Assembly: GCA_044892525.1 (NCBI GenBank)
Contig: CM097885.1
Coordinates: 211,668,001 to 211,732,000, forward strand
DNA: 64,000 nucleotides
Reading direction: 5' to 3'
Origin: Schmidtea polychroa
Lineage: Eukaryota
This document shows positions 1 to 64,000 of the stretch, piece after piece. The notes under the pieces are model-generated. The model had not been told where the DNA came from. It made no database searches and worked only from the letters and a program-made list of their open reading frames with translations. The number at the start of each line of letters is the position of its first letter. The first letter of the stretch is position 1. The translations under genes were made by a program, and so were the position numbers.

Positions 1-66
1 TATTGTTCCACCACCTCTATTACATGGAATATAAGAACTCATTTATTAATAATTTAAAATGAATCT

Positions 67-831
67 TCAAACCTGTTTCAAATGTAAATACATTGAAATC
101 TCTTCTCCATTAAAATCAATCAATTCTCCTTCTTGATTAAGAATTTTAAAATTAATATCCATTATATATTTTCTACATAAAGGTAAATAATTTGGAGGAT
201 TCATTCTTTCAACTATTTTATATCCCATAGGAACTGTGTTTGAGGGAAAGGAATATAAAACATTTGTTTGTTTACCATTATTATAAGAACCTGTTATACA
301 ATCGCAATGAATATTTATTGTGTTTGTATTTATTATTTTTATAATATGTTCTGATGTTATTATTTTATCTTCTTTTATTGTTATATCCATAGGTTTAAAT
401 CCTAAAACTGTGTGAAAGAAACAATTATCTAAAAAACTAATTTTTATATTCTTCAAAGTCATTACACATTTTGAAGTTGGTATATCCATTTTAATTTTAA
501 TACCTTCATTTGTTTTTTTAGAAAGTATATCATTTAAATCTTTTATCTCATATGCCCCAGGTTCTATTGTTATAATTTCTGGTTTATGCCCATCACGAGT
601 TTGAATAGTAAATTTATTATTATCTTTAGTTATATTAAAAATAGTATTATAAGCACAAAACCATAATAGCCCCAATTCATAATTTAAATTTTGATCTAAT
701 TTAATTGAATCTTGAAAGTTTATAGTAAAGTCTGATTCTTTTGAATTTATAGATAAAGTTCTTGAATATTTATCTGACATTATGTTTACCATTTTTTTTA
801 AATTATCTTCCGGAGGGTTGTGAAGCTCCAT
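67..831 (-). CDS. Minor capsid protein (penton-like, single jelly-roll) of element A
   Basis: 254 aa with Polinton minor-capsid motifs: F..SIKLD..YELGL..F..YNTI.NI..DNNKF, GAYEIKDLN, INIHCDCITGSY.NG....VLYSF, GYKIVE....P.YLPL, DINFKILNQ.G.LIDFNGE. Confidence 0.85.
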   Translation of the reverse strand: MELHNPPEDNLKKMVNIMSDKYSRTLSINSKESDFTINFQDSIKLDQNLNYELGLLWFCAYNTIFNITKDNNKFTIQTRDGHKPEIITIEPGAYEIKDLNDILSKKTNEGIKIKMDIPTSKCVMTLKNIKISFLDNCFFHTVLGFKPMDITIKEDKIITSEHIIKIINTNTINIHCDCITGSYNNGKQTNVLYSFPSNTVPMGYKIVERMNPPNYLPLCRKYIMDINFKILNQEGELIDFNGEEISMYLHLKQV

Positions 832-879
832 TTCTTTAGTAGTAAATTCATATAGTAAAAATCCTTATAGTAAAAATCC

Positions 880-1344
880 TTATAGTAGAGATTCTAGATC
901 ATTATAAATTTCTTGAATTATAGATTCAAAATCCTGCGTATGCCCCTTTCCCTCTCCCTTATTCAATCTATACAAAACATATAAACTTAAAATACCACAT
1001 ATTTTAGTATTCAAAGGTTGAACTTGTAAAGAGTTAAAAGTATAACCATTTGGGGAATCAATCGGAGAACCCCTCAAGAGATAATCTTCAACTTCTTTAG
1101 TAGGTTTAATCCCAAAAGAATCAAAGTAGATAGATTTCTTATATATACAAACCCAATGAGATCCTTTTTCATTTGAATTTTGATAATTGATTATTATATT
1201 CAGGGGACTCTCCAGACTTGATAATTCATCATTCATTAATATTTTAATTTTTAAATTTAAATAATTTGCATAATCTTTTAAATCAAAATTTGTTTTTGCA
1301 TTTATTCCAAATGTTTTTAAAAAATCTAATATTGAAGGAGTCAT
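880..1344 (-). CDS. Adenain-like cysteine protease (C5/Ulp1 fold), element A
   Basis: GSHWV (catalytic His), YFDSFG (Asp), QVQ...KICG (oxyanion Gln, catalytic Cys). Confidence 0.9.
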   Translation of the reverse strand: MTPSILDFLKTFGINAKTNFDLKDYANYLNLKIKILMNDELSSLESPLNIIINYQNSNEKGSHWVCIYKKSIYFDSFGIKPTKEVEDYLLRGSPIDSPNGYTFNSLQVQPLNTKICGILSLYVLYRLNKGEGKGHTQDFESIIQEIYNDLESLL

Positions 1345-1366
1345 TTTGTATTTTAAAACTTCGTAT

Positions 1367-2261
1367 TTATAACTTCGTATACTTATTAAATTTATCTTTT
1401 GAAATTATTCCTTGTTTTAACAAATCTTTAGAAATCTTTAAAATATCAGAATCTAAATTATTATGTCCTGCTTTCCTTGCAGCTAATAGTTTTCTTAATT
1501 CAATAAAAAGATTGATGGGATTTGGTTTACCACCTTCACTAATTAATCCCTCTCCCTCTGTAACAACATAACCCTTTTCATTTTTATTTAAATAATTCTT
1601 TAAATCTTGAATATATTTTGCTTTAGAACTAGCTCTTATTAATCTTATTAAATTTAAATATTTTTTAATTTCTTCAACATCATCTGAAGAATATCCACAA
1701 AGTAATCTATAAAAATCATCTGTAAATTCAAAGTCTAAATATTCATTATTATAAACATTTTGTGAATGAATACGTGATTTATTTTCTGAATTTGATTATA
1801 AAGTAAAGTTTTGTTTATTAATTGTTATTATTTGATATCCTTCAGTATTAGTATTAAATGTGGGTCTAATTGAAGGAGGTAAATCATCTCTAATTTTAGG
1901 ATCAACTTTAAGAGGTTTTGTTTTTAAAAACATTTCTTCTTCTTCCACATTAGAAATTCTTCTGCGTTTTCTTTGATTTCTTTCAGAATGACTTTCAGGA
2001 TGGTTTTCACTGGATTCTTTTTCTTTATCCTGCCACTCTAGTTCTTTATATTTTTTGTTTTTTATCTTCTAACTCTTTAAATTTTGCTTGCTCATTGAAA
2101 TCTTCCAACTCTTTTATAGCTTTAATTGTTGGCCCCTGTTGTTGTGTTATTACCTCATTTAATATTATAGATTCAGCATGTTGAGTTGTATCTTTTTTAT
2201 TATATTTATCTTGTTCTGATTGTAATTTTTTTAAAAGTGCTAATCTTTCTTCATATACCAT
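1367..2261 (-). pseudogene. Disrupted Polinton conserved hypothetical gene (coiled-coil N-terminus, C-terminal LRKLLAARKAGHN motif)
   Basis: ORF 2046-2261 continues after a frameshift near 2050 and one in-frame TAA near 1797 to a stop at 1367-1369. The C-terminus LFIELRKLLAARKAGHNN resembles the L..L.A.K.AG.N motif seen in Polinton accessory proteins. Confidence 0.6.
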
Positions 2262-2283
2262 TTTAATGGTATCAAAAATGGTA

Positions 2284-2862
2284 TCATAGTTCGAAGGGCT
2301 TCAAGTATAATCCTTTACCATTTTTAGTTTTACAAAGGCATCCATTCTTTAAAGATTTACATATTTTTTTTAAATCTTCTTTATCTTTTGAAGATAAAGA
2401 TTCAGATGTAGAAATTTGATTTTTTAAAAAATCATTTAAACCTCTACCTTTATAAGGATCAAGATAGAGACCTTTGCCCTGAGACTTTTGCCGACTCCCC
2501 TCATATGGATTAAGATAGAGACCCTTTCCAACGGACACTCCCCCTTTAGCTTGCCCTACCTTCTTCATTGAATCGATTTCAGTTTGTAGTTTTTCTTTTT
2601 CTAGGTCTGTCTTTTGAGATTCTTTAGCTTTTTGAACTGTAGTTGCAATTCCTCCAGCTATTCCAGCAGCACCTGATAAACCAGCAATGATTGCAGGTAT
2701 TAAAGCACCTAATGGAAGAATGCCACCTTCTTTAGCTTCGTGGAGCTTCGCTCTAACTTGTTCTTTTACATGTTTTCCAATAAAATATTTTTTACCATCA
2801 ATTACTACTGATTTATTTTTATTTGAATTTATTAATTCTTGCAAAGATTCTTCAGTTGTCAT
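2284..2862 (-). CDS. Putative virion core/membrane-active precursor with GG-ILPL hydrophobic segment and three GKGLYLxP repeats
   Basis: EGGILPLGALIPAIIAGLSGAAGIAGG followed by GKGLYLNPY, GKGLYLDPY and GKGLYLKPF. The Met at 2862 is the more plausible start. Confidence 0.6.
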   Translation of the reverse strand: MTTEESLQELINSNKNKSVVIDGKKYFIGKHVKEQVRAKLHEAKEGGILPLGALIPAIIAGLSGAAGIAGGIATTVQKAKESQKTDLEKEKLQTEIDSMKKVGQAKGGVSVGKGLYLNPYEGSRQKSQGKGLYLDPYKGRGLNDFLKNQISTSESLSSKDKEDLKKICKSLKNGCLCKTKNGKGLYLKPFEL

Positions 2863-2878
2863 TTTATAATAAATAAAA

Positions 2879-3670
2879 ATGGATACTTGGAAACCAATTT
2901 TAAATAGACATAAGAGTAAATTCAATAATAAAGTATTTCCTGATAATTTTAGATTATTAATTGTTGGTTCTTCTGGATGTGGAAAGAATGTACTTGTTTT
3001 GAGAATGTTACTTGAAGATGATTTTTTAGATTATAATAATTTAATCTTTTATTCTACAACCATAAATCAACCAGAATTACAACTTTTGAAATGTGGATTT
3101 GAAAATAAATTAACTAAAAAAGCAATAATTGATATTTTTAAAAATCAACATAGGTGTCCTGAAGAAGTTTTTCAACCTTGTGATATGGTTGATTGGTATA
3201 AGGAAAAGATTTTAGAATCAGATATTAGTAATAAAAATGATTATATTTGTGAAGAAGGGCAGGAGGCAATTCAAGTTTTATTCTCTAATAAACCTGAAGA
3301 TGTTTTACATTGTGATTTACTTCCTAAAGATAAAAAGAATCTAGTTATATTTGATGATGTTGTTAATATGAAAAATCAAGAGATTCAAAAGAGTTACTTT
3401 ACACGAGGTCGACATAATAATTGTAATGTTATTTATATATCTCAAACATATTATGCTTTAGATAAAAATTCAATAAGAAATAATTCCAATTGTTTTATAT
3501 TTTTTAAATTAGATCGCCGTGATAAGAATATGATTTATAATGATTTATTTTCAAATGTTGAACCTGATAAGAATATGTTTGATATGTTTGTTGATAATCA
3601 TTGGAAAGAAAAATATAATTATATTTATTTGGATAGAGAAGAAGCTGAAATATGGAAAAGTTTGTTTTAG
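2879..3670 (+). CDS. A32/FtsK-like genome-packaging ATPase, element A
   Basis: Walker A GSSGCGKN (GKT to GKN variant), Walker B LVIFDD, arginine motif TRGRH, ISQTY, IRNN. Confidence 0.92.
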   Translation: MDTWKPILNRHKSKFNNKVFPDNFRLLIVGSSGCGKNVLVLRMLLEDDFLDYNNLIFYSTTINQPELQLLKCGFENKLTKKAIIDIFKNQHRCPEEVFQPCDMVDWYKEKILESDISNKNDYICEEGQEAIQVLFSNKPEDVLHCDLLPKDKKNLVIFDDVVNMKNQEIQKSYFTRGRHNNCNVIYISQTYYALDKNSIRNNSNCFIFFKLDRRDKNMIYNDLFSNVEPDKNMFDMFVDNHWKEKYNYIYLDREEAEIWKSLF

Positions 3671-3681
3671 GGCTTGTCGAC

Positions 3682-5067
3682 TTAAACATCTGTTTTCTGT
3701 AGTTCATTATTATAAAATCCACCTAATATTTTTTCATTATTTAAATCAAAGATGCTATATGTTATTGGAGTTGTATAATTTATTTTATTTATAATAAAAA
3801 TTTCATTTGTCCATTTTGCTGTGAATCCTTTTTCAAATTTATTTTTATATTTAAATATTCTTACTCGGTCACCAATTTTAAACTTTGGTTTTTCAATAAC
3901 ATCATTTTCAATATTTACCACTTTAATGGTTTCAGGCTTCATGGAAGCATTTAAAGGTGTTAATTTTATAGAACTATGTACATCATTATTATATTCATTT
4001 ACAATCTTTTGTAACAATTCATTGTTCCATTTTTGTTTTCCAATAGCAGTAAAATATTTCCACATTTTATTTTTTAATGTTCTATTTAATCTTTCAACTA
4101 CGACTGTTTTTCCTTCGTTTTCTGTTGAATATAATTTAATATCATTTTCATTTAAAAACTTTGTAAAAACTTTGTTATAAAATTCTGTTCCTTTATCACA
4201 CCATAAATATTTTGGGATTCTTTGATTTTCTTCAAATATATTTTCAAATGCTTCTGTAATAGAATATCCTGTTTTATTTTCTAAACACCTTGCAAAAGCA
4301 AATCTTGTATATAAATCTATTACAGTTAAAATTATTTTATATTTTTCAGGGTCTGATGATTTGGGCATAAAGACTAAATCTGCAGACCATGTTTGATCTT
4401 TTTCATGTACTTGAACTTTTAAATATTTTTTATTTTTTCTAAATTCATGGTGTAATTCCTTTGCATATTTTATTTCTGATTCTGTTGGGGTTTGTAAACT
4501 AGTCTTGGATATATTCTCAAGGGATCTTTCAATGTCTGCTTGTTCGATAATCTTTTTATAAGCAACATCTTTTGCTATTCTAGGAAGTCTTGCACCCATG
4601 GTGATCGGACTGTGTCCTAAGCCTATGAAAATCTTACCTTTCATTGCTAATTTAACTAGAGCTCTTTGAATCTTTTCTTGGGTTGATGGATTTTGGATAC
4701 TATTTAAATCATGTATTAAATTCACATCTGCAACATGTCTATCTCTAAGATTTGTTGAATTGTATGCAATGTCATGTTTTAAAGCTGCTTGATCAATTCT
4801 ATTTATTGGTTCTTCTCCTTGTTTGGGATTATTATTTTCATCTAATCTAATATCTAATCTTGTTCCTGGTCCGGTGTAGTTGTGTTTAAATAAATGTCTT
4901 TCACCTGGATATTTTTCTGTAGTAAAAGGTTTTAATATTGAAGATGTTGTTTTTGAAGATTGTAGATCGCCTCCTGTATGTTTTTTAGTTTTTAAATGAC
5001 TTGCTTTATGATGTCTTGTAACTTGACAATTACAAGTTTCACATCTCCAATATTTATTTAGAGACAT
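3682..5067 (-). CDS. Zn-finger + parvovirus-type PLA2 domain + retroviral-type (rve) integrase fusion
   Basis: N-terminal CxxC...H..H finger; HNYTGPGT and DQAALKHDIAY PLA2 motifs; DDE core SADLV / WCDKGTEF / VVERLNRTLK; no C-terminal chromodomain. Confidence 0.9.
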   Translation of the reverse strand: MSLNKYWRCETCNCQVTRHHKASHLKTKKHTGGDLQSSKTTSSILKPFTTEKYPGERHLFKHNYTGPGTRLDIRLDENNNPKQGEEPINRIDQAALKHDIAYNSTNLRDRHVADVNLIHDLNSIQNPSTQEKIQRALVKLAMKGKIFIGLGHSPITMGARLPRIAKDVAYKKIIEQADIERSLENISKTSLQTPTESEIKYAKELHHEFRKNKKYLKVQVHEKDQTWSADLVFMPKSSDPEKYKIILTVIDLYTRFAFARCLENKTGYSITEAFENIFEENQRIPKYLWCDKGTEFYNKVFTKFLNENDIKLYSTENEGKTVVVERLNRTLKNKMWKYFTAIGKQKWNNELLQKIVNEYNNDVHSSIKLTPLNASMKPETIKVVNIENDVIEKPKFKIGDRVRIFKYKNKFEKGFTAKWTNEIFIINKINYTTPITYSIFDLNNEKILGGFYNNELQKTDV

Positions 5068-5096
5068 TTTAAAATGTTAAAATATCAGGGATTATA

Positions 5097-6372
5097 TTAA
5101 GAATCTCCCCTAACATTTTCGATTATTGAAATCTTTCCACCATATAATTTCATTTCTATTTTCTTTTCTTCTAATATTAATGTATATACTTTAGCTTTAA
5201 AATTAGAATCCTTTGTTACATGAAGTGTAACATCAACATTATTTATGGCTAATCGATCATCTTGGTCTGATACATTTATACAAAATATAGAATATAAATT
5301 TTTGAAATCTTCTAAACTTAATTGCGGTTCAACTTTGAAATCATAACATGTTTCAATATAATTTAGATATGGGAATATGTTTTCATTATTTTCAATATTA
5401 AATTCCATTCTATTTATTGGATAATAAGAACTATTTAATTGAATTTGTATTGTTTTTAAATTATCATCTCCAATCTTTTGAATAAATAGATTGTTATTTT
5501 TTTGGAAAGATGAATCTGTTTCTTTGAATCCAATCAAGATATATCTTGGTCGGTATGCTAAATTTGCTACCTTTATAGAATATGTTGAACCCTCTGTCAT
5601 ACTAAATTCACTACAGATTCTATTTAAATAATTTACATTTATAGACTTGTTGGAATTTAATCTTTCAAGGAGTTTAATCTCAGAATGTGGGTTTAATGTC
5701 CATTCAGGTATATGTAATTCAAGTGTTGATAATTTTAATTTAGCTTTTGTATCTACAGCTCCATAGAACAATCTTTTATCACCTTCTACTCTATTACAGA
5801 TGAATTCTATAAAAACATTATGAAGTATACGATTATAGTTTTGAAGGAATCCAAACAAGTGTTTTAATTCAAAATAACCTTCAAAGTTCAGCTCTTTTAT
5901 GGTAACCATGGTTTACATCTAAACCATCTTTATCTAAATCCCCTTTATTAACATCAGGAATCCAACCTGTTAATTCACCATATTCGTTTTTATAATCACA
6001 ACCAGTCAAAATAAAATTTAACATTGTAGAATATACTCCCGGATGCAAAACAGTTTCAATTTCTGATGATCCTAGTTTTAATCTCATGTTGGAGAATAAA
6101 TTTGGAAAGAAATTATTTTCTAGGGTTATATCTTTGTTTGCTTCAATTTCTAATTCTACTTTGTAATATAATTTGGCATTACAAATATCTATTGGGTTTG
6201 ATGTTTGAAGAGATTGAAAAACTATATCACCCCTACGATTTAAGTTTGCAATAGATCCTGAAGTTGGAGAGATTTTTAAAATATCATTTTTTTTAATTTC
6301 ATGAGTAAATTCTTTATTATAATCAAGATTTAATTTATTTTTTTCTTGAATTTTAAGATTTATGTTATTCAT
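5097..6372 (-). pseudogene. Major capsid protein (double jelly-roll) of element A, split by a frameshift near 5881-5909
   Basis: Two overlapping ORFs (163 aa and 270 aa) together give LENNFFPNLFS...HPG, ELKHLFGF..YNRIL, RPRYILIGF and YSIFCINVS.Q, typical of Polinton MCPs. Confidence 0.8.
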
Positions 6373-6428
6373 TTTTATATATTAAAATTTACACACACAA
6401 AATAGGATTAATTAAATATATTATGTAA

Positions 6429-6501
6429 GCCATTATAGCGGAGTGGGAATAGGCTTCAATTTTATCACCGGGAGTACCGGGTTCAATTTTCGATTTTGGT
6501 C
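6429..6501 (+). ncRNA. tRNA-like Pol III-type unit 1 (degenerate)
   Basis: 73 nt; A-box TAGCGGAGTGG, B-box-like GGTTCAATT, partial acceptor pairing GCCA/TGGT, T5 run at 6504-6508; anticodon stem does not pair. Confidence 0.5.
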
Positions 6502-6671
6502 AATTTTTATCGATATTTTATTTCAACGGAATCTGATTCAGCGTACTGATTTTAGTATATATTTAAATTTTCAGATGGATCTGAGTGGTAGTTGTCGAGA
6601 AAATGAATAATTAATTATTAATTTCATCAATAAATAGTCACACATTAACAACTTATTTTATATTGAGTATA

Positions 6672-6744
6672 GCTCTAATAGCTTAGTGGTAATAGCACTC
6701 GACTGCATTGCCAATACCAATGGGTTCAAATCCCATTTCGGTCA
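6672..6744 (+). ncRNA. tRNA-like Pol III-type unit 2 (GCA at anticodon position but anticodon stem unpaired)
   Basis: 73 nt; A-box TAGCTTAGTGG, D-stem GCT/AGC, perfect T-arm ATGGG-TTCAAAT-CCCAT, T8 terminator immediately after. Confidence 0.65.
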
Positions 6745-6908
6745 TTTTTTTTCAAATTTTTTTTAACGAAATATTGATCAGCATACTCGATTTAGTACTT
6801 GTACAAATTTTTAAGGAGATTGGTCAACGGCAACTCTTGGAAATTTAAGATCAAAAACGTTTTAACTACCAAAAATTAATATATCCAATAAAAAAAATAT
6901 TTATAAAA

Positions 6909-7205
6909 ATGGATGAGTTAAAAGAAAGAATGAGAAATGAATTGAATGAAGTTAAACATAAGAGAATGAAAAGAAGAGAAGAAGAACCATTAGAATACAT
7001 CAAAGAGTTGATGGTAGATAATGAAAAGTATCGACATTTTTATATGAAGGCTGTAGATGTTGCTGATATAAGATTGAAGAAAATGAAACAATTACAGGAA
7101 AGAGTTAAAGAACTTGAATCGATTATTTATAGTCTAAAAAATGACAAAAATTCAAACCTTGATGGCGCAGTGGGAATAGACTGGCACAGTGGTTCAAATG
7201 GATAG
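6909..7205 (+). CDS. Small coiled-coil hypothetical protein (98 aa), element A
   Basis: ATG-initiated, E/K/R/M-rich heptad-like ORF; no recognisable domain. Confidence 0.5.
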   Translation: MDELKERMRNELNEVKHKRMKRREEEPLEYIKELMVDNEKYRHFYMKAVDVADIRLKKMKQLQERVKELESIIYSLKNDKNSNLDGAVGIDWHSGSNG

Positions 7206-7228
7206 TGGTTCAAATCACATCTGAGGTT
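7156..7228 (+). ncRNA. tRNA-like Pol III-type unit 3 (overlaps 3' end of the 98-aa ORF)
   Basis: 73 nt; A-box TGGCGCAGTGG, B-box-like GGTTCAAATC, acceptor stem ACCTTG/TGAGGT (6 of 7 pairs incl. G-U), T8 at 7231-7238. Confidence 0.55.
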
Positions 7229-7430
7229 AGTTTTTTTTCAACATAAAATAATATTAAAAATTTGAAAATAATATTGAAAATAGTGTGGGTATCTTATATT
7301 TATAAAGTACTTGTATATTTTATTTTATTTATTTTATTTTATTTTATTTTTTTATTAATTAATTATTTTTTAAACATAAATATGAAAAAAAAAATATTGA
7401 AACGGGTGATGGTGGCGAACCGGTAATTAT

Positions 7431-7704
7431 CGCCACCTGTCTTTCGAACACCCCCGGATCGATTCCGGTAATGTGCACATATATTTCTCAGTTGTTTTCG
7501 GACCTCTTTCGGATTCGCTTTCGAATTCATTTGTACTTTCGAGCAGCACACTTAAAACGCCGATGAACGCCACCTGTCTTTCGAACACCCCCGGATCGAT
7601 TCCGGTAATGTGCACATTTATTTCTCAGTTGTTTTCGGACCTCTTTCGGATTCGCTTTCGAATTCATTTGTACTTTCGAGCAGCACACTTAAAACGCCGA
7701 TGAA
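7431..7704. repeat. Tandem duplication, 2 x 137 bp, relatively GC-rich
   Basis: Copies start at 7431 and 7568 (CGCCACCTGTC...) and differ at one base (CACATATATT vs CACATTTATT). Confidence 0.95.
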
Positions 7705-7850
7705 ATCGTATTCGAGCGAGAAGCGAATAATAAGGTGTGCTGCTATTATCGAATTGATTCTGATGTATGAGTCTGGCCAGCTTGTATATTGGAAGAGATT
7801 TGATAAACGAAAGAGGTTGAATAAAAAAAAAATGATCCGGATCAAAAAAA

Positions 7851-7910
7851 AACTGTTGAGAGGACAGTGAAAAAAAAAAAAAAAAAAACCACTGTCCTCT
7901 CAGAGCAGTT
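7851..7910. other. Hairpin: 13-bp perfect stem with 20-nt poly-A loop
   Basis: TGAGAGGACAGTG (7857-7869) / CACTGTCCTCTCA (7890-7902), extendable by AACTG/CAGTT. Confidence 0.85.
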
Positions 7911-8045
7911 TTACTATTTCATAAAATTTTTTATTTTTAAAACTTTCAAAACCTTAAGGTGATCAGGCGACCTAGATCATTATGAATTAGGTAATCTGAT
8001 ATTCTTATAACATTAAATCCTTATAACATTAAATCCTTAAGACCA

Positions 8046-8290
8046 AGTAGTGAGGAATCTATGCACCCCGTTACCTTTTCTCGGAATTACTAATCTATAA
8101 ATACATCTATTCCGAACTTTTTTACTTTTAAGGGAAGAAATTAAGGGTTAATGGCAATAGGGGACAAAGTTTAAAAGTTAAAAAAAGTGAAGAATATGGG
8201 GTAAAAAAGCATATAAATGTGGAAAATATGGGTCAATAGCGCTGTTTTTTTGAGGGTGGGGGTGCTGGGGTGCATAGATTCCTCAATACT
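8046..8290. repeat. 24-bp inverted repeat of a Maverick-type terminal sequence (245 bp span)
   Basis: AGTAGTGAGGAATCTATGCACCCC (8046-8069) vs GGGGTGCATAGATTCCTCAATACT (8267-8290), 23/24 match; no TSD around the pair. Confidence 0.85.
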
Positions 8291-10269
8291 TTTCATTTAC
8301 CCTTTTCATTTAATCTAGTTTCTTATTTCGTCTTCAACTAAATGAGTAAGATCCTTTAAATTTTAGATTTTTAAAAATTATAATATGAAAAGTGTTGGGT
8401 TTAATTTAAATGAATAAACAACAGTCAATTTCTCTGTGATTCATTTTGTTATTTATTGATAATGAATTAATTACAACTGTAATTCTGTTTAAAAAAAGAG
8501 AAATAGATCTCTAACGTTACTGAAATGTTTATTTCATGCTAATCAATGATGATAGCTAAAAAATACCGCAACGTAATATATGTAGGCAAATAAGGCACAA
8601 TTACGCTGAACTATGATGTAATAACATACCTCATTGTACCTAGATTTGCCCACCCACATTGATTTGTAAAATTACTAATCGATGTAAAGAATGCCACTTT
8701 CTTCAAAATGGTCTTTTCATTAGTAAATCACTGGTAGAAGTGTTTGGATGAAGATGGAGTTATATTGAAAAATGAATCTGTGCTTTTACCTTTATAGCTC
8801 ACTTGTAAATACAAAGTTTCATTGCAGTAACATATATATTTATATTTTAGGATAATTGGTTTGAATATAAATTTGTTTATGGATATAAATCTTGCTTTGG
8901 AATACATTTTGAGGACTTAATAGTTACAAATTATAATTACAATATTACTGCAACTAACCATTTTATTATTATTATCATATTAACTTTAACTCATCGTGCT
9001 CTGTTCTAATAACGGAGTGTTTTAGAAATAATAATTTCTTACCATTCCAATTCAATCCTGTAATCCTGAGGATATTACAGTGCTAAATCAAATCTGATTG
9101 GCAAATAACTTTTCAAGATTTTCGACTGGTCTTATTCGTTCATTATTTCGACCAATAGTAATAATCTGAGTAGAAATTACCGATAGCAATATTGTGATAG
9201 CTCCAATCAATCGTATTACGTTTTTTTTTGGAATAAACTGACAAGCTGGTAATTAAAGTTTAATTTCCAGTCGCGTTCTCTTCAGAAATCACGATAGGTA
9301 ATTTTTCACCTGCTGAATTTCCATTTCAAGATTGCCTGAATTGAATTTTTACTTCCCATTTCGTAATGAATAATGAATTTAATTTATATTTTCTTTTATT
9401 CTCCTACAAAATTGTTTTATTTAGTTATTGTTTTTAACGTGCTATCGGTTACCACTTTCCACCTGAAAAATATTGATTTTAGCTCTGAATTTTTTTCCTT
9501 AATTAAATTTTTTCGTTTGTGTTTTAATTATATTTTGATTATGTCTTTGTGATTATTTGAGATTTTTGAAAAATGATTATTATTGATTAATTATTGATTA
9601 TTATTATTAAAAATATTATCGTTAATCAATCACTGATGATTCGTATATATTTTCAATGTTTACAATACAATATTTAGCATTTCGATGTGATTATTATTAT
9701 TATTATTATTATTATATAGATTTTATTAAAGCTAAAACAGTAATGAATAAATTGGAGCATAATTATTTGCATTTTTAAACCTATATCATAAGTTATTATC
9801 AAATAGTTTTGATTAAACAGTTCAAAATATCATCATTGGGAGTTCAATATATTTTTGCAAATTATATTGAGCTCCTTCTCATTTGGATATGATTTCTCTA
9901 CAGCATTCTAGGTAGATTGTATTCTACATGTGGGATATTTGCTAGTAGAAATAGTAACCAGTAATAGCTTCTGAGTGCTTCTTGTCGTTGTTGTATATTT
10001 TTCTCAAAAACAGGATTTTAATTGGATTTATACTTGGATTAAGAGCTGACCAACTTAACTGTCTTATGGTTTAATTTGATTAAATGTTATTAGCATATGG
10101 TAAAAATTTTAGGACAAATAAACAAAAACGGCGATTAAACTCATCTAGATCTATTCGAAATTTAATAATGAACATACACAATTTCAGTATGTTAAGATTA
10201 CTAGAAGAGTACATTTGAGTCATAATATTTATTAATTTAACAATAATAATAAATCATTGTTGTCTAAGG

Positions 10270-10587
10270 CAGTCGTACTTAAAGTTATACGCACGAAGAA
10301 CCGACGCCGTTTTTGTTGACGATCGCGTACCGCAAACTTAAAGGACAAGCATTAACAAGAGCGACCTATTTTTTATGAGAATACCAAAGGGTTATAATCA
10401 CGATTTGTTTCAATATAACTGACAGCATCAGTTTTGTGTTTACGTGTGCAATTTGGTATGTTCAAATAAGTAACATTCGGATAATTTAACCTTTTTAAAT
10501 AAAAAAGATGAAAATAAAAAATAAATTTTTGACTCTTCCACCCACCGGTGATCAATAATCCACGGACTACCACGTTAAGAACCACTG
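10270..10587. mobile_element. hAT-type MITE
   Basis: Termini CAGTCGTACTTAA / TTAAGAACCACTG; 8-bp TSD GTCTAAGG / GTCTAGGG (7/8); same right end as the MITE at 58142. Confidence 0.75.
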
Positions 10588-10600
10588 GTCTAGGGCTACC

Positions 10601-12048
10601 AGTAGTGAGAAGTGAGGAGTATAAACCAAGCCAAATATAAAGTATTACGTAATATTTGTATGGGTACCCTAGGGGGTGGTATGGTGTTACACAATTTTGT
10701 AAAATTACATAATCACATATACAATGACGTGATTACATTTTTGGTTACGTAATAATCGGTTTTTAATTTACGTCATAATTGACCCCTCTTACGTAATAAT
10801 TGACCTTTAACCGCTACATCATATTTAACCTTTGACCCCTTACATAATAATTGACCTTTGACCTCTTATGTAATAATTATACTTCATTAGAGTAGTGAGG
10901 AGTATAAACCAAGCCAAATATCCCTGGAAAAAATTCAATACATTTTGATAGAGTAGTGAGAAGCGAGGAGTATAAACCAAGCCAAATATACAGTATTACG
11001 TAATATTTGTATGGGTACCCTAGGAGGGTGGTATGGTATTACATAATTTTGTAAAGTTACGTAATTATATATAAAGTGACGTAATAATTGTTTTTAATTT
11101 ACATCATAATTGATCCCCCTTATGTAATAATTGACCTTTGGCCTCTTACATCATATTTAACCTTTGACCCCTTACATAATAATTGACCTTTGACCTCTTA
11201 TATAATAATTATACTTCATTAGAGTAGTGAGGAGTATAAACCAAACCAAATATCCCTGGAAAAAATTTAATACATTTTGATAGAGTAGTGAGAAGCGAGG
11301 AGTATAAACCAAGCCAAATATACAGTATTACGTAATATTTGTATGGGTACCCTAGGGGGTGGTGTGGTATTACATAATTTTGTAAAGTTACGTAATTATA
11401 TATAAAATGACGTAATTATATTTTTGATTACGTAACAATTGTTTTTAATTTACATCATAATTGACCCCCTTATGTAATAATTGACCTTTGACCTCTTCCA
11501 TCATATTTAACCTTTGACCCCTTACATAATAATTTACCTTTGACCTCTTATGTAATAATTATACTTCATTAGAGTAGTGAGGAGTATAAACCAAGCCAAA
11601 TATCCCTGGAAAAAATTTAATACATTTTGATAGAGTAGTGAGAAGTGAGGAGTATAAACCAAGCCAAATATACAGTATTACGTAATATTTGTATGGGTAC
11701 CCTAGGGGGTGGTGGTATGGTGTTACATAATTCTGTATAATTTTATTATAGATATATATTTATTGAATTATAAACATATATAAGAAAAAGTCATACATAC
11801 ATTTTTGAACCCGAGTACTATAATGATGACAATGAATGTGATAAACACTCGGTNNNNNNNNNNNNNNNNNNNNNNNNNNNNNNNNNNNNNNNNNNNNNNN
11901 NNNNNNNNNNNNNNNNNNNNNNNNNNNNNNNNNNNNNNNNNNNNNNNNNNNNNNNNNNNNNNNNNNNNNNNNNNNNNNNNNNNNNNNNNNNNNNNNNNNT
12001 TGTTCACAACAATAAAAACTTTGACTATTTCACAATAACAACGTAAAA
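10601..12048 (+). repeat. Left TIR of element B, with three ~330-350 bp tandem units plus a partial unit (N gap 11854-11999)
   Basis: Units begin at 10601, 10952, 11284 and 11634; reverse-complement match to 24022-25104. Confidence 0.93.
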
Positions 12049-12092
12049 GGCAAATTATATTGATAAAAATTTTAAAAATTATATAAAACATT

Positions 12093-12284
12093 TTATTTCA
12101 AGTTAAATACATCTGTGTGGTATGCTTTACGCATTTCAGCTAATAAGATATGGACTGATTGATCTCTTTTAAAGTCGTGACAGCATGGACACCCATTGGG
12201 GCATGACAATCTCATAGAATCTTTGCAAACAATGCAATTTTCAATGCATCTAGTGTCAGACCTTAGAACCATATCGTAGTGCAA
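12093..12284 (-). CDS. Small Cys-rich hypothetical protein (possible Zn-binding); 5' end uncertain
   Basis: CIENCIVCKDSMRLSCPNGCPCCHDF; frame stays open ~110 nt further upstream without an ATG. Confidence 0.45.
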   Translation of the reverse strand: MHYDMVLRSDTRCIENCIVCKDSMRLSCPNGCPCCHDFKRDQSVHILLAEMRKAYHTDVFNLK

Positions 12285-12518
12285 CTCTAAAAGTTGTTCT
12301 ATATTAATACCTGTTAAACGAAATATTTTATTTATAAGTAACTCTGGTGCACAATAATCTATGGTATTATTCCTGGGTATAATTCTTGAAACTTCTTTAA
12401 AATTACTTCAAATAAGTAAACTAGATATAAAGATTATTAATTATAAATAAAAATATATTCTTTACCTTTTGACATTTTTTCTAACTACTAAAAACAAAAT
12501 CAATACAAACAAAATTAA

Positions 12519-12965
12519 TTAATTAATTAACATTTTAATTTCTGAGATAATGTTCTCTACATAGTGATTATAGTCTAAAGTTTTTATTCCAAGTAATACA
12601 ACCTTTCCGCTTGAAAATACATTAACACAAACTGGATTATACTTTTGAAGACGTAAGGCAGGAAATATTTCCGGTTCAAACATACATTTAGCTTTTTGTT
12701 GTAATTCGTATAAATTTATAAATTTACCGATATCAGCAGTTACTGTAATGGACTGAATTTGTAAATCTTGTATCTTATATTTCAAATCAACTAATTTAAG
12801 AGGTTGCTTGCATCCCATTATCCGACATCTACCCGACTTGAAAAATATAATTGGATACTTCCCACTTCTATCCACAACTTGTTGGGGTTTACCTAATGGG
12901 AATTTCATGTTTTTGACTAAACACTTACCTTTATAATTAATGTTGCTCAATAATAATGAAGTCAT
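12519..12965 (-). CDS. Compact TATA-binding-protein (TBP)-like protein encoded by the Maverick
   Basis: Two TBP-repeat signatures: SNIN...IIFFKSGRCRIMGCK and IQSITVTADIG..INLYEL......FEPEIFPAL.L....PV.VNVFSSGKVVLLGIK (compare TBP YEPELFPGL...LLIFVSGKVVLTGAK). Confidence 0.85.
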   Translation of the reverse strand: MTSLLLSNINYKGKCLVKNMKFPLGKPQQVVDRSGKYPIIFFKSGRCRIMGCKQPLKLVDLKYKIQDLQIQSITVTADIGKFINLYELQQKAKCMFEPEIFPALRLQKYNPVCVNVFSSGKVVLLGIKTLDYNHYVENIISEIKMLIN

Positions 12966-13039
12966 GTAATAAAATTTAAATAATTTTTATATACTTATAA
13001 TAATAAATTTAAACAAATATAAACAATAATATTAATGAA

Positions 13040-13678
13040 ATGAGATTAATTAAGATGGAATTAAGAAATGATGCCGTTTATCAAATTGTAGGTCCCAGTG
13101 GTAGTGGAAAAACTTTATTTGTTTGTAAATTATTACAATCGAATATGTTCAAATCAAAATTTAATAAAATATACTGGCATAAGGGAGCTGATGACGAGCA
13201 TGGTATGACACAAGATCAGTTTTGTAAATTAAAAATGAATATAATGAAGGGATTTGATAAAAATTGGTCATCTAGATTACATCAAGGTGATGCTATAATT
13301 ATTGATGATTTATATCAGGAAGCAAATAAAGAGAAAGATTTTAATAATTTATTTACAAAAACCAGTAGACATATCGGAGTAACGGTTATTTTTATAACAC
13401 AAAATTTATTTCATCAAGGCGGAAGTCATCGAACGCGTAATTTGAATGTACAATATTTAGTTATTTTCAAAAATCCTCGAGACGCAACTATAATTGATTT
13501 TCTCGCAAGACAGGCTTATCCTAATGATAGAAGATATTTAATTGAACCCTTCCAAGATGCAACAAAGATAGCACATGGGTATTTATTTTTCGATTTTACT
13601 CAACAATGTCCAGATGATTTACGTGTTAGAACAGATATTTTCAATGAAAAAGGTGTTACGATTTATAAACAAAAATGA
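13040..13678 (+). CDS. Packaging ATPase, element B
   Basis: GPSGSGKT, IIIDD, FTKTSRH, FITQNLF, YLVIFKNPRD, GYLFFDF.Q...DDLRVRTDIF (classic Maverick ATPase). Confidence 0.95.
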   Translation: MRLIKMELRNDAVYQIVGPSGSGKTLFVCKLLQSNMFKSKFNKIYWHKGADDEHGMTQDQFCKLKMNIMKGFDKNWSSRLHQGDAIIIDDLYQEANKEKDFNNLFTKTSRHIGVTVIFITQNLFHQGGSHRTRNLNVQYLVIFKNPRDATIIDFLARQAYPNDRRYLIEPFQDATKIAHGYLFFDFTQQCPDDLRVRTDIFNEKGVTIYKQK

Positions 13679-13700
13679 AATACATTATTATTATTTAAAA

Positions 13701-13838
13701 ATGTCATTTAAAAAAGTTATAGTTCAACGTGAAAAAGTTACAAAGCAGAAAGAAAACAAAAGAAATACTAAACGGAAAGAAAAAACTATAAATAAGACTA
13801 AAAAATCAATGAAAAAGAAGAGTTGGATTAAATTATAA
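13701..13838 (+). CDS. Very small lysine-rich ORF (45 aa), possible DNA-condensing peptide
   Basis: MSFKKVIVQREKVTKQKENKRNTKRKEKTINKTKKSMKKKSWIKL; a similarly basic ORF precedes the related fragment at ~36060. Confidence 0.35.
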   Translation: MSFKKVIVQREKVTKQKENKRNTKRKEKTINKTKKSMKKKSWIKL

Positions 13839-13869
13839 ACAAATTAATTAATAAAATACATCATTAACA

Positions 13870-14196
13870 ATGAAATTACAACGTAGCTTACCATATTTTA
13901 ACGCCTTGCTAAAGGCTCCAAATAATAAAAGGATGAGTATATTACAAGCTTTTCCATCATTTGTTATTGATGATTTACTCGAAGCTATTGTTAACATAGT
14001 TCGTGGTAATGTAAATATTAGTAAAGCTAAAAGGTTTGTATTAAAAAGACATAAGAAATCTCTTTTATCATTAGTTAACACAAAAAATCGAAATCTAATG
14101 AGAAAAATAATGTATAAACAACAAGGCGGATTTTTAGGTACATTAATTCCAATTGTATTATCGGCTATAAGCACAATTTCGTCATTAAATTCTTAA
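13870..14196 (+). CDS. Conserved small Maverick protein with C-terminal QxGG-FL hydrophobic tail (PW-like)
   Basis: L.E.IVNIVRGNV.IS....LKRHK..L..L and QQGGFLGTLIPIVL; degraded homolog at 36290-36600. Confidence 0.75.
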   Translation: MKLQRSLPYFNALLKAPNNKRMSILQAFPSFVIDDLLEAIVNIVRGNVNISKAKRFVLKRHKKSLLSLVNTKNRNLMRKIMYKQQGGFLGTLIPIVLSAISTISSLNS

Positions 14197-14280
14197 AATA
14201 TAATATCATAATGGGTGCTAAGAATTCATTACCGGATAAACATAATTTAGATTTAAATATATTAACATCATGTTGTAATA

Positions 14281-15403
14281 ATGAAGGAAACATTTTCCAA
14301 AAAGGTCAAATCAAAGAAGAAAATATTAGAGAAAAAACTCAAAACGATTTGGACAAACCCGAAAGATCCAGATGGTTTTGGTGGTGTAGAAAATCTTGCA
14401 AAAAGAGTAAATAAATCAAAGAAAGAAACTCAAAAATGGTTATCTAATCAATTAGCCTACAGTCTAAATAAACCAATATTAAAAAGATTCCCCACGAGAT
14501 CTTATAAAACATTTGGTGTTAATGATTTATGGCAAATGGATTTAATGGAAATGATTCCATTTTCAAAAACTAATAAAGGATACAAATATATTTTGACATG
14601 TATTGATGTATTTAGTAGATACGCTCGTGCTATCCCAACAAAATCTAAATCAGCTAATGACATGGCTGATGCATTAAAAACATTATTTGCTGACGGACAG
14701 CCTCGTAATTTACAAACAGATTTGGGTAAAATTATAAATTAAATAATTTTAATTAATTTTAAATTTAGGTAAAGAATTTTATAATAGCAAAGTTAAAGAA
14801 ATTATCAAAGGAATAAATCATTACTCAGTATTTTCACAATATAAAGCAGCGCACGTGGAAAGATTCAATCGTACTTTAAGAGATCGTTTGAAAAAATATT
14901 TTGTATATCAAGGCAATAAAACGTGGATAAATGTATTGTTGAAAATAATTTATAGTTACAATTTTTCACCTCATAGAGGAATAAATGGAATGAGACCAAT
15001 CGATATTTATTCAACAAATAATATTGATACTTGGATATCACAACAAGATAAATCAAAAACAAAAAAGCCGAAATATAAAGTAGGAGACCATGTTAGAATA
15101 AGTAAAATCAGTGCTTCTCCATTCATCAAGAATTTTGATAACAATTGGAGTGATTAAGTTTTTAAAATATCGAAAATAGATACTAATCAAAATCCGGTCA
15201 TGTACTTTATTACAGATAATGAAAACGATCAAGTCAGTGGCAAATTCTACGAACCAGAACTACAAGTCATTCCATCACCCACAATCTTCAGAATTCAAGA
15301 GATTTTAAAAACTAAATCGGACGGGAAATATAAACAATACTATGTGAAATGGCATGGTTATAAACATCCTAGCTGGATATCTGAAAACCAATTGATTAAA
15401 TAA
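14281..15403 (+). pseudogene. Chromodomain-bearing rve integrase of element B, with a 43-nt intron (14726-14768) and one nonsense codon (TAA 15155-15157)
   Basis: WQMDLM, LTCIDVFSRY, QTDL|G|KEFYN restored by splicing, VERFNRTLR, NWSD*VF (conserved E replaced by stop, same frame continues), YYVKWHGY...SWI chromodomain. Confidence 0.9.
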
Positions 15404-15408
15404 ATATT

Positions 15409-16431
15409 ATGAAGGAAAACCAGTTTTATATGATTTTACCTAGTAATAGTTGTCCTCTTATTTATCCTGATAATAATGCTAGTAATTTTAAAGTTGAATT
15501 TCAAAACCCAATTTATTTGAATGGGAAGTGGGAAGTAGCTTTGATTGATTTTACATTTGTGTATAATCATTTTCCGTATTACAGTAATTCATGGGTACAA
15601 TACGAATTTAAAAAATCATGCGAAGAAACTAAATACTTGAAAATTGATAATCAAAACAAAATCTTAGAAATTTTAAATTCTACATATAATCCAGATGTTG
15701 ATGTGTTCTTGGAAAGATATGAAAACTTAGTGATAGTTTGTCCACATGTTCCATTTAAAATATCATTTCTTGACACCAAACATGCATCTAAGTTTGAATT
15801 AAAAACCATATCAATCATTAGCAAAACTGACCATTGTTGAATTAAACTACCTAAATTTACTGAAAATAATATCATTGAACAAATTGGGATAACTATAAAT
15901 TATGATATCAAGACAAAATTCGAACATTATTTTGAAGATGAATTATTCTTAACTACTTTATCAGAGTTGCGAGGGTATTTAATGACAATTAATCCATCTC
16001 CATTTAAAGAAATACATCTTCAAAATCAAGAATTAGTAAAAATAACACTTGTAGATGATATTTCAAATATTACCTTTGATCAAAAATTAACAAAAGCTTT
16101 AGGATTAAAGAATCAAACTTATAATGAAAAAGACTTTGTTGGTGTGAAAATTCCAAAAATATTTAAAATTCATCAACAAATGTTTATTTATTCTAATATC
16201 ATTGAACCAATAAATGTTGGTGATGTAAGAGTTCCTCTATTAAAATCGATATGGATTAAAAGATATGAACAGGGAGAGGTTGTACAGTTAGAAATAAAGA
16301 ACCCAACGTACCTTCCAATTTCATCTTCATCTATAAACAACATTGAAATTAATATTCGCAACGATAGTGGAAATTTAGTTAAATTTTCAAAAGACACCAA
16401 AACACATTTAACACTACATTTTCGTAAAAAA
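15409..16431 (+). pseudogene. Minor capsid protein (PX/penton-like) with in-frame TGA at 15838-15840
   Basis: FYMILPSNS....YPDN.ASNF......PIYL.G.WEVAL and MFIYSNIIEP..VGD..VPLL, P.YLP......I.I.IRND.G..V.F, LTLHFR; both halves are in the same frame. Confidence 0.85.
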
Positions 16432-16833
16432 ATGAATAATCCTGATATTGTAAACTTTTATAGTAATAGTCAATCTGGTGGAGATTTACCATATTTTGTT
16501 GGTAAACAATATGGAACAGGTTGGTTAAAAACAATAGGTCGATTTGCTTTACCAATTCTTAGACGCATGGGTAATTTTGGTATGAAAACTGCACATGATG
16601 TAATAAATAACAATTCAAAAATTCTACCTGCTTTAAAATCAAATGTTTTATCTGAAATTAAACATTCACTACCTGATGTAATTCAACATTTGCCTACTGT
16701 AATTAATAAAGTATTTGATGTTTTTAATAAACAAGAGAATGAACAAAAAGGTGGAATGATTAAACGCAGAAAAACATTAAAGAAGCATATAAACAAAAGA
16801 ATGAAAGGCTTTGGAACTATATTCGAAAAATGA
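16432..16833 (+). CDS. PZ-like core protein precursor (in frame with the penton ORF)
   Basis: MNNPDIVNFY..SQSGGDLPYFVGKQYGTGWLK..GRFALPILR, basic C-terminus; QxGG motifs. Confidence 0.7.
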   Translation: MNNPDIVNFYSNSQSGGDLPYFVGKQYGTGWLKTIGRFALPILRRMGNFGMKTAHDVINNNSKILPALKSNVLSEIKHSLPDVIQHLPTVINKVFDVFNKQENEQKGGMIKRRKTLKKHINKRMKGFGTIFEK

Positions 16834-18056
16834 TTAGTGCAAAATCTGAATTATGTATTTTTGATAGACCATCACCTCAAGCAGTAATTGAACATGGTTC
16901 ATTTGAAGATATTTATCCAACGAATTCAATTACGGATACTGGTACCTCTTCAATTCAATTTTACATTAACGGATCTCAAACCGAATATTTAGATTTGAAT
17001 GATACTTTACTTTATCTTCAGTTGAAAGTTGTAAATAATGTAGGTGAAAATATTTCTGATGATTCTGTTGTAACTGCAAACAATTTCTTTTTCCAAACTC
17101 TTTTTAAAGAAGCTGAATTAATTTTTAATTCTATTAAAGTTGAAGGAGGAAATGATACATTTGCTCATAAAGCATTAATCGAAACCATATTAAATTACAA
17201 TCATGATACAAAACGTACATGTTTAGAAGGTATGGGGTACAGTGAAGATGATAATATAAGAAAAGCGTGGATTGCAAAATCTAAACCATTTTCATTATGT
17301 TCACCAATACAATTTGATTTTATGGATCAACCAAAATATTTATTACCTGGTGTTAGTGTCCAAATTAAATTGACGAGATCAAGTCCATCACATAGTTTAA
17401 CATGTACAAAAGTAGAACCTAAAATTGAATTATTAGATGCAAAATTAATGGTAAGAAGAGTTCGAGTTGAACCATCCGTTTTAGCTGGTCATCAAATTGG
17501 ACTTGCTTCAAGAAATGCAATTTATCCTTTGAGAAGCAAGGAAGTTGTCGAATTTTCGTTACCTACTGGATCTTCTTCTTTTTATAAAGAACAAATCTTT
17601 GGTGATCGGCGATTACCAAATTTTATCCTTGTAACATTTCAAAGAAATAAAAGAAATAATGGATCACTAACACATTCTTATTCAATGTACGACCACAATA
17701 ATGTAAAATCAATAACTTTATTGAAAGGAAGCGACTATCGTGAAAAATATAGTCAAGATTTTGAAAATGATAATTATAGTACAAGTTATATGCAGTCAAT
17801 AATTAGAAACATGGGTTACCTTAATAAGAATATTAATTGTGGAATTAGTATGTCTGACTTTAAAGAAAAGTATCCATTCTTTACATTTGTATTGGCTCCA
17901 GACTTTGATCTTAATCAAAGTCAATTGCCACAGCAAGGAAATTTAAGACTTGATATTAAATTTGGAACACCTCTAACAGAATCAATTTCTGTAATAGTCT
18001 ATGGCGTCTTTGAAAAAGAGATTCAAATTACATCCAATCGTACAGTACTAGTGTAA
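16830..18056 (+). CDS. Major capsid protein (PY, double jelly-roll), intact ORF
   Basis: KSEL.IF..P..Q..IE.G.F..IYP, EYLDLNDTLLYL.LKV, QPKYLLPGVSV.IKL.RS, RLPNFILVTF, FFTFVLAPD, GNLRLDIKFG.PL. Confidence 0.95.
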   Translation: MISAKSELCIFDRPSPQAVIEHGSFEDIYPTNSITDTGTSSIQFYINGSQTEYLDLNDTLLYLQLKVVNNVGENISDDSVVTANNFFFQTLFKEAELIFNSIKVEGGNDTFAHKALIETILNYNHDTKRTCLEGMGYSEDDNIRKAWIAKSKPFSLCSPIQFDFMDQPKYLLPGVSVQIKLTRSSPSHSLTCTKVEPKIELLDAKLMVRRVRVEPSVLAGHQIGLASRNAIYPLRSKEVVEFSLPTGSSSFYKEQIFGDRRLPNFILVTFQRNKRNNGSLTHSYSMYDHNNVKSITLLKGSDYREKYSQDFENDNYSTSYMQSIIRNMGYLNKNINCGISMSDFKEKYPFFTFVLAPDFDLNQSQLPQQGNLRLDIKFGTPLTESISVIVYGVFEKEIQITSNRTVLV

Positions 18057-18153
18057 ATAAAATTTGAAAATGATTGGCTTGAACTATAAACCAAATTAGG
18101 AAACAATAATTATTAAAGATGAAGTAAGAATTTCATTTTTATTACTTTAATTT

Positions 18154-18504
18154 ATTGATAATAGTTCTATTCACATTGAATACATAGGTCGAAGATTGTT
18201 CGGAGCTGAATTTCTTGGAGTTTTTCCATTAGATAAAATACCATATATTGATGTAAACAAGGCTTTAATTGTAAATACTCAATCTTGTAATCTCAAGGAA
18301 GAGCATTGGCTCGCAGTTTATGTGAAACCGGAAAAAATATATGCATTTGATCCCATGGGGTTTTATTATCCTCCTCTATTAATATCAAAACTTCAATCAT
18401 TGTTAATGCCAATTGAATATAATAAAATTCGCTATCAAAGTCCATTGACAAAAACATGTGGGCAACATTGTTTAGCGTGGTTGAAGTCAATGAAAGATCT
18501 TTGA
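18154..18504 (+). CDS. Adenain-like protease of element B; start codon probably mutated (ATT at 18154 in place of ATG)
   Basis: FLGVFP.D, IVNT....EHWLA, FDPMG, YQ....TCGQHC; no ATG in the open frame upstream of 18196. Confidence 0.85.
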   Translation: MDNSSIHIEYIGRRLFGAEFLGVFPLDKIPYIDVNKALIVNTQSCNLKEEHWLAVYVKPEKIYAFDPMGFYYPPLLISKLQSLLMPIEYNKIRYQSPLTKTCGQHCLAWLKSMKDL

Positions 18505-18669
18505 ATATAAGAAAATTTAATCAAATAAATATTATCTTGTTAGTTTGTAATTTTTTATGTCATTCTACTAGTAAATATAATTTAATGGTATGTGATTATG
18601 TGATTGGTTTCTTGAATTTTATTGGTTACTATTTTATTGAATCATTGTTGTGTAATATGTAGTATATAA

Positions 18670-18937
18670 ATGAAAACAATTCATTTAAAAGTCACTTTTA
18701 TCAATACCCAAACTTTTGTAAGTTTTATGTAATTAATTAATTAATAATTCTCTTATAATGTTTTCTAGGTAATGAATTGCAACAACAACAACAATTACAA
18801 CAACTCAAATAACATGAATAACGTCAATAGCAAGATTTGCAACCACTCAAATAACATGAACAACAAAAACTTAAACACCAACAATGATAAAATGGTTCGA
18901 AATAATTCCAAGAAAATTAATGCAAACATGATAAAAT
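18670..18937 (+). CDS. Two candidate exons (18670-18717, 18769-18937) encoding an Asn-rich leader, separated by a 51-nt intron
   Basis: ATG at 18670; GTAAGT...TTTTCTAG intron 18718-18768 joins in frame to the N-rich ORF; second GTAAGT donor at 18938. Confidence 0.5.
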
Positions 18938-19232
18938 GTAAGTATTATATATATTTTTCAGTATTTAAAGATATTTTCATTTTAATTAAATTAATATTAA
19001 TTTAAATATTATATTTCATTTTAATTTATTTTACAAATTTGAATTTAAATTAATTTACTCAAAGTAAAAATTAAAACAATTTTGAATTTATTAGATAATA
19101 ATAATTTATGATTTTATTTAAATTTAATTATTTTAAATCAATTTAAATTTATCAATAAAAAAAAATTTTTTTTAATGCAATATTTTTAATTAAATTATAA
19201 TGTATACCATAACATAAGAAACAAATAAAGAC

Positions 19233-19722
19233 TTATAATATATTAGTATCAATTATTTTCCATATAGGTCTGATTGTTTCTTTTCCTTCTTTAAAACCCT
19301 GAATTTGAATTTTTATCATAAAATATGAATTTTCATTTTCTTTTTTAATATTTTCTAAAGCATAATCTTTATCACAATTCATAAATGTAAAGTTTTCATT
19401 GAATTGAATATTTTTATTGATAGCCAACAATAATTCTAAAATATTTTTTCTATCGATATCTCCAATTTTACCTACTTGTATATTATATAAACTCTGTTTC
19501 AAAGTTACAGGTTCCTAATAAAAAAAATTTAATTAATATTTGATTAAATGATATAAATATATTTACTTTAAATGAATAAGTTATTGGGTATTTTAAATAT
19601 TCCATAGAATATTGTAGGAACTGAACAGGAGATTTTCTAATAAGACTAACTGCCGATGTTGAATTTTCCTGTAGAATTAACTTTATTATATCTGAATTTA
19701 CTTGTTTCTCCATCTTTTTCAC
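19233..19722 (-). CDS. Orphan ~145-aa protein formed by splicing a 52-nt intron (19515-19566)
   Basis: Minus-strand GTAAAT...TTATTAG intron joins ORFs 19483-19722 and 19233-19502 exactly in frame (...YSFK|EPVTLKQSLY...). Confidence 0.6.
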
Positions 19723-20095
19723 TGAACTTTCTAGAATAATGATTAAGCAATACTAGATAATGATAATAAAATTACTTTTATATTGTTGCATCATTAAATA
19801 TAATAATTTCATGCACTCAGTATATATATTAATTTTAAAAATCGAGTTGACCAATTAGATTCTTTTTAACAAATCATTTTAATTTTATTGGATGAAAGAT
19901 TTTATGTGTGTGTATAGTATTTTTGATTTTTTAAATATTTATTTCTAATAATCAATTTGTGATGTTCATATATTCATTTTCATATATTCATTTTTATTTA
20001 TAATGCAATCCTTTGATAATTTCTTTTGAAACTTAGGTATCTTATATCCAAAGTTTTGTAATTCTTCCTTTCATGACAATGATTGTCATAAAACT

Positions 20096-23000
20096 ATGGA
20101 AAAATACTATGGCCAACCCCATAACCGTGTTATTTATTTTGTTTGCCCCATTTGTAATTCCACTGAAAAATTAAATTATTCTAACTTTTATGATCAACAT
20201 AAAGATCATTTAAATCGATTTAATCTTTTGAAGAAAAAACAAATTTTTAAATTACCAAATAATTTCTCAATTAATAAAAGGAAATCTGATTTGCCTATAA
20301 GTAACCCTCGTCCATCTAAAATTAAAAATTTAAATAATAATGATCAAATTATTATTCTCTCGGATTCTGAAGACGATGATGTAGTTTTAAATAATATGGT
20401 AACTCTTCCTGATTTTGAAAATGATGTGGATATAGATTTTCTATCTGACTCTCAAAATGGAGTTGATATAATAACTCTTTCTGACTCTGATGCCGAAATA
20501 ATTAATGATAGTACGATACAATATGGTGGATCATTAGAACCGGTTGTAAATTATGATTTACGTAAATCACATGCCATAGTTAAAATGATGGTTGAAAATT
20601 TAAATTTAAATTCTTTAACCGTACCCACGCCCTTAATTAATAAATTTAATAACGTTACCAGAGAAATGGGTTCTGTAAAGATTCAATTTTGTATAGAAGT
20701 GGAATTTGAAAAAGATGGAGAATTTCAATCTTTCGTCATTTCAAATTCTGCAAGACCCATGAGTGATACCTTTTTAGATGAAGGTATTGCTATTCTCAAT
20801 GAGAAAATTACTTTAATTAATGAAAAGGGAAGTAATTGGATTATTAATAAAATTAAAGAAATACATTTTGTTATTACAAAATTTTCTCAAATAAGTAGAT
20901 TGAGTGGGAGGGGTTCTCTACCAACTCCTAAATCATTATTAAATAAACATTGCGTAATGAATATTAACAATACGGATGATTTGTGTTTCATCTATAGCAT
21001 TTTGGCTATTTTGAAATACGATGACGTTGATGGCAATCATAGAAATCGAATTAGTAATTATAATTTGTCTGATCTAGTCTTTGATCCTTCTGACTTACCG
21101 CTGCGTCTCTGTAATATACCTAAATTTGAAGATAAAAATCCAGGGCTTTCGATTAATGTTCTTGCATACGATGAGGATGCTTTAGTGGATATTTTAAATA
21201 ATTCTGAAGTATTAAAACATCCTTATGTTGACATCATACATAGATCGAAAGTTGTAGGCGGAAGACCGACTAATTTAATTTTGTTGGAAAGCAGTGATTC
21301 TTTTCATTATATAGGAGTCACTAATCTTGATAGACTTTTAAATTGTCGTAATTCTACTGTTACTAGTACTCGAATTCAAAGTCTGTGGTGTAATCGCTGT
21401 TTAAATGGCTTCCGTACACTTGAATCTTTAGATAAACATAAAGGTTTATGTGAGAAAAATCAATTAGGAACAACTTTATATACTTTACCATTAAATAAGA
21501 ATTTATATTTTAATGATTGGTCTAAAACAGTTACTCCCCCTTTTGTGGTTTACGCTGACTTTGAGGCTATCTTACCTACTGATAATAGATATTTTCAAAG
21601 GCGCTTGCCGATTTCTGCAGGTCTTTTGCTAATAAATAATTTCACAGGGACTAAATTATATAAAAAATTTTTAGGGTTAGATTGTATTGTTAGTTTCCTT
21701 AAAGAGATTGAAAAAATTGGTATGAAAACAGTTTTACCTTATTTTTATAAAAATTCGAAAAAGAAAATTATTTTTACAGATGCTGACCTTATTTCTTTTT
21801 CTTCCGCAGTTATGTGTTATCTTTGCAAGAAAACTTTAGTAAACCCGACTAAAGATCATGATCACTTTACTGGTAAATATTTGGGAGCAGCTTGTTCAAC
21901 TTGTAATAATTCTCGTCAAATAAGATATGAATTTCCAATTGTTTTCCATAACTTGCGAGGGTATGATCTTCATCATATCCTCAAATACGGATTGAGTAGC
22001 TTTAAATCTTGGAATATTTCATGCATTCCAACGACAACTGAAAAGTTCTTAACATTATCTGCGAGAATAGGTGGTTTAAATATTAAATTTATCGATTCCT
22101 GCCAATTTATTAATAGTTCGTTAAATGACGCTGTTAAAACTCTTACTAATTTACCGATAACACGATCAGAATTTAGGGGAACCATTGTTAATAATAAAGG
22201 AATTTTCCCATATAATTTTGCCACTAGTCTTGAAGTGCTTCAGTCAACTCCCCAATTACCGCCAATTTGGGATGGTGTTACTGAAGACGAATATTCTATG
22301 GCTGAAATTATATGGAGGGAAACCAACTGTAATAACCTTTGTGATTATATGATGGTCTATCTAAAACTAGATGTCTTTCTTTTAGCTGACTTTTTCCAGC
22401 AGTTTCGAAATAAATCTTTAGCTCATAATCGTCTTGAACCTTTAAACTTCTTGGGCATTCCCGGTATGTCTTGGAATTCAGCTCTGATGACTTTAGACGA
22501 ACCCATCGAGTTGATTCAAGACATGGAGATGTTTAATTTCTTTGAGGGTGGTATAAGAGGGGGGTTGACATTTGTAAACAAACATTATGTTAATACAAAT
22601 GAAAATACTGAACTTCTATATATCGATAATAATAATTTGTACGGCTGGGCTCTTAGCCAAAAACTACCTAGGGGTGAATTTTCTTGGGTGACGGATGAGC
22701 CTGAATTAATTAATTTATTAAAAGACTGTGAATCTATTGATCTAGATTCACTTTCATATGGGTATACTATGGAAGTGGATCTAGATATTCCAACATCTAT
22801 TCACGATAAACTTAATGATTTTCCGGTTGCAGCTGAAAAAATGTGTGCTCCAGGATCTAAAGTGGAGAAGTTGATGCTTACACATTTACCCAAGAAGAAC
22901 TATGTTCTTCATTGGAAACTTCTACAACTTTATCTTTCTCTTGGAGTAAAAGTTACTCAAATTCACAGGGCTATCAAATTTCATCAGTCTACTATATTCA

Positions 23001-23956
23001 AAAATTACATTGACACAAACACCCAACTTCGAGCTGTGTCAACAAATACTCTTGATAAAAACTATTTTAAGCTTCTTAACAATAGTTTATATGGAAAGAC
23101 AGTCGAAAATTTGAAGAAACGATTGAACTTGAGATTGTGTAACTCAGCTTCTAAACTGATTACTTATTCCTCTAAACCCACATTTAAAAAGACTTATAAA
23201 ATAGATCATGACTTAATAGCCGTTCTATTAAATAAGGATTCAGTGTGTTTGGATAGACCTAGTTACATTGGTCAATCTGTACTGGATCTATCCAAATTAC
23301 GTATGTATCAGTTGCAATATATTGATTTACAAAAATATCGAGATGATTTTAGCTGTGAAATCAATATTATTGCAGGTGACACTGATTCCTTCTTTTTAGA
23401 GGTTAAAGGATGCAAATTAGATGTGCTTTTACCAGCTATGGTAAGAGATAACATGCTGGATACATCGAGAGCTCTTGATTCCGTCATTGGTAAATTCAAA
23501 GATGAAAATAAAGGGGGTAGATATAAGGAATGGGTGTTTTTAAGGCCTAAATGCTATAGCCTTTTGGGTGATAAAGAGAGCAACAAGGCTAAGGGAATAA
23601 CATTGAAGGGTACCGACTTAAAACATCAATCGTACCTTGATTGTTATCATAATAATTCGATGATTTCAGTACCACAATCTCGAATAGTAAGTAAAAATCA
23701 TCAGTTATTCACAATAAAAAATATAAAATTAGCCCTAACTAATAATGATGATAAGAGGCATTGGGTAAATAAAAATGAAAGTGTAGCATATGGTCATTAT
23801 AAAATAGTTAACACGGTTATGGGTCATAGTAACAATGCTGAAGTTAGTGATCCGGACGAAGAAAATGATCAATACGTTCAACCATATTTCCCAAATGATG
23901 ATTATGGTCACCCACACTTTCCATATGAAAGGGAACATCAATATGTTCTTGAATAA
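20096..23956 (+). CDS. Protein-primed family B DNA polymerase (pPolB) with N-terminal Zn-finger/terminal-protein region
   Basis: 1286 aa; exonuclease YADFE, FHNLRGYD, YLKLDV; polymerase DNNNLYG, KLLNNSLYGK, GDTDS, KCY, AKGI; endonuclease-VII-like DHDHFTGKYLGAAC..CN; frame open back to an AG acceptor at 20036. Confidence 0.96.
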   Translation: MEKYYGQPHNRVIYFVCPICNSTEKLNYSNFYDQHKDHLNRFNLLKKKQIFKLPNNFSINKRKSDLPISNPRPSKIKNLNNNDQIIILSDSEDDDVVLNNMVTLPDFENDVDIDFLSDSQNGVDIITLSDSDAEIINDSTIQYGGSLEPVVNYDLRKSHAIVKMMVENLNLNSLTVPTPLINKFNNVTREMGSVKIQFCIEVEFEKDGEFQSFVISNSARPMSDTFLDEGIAILNEKITLINEKGSNWIINKIKEIHFVITKFSQISRLSGRGSLPTPKSLLNKHCVMNINNTDDLCFIYSILAILKYDDVDGNHRNRISNYNLSDLVFDPSDLPLRLCNIPKFEDKNPGLSINVLAYDEDALVDILNNSEVLKHPYVDIIHRSKVVGGRPTNLILLESSDSFHYIGVTNLDRLLNCRNSTVTSTRIQSLWCNRCLNGFRTLESLDKHKGLCEKNQLGTTLYTLPLNKNLYFNDWSKTVTPPFVVYADFEAILPTDNRYFQRRLPISAGLLLINNFTGTKLYKKFLGLDCIVSFLKEIEKIGMKTVLPYFYKNSKKKIIFTDADLISFSSAVMCYLCKKTLVNPTKDHDHFTGKYLGAACSTCNNSRQIRYEFPIVFHNLRGYDLHHILKYGLSSFKSWNISCIPTTTEKFLTLSARIGGLNIKFIDSCQFINSSLNDAVKTLTNLPITRSEFRGTIVNNKGIFPYNFATSLEVLQSTPQLPPIWDGVTEDEYSMAEIIWRETNCNNLCDYMMVYLKLDVFLLADFFQQFRNKSLAHNRLEPLNFLGIPGMSWNSALMTLDEPIELIQDMEMFNFFEGGIRGGLTFVNKHYVNTNENTELLYIDNNNLYGWALSQKLPRGEFSWVTDEPELINLLKDCESIDLDSLSYGYTMEVDLDIPTSIHDKLNDFPVAAEKMCAPGSKVEKLMLTHLPKKNYVLHWKLLQLYLSLGVKVTQIHRAIKFHQSTIFKNYIDTNTQLRAVSTNTLDKNYFKLLNNSLYGKTVENLKKRLNLRLCNSASKLITYSSKPTFKKTYKIDHDLIAVLLNKDSVCLDRPSYIGQSVLDLSKLRMYQLQYIDLQKYRDDFSCEINIIAGDTDSFFLEVKGCKLDVLLPAMVRDNMLDTSRALDSVIGKFKDENKGGRYKEWVFLRPKCYSLLGDKESNKAKGITLKGTDLKHQSYLDCYHNNSMISVPQSRIVSKNHQLFTIKNIKLALTNNDDKRHWVNKNESVAYGHYKIVNTVMGHSNNAEVSDPDEENDQYVQPYFPNDDYGHPHFPYEREHQYVLE

Positions 23957-24021
23957 ATTTTGTATTGAAATAAAATTTTATTTAATATAATTATTGTTTT
24001 AGTTCTTATTTGTATCATTTA

Positions 24022-25104
24022 TTTTACGTTGTTATTGTAAAGTATTCTTTAGACTATTTTATTGTGAAATAGTCAAAGTTTTTATTGTTGTGAATTTNNN
24101 NNNNNNNNNNNNNNNNNNNNNNNNNNNNNNNNNNNNNNNNNNNNNNNNNNNNNNNNNNNNNNNNNNNNNNNNNNNNNNNNNNNNNNNNNNNNNNNNNNNN
24201 NNNNNNNNNNNNNNNNNNNNNNNNNNNNNNNNNNNNNNNNNNNNNNACCGAGTGTTTATCACATTCATTGTCACATTATAGTACTCGGGTTCAAAAATGT
24301 ATGTATGACTTTTTCTTATATATGTTTATAATTCAATAAATATATATCTATAATAAAATTATACAGAATTATGTAACACCATACCACCACCCCCTAGGGT
24401 ACCCATACAAATATTACGTAATACTGTATATTTGGCTTGGTTTATACTCCTCACTTCTCACTACTCTATCAAAATGTATTAAATTTTTTCCAGGGATATT
24501 TGGCTTGGTTTATACTCCTCACTACTCTAATGAAGTATAATTATTACATAAGAGGTCAAAGGTCAATTATTACATAAGGGGGGTCAATTATGATGTAAAT
24601 TAAAAAATAATTATTACGTAATCAAAAATATAATCACGTCATTTTATATGTGATTACGTAATTTTACAAATTTATGTAACACCATACCACCCCAGGGTAC
24701 CCATACAAATATTACGTAATACTGTATATTTGACTTGGTTTATACTCCTCACTTCTCACTACTCTATCAAAATGTATTAAATTTTTTCCAGGGATATTTG
24801 GCTTGGTTTATACTCCTCACTACTCTAATGAAGTATAATTATTACATAAAAGGTCAAAGGTCAATTATTATGTAAGGGGTCAAAGGTTAAATATGATGTA
24901 AGAGGTCAAAGGTCAATTATTACATAAGAGGGGCCAATTATGACGTAAATTAAAAAAATAATCAAAAAATATAATTACGTCATTGTATATGTGATTACGC
25001 AATTTTACAAAATTGTGTAACACCATACCACCCCCCCCCCTAGGGTACACATACAAATATTACGTAACACTGTATATTTGGCTTGGTTTATACTTCTCAC
25101 TACT
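24022..25104 (-). repeat. Right TIR of element B, two full tandem units plus a partial unit (N gap 24098-24246)
   Basis: Reverse complement of the left TIR; one unit fewer; terminal copy lacks 7 nt. Confidence 0.93.
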
Positions 25105-25950
25105 GCTACCTAAGATAGCTAAGTTATAAGCAATACAACGAACCATACAACAGGAATATATTTAGCAATGCATTGGCATTCAGATTTCATTTATGTTTGA
25201 TTCTTAGCTACAGTGATATAATATATTGCATTTTAATGTCATACTTGACTTTTAATATTTCAATTATTTTTAGAAAACCATTCAATAAATTTTTTCGTAT
25301 AATTAACCTTTGTTTATGTGAAGGAATTCCTTTTTGTTCTTGATTCTTTACTATGAAATCATCGCAGTGCACTTCTAGAGCAATTGTTTCGGATTTTTTA
25401 ATTACTCAATTAATTTATATCTGAAATCATTTTGGGGAATCGGCACCTACGATAAATAAAAACTAAATATATCAGCTTCTTATTGAAAATAACGTACTTG
25501 TAAAAGAGCAGAAATATTTGCCAATGTCTAGTGCCCAAATTTTGAAGTTCCGCACTGGGAACACTTCGATCGCATTTATAATAAATAAAATTAGCTTTAT
25601 AAAAGGGAATGATATATTTTAATTTGTAAATGGCTAGAAAATAAAAATAACCAATTAATGTAAACCTGGAATTCAAACAGGGATCAACTATCATTTTTGA
25701 CGTCTTACAGTTGGTTTAATAATAATTATGAAACTCCTCAAATTAATATTAATTTAATAACTGTGAACCAAAGTGTCCTAAAATCATAAAAATAAAACAT
25801 AACAGATATTAGTAATTTATTTAGTAATTAGTAGTAGAGACAAATTAGACTCGGAATTAGGATTTATTATTTTATATATTATTTACATGACATAAATTCG
25901 TAATTATTCATAATATATTACTATATACTAATAGAAAAATATAAATTAAG

Positions 25951-26441
25951 ATATTTGGTGATAAAATTGCCCCGCGTTGTGATTATAGAGAAATTCCTAG
26001 TTTATATACTCTAGGGCAACATAATCATCAAGTTTTGATTTTTTATCACCACGCTGGGACCATTAATGATAAATTTTGGCCGGGAGCTGATATCCCTAGC
26101 TACTGGCCCAACACAACTGATACCAATCAAATGATTCAATATTTGGAAAATTCACTAAAGTATTTTAACAATGTTTTATAATCCTAATGAAAAAAAACAT
26201 TCTCAGGGAAAAAGTAAACACTAAATTTCACATTTCTCAAGGAATTTTAACGCCTACATGGAAAACTGTTGTTTTCCATCCATTTTCGTCACTGGAGAAC
26301 TATTTGGCTAATAAATCCAAGCAGGCAGTTCAGGAATGGTTGGAGGGTTTGGTAGAATCTGATAAAGGAAATTTGAACATTGTAATTGTTGACTTTGCCC
26401 AATCTAATGTAATTGATCAAATTATTAAGATGAACAAATAA
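25951..26441 (+). CDS. Host PI-PLC X-domain-containing (PLCXD-like) gene, last two exons (25951-26159, 26207-26441; 47-nt intron)
   Basis: IFGDKIAP, QVLIFYH, W.G..IPSYWPNTTD, FHISQGILTP, NIVIVDF...I..I..N resemble the PLCXD C-terminus; GT-AG intron preserves frame; upstream exons not identified. Confidence 0.65.
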
Positions 26442-26628
26442 TTATTCATATTTTTCAATTGATATCTCTGCTCAAGAAACATTTGTGATTTTTTGTGATT
26501 TTTGTATCGCTTTACTTTGTTAGATATTATAATTAAATTTTTAGTTTATATTCAGATTTATTAATGTTCCCTAATATGTATGGTTTATCATTTGGACTTG
26601 AGACAGCAATTCATTATGTTAATAATAA

Positions 26629-27011
26629 GGGGTCATTGCATAATTACGTCACGCCAAAAATGACCATTTTTGAAACCCACCCACCCTGTCACTTTTGGTC
26701 CCATTTCTGTGGATCTATAGTTACGTCATTTTATTGTTCACGAAATGAGGGTAACCTAGTGGTACCATACGGTTCTTTAGACTGCTTGGAGCTTGCCGTA
26801 GCAGCAATAATTGTTAGTCATCGCTGCCTAATCAAATTATCGGCATCACTGTAGCATAGTAGCAGAGGAAGATTTTTGCAATAATAATTCTTGTGGTCCA
26901 TAAAATACAACTAGTGTGACGTAACATTCAGCTCAACTCATCCACCCACCAACGTCACGTTTTCAAGGAAACCACCCACCCTCGAGCGTGACGTAATTAT
27001 GCAATAACCCC
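26629..27011. mobile_element. PIF/Harbinger-type MITE
   Basis: TIR GGGGTCATTGCATAATTACGTCACGC / GCGTGACGTAATTATGCAATAACCCC, TAA on both flanks. Confidence 0.85.
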
Positions 27012-27844
27012 TAATAAATATTAATAAATAATAATATTAATAATAAAAATAATAATGTTCACGAATGTGGCATGCGTTTCAGCGTAGGTTCAGAAAAAAC
27101 TAAAATTCAGTACGCGTATGCCGATACTACACACGGCAAAGACTGTCTCGGGGATTATAATGAGGAAAAGAGTGATTGTGTTAATTGGAAGAGAAGTGAT
27201 TTCTTGATCGAATCTGGTGAAAAATAGTTATCACAGCATCGATTAGAATAATTAGGGATTCACACATCCCATTTTCGGTCTACCGGCCTATAGCTAAGTC
27301 CTCGAATCAGATATACAAGTCACGAAATTTGATTAAATGCTATTTATTGGAAAAAGAACTACAAATATTCCAATATCCGAAGCGTTATGGGTAAGGCCAA
27401 TTGTTATAGTTGGTAGCTATCTTATGTATGTTGTTATATTATTGTTGACAAATTATTGTTAATTTAATGTTATGTTAATTTGGTGAAGATTCTGAAGAGC
27501 CCGAAAGAGTCGCCGTTAAAACTTGTAGCGGGACAATCGGGGTGCGTGTTATGTTTAAAAATATAGTAGTTGCAAATATTACAGATTTATAAATTTAACA
27601 CAAAACAATAACAAAATATTAAATCTTTAAAACTTTATTACAACCAAAAAATATAAATAGAACCTTCTGATATTTCTTGAAGTTTGTAGCAGAATATTGT
27701 AGTTGAATATTGTAGTTCCAAAATTGTATTTCGTAAATCGTTGTTCAATTGTCGTTCAAAAAATTGTAGTTCATAAAACGTACTCTCAAAAACCACACGA
27801 TATTGATTTCTTTTTAATTTTTCAATTTTTAATTTCTAATTTAC

Positions 27845-27880
27845 TATAGCGATAATTTACTATAGTAAATTATCGCTATA
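27845..27880. repeat. Perfect 36-bp palindrome
   Basis: TATAGCGATAATTTACTA|TAGTAAATTATCGCTATA. Confidence 0.95.
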
Positions 27881-29699
27881 TAGTTTTTTTTAAAAATCTG
27901 GATTTCCCAGATGGTGGTATTTTATATTTTAGTATACACAATTCCTAATTGTGAATACTAAAATACTAACAAAAATAGCTGTACATTACACCAATAATAT
28001 AAATCGAATGATCAAATTTTTTGAACTTGGTTGATGAGTATAAAAGATTTAGGCTACAATGAACATTGAAAATGTAATTCATTCCTATTTTATTCTATCT
28101 ATGGAAACTATTCTGACAACTTCAACTAGAATACCATGTCGCCGATGTATTGAGAGAGCTGTGGAGAGACACAAGCTCCGGGAAAAAATCTCAACAATGT
28201 AGAAAATGCACAATCAGGTGATGGTCACCTGGTTTCAGCATGTCCAAGTAAATGAACTAAAGAAGAAACTTGTCCGTCCCGAGCTATGCCACGACAATCT
28301 GATAACCGAAAATAGGGCTGTCAGAAACTTGGTTCACTCATAACATCAGCTTCTTTGTAAAACATATATGTAGGGGAATTGAAGAGGAGATTGGAGACGC
28401 CCAAACCATGTTAGAAATGATGCCCATTTATCACCTAATGATGGCTTCAGTAAAGACTAACCCACATAGGGTCATTTATGCAGTTAAAGCTGGTCATAAC
28501 TTCACCAGTTGCGCAGAAAGAGGAGAAGCCACCAGTGTCGTCTCTGACGCCAGGGACCAAAGGCCAGGCTCTAATCTCAGTTATAGGTTGCTAAAATTCA
28601 TGAACTTCAATCAATATACAATCGCCCAATATTTAACGCCGACCTGAATGTCGAGAATTTTCGTCTCGACACAGTGATTTAAAGAATACAGTACACTGAT
28701 GCAGTTAACCTTGATGGAAATAGAATTAAATGTTCTTTTTGTCTTAATTATTTAGTAATTTTAATGTATATCGGTTGTTTATAGTTTTATCGCAATGGTT
28801 AGTGTTTTGGTTTATCCTTCGGTTTAACTGAGTTGTCAAATAGGTTCTTGGCTCTATCGAGTTGATGTCGGTTTAATGACGTCAGACCTTTTATCGACAA
28901 TTCGTAAGTTCAGGAGTATCTTTGTTAGAGCAGTCCGAGATAGCGGTCTCCCCTTTTCCTAAGTATTTCATATCTGTGTCCAGTACCAACGACTCTCAAC
29001 TACACGGGTACGCGGGTAGTTCTTTAAAAAATTGTGTTGGATGTCTTGAGGGCTTGTTTTGTCAGTATAGGGCCATACCCTTCTTAGTCGTAATTATCAT
29101 ATATTATACAAACCTATCGATACGCTTGGAGTCAGATTAATAACTGTTGATTTTATATTTCATCGACAACCCTAACACATTCAAATCCAAAAACTAGAAT
29201 ACAATCTAATAAACTTACAAATAATATGAATTGGGGACAATCCTAAAATGTAGAATACTCCATAACAAACCTTGCTAATTACATCGAACAAAGCTAAATT
29301 TAATTATTGATAATTTTTGATCCGTGAAGTCCTTCTTCTTTTTACTGATTCCAAAATCCTTCTTAAAGATTAATTTTACCCCTACCTGGTAATGACAATG
29401 AACTTGTCAAAATATGTCTTATAAGTAATGTTCTAGGAACATTTTAATACTTGTTGTTGGTGGGTCTAATATATTTTTATTGATTAAAAAAACTGATCAA
29501 AAAAATATAAATAAATTATTTATAATATAAACAAAACCAATGAGTAATATACTGTATAACATAAAGTAAAATTAATTTAGCACTTGATAAAATAAAGCTA
29601 TTAACATCCAAAAAATATCCAACAAATCTTCCTCTTCATAATTTTGCAGTGACAACCAAAATCTAATCTTTTCCTTAATACTCATGCCTATTTGATTTC

Positions 29700-30419
29700 T
29701 CATATCAACTTTAATAATCCTTACCATACTTCGATTTTATTGGTGTGAACATTTCTAACCGGATATTTAAAATGTAGTTTATGGTTGACCGATAATTGCA
29801 CATAATTTTGGTTCTGAATAAATTCAAGGTTTTAGGTTTTGGTCCAATAGGCAGGCCACCTATCGCTAAATATTATAGTTCCTGGTTTTATGAAACGCTC
29901 ACAAAACAACCCACATAAGGTCTCCCTGTTTTGTTGCAAAACAATTTGGCCAAACCATATTTTGGTTCCATGCTCTATACCACCAAATAATCAAATTTAT
30001 GGATATCGTCGGCCTCAGAAGTATTTATCCTTCTTTGAAATCAAGAATTCATCTATTTCCACTCCTAAGTGTTAATAACGCCTCCGAAAAAATTTCAAAT
30101 AAAAAATTATTCCACTCATCGACTGAGAACGGTTTGTTGGAATATCTTGGAACTAAAAGTAAGTAAAACTCACTAATTTCTTTAATGACAGTTTACTTTT
30201 AGAAAATAAACAACCATCTCGTATAGAAATTTGTCTGGATTTTCTTGGACACTGAAAATCATACCCGCCAGAATGTTTGTTTCGTACGGTAAGAGACATA
30301 TTGGTGCCACAGTCACATAGCGCTCTTGTAGCAAGAACATGTTTTTTTTGTAGATAATGCAGTAATTTTTCTTCATCGTTTACTATTTTAAATAATTCAA
30401 AGATGTCTGCAATTTTCAT
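29700..30419 (-). pseudogene. Merlin (IS1016/ISXO2-like) transposase remnant
   Basis: N-terminal C.CG..M......G..F.CP...ISIRDG.LFSKSKLSL; downstream broken VEIDE, LFGGIEHGTK, IKPGTII motifs. Confidence 0.75.
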
Positions 30420-31959
30420 TATGGTTACTTAAAAGTTTTGTTATATATTTAGCTGTAATTATGATTTAAATATTAATCAATAAAAATATAATATTTTTTA
30501 ATTTTAAAAATCGGTCGACCTATACTAGAGCGTCGCCGTTATCTTTATATTATCTAATAAAATCAAAATTTTTAATTTATAATAATCTTTGTTAAAAAAG
30601 TAGAGGTAGTAAAAGTTTAGAAGGTTGAAAGATTCTATTTTTATATATTTTATGAAATATCTTATGTGTGGAAATGTATTTGAAATGTGAGTCCGACGAA
30701 GGAAAGAATTGAAAATTTGCATGGTTTAAGAAATATTCAGCTCCACATCTTAAGTACTTTTCTTTTTTTGCCTAAACAATATAGGAGTCGAGGTACACAA
30801 TTCCTTTGAGACCCCTTGAAAGAAAGCTATAACATATGGAAAAAGTTCCTATAGAAATCAAAAATTTGAATTTAAACTATTCAATCAATGAATTGCGAGT
30901 TTTTATTATAATTAATAATATAACAATTTTTACAAAGTTATAAATGTTTTAACAATGAAATTTAGTCATATGATTCAATTTATGTCAAAATTTAATTTTA
31001 TTAAAAATAATTAATTGTGACAAGCTTAATAGAATTTTAAGATTTAGTAATAAACTGTTAATATTTATTTTAAGTGTTTTTAATTAATTTGTTTTTTAAA
31101 AATTAAATCTTTAATATTATTATTATTTAATTATAATCCAATATATAAAACAAACTAATTTTTCATTGACTAATTATTCTGGAAAATTAAAACAAAACAT
31201 ATTTTGAAGAATTAAAAATTAATCAGAACAAGATGGTTAAGTGAGGCAGTTTAAGGTCTTGTATATCTTTGCACATCTTTGCATATCTTTGCATATCTTT
31301 GCATAAATCAGTCTTGAGTTTTCCAATTGTATTGGTAAAAAATAAAAATGGAGATATAAGAATGTGTATGTATATAAATTATTTGACTGGTTATTTGAAC
31401 ATTTTAGACAGCTTGAATTCATAATTGTGCTGCCCCGAAACATTTCATAACTTGATCAATATTTTGCAAAATGACAACTGAAAGCTTTGTGTACAAAAGA
31501 AATCTTTACTTTATAATTTGTATTTATTAAAATAGCTTGAAGACTATGAATGAAATTCACAAATTTGAAAAAGGCAGTGCCGACAATTTGTGAATGTCAA
31601 AAGCATCGATATATTTACTGATTCATAGTCTTCATATTTTTTAAATAAATACAATGGAAAAGAAATCAGTGGTGAAATATGAAAAAAAAGTTCTTATAAT
31701 TTTATAATTTGTGTCGCAAATAGAGAAGAACCTAAAAGATTATTTAAAACTTTTGAGAGTTACAAAAATCTTTGAGATTTTTATATATTTAAACAATTAA
31801 GTAAATAAAAGACGAGAAGAAACATTTTATTTCTATAAGGAGGTTTTCAAAGTAACACTTATTAATAGTTTATCAAAGATCTTTGTTAGAAAGATTTAAT
31901 TAATAATCATATTTCATTAATATATTTATAATTTTTAATGTATAATTGTAACGTGTGAT

Positions 31960-32399
31960 CAGGGCCGTAACAAGGCATTATTGCGCCCTGTGCGGTTCAT
32001 ATATCTGGCGCCCCTAAAACCCGAATTCAAAACAGCCTACTATAATAATTATAATATTCATGTTAAGATTGTTAACTATTTATTCATCTCCAGCTATTAT
32101 AATAGGTAGTAATGCTCTTAAAATTCTGTTGCTAATTGAAAAAATGGCAGGAACCCATTTTGTGGACTAACATTTTACAAAATACACACCTACGAAGGTA
32201 CGCTAATGGACCAGTTTAATCAGCAATGTTAAAGATAGGCTAGCTAGGACGTCGTTTTGTAGGCCATTTGATAATTTCTTTTATTTATATTTTGTTATTT
32301 TTTGGTAACATTACAAAATGTTACATTTCAATTTTGCGCCCCTTTCAGACGTGCGCATTGTGCGACTCCACCGCTCGCACCATCCTTGTTACGGCCCTG
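31960..32399. mobile_element. hAT-type MITE
   Basis: 16-bp TIR CAGGGCCGTAACAAGG / CCTTGTTACGGCCCTG; exact 8-bp TSD CGTGTGAT. Confidence 0.92.
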
Positions 32400-33227
32400 C
32401 GTGTGATGAATGAATAAGTTACAGAAATTTGCTTCAAAAATGAAATGTTGTTTGAATAATAAATTTCTGTGCATAATTTTCAAATGATGTATTCTAATTT
32501 TAACAGATGTAATTTTTTGGTCAAACTTCAAATTACTGCATCAATGCAATATTTTCTTAAATTCAATTTTAATTTCCATTTATTTTATAAATTTTTTGTA
32601 AATTTTCCCTAAATAAGCCCGCATCTACTGTCAATAGTCAGTCACTCAATAGTTTTATTATTTTTATTTAAAAAAGAATTTCTCTTACTTAAAAAAAATA
32701 AGTGCAACTCTTTAAATTATGCTAATTACATAGCAATTTCAAAGCAGCTTTACAGCAGAGGAAATAATTATTATAATTTATCAAATGATGTTTACTTGTG
32801 TAAAATAATAATTATAATGAAAAATAGTTCTAATTTTACAATTTGCATATTAATAACAAAAACTTTTATTATTTCAATAATAATTTAATTAATTGATGAA
32901 TATTTAAGATGTGACGTCTGTGTTCCTGTAAAGGTATTATGGGAGATCTGAGAACTTCCATTACCATAATATAATTTTAAAATATAAAGTAAAATACGAT
33001 CTCCAATATTTATATTTTTAAACTTTACTGATAATTTAATTTTTAATTTCAATGATTTTTAAACCACAAAAAATAAAAAAATAATAATTAATATACAATT
33101 CCGTTTGAAACAAGTTTATTTTATCATTATTTAACCTCGAATGAAAACTAATTAATTTTTATTCAGTCATTGACAATTGACCATTCCGCCAATTTAATCC
33201 ATGCTAGTTTACAGCGCAAATTAAATA

Positions 33228-34813
33228 CAGCGTTTTTCAGAATTTATGCACGCTCTTGCAACATTTATGCACCCTTTTGCAGCATTTATGCACCCTTTTG
33301 CAACATTTATGCACGTTTCCATAAATGGTAAATTATTAATTTATATTTAATTGTAGAATTTTGTTAATAAATTCAACAAATTTCATTTTAAATATTGTCA
33401 TTTAGTTTTTTATCTTTTTTTAATTAAATCATTTACTAGGTTTTTCGGTTTTCACTGAATGGCAAGAGAAATTTCTAGAGAGATACGAGAAAGAATAATA
33501 ACTTCTTATAATTCAGGAACATCATATTCGGATGTTAGCAAGATTTTTAACTGTCATCGTACAACAGTAAAAAGGATTATTGATGCTTTTTTTTAAGTGA
33601 AGGAAGGACAATTACCAAAAAGCGAGGAAGTATTAGTCCAAATAAAAAGCTTAATGATGAAAAAAGCCTATATACCTGATGTTATAAACACAAACTATTA
33701 AGTAAGTTCAAATGAATTAAAAAATAAAATAAAAAATGAATTTGGTGTTGTGGTAAGGAAAGTTTCAAGAGCAATAACATTATTCAATTATACTCTAAAA
33801 CCCATTTCACCTGTTCCAGAAAGAAGAAATAATTTGAATAACATACAAGAAAGATATGACTATGCAATATGGTTCAATTCTTTAATGAATCGAAACATTT
33901 ATTTTCTAGATGAGGCGAAAAAAGGGTAGATCCTTACTAGGAGAAAGGGCTATTTTAAGTATTCCAGCATTGAGAACAAAGAAAATATCAGTTTGTTGTG
34001 CAATGTCCAAAAATGGTACGTTTTTATACAAAAAGCAGGATCGTCCTTTTAATACGGAAACCTTTTCTAATTTTATTGATGAAATTATTATTAAATTGAG
34101 AAACGAAAATATAAACAATGTGACTATAATATTATATAAAGTACCTTTCCATAAAACGAGTATAATAATAAGGGAAAAAATAAATAATGCCGGGGGATTA
34201 GAACTGGCCTTTTTACCGCCATATTCACCTTTTTAAACCCGATTGAGAACATGTTCTCACAGTGGAAAGATAGTGTTAAACGAGAATGTCCAAGAAACGA
34301 AGAACAATGAATTTAATTTTCATAACATTTCAGGTGAACATTGTATTAATTATTATCAAAACATGTTAACCTCTCTTCCAAGATGTTTACGAAGAGAAAG
34401 AATTGATAATTAAGAGATGGATTTGTTATTTATAATTTTAAAATAAAATATAGTTTATGCCTGTTATTTATTTTTTATGTATACAAACCTACACAGTGTA
34501 AAAACCCATGATTATATCAAAAAAGATAAAAAACAAATTCAAGAAATAAAATAAAAATTTATAAGGTGAAAATATCACATTAATTAATAATTTAATTAAA
34601 CAGTTATTATTTGAAAAATTCCTTAAATTTATCTAGGATAAAATATGGACTTCATCAGAGAATTTAAATGAATAACAATATTTAAAATAAAATTTGTTGA
34701 ATTTATTAACAAAAATATTTTTTTTAAATACAATTAAATATAAATTAATCATTTACCATTTATGGAAACGTGCATAAATGCTGCAAGAGCGTGCATAAAT
34801 TTTGAAAACGCTG
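33228..34813 (+). mobile_element. IS630/Tc1-type DNA transposon, defective transposase (~33460-34415)
   Basis: TA flanks; long TIRs CAGCGTTTT..AATTTATGCACGCTCTTGC; HTH MAREISREIRERII..; FLDE, (D>Y)KVPFH, FLPPYSP..NPIE, broken by frameshifts. Confidence 0.9.
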
Positions 34814-36059
34814 TAATAGAGATTTACAATTTACTATAAAGCTTATTATGGAAGCTTATAATGAAACATAATTCTAACGAATTCTTTTTAAAAGAGGAAA
34901 AATAAATAATCATATTGGATATATTTAAACATTAAATTTGCAAATTTTTCATAGTTATTTCAATGAGTATGTTGGCTTGTGTCATATTGATAATCCCACT
35001 TCTTTTGAGCTTCAAACATAATGCCGAGTATGTAGAAAATGGCTCTCTGCACCCAAGCAACCATCTGTGGTATTTTCTCCCCTTCAGCAGCAACGGATGT
35101 CGATGCGAAACAAGTACAGAGTGCCATATGGGTTATGTCAATTTGAAAAATTCAATATTGTTGGGATTAGTACTAAATCCAAATATTTATATAAAAGGAA
35201 GGTATAACAAATATTGTTAAAGCCAGTAAAAATTTCAAAATTAATTAAAATTCACTAAAAATCGAAAATATAATACCGAACGGAGGAAACGGGTATGGTT
35301 GGACGCCAAATGGAAAGACATTCAGAAATTATAATGAAAATTTAATAATGAGTTCACAGGGAAAGTTATAACGAAAAAACAAATTAATTAAAGTTAAATA
35401 ATCCGTAATAAAAATTCCGAGCTAATAGGAAACCCGAAGCCCATTGAGACCAAACTGATTAGATATGGAAGCCAACTCACCTGAGCGCCTATCCGGGGCA
35501 AACAAATTAAAGTAATTTAACAACCCTCAAAATATTTAGCCAAGATTCCCGAAAGTTAATTATTTGCAATGATCCCAAATTCTCTATATAATTGCCCCTC
35601 AGAAAAAGTATAAAAAGAGAGCTAAAAAACAGACAAGCCGCCAGTTTGTCGAAAAAACTAGAGAAAAATTAACTGAGTAAGGGAGTCCGCTATCAGAGAA
35701 CGAAATCTAATAACTAAAAGCAAAGTTTAACTCTCGTACCAGAAAAGGTGATTGCCTCTTGGGTTGTCTAACTTAACGAGCAATATTTATTGGAGAGAAA
35801 GGTGCTGACGAATTGTAATTTTGATTGAAGTTTAATCAAGTTATTCTGTGTTGGGTTTTGATGTTTTTTTTTAAATAAGAACACGAAGAGTCAGAGAAAA
35901 CCGACTTGCAAAATAATAACCCAGCACTATATTAATGGGGTATTTGTGTCTCAATGGATGCGAAGAATGTGACGATGTTGACAATGGTAAAAACTGATAT
36001 TCTCAACAAAAAAGGTACCATGTTTTATAAACAAAGTTAAAATCATGCTTGAGTAATAA

Positions 36060-37735
36060 TGATTTTAAAAGCACGAGTTAAAAACCTTAGAAATTTAGAA
36101 AAGGTATTAGAAAGAGTATTAAAATCAAAGTTCCACCTAAAACTTGTTATACTCCATCCAAAAAAACTTATAACTGAAAATTTCACTGGAATGAATCTTA
36201 TTTCAAAAAATCATAAGCTTAATAATAAGAAGAATAAGAAAAAGAAACAGGCCAAAAATGTTAAAAATCATCAGAGTTTCCTGTTTTTCAATGCATTGTA
36301 AAAGGCACCGTACATAAAAAGAATGAATATTTTACATTCCTTTCCTAATTCTGTTGTCGATGATTTACTCGATATTATACTGAAAGTAGTCAAAGGCAGT
36401 ATTAAAATCAGTAAATCAAAAATGAATTTATTGAATAAACACAGGAAACTTTTGTTATCGCTAGTAAATAATAAAAATCGTAAACAAATGAGAAAAATTA
36501 TATTAACAACAATGTGGATATATTTGGACATTGATACCTTTGGCATTATCATTATTAGGTGGAGTAATAGGAAGTCGATCACAAACAATTGGTGCTAGCC
36601 CTTCATTAACCAATGTTAAATTCAAATTCAAATCTTCTTGCTGTAATGGAGAAGATCTGGACGAACCCGATGACTAAGCAGGTTTTGGTAGAGTGGTAAA
36701 ATTAAAGAAAAGAATTCCAAATTTGAAAACAGAAACCCAGAAGTGGTTATCAGAACAGCTTGCGTACAGTTTGAACAAACCAATGTGGAAAATATTTGCA
36801 ACATGAGCTTATAAAACATTTGGTATTGACGAATTATGGTAAATGGATTTGTTCGAGATGATACTGTATTCGAAAATTAACAATGGGTATAAATATATTT
36901 TAACATGTATTGGTGTTGTCAGTCGCTTTGCCCACGCAACTCCAGTCAAGGCAAAATCTGCAGATGAAATGTCTAAAGCAATTAATAATTTATTGTAAGA
37001 TGGACGGACATCCAGANNNNNNNNNNNNNNNNNNNNNNNNNNNNNNNNNNNNNNNNNNNNNNNNNNNNNNNNNNNNNNNNNNNNNNNNNNNNNNNNNNNN
37101 NNNNNNNNNNNNNNNNNNNNNNNNNNNNNNNNNNNNNNNNNNNNNNNNNNNNNNNNNNNNNAATGGTAAAGTTAAGCAAATCCTGGATCGTCTCAAAATA
37201 AATCATTACTTGGTATATTCTCAATACAAAGCCACAAATATCGAGAGATTTAATTGGAAATTGAGAGATAGATTGAAGAACTATGTCGTACACCAAGTAA
37301 TAAATATGGATACATGTTTTGCCTAAAATTATAATTAGTTATAATCATTCATCACATTTTGGTCTGATATATCATCGAAAAGTTTAGTCAAATTATGGCT
37401 TTCTTAAAAAGTAGAAAAAATTAAAAAACCGAAATAAAGTCTGTGATCATTTTAGAATTAATAAAATTAGTGCTTCACCATTTATTAAAAATTTCGATAC
37501 GAATTGTAGTGATGAAGTCTTTGTAATTTCAAAAGTCAATGTGAAACAATATACGGTTATGTATGTCATGAAAGACTATGATAATAATGAAGTTAGTGGT
37601 AAATTTATGAGCAAGAATCACAAGTTATTCCTCCACCAAAAGTATTTAGAATTTAAACAATATTATAAAAATTCTTTTTTTATTGGTTTCTTGATACAAA
37701 TCGTCAATAATGATGACATAACCTTTCTTTAATCG
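36060..37735 (+). mobile_element. Degraded Maverick fragment related to element B (basic ORF, PW-like gene, integrase)
   Basis: Colinear with 13700-15400: DDLL..I.K.V.G.I.IS, TQKWLSEQLAYSLNKP, YKYILTCI, ERFN..LRDRLK; many stops and frameshifts; N gap 37017-37161. Confidence 0.88.
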
Positions 37736-38149
37736 GCTTGAACAGTTTTTATCAAATCCCTTTTTACTATTTTCATATTTTTTAACTTACAGAAATTATC
37801 TTGAATCAATATTTTTGATTTGATCTACTTATTTTTTACTTGACCTACATGATCCAGCGATGGCCTGTTTTTAAAGTCAATTTGACATACACAAAACTCT
37901 GAAAAAATTACATGAAAAATAATAAAAATTATGAAAAATTACTGAGTTTGATTTGACTTACAGAAAACAGTTTAAAAAAATGATCAAATTACATTAAGAA
38001 TCGCGAAAAATAATAAAAACTCTGAAGAAACATTAAAAATTAAGAAAAATGAAAGAATTTATTTGACCTACATAAAAGTTTTGGTGACCTACAAAAAATA
38101 TTAGGATTTTTAGAAAATATTCCTTACCCCGGTGGGTACTTGATTCAGC

Positions 38150-38740
38150 GGTGTCCAATCCATCTACTGATTTCAGCCACTCAAAATTTCGCACAATAAA
38201 TTTCCCGTTCGTAAGTTCTAATATGTAATTGCGATGATGCCTCTTTCTAATTATTTTTAAAGGCCCATCATATCGGTTATTTTTGTTAGTGTGTATATCT
38301 TTCCTAAAAAGAACCATGACTCCCACTTTAGAATTTCTAATATTTGATTACCCAGTTTTATCATAATCTAACACTATTTTCTCTTCTATATTCCTTTTAT
38401 CTTCTTTTATATTCCAAATTTCAAGTTTAGCATAGCCCATTGCATTTGACTTTTAGCCTAATGGTAATAATGGTAATTTTCTTTCCATAATCCAGTTCTG
38501 CTTCACTAGAACTAATAATGCTTTGAATGAATTCGATATTTGATGAAAGATCTGTTTAATTATTATTCTCTTAGTCCTCTAATGAAGTACGAATTGCATC
38601 TTTTATTATCCGAAATTGTCTTTTTATCAATCCGATTGTAGAGTGGTGATAAGGACTAGAGTATACCATATCTATATTAAGGTTCTTCAAATAACTGATT
38701 CGAACGACATTCCATGATCTAAAGATGGTGATAAGTCTGT
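38150..38740 (-). pseudogene. Ty3/Gypsy integrase C-terminal remnant
   Basis: YHH..NGLIERQFR.IKD, RYDGPLKII...NYILE. Confidence 0.65.
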
Positions 38741-39648
38741 CAAAATATTTTGTTTTTTATCAAATAAATTAATTTTTATTAATTATGGTAAAACGTAAAA
38801 TATGTAAATTATATTCGCAATTTAATAGATAAGTGGGATGTTTTAATTAATGTTTATATTTGAAATAATAGCTTGATATCAAACTTAATTTGATAAACTT
38901 TGTTAAAAGAGAAAGATAACCAATAAAAACGTAGAAAATTTTAAATATAAAAATAAATTATAGATTTCAGATCATAAATAATAATTATTTATTATATTGA
39001 ATATATTTGAATTAAGGATGCTTTAAAAATAAATTTATATTTTGAAGTGAGTAATATATATATATATATATATAATTTGTTTGTTTAAATTAACTTAATT
39101 ATAGTTTTAGAATGTATAAAATATATAATTGTAAAATTTTAGCTGTATTTTCAGTTCCTTTTAAATTGATAGGTATAAATTGATAGGTTTGGTATCCGAT
39201 AAAACAAACAATGTTTATTGACCAATTTTTAAGTTTTTATAAACGACAAAAAAAAATAAAGTTGATTAAAGAATAAGAAATATTGAAATAGTCAATCTGA
39301 TTAATAGAAAAATGTGAATGATCAAGAAATCTATAAATGATAATATTTTATATTTATACGATTAAAAAATAAATTAACAGTTGTGGCTTGTACAATGAAG
39401 TTGATATGTGGCCTATACAGGGGTGCGGACTTTACACCGAAAAATGGGTAATTGAATAATAATGCTATAAAAATAAAAATCTTTTATGTGCAAAAAGAGT
39501 TTTAAAAAAACTGAAGGTCATTGAAAATAACACCAAATCTATTGGAAAGCTTGAGAATAAATATAAAAATTTTCTTATTTAAAATTTCAAAATATTTTAT
39601 ACAATGATTTTATACAGTTTAAATTTAATTTAGCTGTGAAAACCACCA

Positions 39649-42600
39649 ATGGACAATTTTACATTGACAGAAATGAAAGTGTTTTACTATACCAAAGCTA
39701 TTATCATTTCTATTTTTCTGTTATTTGGGGTATTATTAAATGGAACAATAATGTTCACATTCTTCCGCAACCGAGCACTGAAATCACCAACAAACATGTT
39801 AATAATGGCCATCATCATCAATAACTTTTTACTGGCCATATTTGGCATTCCAATGGACATTGTGTCTTCCTTCTATCAATACTGGATTTTCTCTGATGTT
39901 GGATGCCGATTTTACGGATTTGCTATGTTTTTCACTGGACTTAATAGTGTGGCCATCATGACTGTTATTGCAATCGACAGGTTTTTTGTAATTGCGAAAC
40001 CCACTATGGCAGCTCACATAACCAAAAATGTTATATACTCAAGCATTTGTGCATGTTTGGTTTATAGTTTAATATTTACGATTCCTCCTCTTATCGGATG
40101 GAATGAATACAAATTGGATAAATCAAAGACTAGTTGTTCAGTGAATTTTGAAAGTCGAGACCCAATTTTCTATAGCTATACGATTGTCATTTTGATTTTC
40201 TGTTACATAATTCCAATCATTGTCAATATCTACTGCTATTTTTACATTTACATGACGGTTAGTGCTTATTAGGATTATTTCAATTTAATTTTTATTTTCT
40301 GTCCAAATCATAAACAGTGTCATTTGCTATATAGTCGAAGTACCGGAAGGCTGAATACCAATAGTTCAAATGATAACTTTCAGAAGCCCATTATTTAACC
40401 CAAATTTTTATAATGCTTAAGTATGTGTCCTGACAAAGATTATATAAATTTAAGTATTAATAAAAATAAAACCTTCAAAAAAGTATCAATTACAAAAGTA
40501 TTATTTAAATTTATATTCTTCGAAAAATTAATTCAAGATCGCTACATTTAGAAAATGAAGTTTGGGAATGAAGTTCTGGACCGGCCTAAAATTTGTAAGG
40601 AATTTAAAAATTCATCTTAAATTAAAGCTGATTAATCTGAATTAAAAAAAAAACTATCTTTAAATTTTACATGTTATATATCAATTGAAAGTATTTGCCG
40701 TCAATGTCTGCATCATTGTCAAAATTACACATCCGTCGGTTGTTTGAATATTACAAAACAATTAGAATGGATTCGAAATTAATTTTGAAATTAAATAAGT
40801 TTTTATAATTTTTATGGAAGAATATTTAAAGCGTCTAATAAAAATAATTGTACAATTCGGTAAGTGTAGGTTTGATCCCAATTATTGTAAACCGGAAGGA
40901 TTTTAAGAAATTTTTTGAATTGCTACTTTTAAAATTTGAAATTATTTTACCTATAATTTTATTTATTGGTATTTTTTATTAGTTTTATTATTCAATAAAT
41001 AATTACAGGAATACATCGAACAGTACGGTTAATCGGTTCTGGAATTTAGCCGGACTATTCGAGGCATTCTGGCGCTAATAAATTTACGGCTTAGTACCCC
41101 TATTAAGAAATTTAAAAATCGTGATTATAATCTAGTAAACAAAAAATATTTTGTTATGTATTTTTATTTTTCTGATATTCAAGAGCAAAACAAGTATATT
41201 TAACACAGTTGTACATTTAAATATATATTTATTGAAATTTATAAGCCGGCAATACCAAATTCATTGCAACTGAATCAAAAAAAAAGAATTTATTTCATTT
41301 TAAAAATATTAAAAATAGCTGATGAAAAACAAGTAAATAAAATTAAATAAACACAACAATTTAATTAAAAAAGATCAACAAAAGCAATTCACTTAAATTC
41401 TAATGTTTAGATTCATTTTTTATTGTTTAGAAATTTCAATAACGATGTCTGAACTTTTTTTGGTCGTTTCTCCTCATACAATTCTATGTAGCAATGAATT
41501 GCGTTAGCTATTGTTTGACGAATTGTAATGCGGCGTTCTATATTAGAATCAACTTCCATTATATGATCCGAAACTTTTTCGATCATTTCAATGATTTCTT
41601 TGAGCTGTTGAGCAGTTAAATCTTTAGCAGGGGGTTCAACAATTTCATCGTTTTCTGAGTCTTCGTCCAGCTCTTCATAAGCTCGCTGTTCGTCTATTTT
41701 ATTTATTCAATTTTTTATTAAAACTACAAACCAGAAATTAAACGTAACAAAACAAATTATTAAACACGTGCCGTATGATTTTATAATAACGAATAAATTC
41801 TAAAAAATTAATTTAAAAAAACTTTTTTAAATTTCGAAAATTTTATTAAATCATTTTAAAAACAATCATATTTTGAAAATTTCAAAACCGTACTATAGAG
41901 AAACCGTACTGATCGAAACCGTGCTATGCGAGGTATTCCTGTACATATTTTGTATACATTTCGAATAAATACTTTAAGGATTTAGTCGAAGTTCGCTTTA
42001 TTGTTGTTCACACAGACCAAAAGTCACTATTCGACTTTTGTGATATTAAAGAATCTTACAATTTTATTATACACAAAGACTTTTTGATAGTTCAAGAGCT
42101 TTGATACCATTCACCTCTCATATGAACTTAGCCATGCTTGACGAAAAACAAAATATTGTTAGCAAAATCCATTTTGATTCATTCTTATGATGAAAATTGA
42201 TATCAATCTTGCACGAACCAATGTGTAAATTAGCTTCTCACTCCAAACACGACTTACATTATCCTTAGTCCGTAGATTTCAGTTAAGTGGATTCGAACGC
42301 AGTCTGGCTAGCTATGAGGCATGATGCTAAGTTATGGATGAACCAATGGAGATGCCAACCAATTTAAGATATCCAAATAAGCTAAACCATTTATTATTCA
42401 TTATCCTATGGGAAGCAGGTTTCGAATCTTACACAATGTCGATCCATTAATCAGCAATCGAAAATGTTCATATTTGCTAGTCATGATCGTCCGCGAAGCT
42501 CGTTTCAAGTTCATTGTTATAAGTATTTCTGTTGAAACAATCGTAAATGTTTTACTTCAAAATTAGATGTTACNNNNNNNNNNNNNNNNNNNNNNNNNNN

Positions 42601-45600
42601 NNNNNNNNNNNNNNNNNNNNNNNNNNNNNNNNNNNNNNNNNNNNNNNNNNNNNNNNNNNNNNNNNNNNNNNNNNNNNNNNNNNNNNNNNNNNNNNNNNNN
42701 NNNNNNNNNNNNNNNNNNNNNNNNNNNNNNNNNNNNNNNNNNNNNNNNNNNNNNNNNNNNNNNNNNNNNNNNNNNNNNNNNNNNNNNNNNNNNNNNNNNN
42801 NNNNNNNNNNNNNNNNNNNNNNNNNNNNNNNNNNNNNNNNNNNNNNNNNNNNNNNNNNNNNNNNNNNNNNNNNNNNNNNNNNNNNNNNNNNNNNNNNNNN
42901 NNNNNNNNNNNNNNNNNNNNNNNNNNNNNNNNNNNNNNNNNNNNNNNNNNNNNNNNNNNNNNNNNNNNNNNNNNNNNNNNNNNNNNNNNNNNNNNNNNNN
43001 NNNNNNNNNNNNNNNNCACATTAAATACGTTCTCAGAAAAGGCCGCGTAGAAGGAAATCGCGTTGTAAGACATATAAACTTTTTAGGAAATGTGTAGAGA
43101 CCGGTTCCAAATAAGAATCAGTATGTTTACTGTTTAAACAAAAACTTAATTGGTCGATATTCAAAATATAATCAAAATTATATACTATTCAACAATTTCT
43201 TTTTAAATTTAGCATAATCATAACATAAACACCGCGTTGTAAGTAAAAAAGATCGCGTTACAAAAAATGTCCGCATTCTTTTAACCGCGCTGTAGCGAAA
43301 ACCCGTTACAAGAGTAACGCGTTATAAGAGGATTTACTGTAGAAGTTTATTTCAATAAAAAAAGCCCATTACTTGGCCACAAAGACCTGGATAGACGCAA
43401 TGAGAGCTTACTGCTCGATCTTTCAGCTTTATGAATGTTGGAAAAAATTGGTTGATGTAGCAAAGACATAATTGTCTTATGCTAGTTGATAATACCTTGT
43501 TTCGGCATAGCGACATGCTCTCAATATATCTGATAGCTGGATATTAATGTTGCTTTTATCGCTAGTTTTGTCAACCTTTTAACTTTGGTTTGGTTTTATA
43601 TTTTATATTCGCTTTATATTCTGATCGTATTCGAATTGCTTTCCTCTATTCTGACCTATTTTGATGCCATCAGTGCCAAGAACCTATGTAGTTTAGTACA
43701 CAGTTACATAACCAAATCTTGGGTGCACAAATATCTTACATGTATATTGCTTCTATGTAGGGTACAGATGGGATTTCATTAAAAGTTTTGTACCCTCCAG
43801 TGCTTGATTAAGTTTTCATAAATACCATATCTGCCTTTCATACCGGTATCAATGCCCGAGTATTTATAAACATTGTTTTGATTTATTAAAGGTATTTCTT
43901 CTCCATAAAACTTTATAGCATTTTTAGTTTATTTTGATGTAGCTAATGATATATGCATTTAGCCAAATACTTTACCTAAATTTACCACTTTTTCTAATGA
44001 GTTAATGATTCCTTTTCCGGTATCTGATAGAAGAACGATTTTCTCTGCATATGCCAGTATGTTATAGTCATGTATATAGTATTTTTGGCAAGTAGTTCTT
44101 TCAAGATGCAACCTATAGTGATACAAAAGGAAATCATTGAAAAAGGACATCTCTGTTTCACTCATTTTGTTCTTTTAACCTTTTCTGACAATTTCTTTTC
44201 ACATTCATATTATGTTTCCACGTTGTGACACATATTTTAAGTAAAGATAGTGTTGAATTATTGATTCCCATTTTCTCCACAGTATACCATATCATCTCCT
44301 GTGGAATACTTCCAAAATATAAGTATTTCTCTTGAAAAAATCGCAACAACATCTCAAGGATCTTCCTGAATGAAAACTAAAGTTTGGTGTGATGCTTGTA
44401 GAGTAATAACAGAAGTTAATATCAGTCTTCTGACCATTGAGTTAAATACATAATAATAAAACTAGGGCTTAACTTTTCTAAACGAATTTTTTCTAAGAAT
44501 CTTTCAATTTTTTTGTCTATCTTTGATCCATTTCTTTTTGATATTGAATTTATTTTCATTATGATTATTGATGAAAAATTAATTGCCCTGTCAAAATTTC
44601 TGGTACTGCCTTCATTATGAATTACATCCTTTACAGCACTTGATAAAAACAGTGCCAAAAATAAAGGAAAATAAATTTTTGATCTTATAAATTATTAAAT
44701 GAATTTTCTCCAATTTCAACTAATAATATTTTGTAATAATTATCTTATTTGGTCTGTTTGTCTTTTCTGATTTTATTTATGTGAGAATGTGAATACAATA
44801 AAACAAATTCTAGATTCGACACATATCTCGGAACGCGAAAGTTACAACTGATAACGCTGTCGAACAAAACAGGAAAATCGAGAGAAAATTGCTTACTGTA
44901 GCCATTGCAGTTTTCGGTGAGTAATTTAATTTACTTGCAAAATCTGGATTTGAAATTGAATTTTTCTCTAGATTTGTTTAAAGTGAAAGTATTTTTGATT
45001 TTGTTATGTTTTCTTAGTTAACTTTTCTGGCTGATCAAAATATATGTTTTAAATTGTATTTATTAAAAAGCTTGATTATGAATCAGTAATTATATCGATG
45101 TTTTTGATTTTCACAAACTTTCGGCACTGCCTTTTTCAAGTGATTTTCAACAACATGGTCATCAGTGGTGAAATTTGAAAAAGGTTCTTATACTAATATA
45201 TTCTTAAATTTATTCAAAATTGCTATTTTGTATACATAATATGAAGTTTTTTATTTGATAATTTATAAAAATTCTTAACTTTTAAACCAGTTGAGAACCA
45301 CTATCACATTAAATGAGGATTTGTAAGTTTTAACAAATTATTCATTTTTAGCTTTGAATTGTTTAAATGATGTGACAAAAAACATTAATGAGAAGTGAAT
45401 CCCTTTTATTCATTCGATAACTTCCAGTAATTTACTGTATTATAGAATTTTCTTTCTACTTCATTATCTTTTTCAGAAATTAATTTTTGTTATAATTTAC
45501 GGCGTCAATGAATCTTACAAATCTTTATTTAATGCGATAGTGGTTCTCAACTGGTTTAAAAGTTAAGAATAATTCAATAAGTGGAAATTTGATGACAAAA

Positions 45601-48600
45601 CACTCGTATTTAACAGTTCGTAAGTACTCATATTTTACACAAGTTAAAGCTCTTTGGAATGGATTACGAATCCCATTCAGTTACGGAAGCTTATGTGCAT
45701 ATATGCACAAGTAGATGATTTATTCTTGCACGAATACTATGAACCCAGACTTATCTTACAATGGACGAGCAACTTATTAAATATCATGAGTAAAATTCAG
45801 AAAGTATATCACAACAGTAACATTTTCATTATAAGTCATTAAACTAACACGTTATTTTCAAATATATATTTATTATTAAATCTGAATATTTAAACAGTAT
45901 ATCAATTTAAATATCGTCACTCTCCCCTTCTTTAAGAACTGTGATACTCTTTCAGCCATTCAATTCTTCTGCATCTTTTCCCATCTGGATATTCTAGTTC
46001 AACTTGGTGTTCCGTTAGAAAACCAAGAATCTTTTCAGGACCTTCGAACAAATTACCATGTTTTGATCTCTTATGTGGATCCATCTTTACTAGAACTCTT
46101 TGACCCACCTCAAAATGCCGATGGCATTTCTTATCTGCATTTCTTGATCTCATTTTATCTGCCGCTACCATAACATTATTCCGTGCTGTCAATAATACTT
46201 TTTCTCGATTAAGATCTATGAATGAATTCTTTTCATGTATATTAACCTTTCTTCCAAATAGTATTTCCATTGGCGAAAATCCCGTAGAATTCTGTGTTGT
46301 TGAGTTTAGGGAATATTCAATTTTTGGTATAATGTCGTCCCAACACCCTCTAGTTTGACCATCACTCAAAAATGTCACGATCATATCACGAACTGTTCGT
46401 ATTACCCGTTCTGCTAAACCATTAGACTTATGATCATATGACGAAGTAGATGTCCATTCGATGTTAAAATTATCAACTAGCCCTTTGATTTGACTTCCCT
46501 CAAAAACCTTACCTCTATCCGAAACAATGTAAGCTGGTTTACCGAATTTGTATATTCAATTGTGTAAAAGTACACGATATACAGTCTTTTCATCTTGGTT
46601 CCGAGTAGGCGCTAAACTAACCATCTTGCTGAACTGATCAATTATTACTACCAAATAACGGTTACGGTTTCTGGTTTCCTTCATATGAGCAATATCGATT
46701 ACGATTTGTTCCATCGAATTCATTATTACCCTAGGAATTAAATATTCAGCTGTTTTACTTGTCAAAACTTTCCTTCTCATGCATATATCCCATTTTTTTA
46801 TAATATCTCGTATATCGGTTACCATGTGTATCCAAAAGAAATAATCGTTCATATAATTTGTTGTTTTTTTAACTCCTAAATGACAGAGTTCTTTGTGCAT
46901 ATGTTGTACGACTTGTGACGCTATCTTCTGCTTATCATCATTTACTATTAATAACATATTGTCTTTTACCAATATCTGATCCAATCTTTTGAAATAAGGT
47001 GAATCCCGAATCAAGTGAGGTATCTCGGGACTCGGGTTTAGTACATATTTCTTTATTGTAGACAACAAATTATCTGCTTCCTGATTCTCAATATATAACT
47101 GCATATTTAAATTACTTGAAGTAATAACGTTTAAGCAATTACTTAACAATATCCTCGATAGTCCATCAGCGTTGTTATGATTTTCATCCTTCCTATATTT
47201 TAAATCAAAATCATAACCTGACAACTCACTCAACCATGTTTGGAATTGTGGACTTATTGGTTTCGAAGTTGATTTTAAGAACTTTAAAGCCTTATGATCA
47301 ACGTTCCCTCTAAGCTGCGCGCGTGCGCGCGCGCAGCAAAATTATTTTCAGCGCAGTATATTTAATTCAACCGTTTCATGGCAATTATTCCTAGTAAAAA
47401 GCACACGGAAATTGTCGATGTAAATGGACCACCAGCAGCGAAGACCGGTTATCTACTTAGTTTTCAACATAGTCGCTGCAGTTATAGAATACAGTGTCGT
47501 TTTAAAACTCTTACAACCACGTTATAGCATTTTGACGCTCATTTGTATTTAAAGGCTGCTCAGCGCAGCTGACTTTGCGCGCACTGCTGCTTATGGCTTA
47601 GAGGGAACATTGCTTATGATCCGTACGTAAATCAAACTTTTCCCATATAAATAATGCCGAAAATATAGGACGTACTCGTATATTGCTAATAGATTTTTTC
47701 TAGTTACACAGTATCCTTTCTCGTGAAAACTTAAAAGTCTTGAACCATATGCTATGACTTTTTCACAACCATTTTGAACTTGACCTAGAACAGCACCAAT
47801 TCTACTAAAACACGCGTCAGTATCCAAAATAAAGTAATCGACCTTATTTGGAAACACCAAGATTGGTGCACTCGATAATACCCGTTTAAGTTTTCGGAAA
47901 CTTTCTTCACACTTGTCATTCCATTTAATATCTTTTTCATGTCCCTTTGTAGCTTCATACAACGGTTTCGCTATTTCACCAAAATTTGGAACAAACTTGC
48001 GATAATAATTTGCTAATCCCAAAAATGAACGTAGTTGTCTGCTGCATTTCGGTATTTCAACCTCAATAATTCTCTTTATCATATTGTTATTCGTGGATAT
48101 TCCTTCTGCTGAAATTTTATGGCCCAAGAAAATCAATTCACACTTATAAAAACTACACTTCTTAGGATTGATCCTTAATCCTGCTGATTTAATTTGCTTG
48201 AAAACTTCCTCCAAATTTCTATTGTGTTCTTCGATAGTTTTTCCATATATCAGAACATCATCTAAATATGCTGCAACACCGTTATATAAAATATCATCAA
48301 ATAATATGTGCATAAGTCTTTGGAAAGTTGCTGGAGCTGTGGATAATCCAAATGGCATTCGAATGTAGCAAAACTCTCCTTTCTTTGTAGAAAACGCTGT
48401 TGTTAACTGAGACGCTTCATCCACATGTACCGGATAATATGCCTGCCCCAAGTCTAGGGACGAATAAACTGAAGATCCGGACAAAGAATCGAATATTGTT
48501 TGAGGATCTGCCATTAGAAAACTGAATTTTTAAGTAACTTCATTAACCTTTCTAAAATCTTGTCACATCCTGATTGATCCGTCTTTCTTACCTACCACGA

Positions 48601-50455
48601 CCGTAGGTGAATTCCATGGGCTTTGGCATTTCCTGATAATGCCCATTTTTAATAATTTCATAATCATATCGTCCACTTTTGATTCCATCTGCATTGCCAT
48701 GCGCCTATGATTTTGAATAATTGGATTTCCAGAAGTTTTTATAGTATGTGTAACCAAACTAGTACAACCTAGATCAAAATTTGATGCCATGAAGATCGTA
48801 CTATACATGGTTACTAACTCCACCAGTATTGGGTCTGAATTTGGTCCAAAAACATCCAGTGCTTTTTTACATCGTTCGTTATCACTGTAGATAACACCAA
48901 CCGTATCTGAATCTATTAATGCAATTGATGTATTTGGCACAAGTTTTATTTTAAAAGCTAAAATCAAATTCATTCCACCTACAAAACTTGGAATTATATC
49001 CCTAACCACAATTACATTCACTTTCTGACACAATTCATTCCAAACAATCGAAGTTGTAAAAAGCATGATATCGGCTTATTTCCAAACGCCCCTCTGAGCG
49101 CCATATCTACCGGTTTTAAAACTGGACTGCCACACTTCCTCCGTATGGCCTCCTACATTACAGTAACCGACGCACTTGTATCCCACAACATCTCATTCAC
49201 TTTTCCACAACACTGAACAAAACTCCACCACTTCCATCCATCTTCTTGAACATCATAACATTTCGGTTTTCTGTGTTCTGCACATTTAATTCAACGACTC
49301 CACAGACGAAATGTTTACCATGGAGCGTATCTCGTTTAAAGGGCGGTCTTTGTCATTTTTCCTATTACTTCCAGTAATCGATCCTATTTCATTTACTTCA
49401 GATTCTGACGTGACATCATTCTCACGGTCTTCATACGAATAAGTCAGATTTCCTAAATTATTTTCTTCTTGAATACAGTGAATTCTTCTTGTATTATTAC
49501 TCCTTAATAGAGGGCAGTTAGTAAAAAATGATCATTTTTACCGCATATTAAACAACACTTGCTTAAAGGACAATGGTTCCGAATATGACCTGATTCACCA
49601 CAACAGTAACATTGACCGGGTTGAAAAGGTCGCAATTCTGGTTCCGGAAATCCTTTCGCTTTGTTGTAAACTCGTCTTGCAATATGTTTCAAAGAAACCA
49701 TAGGCCTATTGGGTCTCTCATTAACCAATAAACTTTCTGAGCTTCGTCTTCTTTCAGTACCGTGTCGTCTATTGTCATAATTTGTAATTTGAAATGTGAT
49801 ACAGTATTTTAATTTTGAACATATACCATGCACAACTACAAACAAATTTAATTACTGTAAAGCAAAAAGATTTTTGTAAATAACCATTTTTACTATACCA
49901 CCTGCGTATGAGTAACCTGGGTGCATAAATCAGTCCGCAAAATCAAAGAACTGTAAAATAGCAGTAAAATATTTTTCACCGTAAACTTGTACTATTTTAC
50001 TTTGTTTTGATTTTTTATATGAAAATGTCTCTCCCGAAGAATAATAGAAATATTTTAATAACATTATTATTTTATGTTCATTAAAGTTTTATATTTTTAT
50101 AAATAATTATTTAGTGTCATTTTTCATTGCCTGGACACCTTATGCTGTAGTTTGCACGTGGACAGTTTTTGGTAAGATAGATTAAATACATTAATTGTTT
50201 TATTAGATCAAATAAGGTGATCCATCATTAATACCCTTGATCGTATATACTACACCAAGTGTTTGGGCTAAATCTACAGTTGTCGTTTATCCTTTTGTTT
50301 TTGTTTTAAGCAATCAACAATTTCGAGAAGCAATCAATGAACTTTTGGTTTTTAAAATTATTAAAGAACAGATGAATAGACCAAAGATTTTCCCAGAAGC
50401 GCGTAAGTCAACACCGCCAATGACGGAAATGAGTTTGACTGAAATTAACAGTTGA
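39649..50455 (+). CDS. Host opsin (non-rhabdomeric; xenopsin/c-opsin-like), 4 exons: 39649-40257, 44814-44916, 50115-50171, 50217-50455 (~335 aa)
   Basis: 7TM class A motifs GN-like TM1, GC..YGF, AIDRF, PPLIGWN.Y, SCS, AWTPYA; retinal lysine in WAKS; NQQFR after TM7; all introns GT-AG with consistent phases (0,1,1). Confidence 0.9.
41006..41941 (-). mobile_element. pogo/Tigger-type non-autonomous element in opsin intron 1
   Basis: TA flanks; TIR CAGGAATAC.TCG.A.AG.ACGGTT; internal minus-strand acidic transposase C-terminus ending ..KKVQTSLLKF. Confidence 0.8.
43016..43339. mobile_element. Right end of a Tc1/pogo-like MITE (left end in N gap)
   Basis: Ends CGCGTTATAAGAGGATTTACTG followed by TA; subterminal CGCGTT repeats. 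Confidence 0.5.
43600..44660 (-). pseudogene. Highly degraded DNA transposase remnant (MULE-like, tentative)
   Basis: Several short minus-strand ORF pieces with transposase-like composition; family assignment weak. Confidence 0.3.
45271..45570. mobile_element. 300-bp MITE/foldback with 57-bp TIRs
   Basis: 45271-45327 vs 45514-45570 are reverse complements at 54/57 positions; no clear TSD. Confidence 0.8.
45593..49845 (-). mobile_element. Defective Ty3/Gypsy LTR retrotransposon antisense in opsin intron 2
   Basis: gag CCHC knuckle CYCCGESGHIRNHC; protease LWDTSAS; RT (SPWNSP, YLDD); RNase H (ILDTDA); integrase; PPT AAGAAGGGGAGAG followed by a candidate 3' LTR 45593-45919 (TGAC...GTCA); 5' LTR not found. 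Confidence 0.9.
47299..47612. mobile_element. hAT-type MITE inserted in Gypsy RNase H region
   Basis: TIR CAA(C/T)GTTCCCTCTAAGC; exact 8-bp TSD CTTATGAT; removing it rejoins ..RTDHK|ALKFL. Confidence 0.92.
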
Positions 50456-51782
50456 AAATGTGTATAAAATAAAATTAACTTTCAAAAAAATTTTGAAAAA
50501 AGTAGAAGTTAGATAACATTTTGTTGTTAGCTTTCAATGTAAAATGAAATAGTGATTATTTTTGGAACAATTATATTTTGATTGTTTTAACTAATAAAAT
50601 AATTTTAAAGTGAAATATTGCTTATGACTAAATTATGAATAAATATTTTTACTGATATATTCTGGTTTTCGTTGAACAATGATATTTAGGATAATGCGGA
50701 ATTCGTTATATACTGATTAGCTTTATTCCGCGGCTTCGTCTAGGATAGATTTAAACTCATTCTTTATTCATTATTAATAATTTTATTCTTCCTATAATTA
50801 GAAATTTAATTAAATACTTGGCTATATATAATATATTTAAGTTACTTGTTGGTCATCGTCGAAAATGAAGAATATTGAGGATTCCTTCGTCTTAGACATT
50901 CTTGCATAGAGCTTGCTGTCCATGAGAGAAGTACTCGCAGGTAAAATTCAACCTTGTGACTTTGAGCGAAAATATTTTTGAAAGTTGAAAATAGCTTAAA
51001 TGGCATTCGGAATATAATTTACGAATTTCAGGTCGCTACTATTCACTATTTGGAAGGAGTTCTCATGTAAGGCAAACATGCTCGTATATTTAATATTTTA
51101 TAGTATAGATTCTGTGTGTAAACGAACTGTATGAATCAGTAATTTTTAGAAATTAAATAGATGTCAGCCATTTTATGTAGGGCTAGGGAGCTTGGTTCCG
51201 ATTCCGGAGTTGATTTTTCAAATGAAAGCTATGGTTCCGGCTCCTGTAATACGAATTCAATTTTGGGCTTTTTATTTATTTCCAGAAAAAATTTTAACCA
51301 AATTAATCAAAGCTAAAACTTAAATTTATAAAAATTAAGTATTTTAAATTTATACTTAAATAAACACGGTAAAGACTTTATTAATAAAAATAACCATTTT
51401 TACATCTTTTTCACAATATATTTCGATAGCATCAAAATCATCATCAGGTTATCTACATTCACTAGGTGGTGAATTATTAGTTAATCTCGCGTCTGTGTGC
51501 GCTTTTTTTCTTTGTTATTGGCTTGTGTGCGCACACAGACGCGTAAGGACAATTGTGAAAGTTGTCAGATTTTTATTGATTGTATTTATGATGAGTTATG
51601 TTTGGAGTTAATGGAGTCGAATTATTTGGTTTTCTAATGATTTTTCGGATAAAAGATAGCTGCTTTTAATGAAGAAATGGAAATGGGAAATACTACCAAC
51701 GAAACTGATGGTTCCTTTTTTATGACCCCAAGAGATCCTGATAACGTTAATGGTGTTTTTGGCCAACAAATATCAAATTTAT

Positions 51783-52165
51783 TTGGTGGATTGCTTTCCG
51801 TTGGTATTCGAGGCAATAATTGTGATGTAGTAGCTACACAATGAAAGGTTCCAGATAAAATGATTGAGAAGAGTTCAGCTACAAGGTTGTTTAATATTAC
51901 TGAAAGTCCTGGAGGTGTTATGACTGGTATGATCCCTGATTATCGATCTCAAGTATGTCGTGCACAAATGGAAGCAGCTCGATTTAGATATAAAAATGGA
52001 TATGAAATGTCTTGTGACATAATATGTCGTTGTATTGCGGATATTAATGAGCTTTACACCCAATCGGCTGAGATGCGACCATTAGGTTGTTCAATGATGG
52101 CATTCTCTTATGATATTGAAATGGACAAACTGTTATTATTCAAAACTGATCCCCATGGCTCTGTT
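51783..52165 (+). pseudogene. PSMA6: Proteasome subunit alpha type-6 (alpha1)-like fragment, intronless, with in-frame stop
   Basis: GGL.SVGIRG..C.VVATQ*KVPDK, LF.ITE..G.VMTGM..D.RSQV.RA..EAA.F.YK.GYE, YTQ.AEMRPLGC.M, FKTDP; truncated at both ends. Confidence 0.8.
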
Positions 52166-52499
52166 GATGACAATAAAATTGTTATTCTGTTTCTTGAATT
52201 TTAACACTAGGGATGAATAACTATATGATATTGATAATTTATAAACAATTTATAAAATCTATAAATTTTTAAATTAAAAATAACAATTATAAATAATTAT
52301 TTTCAAAAATAATTTTTAACAAACAATTATTTTAAACTTTTAAAATTCTTTAAAAAATATTATTTTAATTATTTATTTAATTATTTAACATAACTATTAT
52401 TCAATATACATCAACATACAAAACTTAATTAAAAACATTCAACACACACATTGATTTTATTATTAAAAGTTCTTATCAATAATGCTTCACATATTACAC

Positions 52500-52790
52500 G
52501 CTCAAAACAATTATCAAATTTTTTGATAAGATTTTAAAATCCGACATTCCTAATTCTTTCATACAGACTTTATTATGATATTGGACACTTCCTTCGGTCG
52601 ACAGTGTTCTTGATCTCGAGTACAGAGACGACGGGAAGTCTCTCCAATGTATGTGGTATTAGACCCATTACATGTGAATTGATAAACGAGATCCGAACAC
52701 AATCCAACATGCGTTTGAGATTTACTAACATAATACGTACTTTTCACGATATTGAAACAATCATATAATTCAATTTACCCTAAGTGTTTA
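52500..52790 (-). pseudogene. Penelope-like element GIY-YIG endonuclease remnant
   Basis: LVYQFTC..S..TYIGETSRRL.TR..EH. Confidence 0.75.
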
Positions 52791-52799
52791 AAAAAATAT

Positions 52800-53552
52800 C
52801 TTTCTTTTGAAATCTTTATATCCTGTTATTATTTGATCAAATTTATCTAAAATGTCTATAGCTTTCATGAAATTTCATTGTTTGGATGGTATAACTCTGC
52901 GATGTGCCACGAAATGCTAAACACTGACCAGATAAAAATTGAACAATAGCTATAATTCCCTCAATAATACCACTCCATCGTTTTTTTTCCATTTCATAAT
53001 TGAAGCTCTTTATCTTTTGTGCAGATCTTTTGCACCCGCAATTATATTTCACACCACCTTTTTGAACATTCGATATGTTGTGCATGTTATGAACAAATTA
53101 CGTTGTTGCATGTCGCCAATCAGAATATCCACCACTGGTCAGCTTAAAAATATTTATGCTGAATAATTTGCAGCAAAAACAAAATAACATATTCAATTTA
53201 GTAGAATAAACTATTTATTTTCTAGAAACTGTTTCACCATTTTCTGAAATTCTAAAATAAGTTGTAGAAAATCTTCTGTTTGTCTCATCTGATGGGAAAT
53301 GGACATTATCTTCACTAAAATTTCTAAAAAATGTTTATTTATCGATTCAGGCCCTGTTCATGGATATGCCAGCACAAAAGACGAACCTAATGATTTTGTT
53401 TCATAAGAAAAGTCTTCTTCAGGCTTTTCTGACTCAGCAGTTGAAGATAATGAGTCATCTTTAGGACTTGGAGACGAATCTAGCACGTGTAGAAATGTAA
53501 CAGGCTTTTTAGTATAAATTTCTGTAGTAGACCTTCCTGATGTACTTGCCAC
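52800..53552 (-). pseudogene. ZMYM/TTF-type hAT transposase N-terminal remnant
   Basis: YS......FCFCCKLF and II..VQFLSGQ.LAFRG motifs, frameshifted. Confidence 0.65.
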
Positions 53553-56500
53553 AAGTGATTTTATTTAAGAATTCCAAAAACTGTGTTAAAGGTCCACTTA
53601 GTTTCTCTATTTCTTTTTTTCGATAATAAGCACTTAATTCCCTTTTTGTTTTTCTTTATGACTTCTAAGGTGTGATATTTTCTTATTCATAATAAAATTC
53701 ATAAATAGTAAAACTTACCTTTATTAATTATACTTTATTTGTTAGATAAACTGATAAACACCTATAATAATTAAAATCAATTTTTTTGTAAATATAATAA
53801 CAGTTAGTCGGCAGCCGCCATTCGACTTGGCCGCTAACGTACGAGGGCATGTTCTGCATCCACACCAGGAACGGGTCTGTTTGTTCACTAGTGAAACATA
53901 TGTAAGTTACAAAACTTTGAATAATCAAACAAGATTTTGTAAGTTTTTAAACAATGCTAACATTTTATTTAATTACATGTTTTATTGTATTTATTTTCCT
54001 AATGTTAGGTTAAGTCACTCTTCCAATAAGTTGACTAAAGCGTGCAACATTTTCTAAAGCTTTCAGGAATTGGCAGGGAAGAGGAACATGACAACATGTT
54101 CTAGTGGATCCCAAATATATCGATTTCGAAAATTTTGTGAATTTCGCATAAATATTCCTCGTTTATTCCGGTGAAGAAAATCATAAATTCTTTCATATCA
54201 TGAAATGCAAATTTGACTTTACTTCCACTTAAAACATCATTTGTATTTTGATTATCATCAACCAAAATATTTCTAATATTATGTTCAAAAGGAGGCCAAA
54301 TATCCAAAAATATGTTCTAAAGTAATTGAATTTTTTGAGGAAATATAAAAATAAGAATATAATAATTTGGTTAAAATTTTTTCTGGAAATAAATAAAAAG
54401 CCCAAAATTGAATTCGTATTACAGGAGCCGGAGCCACAGCTTTCATTTGAAAAATTAGCTGCGGAGTCGGAACCAAGCTCCCTAGCCCTGCATAAAATGG
54501 CTGACATCTATTTAATTTCTAAAAATTACTGATTCATACAGTTCGTTTACACACAGAATCTATACTATAAAATATTAAATATACGAGCATGTTTGCCTTA
54601 CATGAGAACTGCTTCCAAATAGTGAATAGTAGTGACCTGAAATTCGTAAATTATATTCCTGATGCCAAGTATTTAATTTTTTATTTATTCCATCTCAGAT
54701 TGTTTTTATTATTATTTTAATTTGACTTCGAAATGATACAATATTTTCAACAGAATCTGATCTAATGTTGAAATATGATTTTATTTCATTTAAATGATAT
54801 TCCAACTCTTTTAATAGAAATAATTGGAATGCTTCTAAATTTTCATAGTCGAACCTCCAAATTATATTGTCTGAAGTTATTCTTTCCAGAGAGATAAATA
54901 TTTCAAGATTTAATTAAAACTAAAATATATCTGGATTTGTGAAAATCATCATAAGTACCACAAACTACTTTACATTTCGAAAATGATTCACTCAAATTTA
55001 AAATAGAACAAATGAAACTCAATAATTCTTTTTTTAATTCCATTTTAAAATTATCACAAGATTTTTAAATAATTCACACTAACTTAACACAAATAATTTT
55101 TAAGCAAATTCACCCTAAATTAAAAACCTTTTCCTATTAAATTTCATTTTAAACACAGAATTAAATTTTTTAAGATTCATAAAATTTAAAATAAGAATAT
55201 TTCTAAATCTTATTTTAGAGATGTTAAATTGATCAGCTCAGAATAGTTTTTAAGCCAGCTGACAACAATAAAGTTAAAGTCATATAAATTGACAATTCTG
55301 GGAATTTGAAATTAGGATTTAGCCTTTGATGTAAATATTTAGTAAATTCTTCAAATTTTTTCTAAAGATCCCAATTACAATCTAATTTTTAGCTATTAAG
55401 ATTATGAGGCCCCTACAATAAATTCTTAAATTAATTTAATTAATAAGGTGACCGAACACGGGTATTAGAGCTTCCATTATTGTTTGTAATAATTATTTAA
55501 TTAGTCTGACTGTAAAGTTACTTCACAAATGTAAACAATAGTTAGAACTATAGTTAGTAAATACGTGTAAGAAATAATGATTTATCTCAATGTTCGACAC
55601 CTATAGCATTATGAGATTTTGTCAGTGATCACAAAAATTCAATAATCACGACAGAGTCGTAACTATGGTATGGCAAACAAGTCCCCAGCAATGGGAGCCA
55701 AATAAAAAAGGCGTACAGCCATTTTACGTTTTTCAAATTTTAAACAGTTTTTATTTAGTAAAAATGATTTAATGCGTCTTTATACATAATTGCGAAATTC
55801 TAGTAAATTTAGGTAAATTTCTTCAAAATTATTTTTTCGTTAATTTGTTAAACCCTGAAAGTGAAAAAAAATGATTCAGGTATTTAAAAAACACGCTATG
55901 CTTAATTTTTTGAAAAACGCTACCTTGAACATTATAATAAAGAATGTCACTGTCAAATGTCAATTTTCATATGAAGTAATGCTAAACATTGAACGAATAT
56001 TTTTTAAAAAATACTTTGGAAATCTTTTTAACCTAAAAATCAATAGTTGGTAATTGTTAATATTTATTAAAAAGTAAGTATAAAGAGACAGATTATCTTC
56101 ATATTTTACTATTTTGTGCTATAAATACTCTTTATAAAATATCTGGCGACATATCTTATGGAGATGGAATTGCAACAGCACGTACGTTAAAAAGTCATAT
56201 AGAAAAATATAGTTTTATTTTTATGGTAATAAGGGGCCGTTCATAAGGTACATCACGCTCCAGGGGGTGTAAGAAAATGAGGCGGTCTGTGACAGGTGGA
56301 TAAGGGGATTCAGGCTATGTGTAACGTCACACATTTGTTGGGTTTTACTAATTCTGATTTACCTCTGACTCCACGTGTCCTTTTAATCAAAGCAATAAGC
56401 TACCCAACGTATATTTGAATCACAAAAATATATTTCTTTCGACAATAAATAATCAGTAACCAAAGTTCAAGTTTGACCCATTCTCCGATCGGTGTTGATG

Positions 56501-57087
56501 CTTTAAACAAAAGATAATATTCACCTTTTTTATTATCTAGCTTCTCTTGACCAACGTTTTATTTTTCTATTCGATTGGATTCCTTTCCACTTTTTACGTA
56601 TCTCCTGATTCTATATTTTCTTTTAACTAAACTTCCTAATTCGTCTTTCACCCGTTTCTAAACTAGTTTTCTTCTAACCCTAGCTGAGGCAAAATGCCGG
56701 TTTGCTCTGATTTTACCATTCCTTATATACTCTTCGAAATCGGGATGACAAATGGTTATTGCCGAGCCAATTTATCTCTTGACATTCGACTCCACATATC
56801 TGCTTCGGCCGTCACACTTTTCTCTTTATTTACCCAGCTCGGGATTTCTTTCTACTAGCTAATTAATTAATTTCATTTTCTTGTTTTTCCTCTTTTACAC
56901 ACCTTTTCGCACTCTTCCTAACACTTTCTGAAAATTCCGTTATCTCCATGTTATTCCCCATGCTATTCTCCTCATGACCAATTTTTCAGACTTAAATTCG
57001 AACTTATGAATCTTTTATCGATTTTTCTCAAATCACCTTTTTTGTGCTTTCCCCATATACTGATGCACCTTCTCGAGCCTTTCTACC

Positions 57088-57260
57088 CAGGCCCGGCTCT
57101 AGCGCTGCTGGCGCCCCGATGCAACTTTCTGTTAAGCACTTTTTATAGGAAATTATGTCAGAAATAAAACTCAAATTTCACAGTAAAGTATTATAATTTT
57201 ATTATTAAAAAGATTTACTGTATAATTAAACATTAATTCATAAAAAAAATAAACAGAAAT

Positions 57261-57326
<66 letters not shown>

Positions 57327-57864
57327 CCACAATGTTTCATTTAAAATTTTATTTTTCTTGCTTTTATGGAAGCAAATTCATCCAATACATCATTAATTTT
57401 GATTTTGTCACAGATATCGCTTTCAGTAGCAATCAAAGACAGGCCAACTAGTCTTTCTTGAGAAATGGTTGAGCGTAAATAATTCTTAATTAGTTTAAGT
57501 CTGGGAAATGATTTTTTGCTACTGAGACTGGTAGTGTTAATAATATTCTCAAAGATACAACTATATTTGGAAATATATCAAATATATCATTTGGTCTTCA
57601 ATAAAAATTGAAAATATTAATAATGTCCAAACATGACTGGAACACATAAAAAACTGAAAACAAGTACTTACAATTAAAGAAAAAAACCAAAAGCTTTTGT
57701 TGGAAATCTGAATTAGAAAATCGCCTACTTTTCATCTCTCATTTGAAAAAAATTTAAATTTGAAAAAAAAAATAATTTCATTTAAATTTTGGATTTTAGC
57801 GCCCTTTGTTCGTGTAGCGCCCCGATGCTTTGCATTTTCTGTTTCATCGGTAAAGCCGGGCCTG
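57088..57864. mobile_element. hAT non-autonomous element carrying a dimerisation-domain remnant and a (TA)28 microsatellite (57263-57318)
   Basis: TIR CAGGCCCGGCT / AGCCGGGCCTG; exact 8-bp TSD TTTCTACC; minus strand SFPRLKLIKNYLRSTISQERL. Confidence 0.9.
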
Positions 57865-58141
57865 TTTCTACCCATTTTATTTCTTCTCCTTGACCAGTCT
57901 TACCCTACTCTCATTCCTTTAATTACAAATATAATTCAACTTTAATTTTAATTATTATATAACCAAAACATATTCATTTTTTTAATTTTATTTCTAATTT
58001 TTTTAGTAAAATTTAATAGCTTTAAAAATAATTTTCAAACATTTTGTGAAACATTTGAATTAATTTTATGTCAAAATAGCATGAAATACATATCTAATGA
58101 ATGTGTTGTTTACGAGTCCTCTAGTACCGTAGGGTTTAGAG

Positions 58142-58367
58142 CAGGGGTTCTTAACCTTTTCAAACTTATGCACCCCATAAATATATAATTGGTACCGACG
58201 GACCCCTGAAATAATAAAAAATTAATAAATTGATAGTAAAACACATACATTTTTTAATAATTATTTATAAATCTGTTTATTCAGCTTCAAACAAAAATAA
58301 TAAAGGTTTTTTGTAAATAGTGCCGCGGACCCCTGGGGGTCCATGGACCCCAGGTTAAGAACCACTG
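58142..58367. mobile_element. hAT (Buster/Charlie-like) MITE
   Basis: CAGGGGTTCTTAACC / GGTTAAGAACCACTG; exact 8-bp TSD GTTTAGAG with central TA. Confidence 0.92.
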
Positions 58368-58619
58368 GTTTAGAGGGTTAGGTAAATGGTTTTATATTTT
58401 AATACTGAAGTGTGTTTCAGATAAAATCTTCATTCTATGTCAATTAAAAACATTTTCTTCGAAAGTGTGAAGTACTTTAGGGAAGGGTTCCGAGATTTGT
58501 GACATGGGTAAGGAGGGGATTCAAAATGGTCAAAAATAAAGTGACATACTTTTCGGACAGCCCCTAATGTAAAATAATATATTGAGCAAAATAAATACAA
58601 TTAACAAAATAGAATAGTG

Positions 58620-61511
58620 AAAATATCAAGATAATCAAAAATGTTACCAGTTTTTCAACAGAATCAGAGATGAAGCTATAAAAATTTGTAAAGAAATTGG
58701 AATATTTTCATCTCATTCAAATAAGTGAAAGAAAAAAAGAACCTGGTGAAAAAGCTGATGATGAATCTCATTCAATTACGAATGAAGTCAAGATTAAGTA
58801 TTTATATTTTAATGTATTGGAACTTATAACAAACCTGCTCATAGATAGGTTTGATGAGATATCTACATCGTTTGAATTTTTGTCGGGAGAGAAGTTAATG
58901 TCTACATCCATGTTATTATTAAGTAAAGCAGTAATAGATATTTGTTTGGAGTATTCAGAATTGGATTGCGGTGAAATACGGAATGAAATCGAATGCTTTA
59001 AATTTCAAAGTGTAGAGCTGTTTAATAGGGTGGAGTGAAAAAAAAACTTGTTCACAATCAATTCAGCATAGTTTAGAAAAGACGTACCAATACCAGTTAC
59101 AAACATGTGCAAAATATAATAAATCATAAAAATATTTTTAGGCTCACCCAATGCAATCTAAATAAGGTATGTCGAGTTGATTTTTAGAGCACGCGATTGA
59201 CGACAAGGGGCATAACTGTATAGTGTTTACTATACAGTGTATAGCGTATACCAACCAGGGCTTCCAGTACATACATTACGTTTAACTTGATTTTGAACAA
59301 TCCTAATTTGTCAGTTACTTACTTGTCGATTTATATATTCTAAGACGTCATTTACCTGAAGCGGAAGTTGTGCAACAGTGTTGTTTTTAGGCTGTGTAAT
59401 GTATTTTTTTTCATTTGCCAGACAGAGTAGTGTATCCACTCACTGCATCCGTGTGGACTGTGTTGGAGCATCCGCTGTGTTCACTACACTTAGAACATTA
59501 GTTTATGAGATATTATAATAATGTTGTTTGTTAAAATAGCACATGACAGTAATTATGAAATAAGACTAAATACTATTCACTGAATAGAATCTCTCATATG
59601 TGGTCGCAAAGACAATACTTTAGTTAACGTTAAAGCTGACACCGGAAAATATCATCGTAAAGAAATAACTGAGGAACATATCGTTATGGTCCGAGACCCA
59701 GGATCGACGTACTATTGCCATGTAACGCCAGAGGGTAGCACCAGCAAGAGCATCATTAAAGCAATGACAACCGCACTAGTTTGCAAAACGGACCTCAAGG
59801 AGCTCATCGTCGTCGGTTGTGATGGCACAGCCGTGAATACCGGCCGAACTGGTGGCGTGATACGCCTGCTTGAACTCAAACTGAAACGCCCCTTGCAATG
59901 GCTGGTGTGCTTACTCCATGCCAACGAGTTGCCACTTCGACATCTGTTTCAGTCTCTTGATGGCGCAACGACGGGATTACATGGATTCGCAGGAACACTT
60001 GGCAAGGCGTTAAACAAGTGCGAATAGTTGCCTGTTGTCGAAAACCGACCGGTCGAGACTACCACACGTTGATCCTCGCAACTTGAGTACGGATCAGCGA
60101 TATCTGTACGAAATCGCTCAAGCGGTTTCGAGTGGTGAGTGTTCGAGAGATCTGTCACTGAGAAATCCAGGCGCTCTCAATCACTCACGATGGCTGACCA
60201 CAGCTAATCGCCTGCTGCGATTGTACGTTGGATGCGAAAATCCGTCTAACACTTTGGTCACCATTGTCACATTCATCGTTCGGTTGTATGTTGTGACATG
60301 GTTCCACATCAAGCAAAATCCATCGTGCAAGGATGGAGCGAGACACGTGTTCTTGATGATCCAGAACTCGTGGTACCTGACGGACCATCGTGGATCCCGT
60401 CATCCAGCGCAACAGCTACTTCGCTAACCCAGAAAATCAGTTGCTGTCCATGATGACCGACGAACGACCAAGCATTCGTGAACTAGCCCTCCATAGAATT
60501 CTGAAGGCACGAGACCAGCCGAAGAGGAAGGGCGTTCGGCAGTTCACAGTTCCGTCGATTAACTTTGACTGCACAGACTACACCGAAATGATTGACTGGT
60601 CGACAGTGAGTGTGACCGAGCCACCAGTCACAATGAGTATCAGTGACGATGACCTCCGACAGTTCATACGTGAACCAACTACGCCCGTGGTCAAATTTAA
60701 CAGATACCCATGCCACACGCAGGCTGTGGAGAGGTGCATCAAGGTGGTGACTGAGGCATCTCAGTCTGTGAGTGGTGAGAAACGACGAGACGGTTTTATC
60801 CGTACAAGACTGGAGTCTAGGGCAAAAATGCCCGTTTTCGACACAAAACGGGACTTCAATATGTGAGTCGTATCGACTCATTTGAATGTGTGTGTTTTTA
60901 TTGAGACAATATGTTAAAACTGTGCCAAAACTGCCTAAAAATGTTTCTGATAATATAGAAGCAAATTGTATCACTATTTTTCAGTATATTATAATTAAAC
61001 ATTTTCGGTAAAATGTCCAAATATTGTCATTTTCATCGCTCGTGGGGGAGCCTAAGATATCAACTTATCAAGTTGAACTTTTAATATCTTTTAGATGACA
61101 ACACTCCACGTCTTTTCATTGCTATTCCAAGTAAAAACTCTCAAAATGATTTTTTTCTCACTTTTCACTCCACCCTACTGTTTAATAGTTTAAACTCTAC
61201 ATCATTTTGAAATTTTAAAGGAAATTGTAGCACTTAATTTGTGAGACACTTTTCCAAATATTTATGTTGCTCTACAAATTTTATTAACACTTCCAGTAAC
61301 TGTGGCTAGTGGATACAGAGGTTTTTCCAAACTTATGCTCAAAAATTACTTGCGTTCGGCAATGAAACAAGATCGCTTAAGTGGATTAGCTATATTGTCG
61401 ATTAGCTATATTAGCTATATAATCGAATATGATTTATTTGAAGAAATAAATTTTGATGACATAATCAATGAATTTACAAACATTAAAACAAGAAAAATTA
61501 AATTAAATTAA
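58620..61511 (+). pseudogene. hAT transposase C-terminal remnant split by the 59026-61177 insertion
   Basis: Left part ..YFNVL......L.DRF; right part FPNI..AL.ILLTLPVT.ASG.R.FSKL...LRS.M.Q.RL..LAILSI (hAT dimerisation domain). Confidence 0.8.
59026..61177 (+). mobile_element. hATm-like DNA transposon, GC-rich, defective transposase (~59600-60866)
   Basis: Perfect 16-bp TIR TAGGGTGGAGTGAAAA; flanks CTGTTTAA / CTGTTTTAA; motifs GCDGTAVNTG, WLVCLLHANELPLRHLF, HSRWLTTANR, PCHTQAVER; subfamily name from memory of motifs. Confidence 0.8.
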
Positions 61512-62589
61512 AAAATTTGCTAAGCATTGAATTTTTTAAAATTATTACATTTATTAAAAATCAACAAATGCAATAATTTTAAATTAAAAAATTGTGTTGA
61601 ATTTATAAAGAATTTATGTTATCTTTTTTTGGTTACCCGTCAAAAGGGATCGGGACAAAACGGCCCGACAAAAAGACCCCCATCAAAATAGTCCCCGGAA
61701 AAAATGAATTCTGACAAAATGCTCTTGGCAAAATGGTCCCGACAAAAGGACCTTTGATATAAGGGCTTTTGTCAAAAACGACCCCTGTCAAAAGGGCTCC
61801 GGCCGATAGAACCGTGTAAACACTGAGTAAACAAAAATACACTGTTTCCGGAAGTTTAACAACCCATCAACAACTATACACTTATCTCCACTCGCTCTGG
61901 AAATCCGTAAATTCTATTTTACACCGCACCGCCACATATTCTCTTCCTGACAAGCCTGATACATCCACTCTTGCTAACGCATTCCGTGAATTTTTCTGAC
62001 TGATTGATCGAATTCGTGCCAAATTTACTATTCCGGCCTCTCATGGTCCATATAAAATTCCAACTATGCCCCGCTAAAACCATTCCATGGTACTATCTGC
62101 ATGTGTAATAACATACGTATAGAACCTATTTTAAACAGTCCAAATTGTTTGTAGCCATAGGTAGGAAATCTTTTGGCATTTACCACTGGTAAAATTACCA
62201 GTTGACTATTAAAAAGTCACGGACTACGTCATCATAGCAACGTCACAATACATTATTGGTGTCGTTTTCAATACGACATGCATATAATAAAAGTCACGCT
62301 ATGTCACAAATTTCTCACCCCCTCTCGAGAAATTAAGACATTATTTACATGTCTATAAATCATACACGCAAGAAATTTCGTATAATTGTAGACTCCGTTC
62401 AAAAATAATAATGATAATAATAATAATACTAAACTTCTTTAAGCATCGTGCTTAACACTATGTGTCATTCGATGGTATTTGAATAAATCTGAATTAATGC
62501 ATAAGTAATGGTAAATTGAAATCGAAAAGAAACAGTCCAGAAAGAGAAACCGGCTAAGGAGGACGAAGATATGGCACCTGTTTGCAAAT

Positions 62590-62890
62590 ATGAGTTTTTA
62601 GTTTAGTTTGAAAGGTTGTAATTGATGGAGCCAGGTGGATATCGGAAGGAAGAGAATTCCAGAGTCTAGGAGCAGCAATAGAAAATCATTTTTTGTCCAT
62701 GGAGGTAGTGGCAGAAAGTGGAAATAAAGCATTAGAGTTTGTTGATCTGGTGTGGATAGTGTGAGATGAAAAAGACAAGATTTTGCGAAGATAGAAAAGC
62801 TGATTGTTTTTAAGAGATTTGTATGTAAGAAAACATGTTTTGAATTCAATGCGTTGTTTTAATGGGAGCCAGTGAAGTTCTTATAAGACA
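62590..62890 (-). mobile_element. L2/CR1-group LINE 3' remnant
   Basis: WLPIKQRIEFK...TYK.L, FSIAAPRLWNSLP, F..KLKTH. Confidence 0.75.
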
Positions 62891-62939
62891 GGTTTTATGT
62901 GTTCGCGATTAGAAGTAAAGGAGATGGCCGTGCAAGTGA

Positions 62940-63601
62940 TCAAATTATCACACCACCGGTTTGAAGCGTCAGCTTAAAACTCACTTTTTCAGTCAAGTTT
63001 TTTAGTAACCCGGTTTTATTTACGGAGTATGTAATGCCCGCTGGTCTTTATGTAAGTGGGCATGCATATATGACTTCGAGCTTGTTTAGTTCAGTTGTTT
63101 AATGCCATTGTAGAGAGAATTTAATATATGAATTTATTATCAACAACTTTATGGCTCTAATTCTAAATTACGAGTTCTAATTCTAAGAACTTTCAATGTT
63201 TTAGGATATTTTACCAAAATTTCGATTGTAGAATTTAAGAGCAATTATGCTATACAAGTTGAAATAGAAAAAAAGAATATAGAAAAGAAAACAAAGTTAG
63301 ATTACTATGACCGGGTGAAAGCTACTAGGCACCTGTGTTGAGTATTTTTGAGAATCTTTGAGATTTCTCCTAATTCTACCATGTCAGCTACGAAACGGCT
63401 GAACATCTTGCAAATTATTTCACCACCAGTTTGAAGCGTCACCATAAAACCCACTTTTAAAACCCACAACCGTTTTATTTACGAACTATGTAATGCCCGC
63501 TGGTCTTTATGTAAGTGGGCATGAATCTTTATGTATGTGTGTATGCATGTACGACTTCGAGCTTGTTTAGTTCAGCTGTTTAATGCCATTGTAGAGAGAA
63601 T
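62940..63601 (+). repeat. Two diverged direct copies of a ~180-bp repeat (62940-63120, 63410-63601)
   Basis: Shared blocks CACCACC.GTTTGAAGCGTCA, TAATGCCCGCTGGTCTTTATGTAAGTGGGCATG, ACTTCGAGCTTGTTTAGTTCAG. Confidence 0.8.
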
Positions 63602-64000
63602 TGCAGCACTATTCTTTAAGATCCAATTCTATGTATTTTTATCTACGTATTCCTATTAGCGGGGCCCTTTTGTCAAAATTCCTTTTGATGGGTACTTTTT
63701 CTTATAATAACATTTGAAATAAATCAAAATTAAAAATTGAAGTTAATTTTTTATATGATTTATATAGTTGTGATAGTAGGCGCTATTCTAAATGCTTTCA
63801 ATAGGCTTTTAAGGATTTTAAACAAACTTATTAATTATTTTTAAAAATTTTTATTAATTATTTAATTTAATACAACAATCAATACATACAATATAAAAAA
63901 ACCTATTTAAAAACACTCAAAACACAAGTATTTACTGCATTCTGCACATTAATTTTCCGATTTAATGATTTTATCAACAACGCCTGACAAATCACGTTCC

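What the first reader, a model, noticed from the sequence alone, without database searches (positions are those of the whole stretch)
6429..7238. Cluster of three tRNA-sized Pol III-like units inside Polinton A (VA-RNA-like small RNAs?)
Seen: three 73-nt units (6429-6501, 6672-6744, 7156-7228) on the + strand. Each has an A-box at tRNA positions 8-19 with a shared AGTGG(G/T)AATAG, a GGTTCAA B-box at the T-loop position, partial end-to-end pairing and an oligo-T run just downstream. None has a paired anticodon stem. Units 1 and 2 also share ~60 nt of downstream similarity (TTCAACGGAATCTGATTCAGCGTACTGATTT vs TTTAACGAAATATTGATCAGCATACTCGATTT), suggesting an old duplicated cassette. Established: adenoviruses make Pol III VA RNAs and some herpesviruses and retroviruses use tRNA-like Pol III promoters for small RNAs. 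Inference: promoter boxes and terminators are kept while decoding function is lost, which fits Polinton-encoded non-coding RNAs rather than tRNAs.
Basis: partly seen in the sequence, partly recalled or inferred. Interest (0 to 1): 0.8.

Follow-up and report, generated by a model that had tools for sequence, protein, structure and literature searches.

The report
tRNA-derived RNA genes inside a Polinton

Summary
The three units are real and are fixed parts of a young Polinton family with roughly 2,700 copies, not a scattered SINE. They keep an A box, a B box 32-33 nt later and a T-run 22-24 nt after the B-box start, while the rest drifts. Among 74 distinct unit-3 segments, 0 of 9 B-box and 2 of 11 A-box positions vary, against 17 of 21 end positions. 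Unit 2's 5' half matches host tRNA-Cys (28 of 33). Units 1 and 3 fold no better than shuffles, their end pairing does not covary, and the number of units differs between subfamilies. A fourth unit lies outside the reported span (A box at 7413). It heads a region of about 370 nt (z -7.9) whose 61-nt hairpin (7746-7806) folds only on the promoter's strand; shared changes keep its pairs in 11 of 12 cases, singleton changes in 1 of 7. Best reading: a Pol III non-coding RNA array, with unit 4 the VA/TMER-like RNA and units 1-3 short, expendable transcription cassettes. Expression, RNA ends and function are untested. My literature searches found no such report for Polintons; two earlier notes of this scan describe the same feature.

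The parts
1..8290 (.). Right part of Polinton A (about 15.3 kb; the left end lies about 7 kb before the window, at L031:2956)
   Evidence: 342-bp terminal inverted repeat L031:2956-3296 vs window 7949-8290, 98%; protein-primed PolB PF03175; A32 ATPase, rve integrase with PLA2-like domain, DJR capsid
5097..6372 (-). Major capsid (double jelly-roll) gene, in two ORFs in this copy; its start lies 57 nt from unit 1, pointing the other way
   Evidence: ORFs 5097-5909 and 5881-6372; PF21738
6429..6508 (+). Unit 1: A box 6436-6446, B box 6480-6488, T5 6504-6508; no fold above shuffles
   Evidence: z 0.27; T5 in 29 of 30 near-identical copies
6672..6752 (+). Unit 2: A box 6679-6689, B box 6723-6731, T8; 5' half like host tRNA-Cys(GCA), anticodon stem broken
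   Evidence: Rfam tRNA 32.4 bits; 28 of 33 identity of a natural variant to host tRNA-Cys; z -2.5
6909..7205 (+). 98-codon ORF of no known family, overlapping the 5' half of unit 3; absent upstream of unit 3 in many subfamilies
   Evidence: (no Pfam hit)
7156..7238 (+). Unit 3: A box 7163-7173, B box 7207-7215 (second B-like copy at 7191), T8 7231-7238; boxes conserved, remainder variable
7404..7476 (+). Unit 4 head (new): A box 7413-7423, B box 7456-7464 with GATCG instead of GTTCA; no T-run of 5 or more behind it until 7927
   Evidence: (2,787 genome matches, 0 in the reversed control)
7426..7699 (+). 137-nt tandem duplication inside the unit-4 region, seen in this copy and in none of 29 other loci
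7746..7806 (+). 61-nt pre-miRNA-sized hairpin: 25 pairs, 8 of them G-U; folds on the + strand only
   Evidence: z -5.4 on +, z +1.3 on -; 99.2% of cells paired in 39 copies
7853..7932 (+). Terminal hairpin with an A-rich loop, followed by T4 (7909-7912) and T6 (7927-7932): predicted end of the unit-4 RNA
   Evidence: (98.2% paired; one pair with a two-sided change in 3 copies)
7949..8290 (.). Right terminal inverted repeat

Best explanation
Polinton A carries a terminal array of tRNA-like promoter units that host RNA polymerase III likely transcribes: units 1-3 would give short (about 75-80 nt) unstructured RNAs, and unit 4 would give a folded RNA of about 370 nt whose hairpin likely serves as a substrate or decoy for the host's Dicer/RNAi machinery. 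SHOWN: membership in the element; A box, B box, spacing and T-run kept while the inner sequence drifts (unit 3, and across all four paralogues); likeness of unit 2 to host tRNA-Cys; gain and loss of cassettes of about 235-245 nt; a strand-specific hairpin whose shared changes keep its pairs. INFERRED: TFIIIC/TFIIIB binding and transcription; read-through of a T4 at 7495; processing of the hairpin; benefit to the element through blunting small-RNA silencing or through a miRNA of its own. For units 1-3 the selected property appears to be being transcribed by Pol III (promoter plus terminator), not RNA shape.
For: Element membership: (20 of 20 sites in Polinton context). The unit-4 pattern count (2,787) is close to the capsid candidate count (2,676), so there is no SINE-like excess. 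Promoter selection without a motif filter (74 distinct segments from 60 of 71 loci): B box 0 of 9 positions variable; A box 2 of 11, both at degenerate positions of the recalled TRGCNNAGTGG consensus; 5' end 7 of 7; 3' end 10 of 14. (51 loci): substitutions per site 0.006 in the unit-3 B box, 0.247 at its ends, 0.090 at capsid third codon positions. The stretch between the boxes has the same length (32 nt as measured) in units 1-4 though mostly unalignable. B-box start to T5 is 22-24 nt in 14 of 14 unit-2 and 42 of 46 unit-3 variants (motif-selected). tRNA origin: a profile of units 1-3 hits host tRNA-Cys at E 1.4e-6, Lys at 0.013, and not Arg or iMet. Unit-4 region: MFE z -7.9, 0 of 100 shuffles as good. 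Hairpin z -5.4 on + and +1.3 on -. Changes shared by 2 or more copies keep pairing in 11 of 12 cases, singletons in 1 of 7 (Fisher p 0.002). Whole structure: 16 cells with two-sided change against 1.0 in shuffles. Precedent: VA RNAs use boxes A and B and a T-run and act as Dicer decoys (PMC7589676, passages); TMERs join a tRNA-like head to miRNA hairpins (PMC8223928, passages).
Against: Transcription, strand and RNA ends are not shown. A T4 at 7495-7498 is conserved in most copies and is as long as the T4 after the terminal hairpin; four T's can end VA RNA, so unit 4 might stop at about 90 nt. The hairpin has no two-sided change (0 of 25 pairs), and in this G-U-rich stem 66% of transitions keep a pair anyway, so 11 of 12 gives only p 0.049 against that null. 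Of the 16 two-sided cells, 12 come from one pair, and copies are related, so counts are not independent events. Units 1 and 2 had too few diverged copies for the box test (unit 2: 3 of 20 vs 15 of 39, p 0.08; unit 1: uninformative). In 20 capsid-selected loci, units 1+2 lay beside the capsid gene in 3, unit 3 in 13, unit 4 in 14, and no unit in 5. No unit or unit-4 homologue was found in 20 metagenome loci with related capsids, though those contigs mostly lack the element ends. Polinton B in the same window has no such unit. The hairpin matches no Rfam family and has no antisense match longer than 11 nt in either element.
Confidence: 0.55

Rival explanations
1. The boxes matter at the DNA level: TFIIIC/Pol III occupancy keeps the element's end and the divergent capsid promoter open or shields them from heterochromatin (a tDNA barrier, recalled from yeast and mammals), and the short RNAs are by-products.
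For: Units 1-3 keep boxes and terminator but no structure. Their number varies from one to four cassettes. The first unit always lies close to the capsid start, and in 7 of 20 sampled loci the unit-3/unit-4 block lies beside the polymerase end instead. Polintons are piRNA-silenced in a planarian (PMC8532177, passages); the host of G000 is not named by any search, so this applies only conditionally.
Against: It does not explain the strand-specific, pair-keeping hairpin behind unit 4. A terminator at tRNA distance is kept, which a pure TFIIIC site would not need (inference). It is compatible with the best explanation for units 1-3.
Confidence: 0.22
2. The hairpin belongs to a Pol II transcript (3' region of the 98-codon ORF or a pri-miRNA), and unit 4 makes only a 90-nt RNA ending at the first T4.
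For: Conserved T4 at 7495. An AATAAA-like A-rich tract follows the hairpin (sequence). A related metagenome Polinton has a strong hairpin (z -9.5) with no A/B boxes nearby.
Against: Many copies have no ORF upstream of units 3-4. The predicted fold closes the hairpin inside a domain that starts about 95 nt after the unit-4 start (closing helix 99.4% paired). No T5 occurs between 7404 and 7926, though this alone is weak.
Confidence: 0.13
3. Neutral relics: tRNA pseudogenes or SINE heads that were captured once and are carried passively.
For: Units 1 and 2 are dispensable. A diverged unit-2 cassette (82-83%) also occurs outside the element in a 1,245-bp tandem array.
Against: Boxes are conserved while adjacent positions vary. 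Spacing is kept over unalignable inner sequence. No solitary, dispersed copy among 20 sampled sites or elsewhere in the 64-kb window.
Confidence: 0.08
4. Functional decoding tRNAs that help viral translation, as proposed for tRNAs in Polinton-like viruses.
For: Unit 2 keeps CU-GCA at positions 32-36 and passes the Rfam tRNA cut-off. tRNAs are reported in PLVs (PMC12220804, passages).
Against: ARAGORN finds none. Anticodon and acceptor stems are broken. End pairing does not covary. The host has large arrays of intact tRNA-Cys.
Confidence: 0.02

Closest known systems
Adenovirus VA RNA I/II
   Same: Internal A and B boxes, T-run end, proposed tRNA origin, strongly paired RNA that is a Dicer substrate and decoy (PMC7589676, passages); carried by a related lineage of protein-primed DNA viruses (recalled).
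   Different: No Rfam VA match. The unit-4 RNA would be about 370 nt, against about 160 nt recalled for VA RNA. Units 1-3 are unstructured. The array sits next to the terminal repeat and varies in cassette number. No expression shown.
Murine gammaherpesvirus 68 TMERs (tRNA-miRNA-encoded RNAs)
   Same: A cluster of several tRNA-like Pol III units with miRNA-type hairpins behind a tRNA-like head (PMC8223928, passages).
   Different: Units 1-3 have no hairpin behind them and no conserved acceptor/T-arm fold. In unit 4 the hairpin lies about 200 nt from the start (copies without the duplication), not directly behind a cloverleaf.
Bovine leukaemia virus Pol III miRNA cluster
   Same: Type 2 promoters driving pre-miRNA hairpins in an integrating virus (PMC12498455, abstract only).
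   Different: In BLV the A boxes lie inside the hairpins and the B boxes downstream of the terminator; here both boxes lie in a tRNA-spaced head upstream of the hairpin.
tRNA-derived SINEs
   Same: tRNA-like head with A and B boxes, an unrelated body and an A-rich 3' part (unit 4) (definition recalled).
   Different: Copies track the Polinton at about one to one and 20 of 20 sampled sites are inside element DNA.
tRNA genes in Polinton-like viruses and virophages
   Same: tRNA-related genes inside polintovirus-type genomes (PMC12220804, passages).
   Different: Those are ARAGORN/Rfam-positive and read as decoding tRNAs; these units have lost the cloverleaf.

Membership tests
Polinton/Maverick (host element) | Protein-primed PolB, retroviral-type integrase, packaging ATPase, DJR capsid | tested here: met
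   PF03175; rve, Pox_A32, DJR-like
Polinton/Maverick (host element) | Terminal inverted repeats | tested here: met
   342 bp, 98%
Pol III type 2 gene | A box and B box at tRNA spacing | tested here: met
   the unit-4 B box has the GATCG form that host tRNA-iMet also has
Pol III type 2 gene | Oligo-T terminator | tested here: met
   Units 1-3: T5, T8, T8. Unit 4: T4 at 7495, T4 at 7909, T6 at 7927, so its end is ambiguous
Pol III type 2 gene | Pol III occupancy and a defined transcript | not testable with these tools
   Only assembled contigs were available; they cannot show ends or strand
tRNA | Cloverleaf with paired acceptor and anticodon stems | tested here: not met
   ARAGORN 0; Rfam alignment of unit 2; folds; no covariation
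Adenovirus VA RNA | Sequence/structure match to the VA family | tested here: not met
   No VA hit among Rfam matches up to E 10 in the window's first 30 kb or in 5 loci
Adenovirus VA RNA | Abundant RNA that inhibits Dicer or dsRNA sensors | not testable with these tools
   needs biochemistry
TMER-type tRNA-miRNA | tRNA-like head directly followed by a pre-miRNA hairpin | tested here: not met
   No hairpin behind units 1-3; about 200 nt between the unit-4 start and the hairpin
pre-miRNA | About 60-nt hairpin, conserved pairing, one arm more conserved | tested here: met
   61 nt, z -5.4; shared variation at 5 of 28 positions in the 5' arm and 2 of 27 in the 3' arm
pre-miRNA | Precise 21-24-nt mature and star reads | not testable with these tools
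   no raw small-RNA reads offered
tRNA-derived SINE | Dispersed solitary copies independent of a carrier element | tested here: not met
   vs 25; 0 of 20 sampled sites; the only outside copies seen are in a tandem satellite

The most novel reading that the evidence does not exclude
An animal Polinton encodes its own Pol III RNA arsenal, built by capturing host tRNA, duplicating it as an expandable cassette array and fusing one copy to a Dicer-substrate hairpin. That would be a functional counterpart, and possibly a model for the origin, of adenovirus VA RNA in the group thought to be ancestral to adenoviruses, used to blunt the host's small-RNA silencing and so helping explain a burst to thousands of near-identical copies.
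Probability: 0.35. Interest if true: 0.85.

Novelty: new variant of a known kind. Interest (0 to 1): 0.64.

Why it matters
Polintons are usually described by their proteins. In my searches no listed paper reports Pol III non-coding RNAs in an animal Polinton, and no paper held all of 'Maverick', 'Polinton' and 'VA RNA'. If these units are transcribed, Polintons share with adenoviruses, gammaherpesviruses and some retroviruses the use of tRNA-type promoters for their own RNAs. That would give a testable handle on how an endogenous DNA virus copes with RNAi/piRNA defence and on how VA-type RNAs arise from tRNA. With thousands of templates per genome, the RNAs could also be abundant enough to affect the host.

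Tried and rejected
Expression: no RNA holder listed. Logan contigs were laid twice. Contigs of runs only guessed to be RNA (X1 and X2 of one study; X3 and X5, one sample of a second study) cover parts of the unit-4 body, for example L003 2510-2616, 2569-2822 and 2620-2812, and some cover unit 3, the 98-codon ORF and the capsid gene. Cover on units 1-2 and the terminal repeat was thin or absent, while run X7 covered 29 of 30 bins. Contigs show no ends, strand or level, they did not stop at one place, and short RNAs are lost in such data, so I draw nothing for or against. Small shares in runs labelled organisms B and C (X4, X6) were laid once; X6 held diverged pieces, X4 one shallow contig; not used as evidence. 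IMG/VR: the box pattern gave 68 loci, all of which read as chance matches in unrelated sequence; capsid queries found no relative. Metagenome relatives: 20 loci, no units by regex or profile; low-threshold ARAGORN output there was noise. mir-754 was not found in G000, and the control rang nowhere. A recalled likeness of unit 3 to tRNA-Trp could not be tested because the pattern found no host gene; against four host tRNAs, units 1, 3 and 4 have no clear single parent. The ideas that unit 4 is 7SL or another known RNA got no Rfam support. One search selects units by motif and is partly circular; one search repeats it without a motif filter. One unit-3 row with a triplicated B box was dropped. 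In one search one locus stood for the C3 tandem array. One search kept only alignments of 300 nt or more (40 segments, 39 distinct); the fragment L133:5157-5464 was left out of alignment A2. Supplements of PMC3854530 were not available and one small-RNA paper was not held; published miRNA lists that I could not see may contain the hairpin.

Full report
Observation. The three units are present as described, on the + strand, between the start of the capsid gene (6372, minus strand) and the right terminal repeat. A pattern for an A box followed by a B box finds exactly these three places in 64 kb and 0.07 on average in 100 shuffles (pattern written after seeing the units). ARAGORN finds no tRNA. 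Rfam accepts only unit 2, at 32.4 bits, with a broken anticodon stem. Units 1 and 3 fold no better than shuffles (z 0.27 and 0.08); unit 2 folds modestly (z -2.5). The downstream likeness of units 1 and 2 is real (z 7.9).

Context. The window is G000:C1:211668001-211732000, in a 781-Mb AT-rich genome that no call names. The carrier is a Polinton of about 15.3 kb with 342-bp terminal inverted repeats, a protein-primed PolB, an A32 ATPase, an integrase and a double-jelly-roll capsid. The family is large and young. The 861-nt query gave 2,001 candidates, and all 40 scored were near-identical over the full length; the capsid N-terminus gave 2,676 candidates. All 29 other loci fetched end at the same terminal repeat. 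A pattern for units 1-3 matches 4,287 places and its reversed control none.

SINE test. A pattern for the fourth unit (below) matches 2,787 places, close to the capsid count. I fetched 20 further sites from the first 100 listed, favouring those without an obvious neighbouring unit; all 20 lie in Polinton DNA. A profile of the units finds nothing else in the window. The only copies outside elements that I saw are in a 1,245-bp satellite. The SINE reading is not supported.

Selection on the promoter. Diverged subfamilies (capsid DNA 83-96% identical) allow a test for unit 3. Without any motif filter, 74 distinct segments from 60 of 71 loci show another letter in three or more rows at 0 of 9 B-box positions, 2 of 11 A-box positions (both degenerate in the recalled consensus), 7 of 7 positions at the 5' end and 10 of 14 at the 3' end; the core of the T-run is invariant. 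Against one reference copy, substitution rates are 0.006 in the B box and 0.247 at the ends, with 0.090 at capsid third codon positions (51 loci). The stretch between the boxes has the same length in all four paralogues although most pairs are unalignable there. The 5' and 3' ends of 25 distinct unit-3 end pairs pair no better with their own partner than with a shuffled one (p 0.39). So the boxes and terminator are kept and the tRNA shape is not. Units 1 and 2 had too few diverged copies for a firm test. Copies are related, so these counts are not independent events.

Origin and turnover. The 5' half of a natural unit-2 variant matches host tRNA-Cys(GCA) at 28 of 33 columns. A profile of units 1-3 hits host tRNA-Cys at E 1.4e-6, Lys weakly, and Arg and iMet not at all; only these four isotypes were compared. 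Cassettes of about 235-245 nt are gained and lost: unit 3 plus 4 alone, 3-3-4, 1-2-2-2, and 1-2-3-4 all occur. In 20 capsid-selected loci, units 1+2 were beside the capsid gene in 3, unit 3 in 13, unit 4 in 14, and none in 5.

The missed fourth unit. At 7413 and 7456 there is a further A/B pair with the same spacing and a GATCG B box. It is not followed by a T5 until 7927. In a copy without this window's private 137-nt duplication, the 378-nt region folds at z -7.9. It holds a 61-nt hairpin (7746-7806) with 25 pairs, 8 of them G-U, which folds on the + strand (z -5.4) and not on the - strand (z +1.3): the mark of an RNA read in the promoter's direction rather than a DNA palindrome (inference). 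Across 39 distinct copies, 99.2% of its cells are paired. Changes shared by two or more copies keep the pair in 11 of 12 cases and singletons in 1 of 7 (Fisher p 0.002); against a transitions-only null the first figure gives p 0.049. The hairpin has no two-sided change; the whole structure has three pairs with one (16 cells vs 1.0 in shuffles, 12 of them at a single pair). A terminal hairpin with an A-rich loop and T4/T6 follows. A conserved T4 at 7495 is the main difficulty for a single long transcript.

Expression. Not established. What was tried is told under Tried and rejected.

Distribution. Twenty metagenome loci with related capsids (31-100% identity to the query P0018) show no units by regex or profile, but most do not reach an element end and gene order differs. 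One carries a strong mir-754-like hairpin without A/B boxes. Polinton B in this window has none. Two earlier AI notes of this scan describe Pol III-type hairpin genes in Polintons of other genomes, and two describe this same feature in other copies in this genome. I saw these only after forming my reading; they are leads, not support.

Mechanism. Most likely, host TFIIIC binds the boxes and Pol III makes three short U-tailed RNAs and one longer folded RNA. The selected property of units 1-3 appears to be transcription itself, either for the RNA ends or for chromatin at the element's end. Unit 4 has a selected RNA structure, and its hairpin would be a Dicer substrate or decoy. All of this paragraph is inference; I put 0.55 on the whole and about 0.8 on the units being under selection as Pol III promoters.

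Comparison and novelty. It works like VA RNA and the TMERs (passages of PMC7589676 and PMC8223928) and like the BLV Pol III miRNA cluster (abstract of PMC12498455), but fails membership tests for VA RNA, TMER, tRNA and SINE. For Polinton-like viruses, library scans have reported tRNAs and a few miRNA matches, read as decoding tRNAs (passages of PMC12220804). A phylogenomic study of vertebrate Mavericks has no occurrence of tRNA, non-coding or polymerase III in its main text (term search of PMC8097293). Searches (listings and abstract openings only) showed no report of Pol III non-coding RNAs in an animal Polinton; the library lacks most subscription journals and Repbase. Verdict: a real feature under selection, a new variant of viral Pol III RNA genes, with expression and function still to be shown.

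Noticed in passing
window 12519-12965 (-): Polinton B (about 10595-25100) encodes a 148-aa TBP-like protein (PF00352, E 1.1e-14) and has no A/B-box units. Earlier notes of this scan report the same gene in other copies.
   Followed up: partly
L158:5436-5515 (-): A metagenome Polinton with a capsid about 50% identical carries a strong hairpin (z -9.5) matching Rfam mir-754 at 48.6 bits (E 6e-7; gathering score 84), followed by T-runs and without A/B boxes. It may mean that this miRNA family is linked to Polintons.
   Followed up: partly
G000:C3:25.48-25.58 Mb (L188-L207): A tandem array with a period of about 970 bp, each repeat holding the capsid 5' end, a shortened unit 3 and the complete unit-4 region.
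   Followed up: partly
G000:C1:145-169 kb (L131, L132) and L251: A 1,245-bp satellite carrying a diverged (82-83%) unit-2 cassette with intact boxes and T-run; whether it is donor or derivative of the Polinton cassette is unknown.
   Followed up: partly
L235, L238, L242, L246, L248, L252, L253: The unit-3/unit-4 block (85-98% identical to the window) also sits at the polymerase end of elements whose PolB region is only about 70% identical, and unit-4 matches often come in inverted pairs 13-16 kb apart: the block seems to be exchanged between subfamilies and is part of longer terminal repeats there.
   Followed up: partly
L033, L060, L230, L255: Host tRNA genes (Lys, Arg, Cys, iMet) lie in long single-isotype tandem arrays with periods of 278-454 bp, similar in scale to the Polinton cassettes.
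   Followed up: no
window 3682-5067 (-): The integrase carries an N-terminal parvovirus-type phospholipase A2-like domain (PF08398, E 4e-9).
   Followed up: no
L031:3360-3803: The ORF before PolB has a C2H2 zinc finger whose best Pfam match is the dsRNA-binding jaz type (PF12171, E 9.5e-7); a partner for the structured RNA is pure speculation.
   Followed up: no
L136:4237-4317: Another tRNA-like A/B-box sequence, unrelated to the units (profile E 0.83), next to a Polinton end; possibly a host SINE.
   Followed up: no

What the first reader, a model, noticed from the sequence alone, without database searches (positions are those of the whole stretch)
12519..12965. A Maverick that carries its own TATA-binding-protein-like gene
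Seen: an intact 148-aa ORF inside the TSD-bounded Maverick with both TBP pseudo-repeats. Three of the four DNA-intercalating Phe positions appear kept (IIFFKSG, EPEIFP, NVFSSG); the first-repeat one is lost. The ORF is intact while neighbouring integrase and penton genes carry stops. Established: TBP-like factors occur in large nucleocytoplasmic DNA viruses, but the core Polinton set (PolB, integrase, ATPase, protease, capsids, PW/PZ) has no basal transcription factor. Inference: the element may redirect host Pol II or Pol III to its own promoters or act as a dominant-negative TBP. The terminal motif GGAGTATAAACC, with a TATAAA box, is repeated 7x and 5x in the TIRs and is a candidate target.
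Basis: partly seen in the sequence, partly recalled or inferred. Interest (0 to 1): 0.88.

Follow-up and report, generated by a model that had tools for sequence, protein, structure and literature searches.

The report
Maverick element with its own mini-TBP
A virus-like Maverick element in an animal genome carries an intact, trimmed-down copy of the TATA-binding protein that is conserved in related elements, and a matching TATA-like motif sits in front of several of its genes and is repeated in its ends.

Summary
ORF 12519-12965 (-) is an intact 148-aa TBP homologue: Pfam TBP 54.4 bits against a cut-off of 22.9. The AlphaFold model has pLDDT 95, and all 44 significant Foldseek PDB hits are TBPs. 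The ORF lies inside a 14.5-kb Maverick (10600-25105) with 1.1-1.5-kb inverted ends, protein-primed PolB, rve integrase, A32-type ATPase, adenain-like protease and a capsid-like match.

It is not a decaying host copy. It belongs to a family of ~145-160-aa proteins with a fixed N-terminus; seven relatives appear to share a contig with the Maverick ATPase (inferred from equal contig lengths).

Repeat 1 has lost both helices and one of the four kink phenylalanines. Repeat 2 is complete, and its EPExFPALR stirrup is invariant.

Best reading (inferred, untested): an element-encoded minimal TBP directs host Pol II to these promoters.

A TBP label on one related virus map exists in print (Starrett 2021). 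Relatives' DNA could not be fetched, and the host species is unknown.

The parts
10600..25105 (.). Maverick/Polinton-type element, about 14.5 kb
   Evidence: Inverted arms. The ends were read from alignment A3 and the sequence. Gene set. The flanking 4-nt CTAC was read by eye only.
10600..12059 (+). Left terminal inverted repeat. It holds a ~350-nt tandem unit, 7 copies of GGAGTATAAACC pointing inward, and a masked N run at 11854-11999 that was left untouched.
   Evidence: It also holds 9 of the 13 TGACCTTTGACC-like sites and many TKACGTAA sites.
24038..25105 (-). Right terminal inverted repeat. It holds 4 exact copies plus 1 one-mismatch copy of the motif, pointing inward, and a masked N run at 24098-24246 that was left untouched.
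12093..12284 (-). Small Cys-rich ORF downstream of the TBP-like gene on the same strand; unknown function
   Evidence: no Pfam hit.
12519..12965 (-). TBP-like gene, intact, 148 aa. Repeat 1 (about residues 1-62) consists of strands only. Repeat 2 (about residues 63-148) is complete.
12966..13039 (.). 74-nt divergent intergenic region. It has TATATAAAA 28 nt before the TBP-like ATG (- strand) and TATAAACAA 22 nt before the ATPase ATG (+ strand).
13040..13678 (+). A32/FtsK-type packaging ATPase, intact
   Evidence: Pox_A32 28.8 bits against a cut-off of 22.8. There are 479 relatives at E<=1e-10; the listed ones are mostly 206-216 aa at about 97% coverage.
13870..14196 (+). ORF with a weak adenovirus protein-X-like match
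   Evidence: Adeno_PX E 1.4e-4, 22.2 bits, below the cut-off of 25.
14281..15157 (+). rve integrase, interrupted at least once by a change of reading frame. Whether this is a frameshift or an intron is not resolved. The 3' bound is approximate.
   Evidence: rve E 1.4e-10 on the N part. A weak rve_3 match follows. The C-terminal part matches the window's other integrase in another frame.
15409..18056 (+). Capsid-gene block. It holds the double-jelly-roll-like match and is deliberately not subdivided. Interruptions were not examined.
   Evidence: DJR-like_dom E 0.0026, 17.4 bits, below the cut-off of 27.
18196..18504 (+). Adenain-like cysteine protease, N-terminal half only
   Evidence: Peptidase_C5 E 1.7e-4, 21.7 bits against a cut-off of 21.3, model positions 1-86 of 179.
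20096..23956 (+). [quoted passage not shown]
   Evidence: Relatives carry PF03175 and PF02945; the best is 62% identical and 1242 aa. Motifs KLLNNSLYG and GDTDS are present. The ORF itself has no direct Pfam PolB or PDB hit.
13018..18093 (+). Eight interior TATAAAC[AC]A sites, all on the + strand, starting at 13018, 13664, 13834, 14113, 15329, 16332, 16788 and 18085

Best explanation
The ORF is a real, conserved gene of one lineage of animal-associated Mavericks (adintovirus-like elements). It encodes a minimal TATA-binding protein.

Shown:
- It has the ten-stranded TBP saddle.
- Its second repeat is complete, with both kink phenylalanines and an invariant EPExFPALR stirrup.
- Its first repeat has lost both helices and one phenylalanine. 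It carries invariant changes, including an Arg where canonical-length TBPs have Val/Ile.

Inferred:
- The protein binds an element-specific TATA variant, TATAAAC[AC]A. This motif stands before the ATPase-to-protease gene block and is reiterated, pointing inward, in both terminal repeats.
- Through the retained second-repeat stirrup it recruits host TFIIB and Pol II.
- By recall, the missing repeat-1 helices are docking surfaces for TFIIA, NC2, Mot1 and TAF1. The protein would therefore work outside TFIID and escape the host's TBP regulators.
- The gene's own upstream region has a different TATA box. This fits an early factor that switches on the virion-gene block, as herpesviral vTBPs do for late genes.
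For: Fold and homology.

Family conservation:
- 23 invariant columns in 23 sequences of 41-81% identity. They are concentrated in strands and the second-repeat stirrup.
- 938 library hits at E<=1e-3.
- 77 of 141 proteins of 135-260 aa have the short architecture.
- In 62 of the 75 NIN[YD] proteins the motif starts at residue 4-8.

Linkage to Mavericks:
- The gene lies inside the TIRs and is divergent from the ATPase.
- Seven exact contig-length coincidences link TBP-like and ATPase relatives. One is a 1330-nt contig that can hold little else.

Not a recent host capture: only 35-50 bits to any solved TBP and 21-25% identity in the fold matches.

Motif:
- 26 sites in the window against 6.1 expected.
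- Interior: 8 on + and 0 on -, against 0.68 expected, maximum 5 in 1000 simulations.
- 8 of 29 interior + strand TATAAA are followed by C[AC]A. The figure is 0 of 18 on the - strand and 6 of 178 outside the element.
- Sites lie 22 and 36 nt before the ATPase and PX-like start codons.
- The site at 13018 has no + strand gene upstream, so it cannot be that gene block's poly(A) signal.

TIR units also carry enhancer-like motifs next to each TATA copy.
Against: - No binding, expression or start-site data exist.
- The motif counts in the TIRs are inflated by tandem duplication of a ~350-nt unit.
- Several interior sites also lie near the 3' ends of upstream ORFs. TATAAA is (by recall) a minor poly(A)-signal variant, so a terminator reading is open for them.
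- One site lies inside the PX-like coding sequence.
- PolB, integrase and protease have no TATA[AT]A within 100 nt upstream.
- A box only 22-36 nt from the ATG would leave almost no leader.
- Central DNA-contact positions differ from canonical TBP (second-repeat Asn to Ser in 9 of 9 family members), so TATA binding itself is not assured.
- The roles assigned to the stirrup and to the lost helices are recalled from the TBP literature, not tested here.
- Motif conservation in relatives could not be checked. The IMG/VR and GTDB scans gave no family member.
- The co-occurrence evidence rests on equal contig lengths, not on seen contigs.
Confidence: 0.45

Rival explanations
1. Competitor or repressor. 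The mini-TBP occupies TATA boxes (host or element) or titrates TFIIB without supporting a full pre-initiation complex. It would dampen host transcription or keep the integrated element quiet.
For: Loss of both repeat-1 helices and of one kink Phe could disable productive assembly. The invariant stirrup would keep partner binding.
Against: Strong conservation of the whole DNA-facing sheet, plus an element-specific, strand-specific motif before its own genes, fits positive use better. Nothing tests either reading.
Confidence: 0.2
2. Terminal-repeat or origin protein. The protein bends DNA at the reiterated terminal motif and serves protein-primed replication or integration, not transcription.
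For: The outermost motif copy lies about 20 nt from each terminus, and the terminal ~40 nt are what is reiterated inside the TIRs. By recall only, linear protein-primed replicons keep A/T-rich origin cores near their ends.
Against: This reading does not explain the 8 interior + strand sites next to start codons. The invariant TFIIB-type stirrup has no obvious role in it. A comparison with an adenoviral terminal repeat was not made, because such a comparator may not be fetched.
Confidence: 0.12
3. The motif is unrelated to the protein. TATAAAC[AC]A is an ordinary host-TBP TATA box or a poly(A) signal, and the mini-TBP acts elsewhere, for instance on Pol III or on host genes.
For: Several interior sites lie close to the ends of upstream ORFs. 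TATAAA alone is a canonical box that host TBP can use.
Against: The C[AC]A extension is what is enriched: 8 of 29 interior + strand sites against 6 of 178 outside. The two other Maverick-like regions of the window have no TBP-like ORF in view, and they show no enrichment.
Confidence: 0.15
4. Passenger or pseudogene: a captured host TBP fragment that is decaying in this one insertion.
For: The protein is about 30 residues shorter than a TBP core. Neighbouring integrase and protease genes are interrupted.
Against: The short form is a conserved family with a fixed start and length. It is linked to Maverick ATPases. It scores only 35-50 bits to solved TBPs. The model is confident throughout.
Confidence: 0.02

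Closest known systems
Cellular and archaeal TATA-binding protein (Pfam PF00352; for example PDB 1mp9, 1cdw, 1ytb)
   Same: The saddle fold spans both lobes, with TM(query) 0.67-0.79. The second repeat has the EPExFP stirrup, both Phe and the GK..G.K strand pair.
   Different: About 30 residues shorter. Repeat 1 has no helices. One Phe is lost. The second-repeat Asn is Ser and the Val is Thr. An invariant Arg replaces Val/Ile in repeat 1. Identity is only 21-25%. The gene is carried by a mobile element.
The 'TBP' gene drawn on a MELD-virus map in Starrett et al. 2021 (PMC8502044, Fig. 5 legend)
   Same: A TBP homologue in a mid-size linear dsDNA virus or element with an adintovirus-like PolB.
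   Different: Only the legend and section 3.4 could be read. The figure is not held and supplements are closed. Which element carries the gene, its architecture, and whether it is the same family are all unknown. The paper's text does not discuss it.
TBP-like proteins of giant viruses (Nucleocytoviricota), for example the Heterosigma akashiwo virus putative TBP and mimivirid TFIID-like proteins
   Same: Virus-encoded TBP fold; Foldseek probability 1.00. The IMG/VR locus L001 is one such canonical 182-aa two-repeat TBP.
   Different: Identity is 8-18%, lower than to cellular TBPs. These proteins are longer and serve a viral polymerase in cytoplasmic factories (recalled). None has the helix-less first repeat, as far as these tools show.
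Herpesviral vTBP (BcRF1 / UL87 / ORF24 class)
   Same: By recall: a virus-made TBP mimic that reads a non-canonical TATA variant on late promoters and brings in host Pol II. It appears among the fold matches (ranks 18, 26, 29).
   Different: These are large multi-domain proteins at 8-13% identity. There is no evidence of common descent. The analogy is functional only.
TBP-related factor 2 (TRF2 / TBPL1 / TLF)
   Same: A diverged TBP paralogue that works on a subset of promoters (recalled).
   Different: By recall, TRF2 has lost the kink phenylalanines and TATA binding but keeps both helices and TFIIA/TFIIB binding. Here 3 of 4 Phe are kept and the repeat-1 helices are lost. No TRF2 came back as a named hit, so this was not tested.

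Membership tests
TBP family (PF00352) | Profile match above the curated cut-off | tested here: met
   54.4 bits against 22.9, E 1.1e-14; one stretch only, in repeat 2.
TBP family (PF00352) | Two tandem repeats forming one saddle-shaped sheet | tested here: met
   The model shows 4 + 6 strand segments. All 44 Foldseek PDB hits at E<=1e-3 are TBPs, aligned over both lobes. The internal repeat is detected at 91.8% probability.
TBP family (PF00352) | Each repeat has two helices on the convex side | tested here: not met
   Repeat 1 has no helix in the model. The family has gaps where canonical-length TBPs have the H1 and H2 segments.
TBP family (PF00352) | Two pairs of DNA-kinking phenylalanines (feature recalled) | tested here: not met
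   3 of 4 are kept (F42, F101, F117 invariant). The fourth column is a gap or Pro in 9 of 9 family members, against F/Y in 7 of 7 canonical-length proteins.
TBP family (PF00352) | Acidic second-repeat stirrup used by TFIIB (role recalled) | tested here: met
   E97, P98, E99, F101, P102 are invariant in 23 of 23 sequences and align with EPE.FPG of archaeal TBPs. Binding itself was not tested.
TBP family (PF00352) | Binds TATA-box DNA | not testable with these tools
   Indirect only: enrichment of TATAAAC[AC]A.
Maverick / Polinton | [quoted passage not shown] | tested here: met
   Relatives carry PF03175 and polymerase motifs are present. The ORF itself got no direct Pfam or PDB hit.
Maverick / Polinton | Retrovirus-type (rve) integrase | tested here: met
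   rve E 1.4e-10. The gene is interrupted at least once.
Maverick / Polinton | Long terminal inverted repeats | tested here: met
   Arms lie within 10601-12059 and 24038-25104, up to 308 nt at 99%.
Maverick / Polinton | 5-6-bp target-site duplication (length recalled) | tested here: inconclusive
   Only a 4-nt CTAC on both sides, read by eye.
Maverick / Polinton | Virion module: A32-type ATPase, adenain-type protease, jelly-roll capsid proteins | tested here: met
   ATPase 28.8 bits. Protease 21.7 bits against 21.3. The capsid match is weak, at 17.4 bits against a cut-off of 27.
Giant-virus TBP-like proteins | Closer to viral than to cellular TBPs | tested here: not met
   8-18% identity to BFVD matches, against 21-25% to cellular and archaeal TBPs.

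The most novel reading that the evidence does not exclude
A whole lineage of animal Mavericks runs a private promoter code. An early-made, helix-stripped TBP reads an element-specific TATA variant (TATAAAC[AC]A) before the virion genes and in the terminal repeats. It hands these promoters to host TFIIB and Pol II while being invisible to TFIID, TFIIA, NC2 and Mot1. This would be the smallest known virus-type system for basal-factor substitution, and a natural minimal TBP.
Probability: 0.3. Interest if true: 0.8.

Novelty: new variant of a known kind. Interest (0 to 1): 0.62.

Why it matters
Virus-made TBPs are known from giant viruses and herpesviruses. Small Maverick/Polinton-type elements, in contrast, are thought to rely wholly on host basal factors.

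A conserved, stripped-down TBP in such an element, paired with its own TATA variant, would matter in three ways:
- It would show how a 15-kb nuclear element times and insulates its virion genes.
- It would offer a natural experiment on which TBP surfaces are dispensable.
- It would provide a marker gene for tracing this lineage in genomes and metagenomes.

It also bears on how transcription factors moved between cells, Polinton-like elements and larger DNA viruses.

Tried and rejected
**Steps that led nowhere**
- A tblastn of the ORF against the window found no second copy; the next best hit had E 1.6.
- The IMG/VR scan with alignment A1 gave 25 pattern matches and 1 confirmed locus, L001. That locus is a canonical 182-aa TBP beside a PolB end and a ribonucleotide reductase. 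It is giant-virus-like and not the short family.
- The GTDB genome scan gave 32 pattern matches, none confirmed. I did not use the allowed second scan, because that collection holds only bacterial and archaeal genomes.
- Metagenome scans are capped at 0. The ENA, JGI and Logan contigs that hold the relatives were therefore never seen. Gene order, motif conservation and dN/dS stay open.
- Host identity was not found. Rfam gave one weak tRNA-like hit, and ARAGORN gave none. Cluster look-ups gave no organism names. Only 'an animal' follows, from a rhodopsin-type receptor ORF.
- The PolB ORF got no Pfam PolB hit and no PDB hit. It was settled through its relatives' domains.
- The first neighbour-joining attempt failed on a numerical bug in my distance formula.
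- The repeat put 76 of 77 short-architecture proteins on one side, together with 2 of 28 canonical ones. Bootstrap support was weak: perfect separation in 0 of 100 replicates, and at most 3 misplaced in 23 of 100. The classes were defined from the same alignment, so I draw only 'roughly one group'.
- Of the 141 proteins, the 36 of other or partial architecture were left out of that tree.

**Readings rejected**
- Chance ORF.
- Decaying host copy.
- Giant-virus origin.

**Literature**
- Searches: Maverick/Polinton + 'TATA-binding protein', polinton + TBP, polinton + TATA-box, polinton + 'TATA box', mavericks + TBP.
- Only the adintovirus paper and its preprint bear on the question. I read passages of both and section 3.4 of PMC8502044 in full.
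- In the 2026 PLV-framework preprint I saw 'find' passages only: 0 hits for TATA, TBP or TFIID.
- All other papers were seen as search listings only.
- Supplements are closed and I did not ask for them. The annotated maps of PMC8502044 might show which element carries its 'TBP'.

**Recalled, from no call**
- The roles of TBP residues and surfaces (TFIIB, TFIIA, NC2, Mot1, TAF1).
- TRF2 and vTBP biology.
- The 5-6-bp target-site duplication.
- The polymerase motif names.
- The readings of TGACCTTTGACC and TKACGTAA as factor sites.
- TATAAA as a poly(A)-signal variant.
- The likeness of the TIR unit to an adenoviral terminal repeat.
Full report
**1. The observation**

The window has an intact 148-codon ORF with an ATG start at 12519-12965 on the minus strand. 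In 60 first-order Markov simulations of 64 kb, only one produced any ATG ORF that long. Length alone is therefore suggestive, and homology decides the matter.

Pfam's TBP model matches at E 1.1e-14. The score is 54.4 bits against a curated cut-off of 22.9, in one stretch at residues 68-131.

A phmmer search of the PDB returns 36 sequences, and 35 of them are TATA-binding proteins. Archaeal TBPs score best (1mp9_A at 2.1e-12). Human and yeast TBP score 1.7e-8 and 8.8e-8.

No second copy lies in the window.

**2. The fold**

A search of 5.8 billion proteins gave 31 relatives. An alignment of 23 of them (A1) gave an AlphaFold model with mean pLDDT 95.0 and pTM 0.84.

- Residues 1-62 form four strand segments and no helix.
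- Residues 63-148 form a complete TBP repeat with both helices.

Foldseek against the PDB gives 44 matches at E<=1e-3. All are TBPs, aligned over 166-180 columns, with TM(query) 0.67-0.79 and 21-25% identity. The next hits are unrelated, at E>=8e-3.

The two halves of the family also recognise each other by sequence. hhalign gives probability 91.8% and E 7.5e-7 over 28 columns.

I aligned 9 family members with 7 canonical-length TBPs from the library (A2).
- The family lacks about 10-12 columns where the first helix of repeat 1 lies.
- It lacks a few columns in the first stirrup.
- It lacks about 14 columns where the second helix of repeat 1 lies.
- F42, F101 and F117 are invariant. The fourth phenylalanine column is F/Y in 7 of 7 canonical-length sequences, but a gap or Pro in 9 of 9 family members.
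- The second-repeat Asn is Ser in 9 of 9.
- An invariant Arg (R48) stands where all 7 canonical-length sequences have Val or Ile.

**3. The element**

Inverted arms lie within 10601-12059 and 24038-25104, with long pairs at 96-99%. By alignment and by eye, the ends are at about 10600 and 25105, flanked by a 4-nt CTAC. That is too short to count as a firm target duplication.

Each arm contains a masked N run, which I left alone.

Between the arms lie these genes:
- The TBP-like gene.
- 74 nt away and divergent from it, an A32-type ATPase.
- A weak adenovirus protein-X-like ORF, an rve integrase, a block with a weak double-jelly-roll capsid match, and an adenain-like protease.
- A 1286-aa ORF. 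Its relatives carry the organellar/viral PolB domain PF03175 plus an endonuclease-VII domain. It also holds polymerase motifs.

This is a Maverick/Polinton.

State of the genes:
- ATPase and PolB are full length compared with their relatives.
- The integrase shows at least one change of reading frame.
- The protease match ends at model position 86 of 179.
- Whether these two are breaks or introns is open.

**4. A family, not a fragment**

- Of the 31 relatives, 21 are 144-161 aa and 30 carry a precomputed TBP domain. Identities run from 99% down to 40%.
- Scoring against 1.84 billion cluster representatives gave 938 hits at E<=1e-3 and 116 at E<=1e-10. Many are single full-length matches of 141-175 aa. 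Canonical two-stretch TBPs start near E 1e-10.
- Among the 186 proteins fetched, 75 carry the N-terminal NIN[YD] motif. In 62 of these it starts at residue 4-8, so the start of the ORF is conserved and no upstream exon is needed.
- Of 141 proteins of 135-260 aa, 77 have the short architecture, 28 the canonical one, and 36 are other or partial.
- A rough neighbour-joining tree groups 76 of the 77 short proteins with 2 of the 28 canonical ones. Bootstrap support is weak. A first attempt failed on a bug.
- A1 has 23 invariant columns. They cluster in the strands and in E97-R105, the second-repeat stirrup.

**5. Linkage to Mavericks elsewhere**

The contigs could not be fetched. The searches do list the longest contig for each protein, and that gives indirect evidence.
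- Five TBP-like relatives share an exact contig length with an ATPase relative: 20066, 14156, 10087, 6816 and 4192 nt.
- Cluster look-ups add 3759 and 1330 nt, from the same sources.
- A 1330-nt contig with a 144-aa and a 207-aa gene leaves room for little else, so the two genes are adjacent there, as they are here.

This is inference from equal numbers, not from seen sequence.

**6. The motif**

All copies point inward, against 0.27 expected. They ride on a ~350-nt tandem unit, so they are not independent.

The new finding concerns the core TATAAAC[AC]A.
- It occurs 26 times in the window, against 6.1 expected.
- Inside the element, between the arms, there are 8 sites on the + strand and none on the - strand. 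Expectation is 0.68, with a maximum of 5 in 1000 simulations.
- 8 of 29 interior + strand TATAAA are followed by C[AC]A. The figure is 0 of 18 on the - strand and 6 of 178 outside the element.
- The + strand is the strand of the ATPase-to-protease block. Sites lie 22 nt before the ATPase start and 36 nt before the PX-like start. Two lie in the capsid block and one before the protease.
- The TBP-like gene itself has a different box (TATATAAAA, 28 nt upstream).
- PolB, integrase and protease have no TATA[AT]A within 100 nt upstream.
- The TIR units also hold 13 TGACCTTTGACC-like sites (0.23 expected) and most of the window's 39 TKACGTAA sites (5 expected). That makes the unit look like an enhancer plus a TATA box.
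- The other two Maverick-like regions of the window have no TBP-like ORF in view, and they are not enriched for the motif.

**7. Mechanism**

Shown:
- A conserved saddle with a complete second repeat.
- A stripped first repeat.
- An element-specific, strand-specific TATA variant.

Inferred, partly from recalled TBP biology:
- The second repeat, with both Phe, would sit on the TATA half of the motif.
- The altered first repeat would face the ...AAC[AC]A half, where the motif departs from a canonical box.
- The invariant stirrup would bind host TFIIB.
- The missing helices would remove the docking sites of TFIIA, NC2, Mot1 and TAF1.

The result would be a regulator-blind TBP that switches on the virion-gene block through host Pol II, much as herpesviral vTBPs do for late genes.

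Rival readings:
- A competitor or repressor.
- A terminal-repeat or origin protein.
- A motif unrelated to the protein, including a poly(A)-signal reading for interior sites that lie near ORF ends.

No binding, expression or start-site evidence exists. I hold the promoter-factor reading at about 0.45.

**8. Comparison with what is known**

The protein passes the TBP profile and fold tests. It fails two canonical features: helices in both repeats, and four Phe.

It is nearer to cellular and archaeal TBPs (21-25% identity) than to giant-virus TBP-likes (8-18%). At 35-50 bits to any solved TBP, it is not a recent capture of an animal host's TBP.

In print, five searches found only one trace. The Fig. 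5 legend of Starrett et al. [quoted passage not shown] The text does not discuss it. The figure and supplements could not be seen.

A 2026 preprint on Polinton-like virus diversity has no hit for TATA, TBP or TFIID (passages only).

**9. Verdict**

The gene is real, conserved and Maverick-linked. Its architecture and the matched motif appear to be undescribed. The function is inferred.

Open because of caps: relatives' DNA (gene order, motif conservation, dN/dS) and the host species.

Novelty: a new variant of a known kind, namely virus-encoded TBP-like factors. Interest: 0.62.

Noticed in passing
window 1-6400: A second, divergent Maverick-like gene set is cut by the window start. It has an A32-type ATPase ORF (2879-3670, +) and an ORF (3682-5067, -) that joins an rve integrase core to an N-terminal parvovirus-type phospholipase-A2-like domain (PF08398, E 4e-9). 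Capsid-like ORFs lie beside it. No TBP-like ORF is in the visible part.
   Followed up: partly
window 36269-37771: Remnants of a Maverick related to the studied one: a PX-like piece at 50% identity, an integrase N part at 60%, and a 33-aa ATPase fragment at 70% on the other strand. A masked N run lies among them.
   Followed up: partly
window 39649-40272 (+): An ORF with a rhodopsin-family 7TM receptor match (E 3e-31). The host is therefore an animal. Window GC is about 21-40% and mostly below 30%. The species was not identified.
   Followed up: partly
window 46556-48514 (-): Remains of an LTR-retroelement pol: reverse transcriptase, RNase H, and integrase zinc and core domains.
   Followed up: no
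window 10600-12059 and 24038-25105: Besides the TATA-like motif, the TIR units hold 13 TGACCTTTGACC-like direct repeats (0.23 expected) and most of the window's 39 TKACGTAA sites (5 expected). By recall these resemble nuclear-receptor and bZIP sites. Also by recall, the layout of the terminal unit resembles an adenoviral terminal repeat; this was not tested because the comparator may not be fetched.
   Followed up: partly
window 12093-12284 (-): A small Cys-rich ORF lies just downstream of the TBP-like gene on the same strand. It has no Pfam hit. It may be a second accessory gene.
   Followed up: no
window 13575-13838 (+): An ORF whose C-terminal part is very lysine-rich lies between the ATPase and the PX-like ORF. 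One TATAAACAA site lies just before an internal ATG. It may encode a small basic core-type protein. This was not tested.
   Followed up: no
window 6672-6744 (+): A tRNA-like Rfam match at 32.4 bits (cut-off 29) that ARAGORN does not call.
   Followed up: no
L001 1797-2345 (+): An IMG/VR contig of 44.7 kb encodes a canonical 182-aa two-repeat TBP between a PolB C-terminus and a ribonucleotide reductase large subunit. It looks like a giant-virus fragment.
   Followed up: partly
protein P0411: A PolB relative at 36% identity, on a 17-kb contig, is filed by NCBI under a bacterial metagenome-assembled genome. A Maverick-like contig was probably mis-binned.
   Followed up: no

Follow-up and report, generated by a model that had tools for sequence, protein, structure and literature searches.

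The core genes of vertebrate Mavericks are described as intronless (PMC8097293), and those of nematode Mavericks likewise, with introns in cargo genes only (bioRxiv 10.1101/2022.07.12.499685); here and below, statements attributed to sources cited by accession refer to portions of those texts. A large Maverick survey used a prokaryotic gene finder on the intronless assumption (PMC10120064), and a survey of that kind would overlook spliced Maverick lineages or count them as dead. Maverick-Polinton-like elements of dinoflagellates hold introners, which are mobile host intron families acquired mostly after integration (PMC11957031). Ginger1 transposases are encoded by retroviral-type DDE integrase genes with 1-4 mostly GT-AG introns (PMC2836005), parallel intron gains at homologous positions were reported in Daphnia (43/90; PMC4202315), and splicing of the third intron of the P element is regulated by an exonic silencer, PSI, hrp48, and piRNAs (PMC7776569). 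In the literature covered, which left most subscription papers, Repbase Reports, and supplements outside its scope, there was no report of inherited spliceosomal introns in Maverick core genes; no such case was found in the portions seen of PMC10748475, PMC8502044, PMC6431247, PMC11296320, PMC12220804, PMC8547959, or bioRxiv 10.1101/2022.07.28.501842. The window (the whole stretch of 64,000 nucleotides analyzed here) comes from an A/T-rich animal genome of 781 Mb and carries an element whose integrase, protease, and probably polymerase genes appear to be split by introns. Taking the evidence as a whole, we favor with high confidence an explanation in which the integrase insert is a functional GT-AG intron of the major spliceosomal class, carried by a young Maverick family.

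The element and its interrupted integrase gene

The element was assigned to the Mavericks/Polintons on the basis of its terminal inverted repeats, a 6-bp target duplication (10595-10600 and 25105-25110), and genes for a retroviral-like DDE integrase, ATPase, protease, and capsid protein (Table 1). The protease matched Peptidase_C5 (E=2.9e-4), a score that, like the DJR-like match of the capsid frame (0.003), lies just or well below the curated cut-offs. For the polymerase-like frame at 20037-23956, a Pfam search at E<0.01 returned Endonuclease_7 only, and motifs spotted by eye in a 1,308-aa frame of the element are presumably those of a family-B-like polymerase. The Endonuclease VII-like segment occupies residues 594-627 of the polymerase-like frame (20030-23956; E=4.5e-4). 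A TBP-like gene (12519-12986, minus strand; Pfam TBP, E=1.2e-14) is also present inside the element and is common to related families. No intron was seen in the ATPase, capsid, or TBP-like frames of the element. All eight related elements that were compared have two frames in place of the single frame at 15841-16833, so that two genes appear to have been fused by an indel in the window copy, and the stop at 15838-15840 looks specific to this copy. A second, different Maverick-like element occupies 1-6400 of the window; its integrase (3685-5076, minus strand) is one intronless 464-aa frame and carries a phospholipase A2-like domain.

Table 1. Positions in the window of the Maverick/Polinton, its genes and candidate introns, and a related fragment.
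Feature	Position	Strand	Evidence or remark
Full-length Maverick/Polinton, 14.5 kb (14,504 bp)	10601..25104	.	Long terminal inverted repeats, ends AGTAGT..ACTACT; 6-bp target duplication
Candidate 45-nt phase-1 intron, unnamed gene	12421..12465	-	Gene 12475-12093, downstream of TBP-like gene
Packaging ATPase frame, no intron seen	13013..13678	+	Pox_A32 E=8.7e-7
Integrase exon 1, catalytic aspartates 1 and 2	14281..14725	+	Pfam rve E=1.4e-10; ATG position; homolog alignment to retroviral integrase cores
Predicted 43-nt phase-1 GT-AG intron, in-frame stop on retention	14726..14768	+	Frame, copies, junction counts
Integrase exon 2, catalytic glutamate and chromodomain	14769..15403	+	Pfam Chromo E=2.6e-4; premature stop at 15155-15157 in window copy
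Major capsid protein frame, no intron seen	16764..18056	+	DJR-like E=0.003, weak
Candidate 41-nt phase-2 protease intron	18124..18164	+	Exon 1, 5 nt (18119-18123); exon 2, 18165-18504
Candidate 51-nt phase-0 polymerase intron	18718..18768	+	Between leader exons 18670-18717 and 18769-18937
Candidate 1,099-nt phase-1 polymerase intron	18938..20036	+	Joins Asn-rich leader to main frame 20037-23956; donor and acceptor phases agree
Candidate 52-nt phase-0 intron, unnamed gene	19515..19566	-	Gene ~19713-19233, antisense within the 1,099-nt polymerase intron
Decayed fragment, ~88% like the (ATT)n-intron lineage	36060..37735	+	N over intron site

The initial annotation had placed a 43-nt insert in the integrase gene, and its description held throughout: the insert starts with GT, ends with TTTAG, and lies in phase 1; the integrase frame is broken in the TD.G.EF motif; and removal of the 43 nt restores collinearity through the ERFNRTLR motif. 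The upstream frame (14266-14742) terminates within the insert and the downstream frame is offset by one. The codon that is split lies two residues past the second catalytic aspartate, and in the joined protein, where X marks the junction, TDL-X-KEF is followed by ERFNRTLR and then by the chromodomain. An uninterrupted [TS]D.G.EF motif was present in all 120 full-length single-ORF homologs listed (126 were found), one of which (P0001) matched solved retroviral integrase cores at E=3e-6, with the motif aspartate aligned to the cores. Among 13 nearby GT/GC..AG pairs that restore the frame, the collinear motif was obtained from the 14726-14768 pair only. As an estimate of chance, GT..AG ends occur in 25 of the 11,937 43-mers of the element, and this is the sole 43-mer among them with GTA..YAG ends and at most 4 G+C. 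The insert has 2 G and no C (GC 0.05, against 0.29 in the exons); TTAAT words were noted by eye, which at 95% A+T are uninformative as a branch point. According to the sequence, retention would end the protein five codons on, upstream of the catalytic glutamate. With its GT donor, pyrimidine-rich AG acceptor, and restored collinearity, the insert has the makeup of a spliceosomal-type intron. A self-splicing group I or II intron was rejected, given the length of 43 nt, the absence of any Rfam match in a scan of the whole element, and the lack of structure on folding of the insert (z -0.53).

An extra stop in exon 2 (15155-15157) is the window copy's own and was missing in 29/29 other copies compared; because of it, this copy is probably dead as an integrase gene. 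The claim that host introns in the window belong to the same size class stood in part: a 47-nt GT-AG stretch is present at 26160-26206, but the 45-nt opsin intron was not found in a scan of 38000-46000 on the plus strand. The window does hold an opsin-type receptor gene (39640-44924), and LTR-retrotransposon pol remnants (RT, RNase H, and integrase; 45932-49075, minus strand) apparently lie within an intron of it.

Copies, related families, and selection

The insert is not a one-off. The copy survey comprised 30 loci from 40 scored matches, and all 29 top copies other than the window's hold the insert at ~99% identity, a count that is ascertained since the query itself held the intron. Intact ends were found in 28 of these and a changed acceptor in one; the copies are ~1% apart, so conserved intron ends add little. 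Genome-wide, the exact donor junction of the family occurs 90 times and the exact insert sequence 83 times, always at the integrase site (79 by coordinates, 4 read). A mobile intron (introner) was rejected for these exact copies, 83/83 being at one site. The uninterrupted, intronless motif pattern gave 112 genome matches. Among the 100 of these that were listed there was no intronless copy of the window's family; one only has the family's junction letters, and it is 71-80% like the window family and 94% like another in exon 2, which places it in a different family. Exon 2 is open over 190 codons in 26/30 family copies. No near-identical full-length protein of the spliced type was present among 453 candidates (best identity 80%), which is weak evidence against a working intron. 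The related fragment at 36060-37735 has N letters where the intron would lie, as had been noted, and cannot be scored.

Two groups of families were distinguished by their inserts. Lineage A comprises the window's family and a sister with a diverged 42-nt intron (support 100/99 in the DNA tree). Lineage B, found by a search with part of the decayed fragment (36780-37016), has exons ~73-76% identical to those of the window family and carries at the same base an insert of the form GT-(ATT)n-TTAG. A pattern for the acceptor side had 1,981 matches in the genome, and 60 of these loci were fetched from the start of contig C1, largely in order and with the window family left out. Their selection made use of the acceptor side only, and all 57 loci that could be scored have an insert beginning with GT at the same base. 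Fifty-five belong to lineage B, with inserts of 42-174 nt plus one of 306, and 53 of these inserts are multiples of three because of trinucleotide slippage. The remaining two are of a third type, 42 nt long and stop-bearing, with 15 exact genome matches. In all, the inserts fall into three sequence types, measure 30-174 nt with a single one of 306, and share base and phase; the position is constant while interior sequence and length vary, as in a spliceosomal intron. The putative intron of lineage B looks unrelated to that of the window, and lineage B appears far more abundant. At two lineage B loci (L123 and L124) the in-frame, stop-free insert measures just 30 and 33 nt, respectively, which is possibly below the spliceable length of the host.

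A ribosomal hop or frameshift over the insert, or plain read-through in lineage B, was judged barely credible. The matched GGT-AAA codons at the two junctions would suit a hop, and 52/55 lineage B inserts are in frame and stop-free, as read-through would have it; a hop would, however, have to do without RNA structure (z -0.53) and make different shifts for lengths of 42, 43, 55, 80, and 113 nt, and read-through would put ~12 to 55 mostly isoleucine residues next to the catalytic aspartate.

Selection on exon 2 was estimated between families. The window family and its 42-nt sister gave dN/dS of 0.147 and 0.107 at dS ~1, and exon 2 mismatches between the two lineage A families fall at 38-40% of third positions against 11-15% of first and second positions in 5/5 copies; lineage B gave 0.17-0.34 (5 pairs). 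Because purifying selection is seen between two families sharing a stop-bearing insert, exon 2 was probably translated after the insert arrived, and this argues for splicing of the insert. The same result, together with that within lineage B, stands against a dead-gene insertion that spread passively while the integrase of intronless sister families moved these families, as do the GT-AG ends of three sequence types at one site and a protease gene that has no in-frame start codon unless spliced. Such passive spread is very improbable, even though the 112 intronless-motif matches could supply integrase in trans and the window copy has its own stop. A family-wide spliceosomal-type intron is thus favored on comparative grounds, and the element very likely needs the host splicing machinery. 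It would be transcribed in the host nucleus, and the host spliceosome would cut out the 43 nt to give an integrase with the D-D-E core and chromodomain, as homology and selection suggest.

Outside the host genome, 26 shorter homologs were surveyed, 15 of which were read. ORFs with 72-85% identity terminate just past the same site (P0121, P0122 with P0147, P0124 with P0148, P0125, and P0143). P0121 is 97% like a 42-nt-family copy over 70 residues, and its host may be of the same kind as that of the window; the protein tree places P0122 with lineage A and P0148 with lineage B. The P0125 ORF stops precisely at the site and falls on a branch separate from either lineage; it would be either a third occurrence or a simple break. 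Distant metagenome and viral loci had the uninterrupted motif in 21/21 readable cases of 38, 17 not being scored. One distant metagenome integrase (L169) matches in three frames, possibly reflecting introns at other sites or decay.

Further candidate introns and the history of the site

The initial annotation had proposed that this lineage gained host-style introns, and the element seems to hold more of them than it listed. The protease frame lacks its own start codon. Ahead of it lie a first exon of 5 nt and a candidate intron with GTAAG..TAG ends, 36-41 nt long, whose position is the same in 8/8 of the fetched elements in which the start of the protease gene is present (5 lineages), including families with an intronless integrase; the search pattern demanded GT..AG, and 1/54 matches has a duplicated donor. 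Protease homologs without the interruption have an N-terminus that is likewise short and similar, and three outside ORFs seem to start by read-in from an intron of this kind. For the candidate polymerase introns, leader exons that resemble those of the window family but differ in sequence occur in related families (at unaligned positions), 8 further stretches that were fetched have the acceptor at the same codon, and a donor of matching phase closes the Asn-rich leader in the window family and two other lineages; no matching leader donor was identified in lineage B. The candidate intron at 19515-19566 recurs at the same position with different sequence in the (ATT)n lineage (2 lineages in total), and that at 12421-12465 at the same position in 4 lineages (39-48 nt), the gene having an exon 2 frameshift in the window copy. 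Because these introns are at positions common to several lineages, the clade was probably already spliced, in protease, polymerase, and accessory genes, before the integrase intron arose.

Several related observations were made. A homolog of the nested antisense gene (~19233-19713) is found elsewhere in other families, adjoining the TBP-like module. Lineage B has an acidic accessory gene of at least 4 short exons between protease and polymerase (L181 tail/L182 head; L184). In a family with an intronless integrase (L186 and L194), an (AAT)n microsatellite lies within the candidate polymerase intron.

Intronless sister families read AG/GT or GG/GT at the integrase site, which is therefore a natural proto-splice site, as far as these families indicate. 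The GGTAAA noted at both junctions is present (the repeat is 10/11 nt), but origin by duplication of the proto-splice site, as originally proposed, did not hold up: the intron core is unlike the flanking exon, with 960/1000 shuffles scoring as well. The repeat does not single out duplication either, because any insertion at an AG/GT or GG/GT site would be expected to give it.

Two parallel gains, in lineages A and B, form the simplest history and are moderately favored. Each lineage clusters with sequences that lack the intron (families in the case of A, one further copy in that of B), with support of 96/98 and 87/90 in the protein tree and 84/85 and 94/94, moderate only, in the DNA tree. The DNA tree used the 3 best of 6 fetched copies for the sister family, and a separate, quick protein tree 24 of 110 own-genome rows after near-duplicate removal plus 60 of 120 homologs. 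P0125 was counted in the protein tree with the above support values and left out of the protein AU test. A single old gain followed by precise losses, or transfer of the intron by recombination between families, is less probable but a serious contender. It would account for the common site and phase and for the similar basal lengths (42, 42, and 43 nt); at dS 1-2 homologous introns would be unalignable anyway, and a single clade of all intron-bearers was not rejected by the protein AU test (p=0.07). That clade was rejected on DNA (p=0.0018), however, and trees of the ATPase, capsid, and protease (6-8 rows each) do not pair lineage A with lineage B as sisters either. By step count, two gains require 2 steps, whereas one gain with its at least two losses requires at least 3. 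The protease intron shows no loss in 8/8 elements, and the 100 listed intronless matches hold no intronless copy of the window's family. On the favored history of parallel gain, the integrase intron would be a later acquisition, arising, most simply twice, at a codon pair that forms a ready-made splice site. Beyond the intron itself, the strongest points are that one site probably gained an intron twice and that the most abundant lineage has a microsatellite intron free of stops.

Regulation, significance, and comparison with known systems

Tissue regulation like that of the P element, which the initial annotation had raised, is a guess by analogy. Minimal A/T-rich introns are normally constitutive, the five other candidate introns of the element point to general intron tolerance, and in a planarian Polintons are reported to be controlled through chromatin and piRNAs (PMC8532177); all three count against a regulated switch with the intron retained in most tissues and spliced in germ or stem cells. 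That switch is improbable, though retention would give a truncated protein in lineage A or one interrupted by poly-isoleucine in lineage B and the P element offers a precedent (PMC7776569). A further, quite unlikely reading is that two lineages gained an intron at the same base because splicing there throttles an active integrase. The length of (ATT)n in lineage B would then tune splicing, retention giving an in-frame inert protein that escapes nonsense-mediated decay, and damping would have let intron-bearing families out-amplify intronless sisters. This reading draws on the 1,981 intron-side against 112 intronless pattern matches, obtained with patterns that are not equally strict. Constitutive splicing is the most likely mode, amounting to a host dependence that the element tolerates, with no switch, and the insert is best read as working like an ordinary short host intron within a genuine Maverick.

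A need for splicing in integrase, protease, and polymerase would call for nuclear expression and tie the element to hosts that splice ~40-nt introns, which bears on host range and horizontal transfer. The presence in one genome of intron-bearing and intronless families, with tens to about two thousand copies, makes a compact test system for parallel intron gain at proto-splice sites and for the fate of stop-free introns that are multiples of three.

As in the P element, a transposon enzyme would need host splicing, and retention truncates the protein (PMC7776569), but the exonic silencer and control by PSI, hrp48, and piRNAs are features of the P element, whereas the window element is known from sequence alone. 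The likeness to Daphnia is repeated gain at one position (PMC4202315); the Daphnia gains were in host genes in populations and were confirmed by other means, while those proposed here concern a virus-like element and derive from its sequence. Ginger1 shares with the window element integrase genes of a DNA transposon that have introns (PMC2836005) but, unlike a Maverick, is a small cut-and-paste element without polymerase or capsid genes. The window element resembles animal Mavericks/Polintons in its TIRs, 6-bp target duplication, and integrase, ATPase, protease, capsid, and presumed polymerase genes, and differs from described Mavericks (PMC8097293) in that its core genes are not all intronless, integrase, protease, and probably polymerase being split. 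Like dinoflagellate introners (PMC11957031), its introns are of spliceosomal type and lie within Maverick-like elements; unlike them, the intron studied here occupies one integrase site in 83/83 exact copies and appears to have been inherited with the element.
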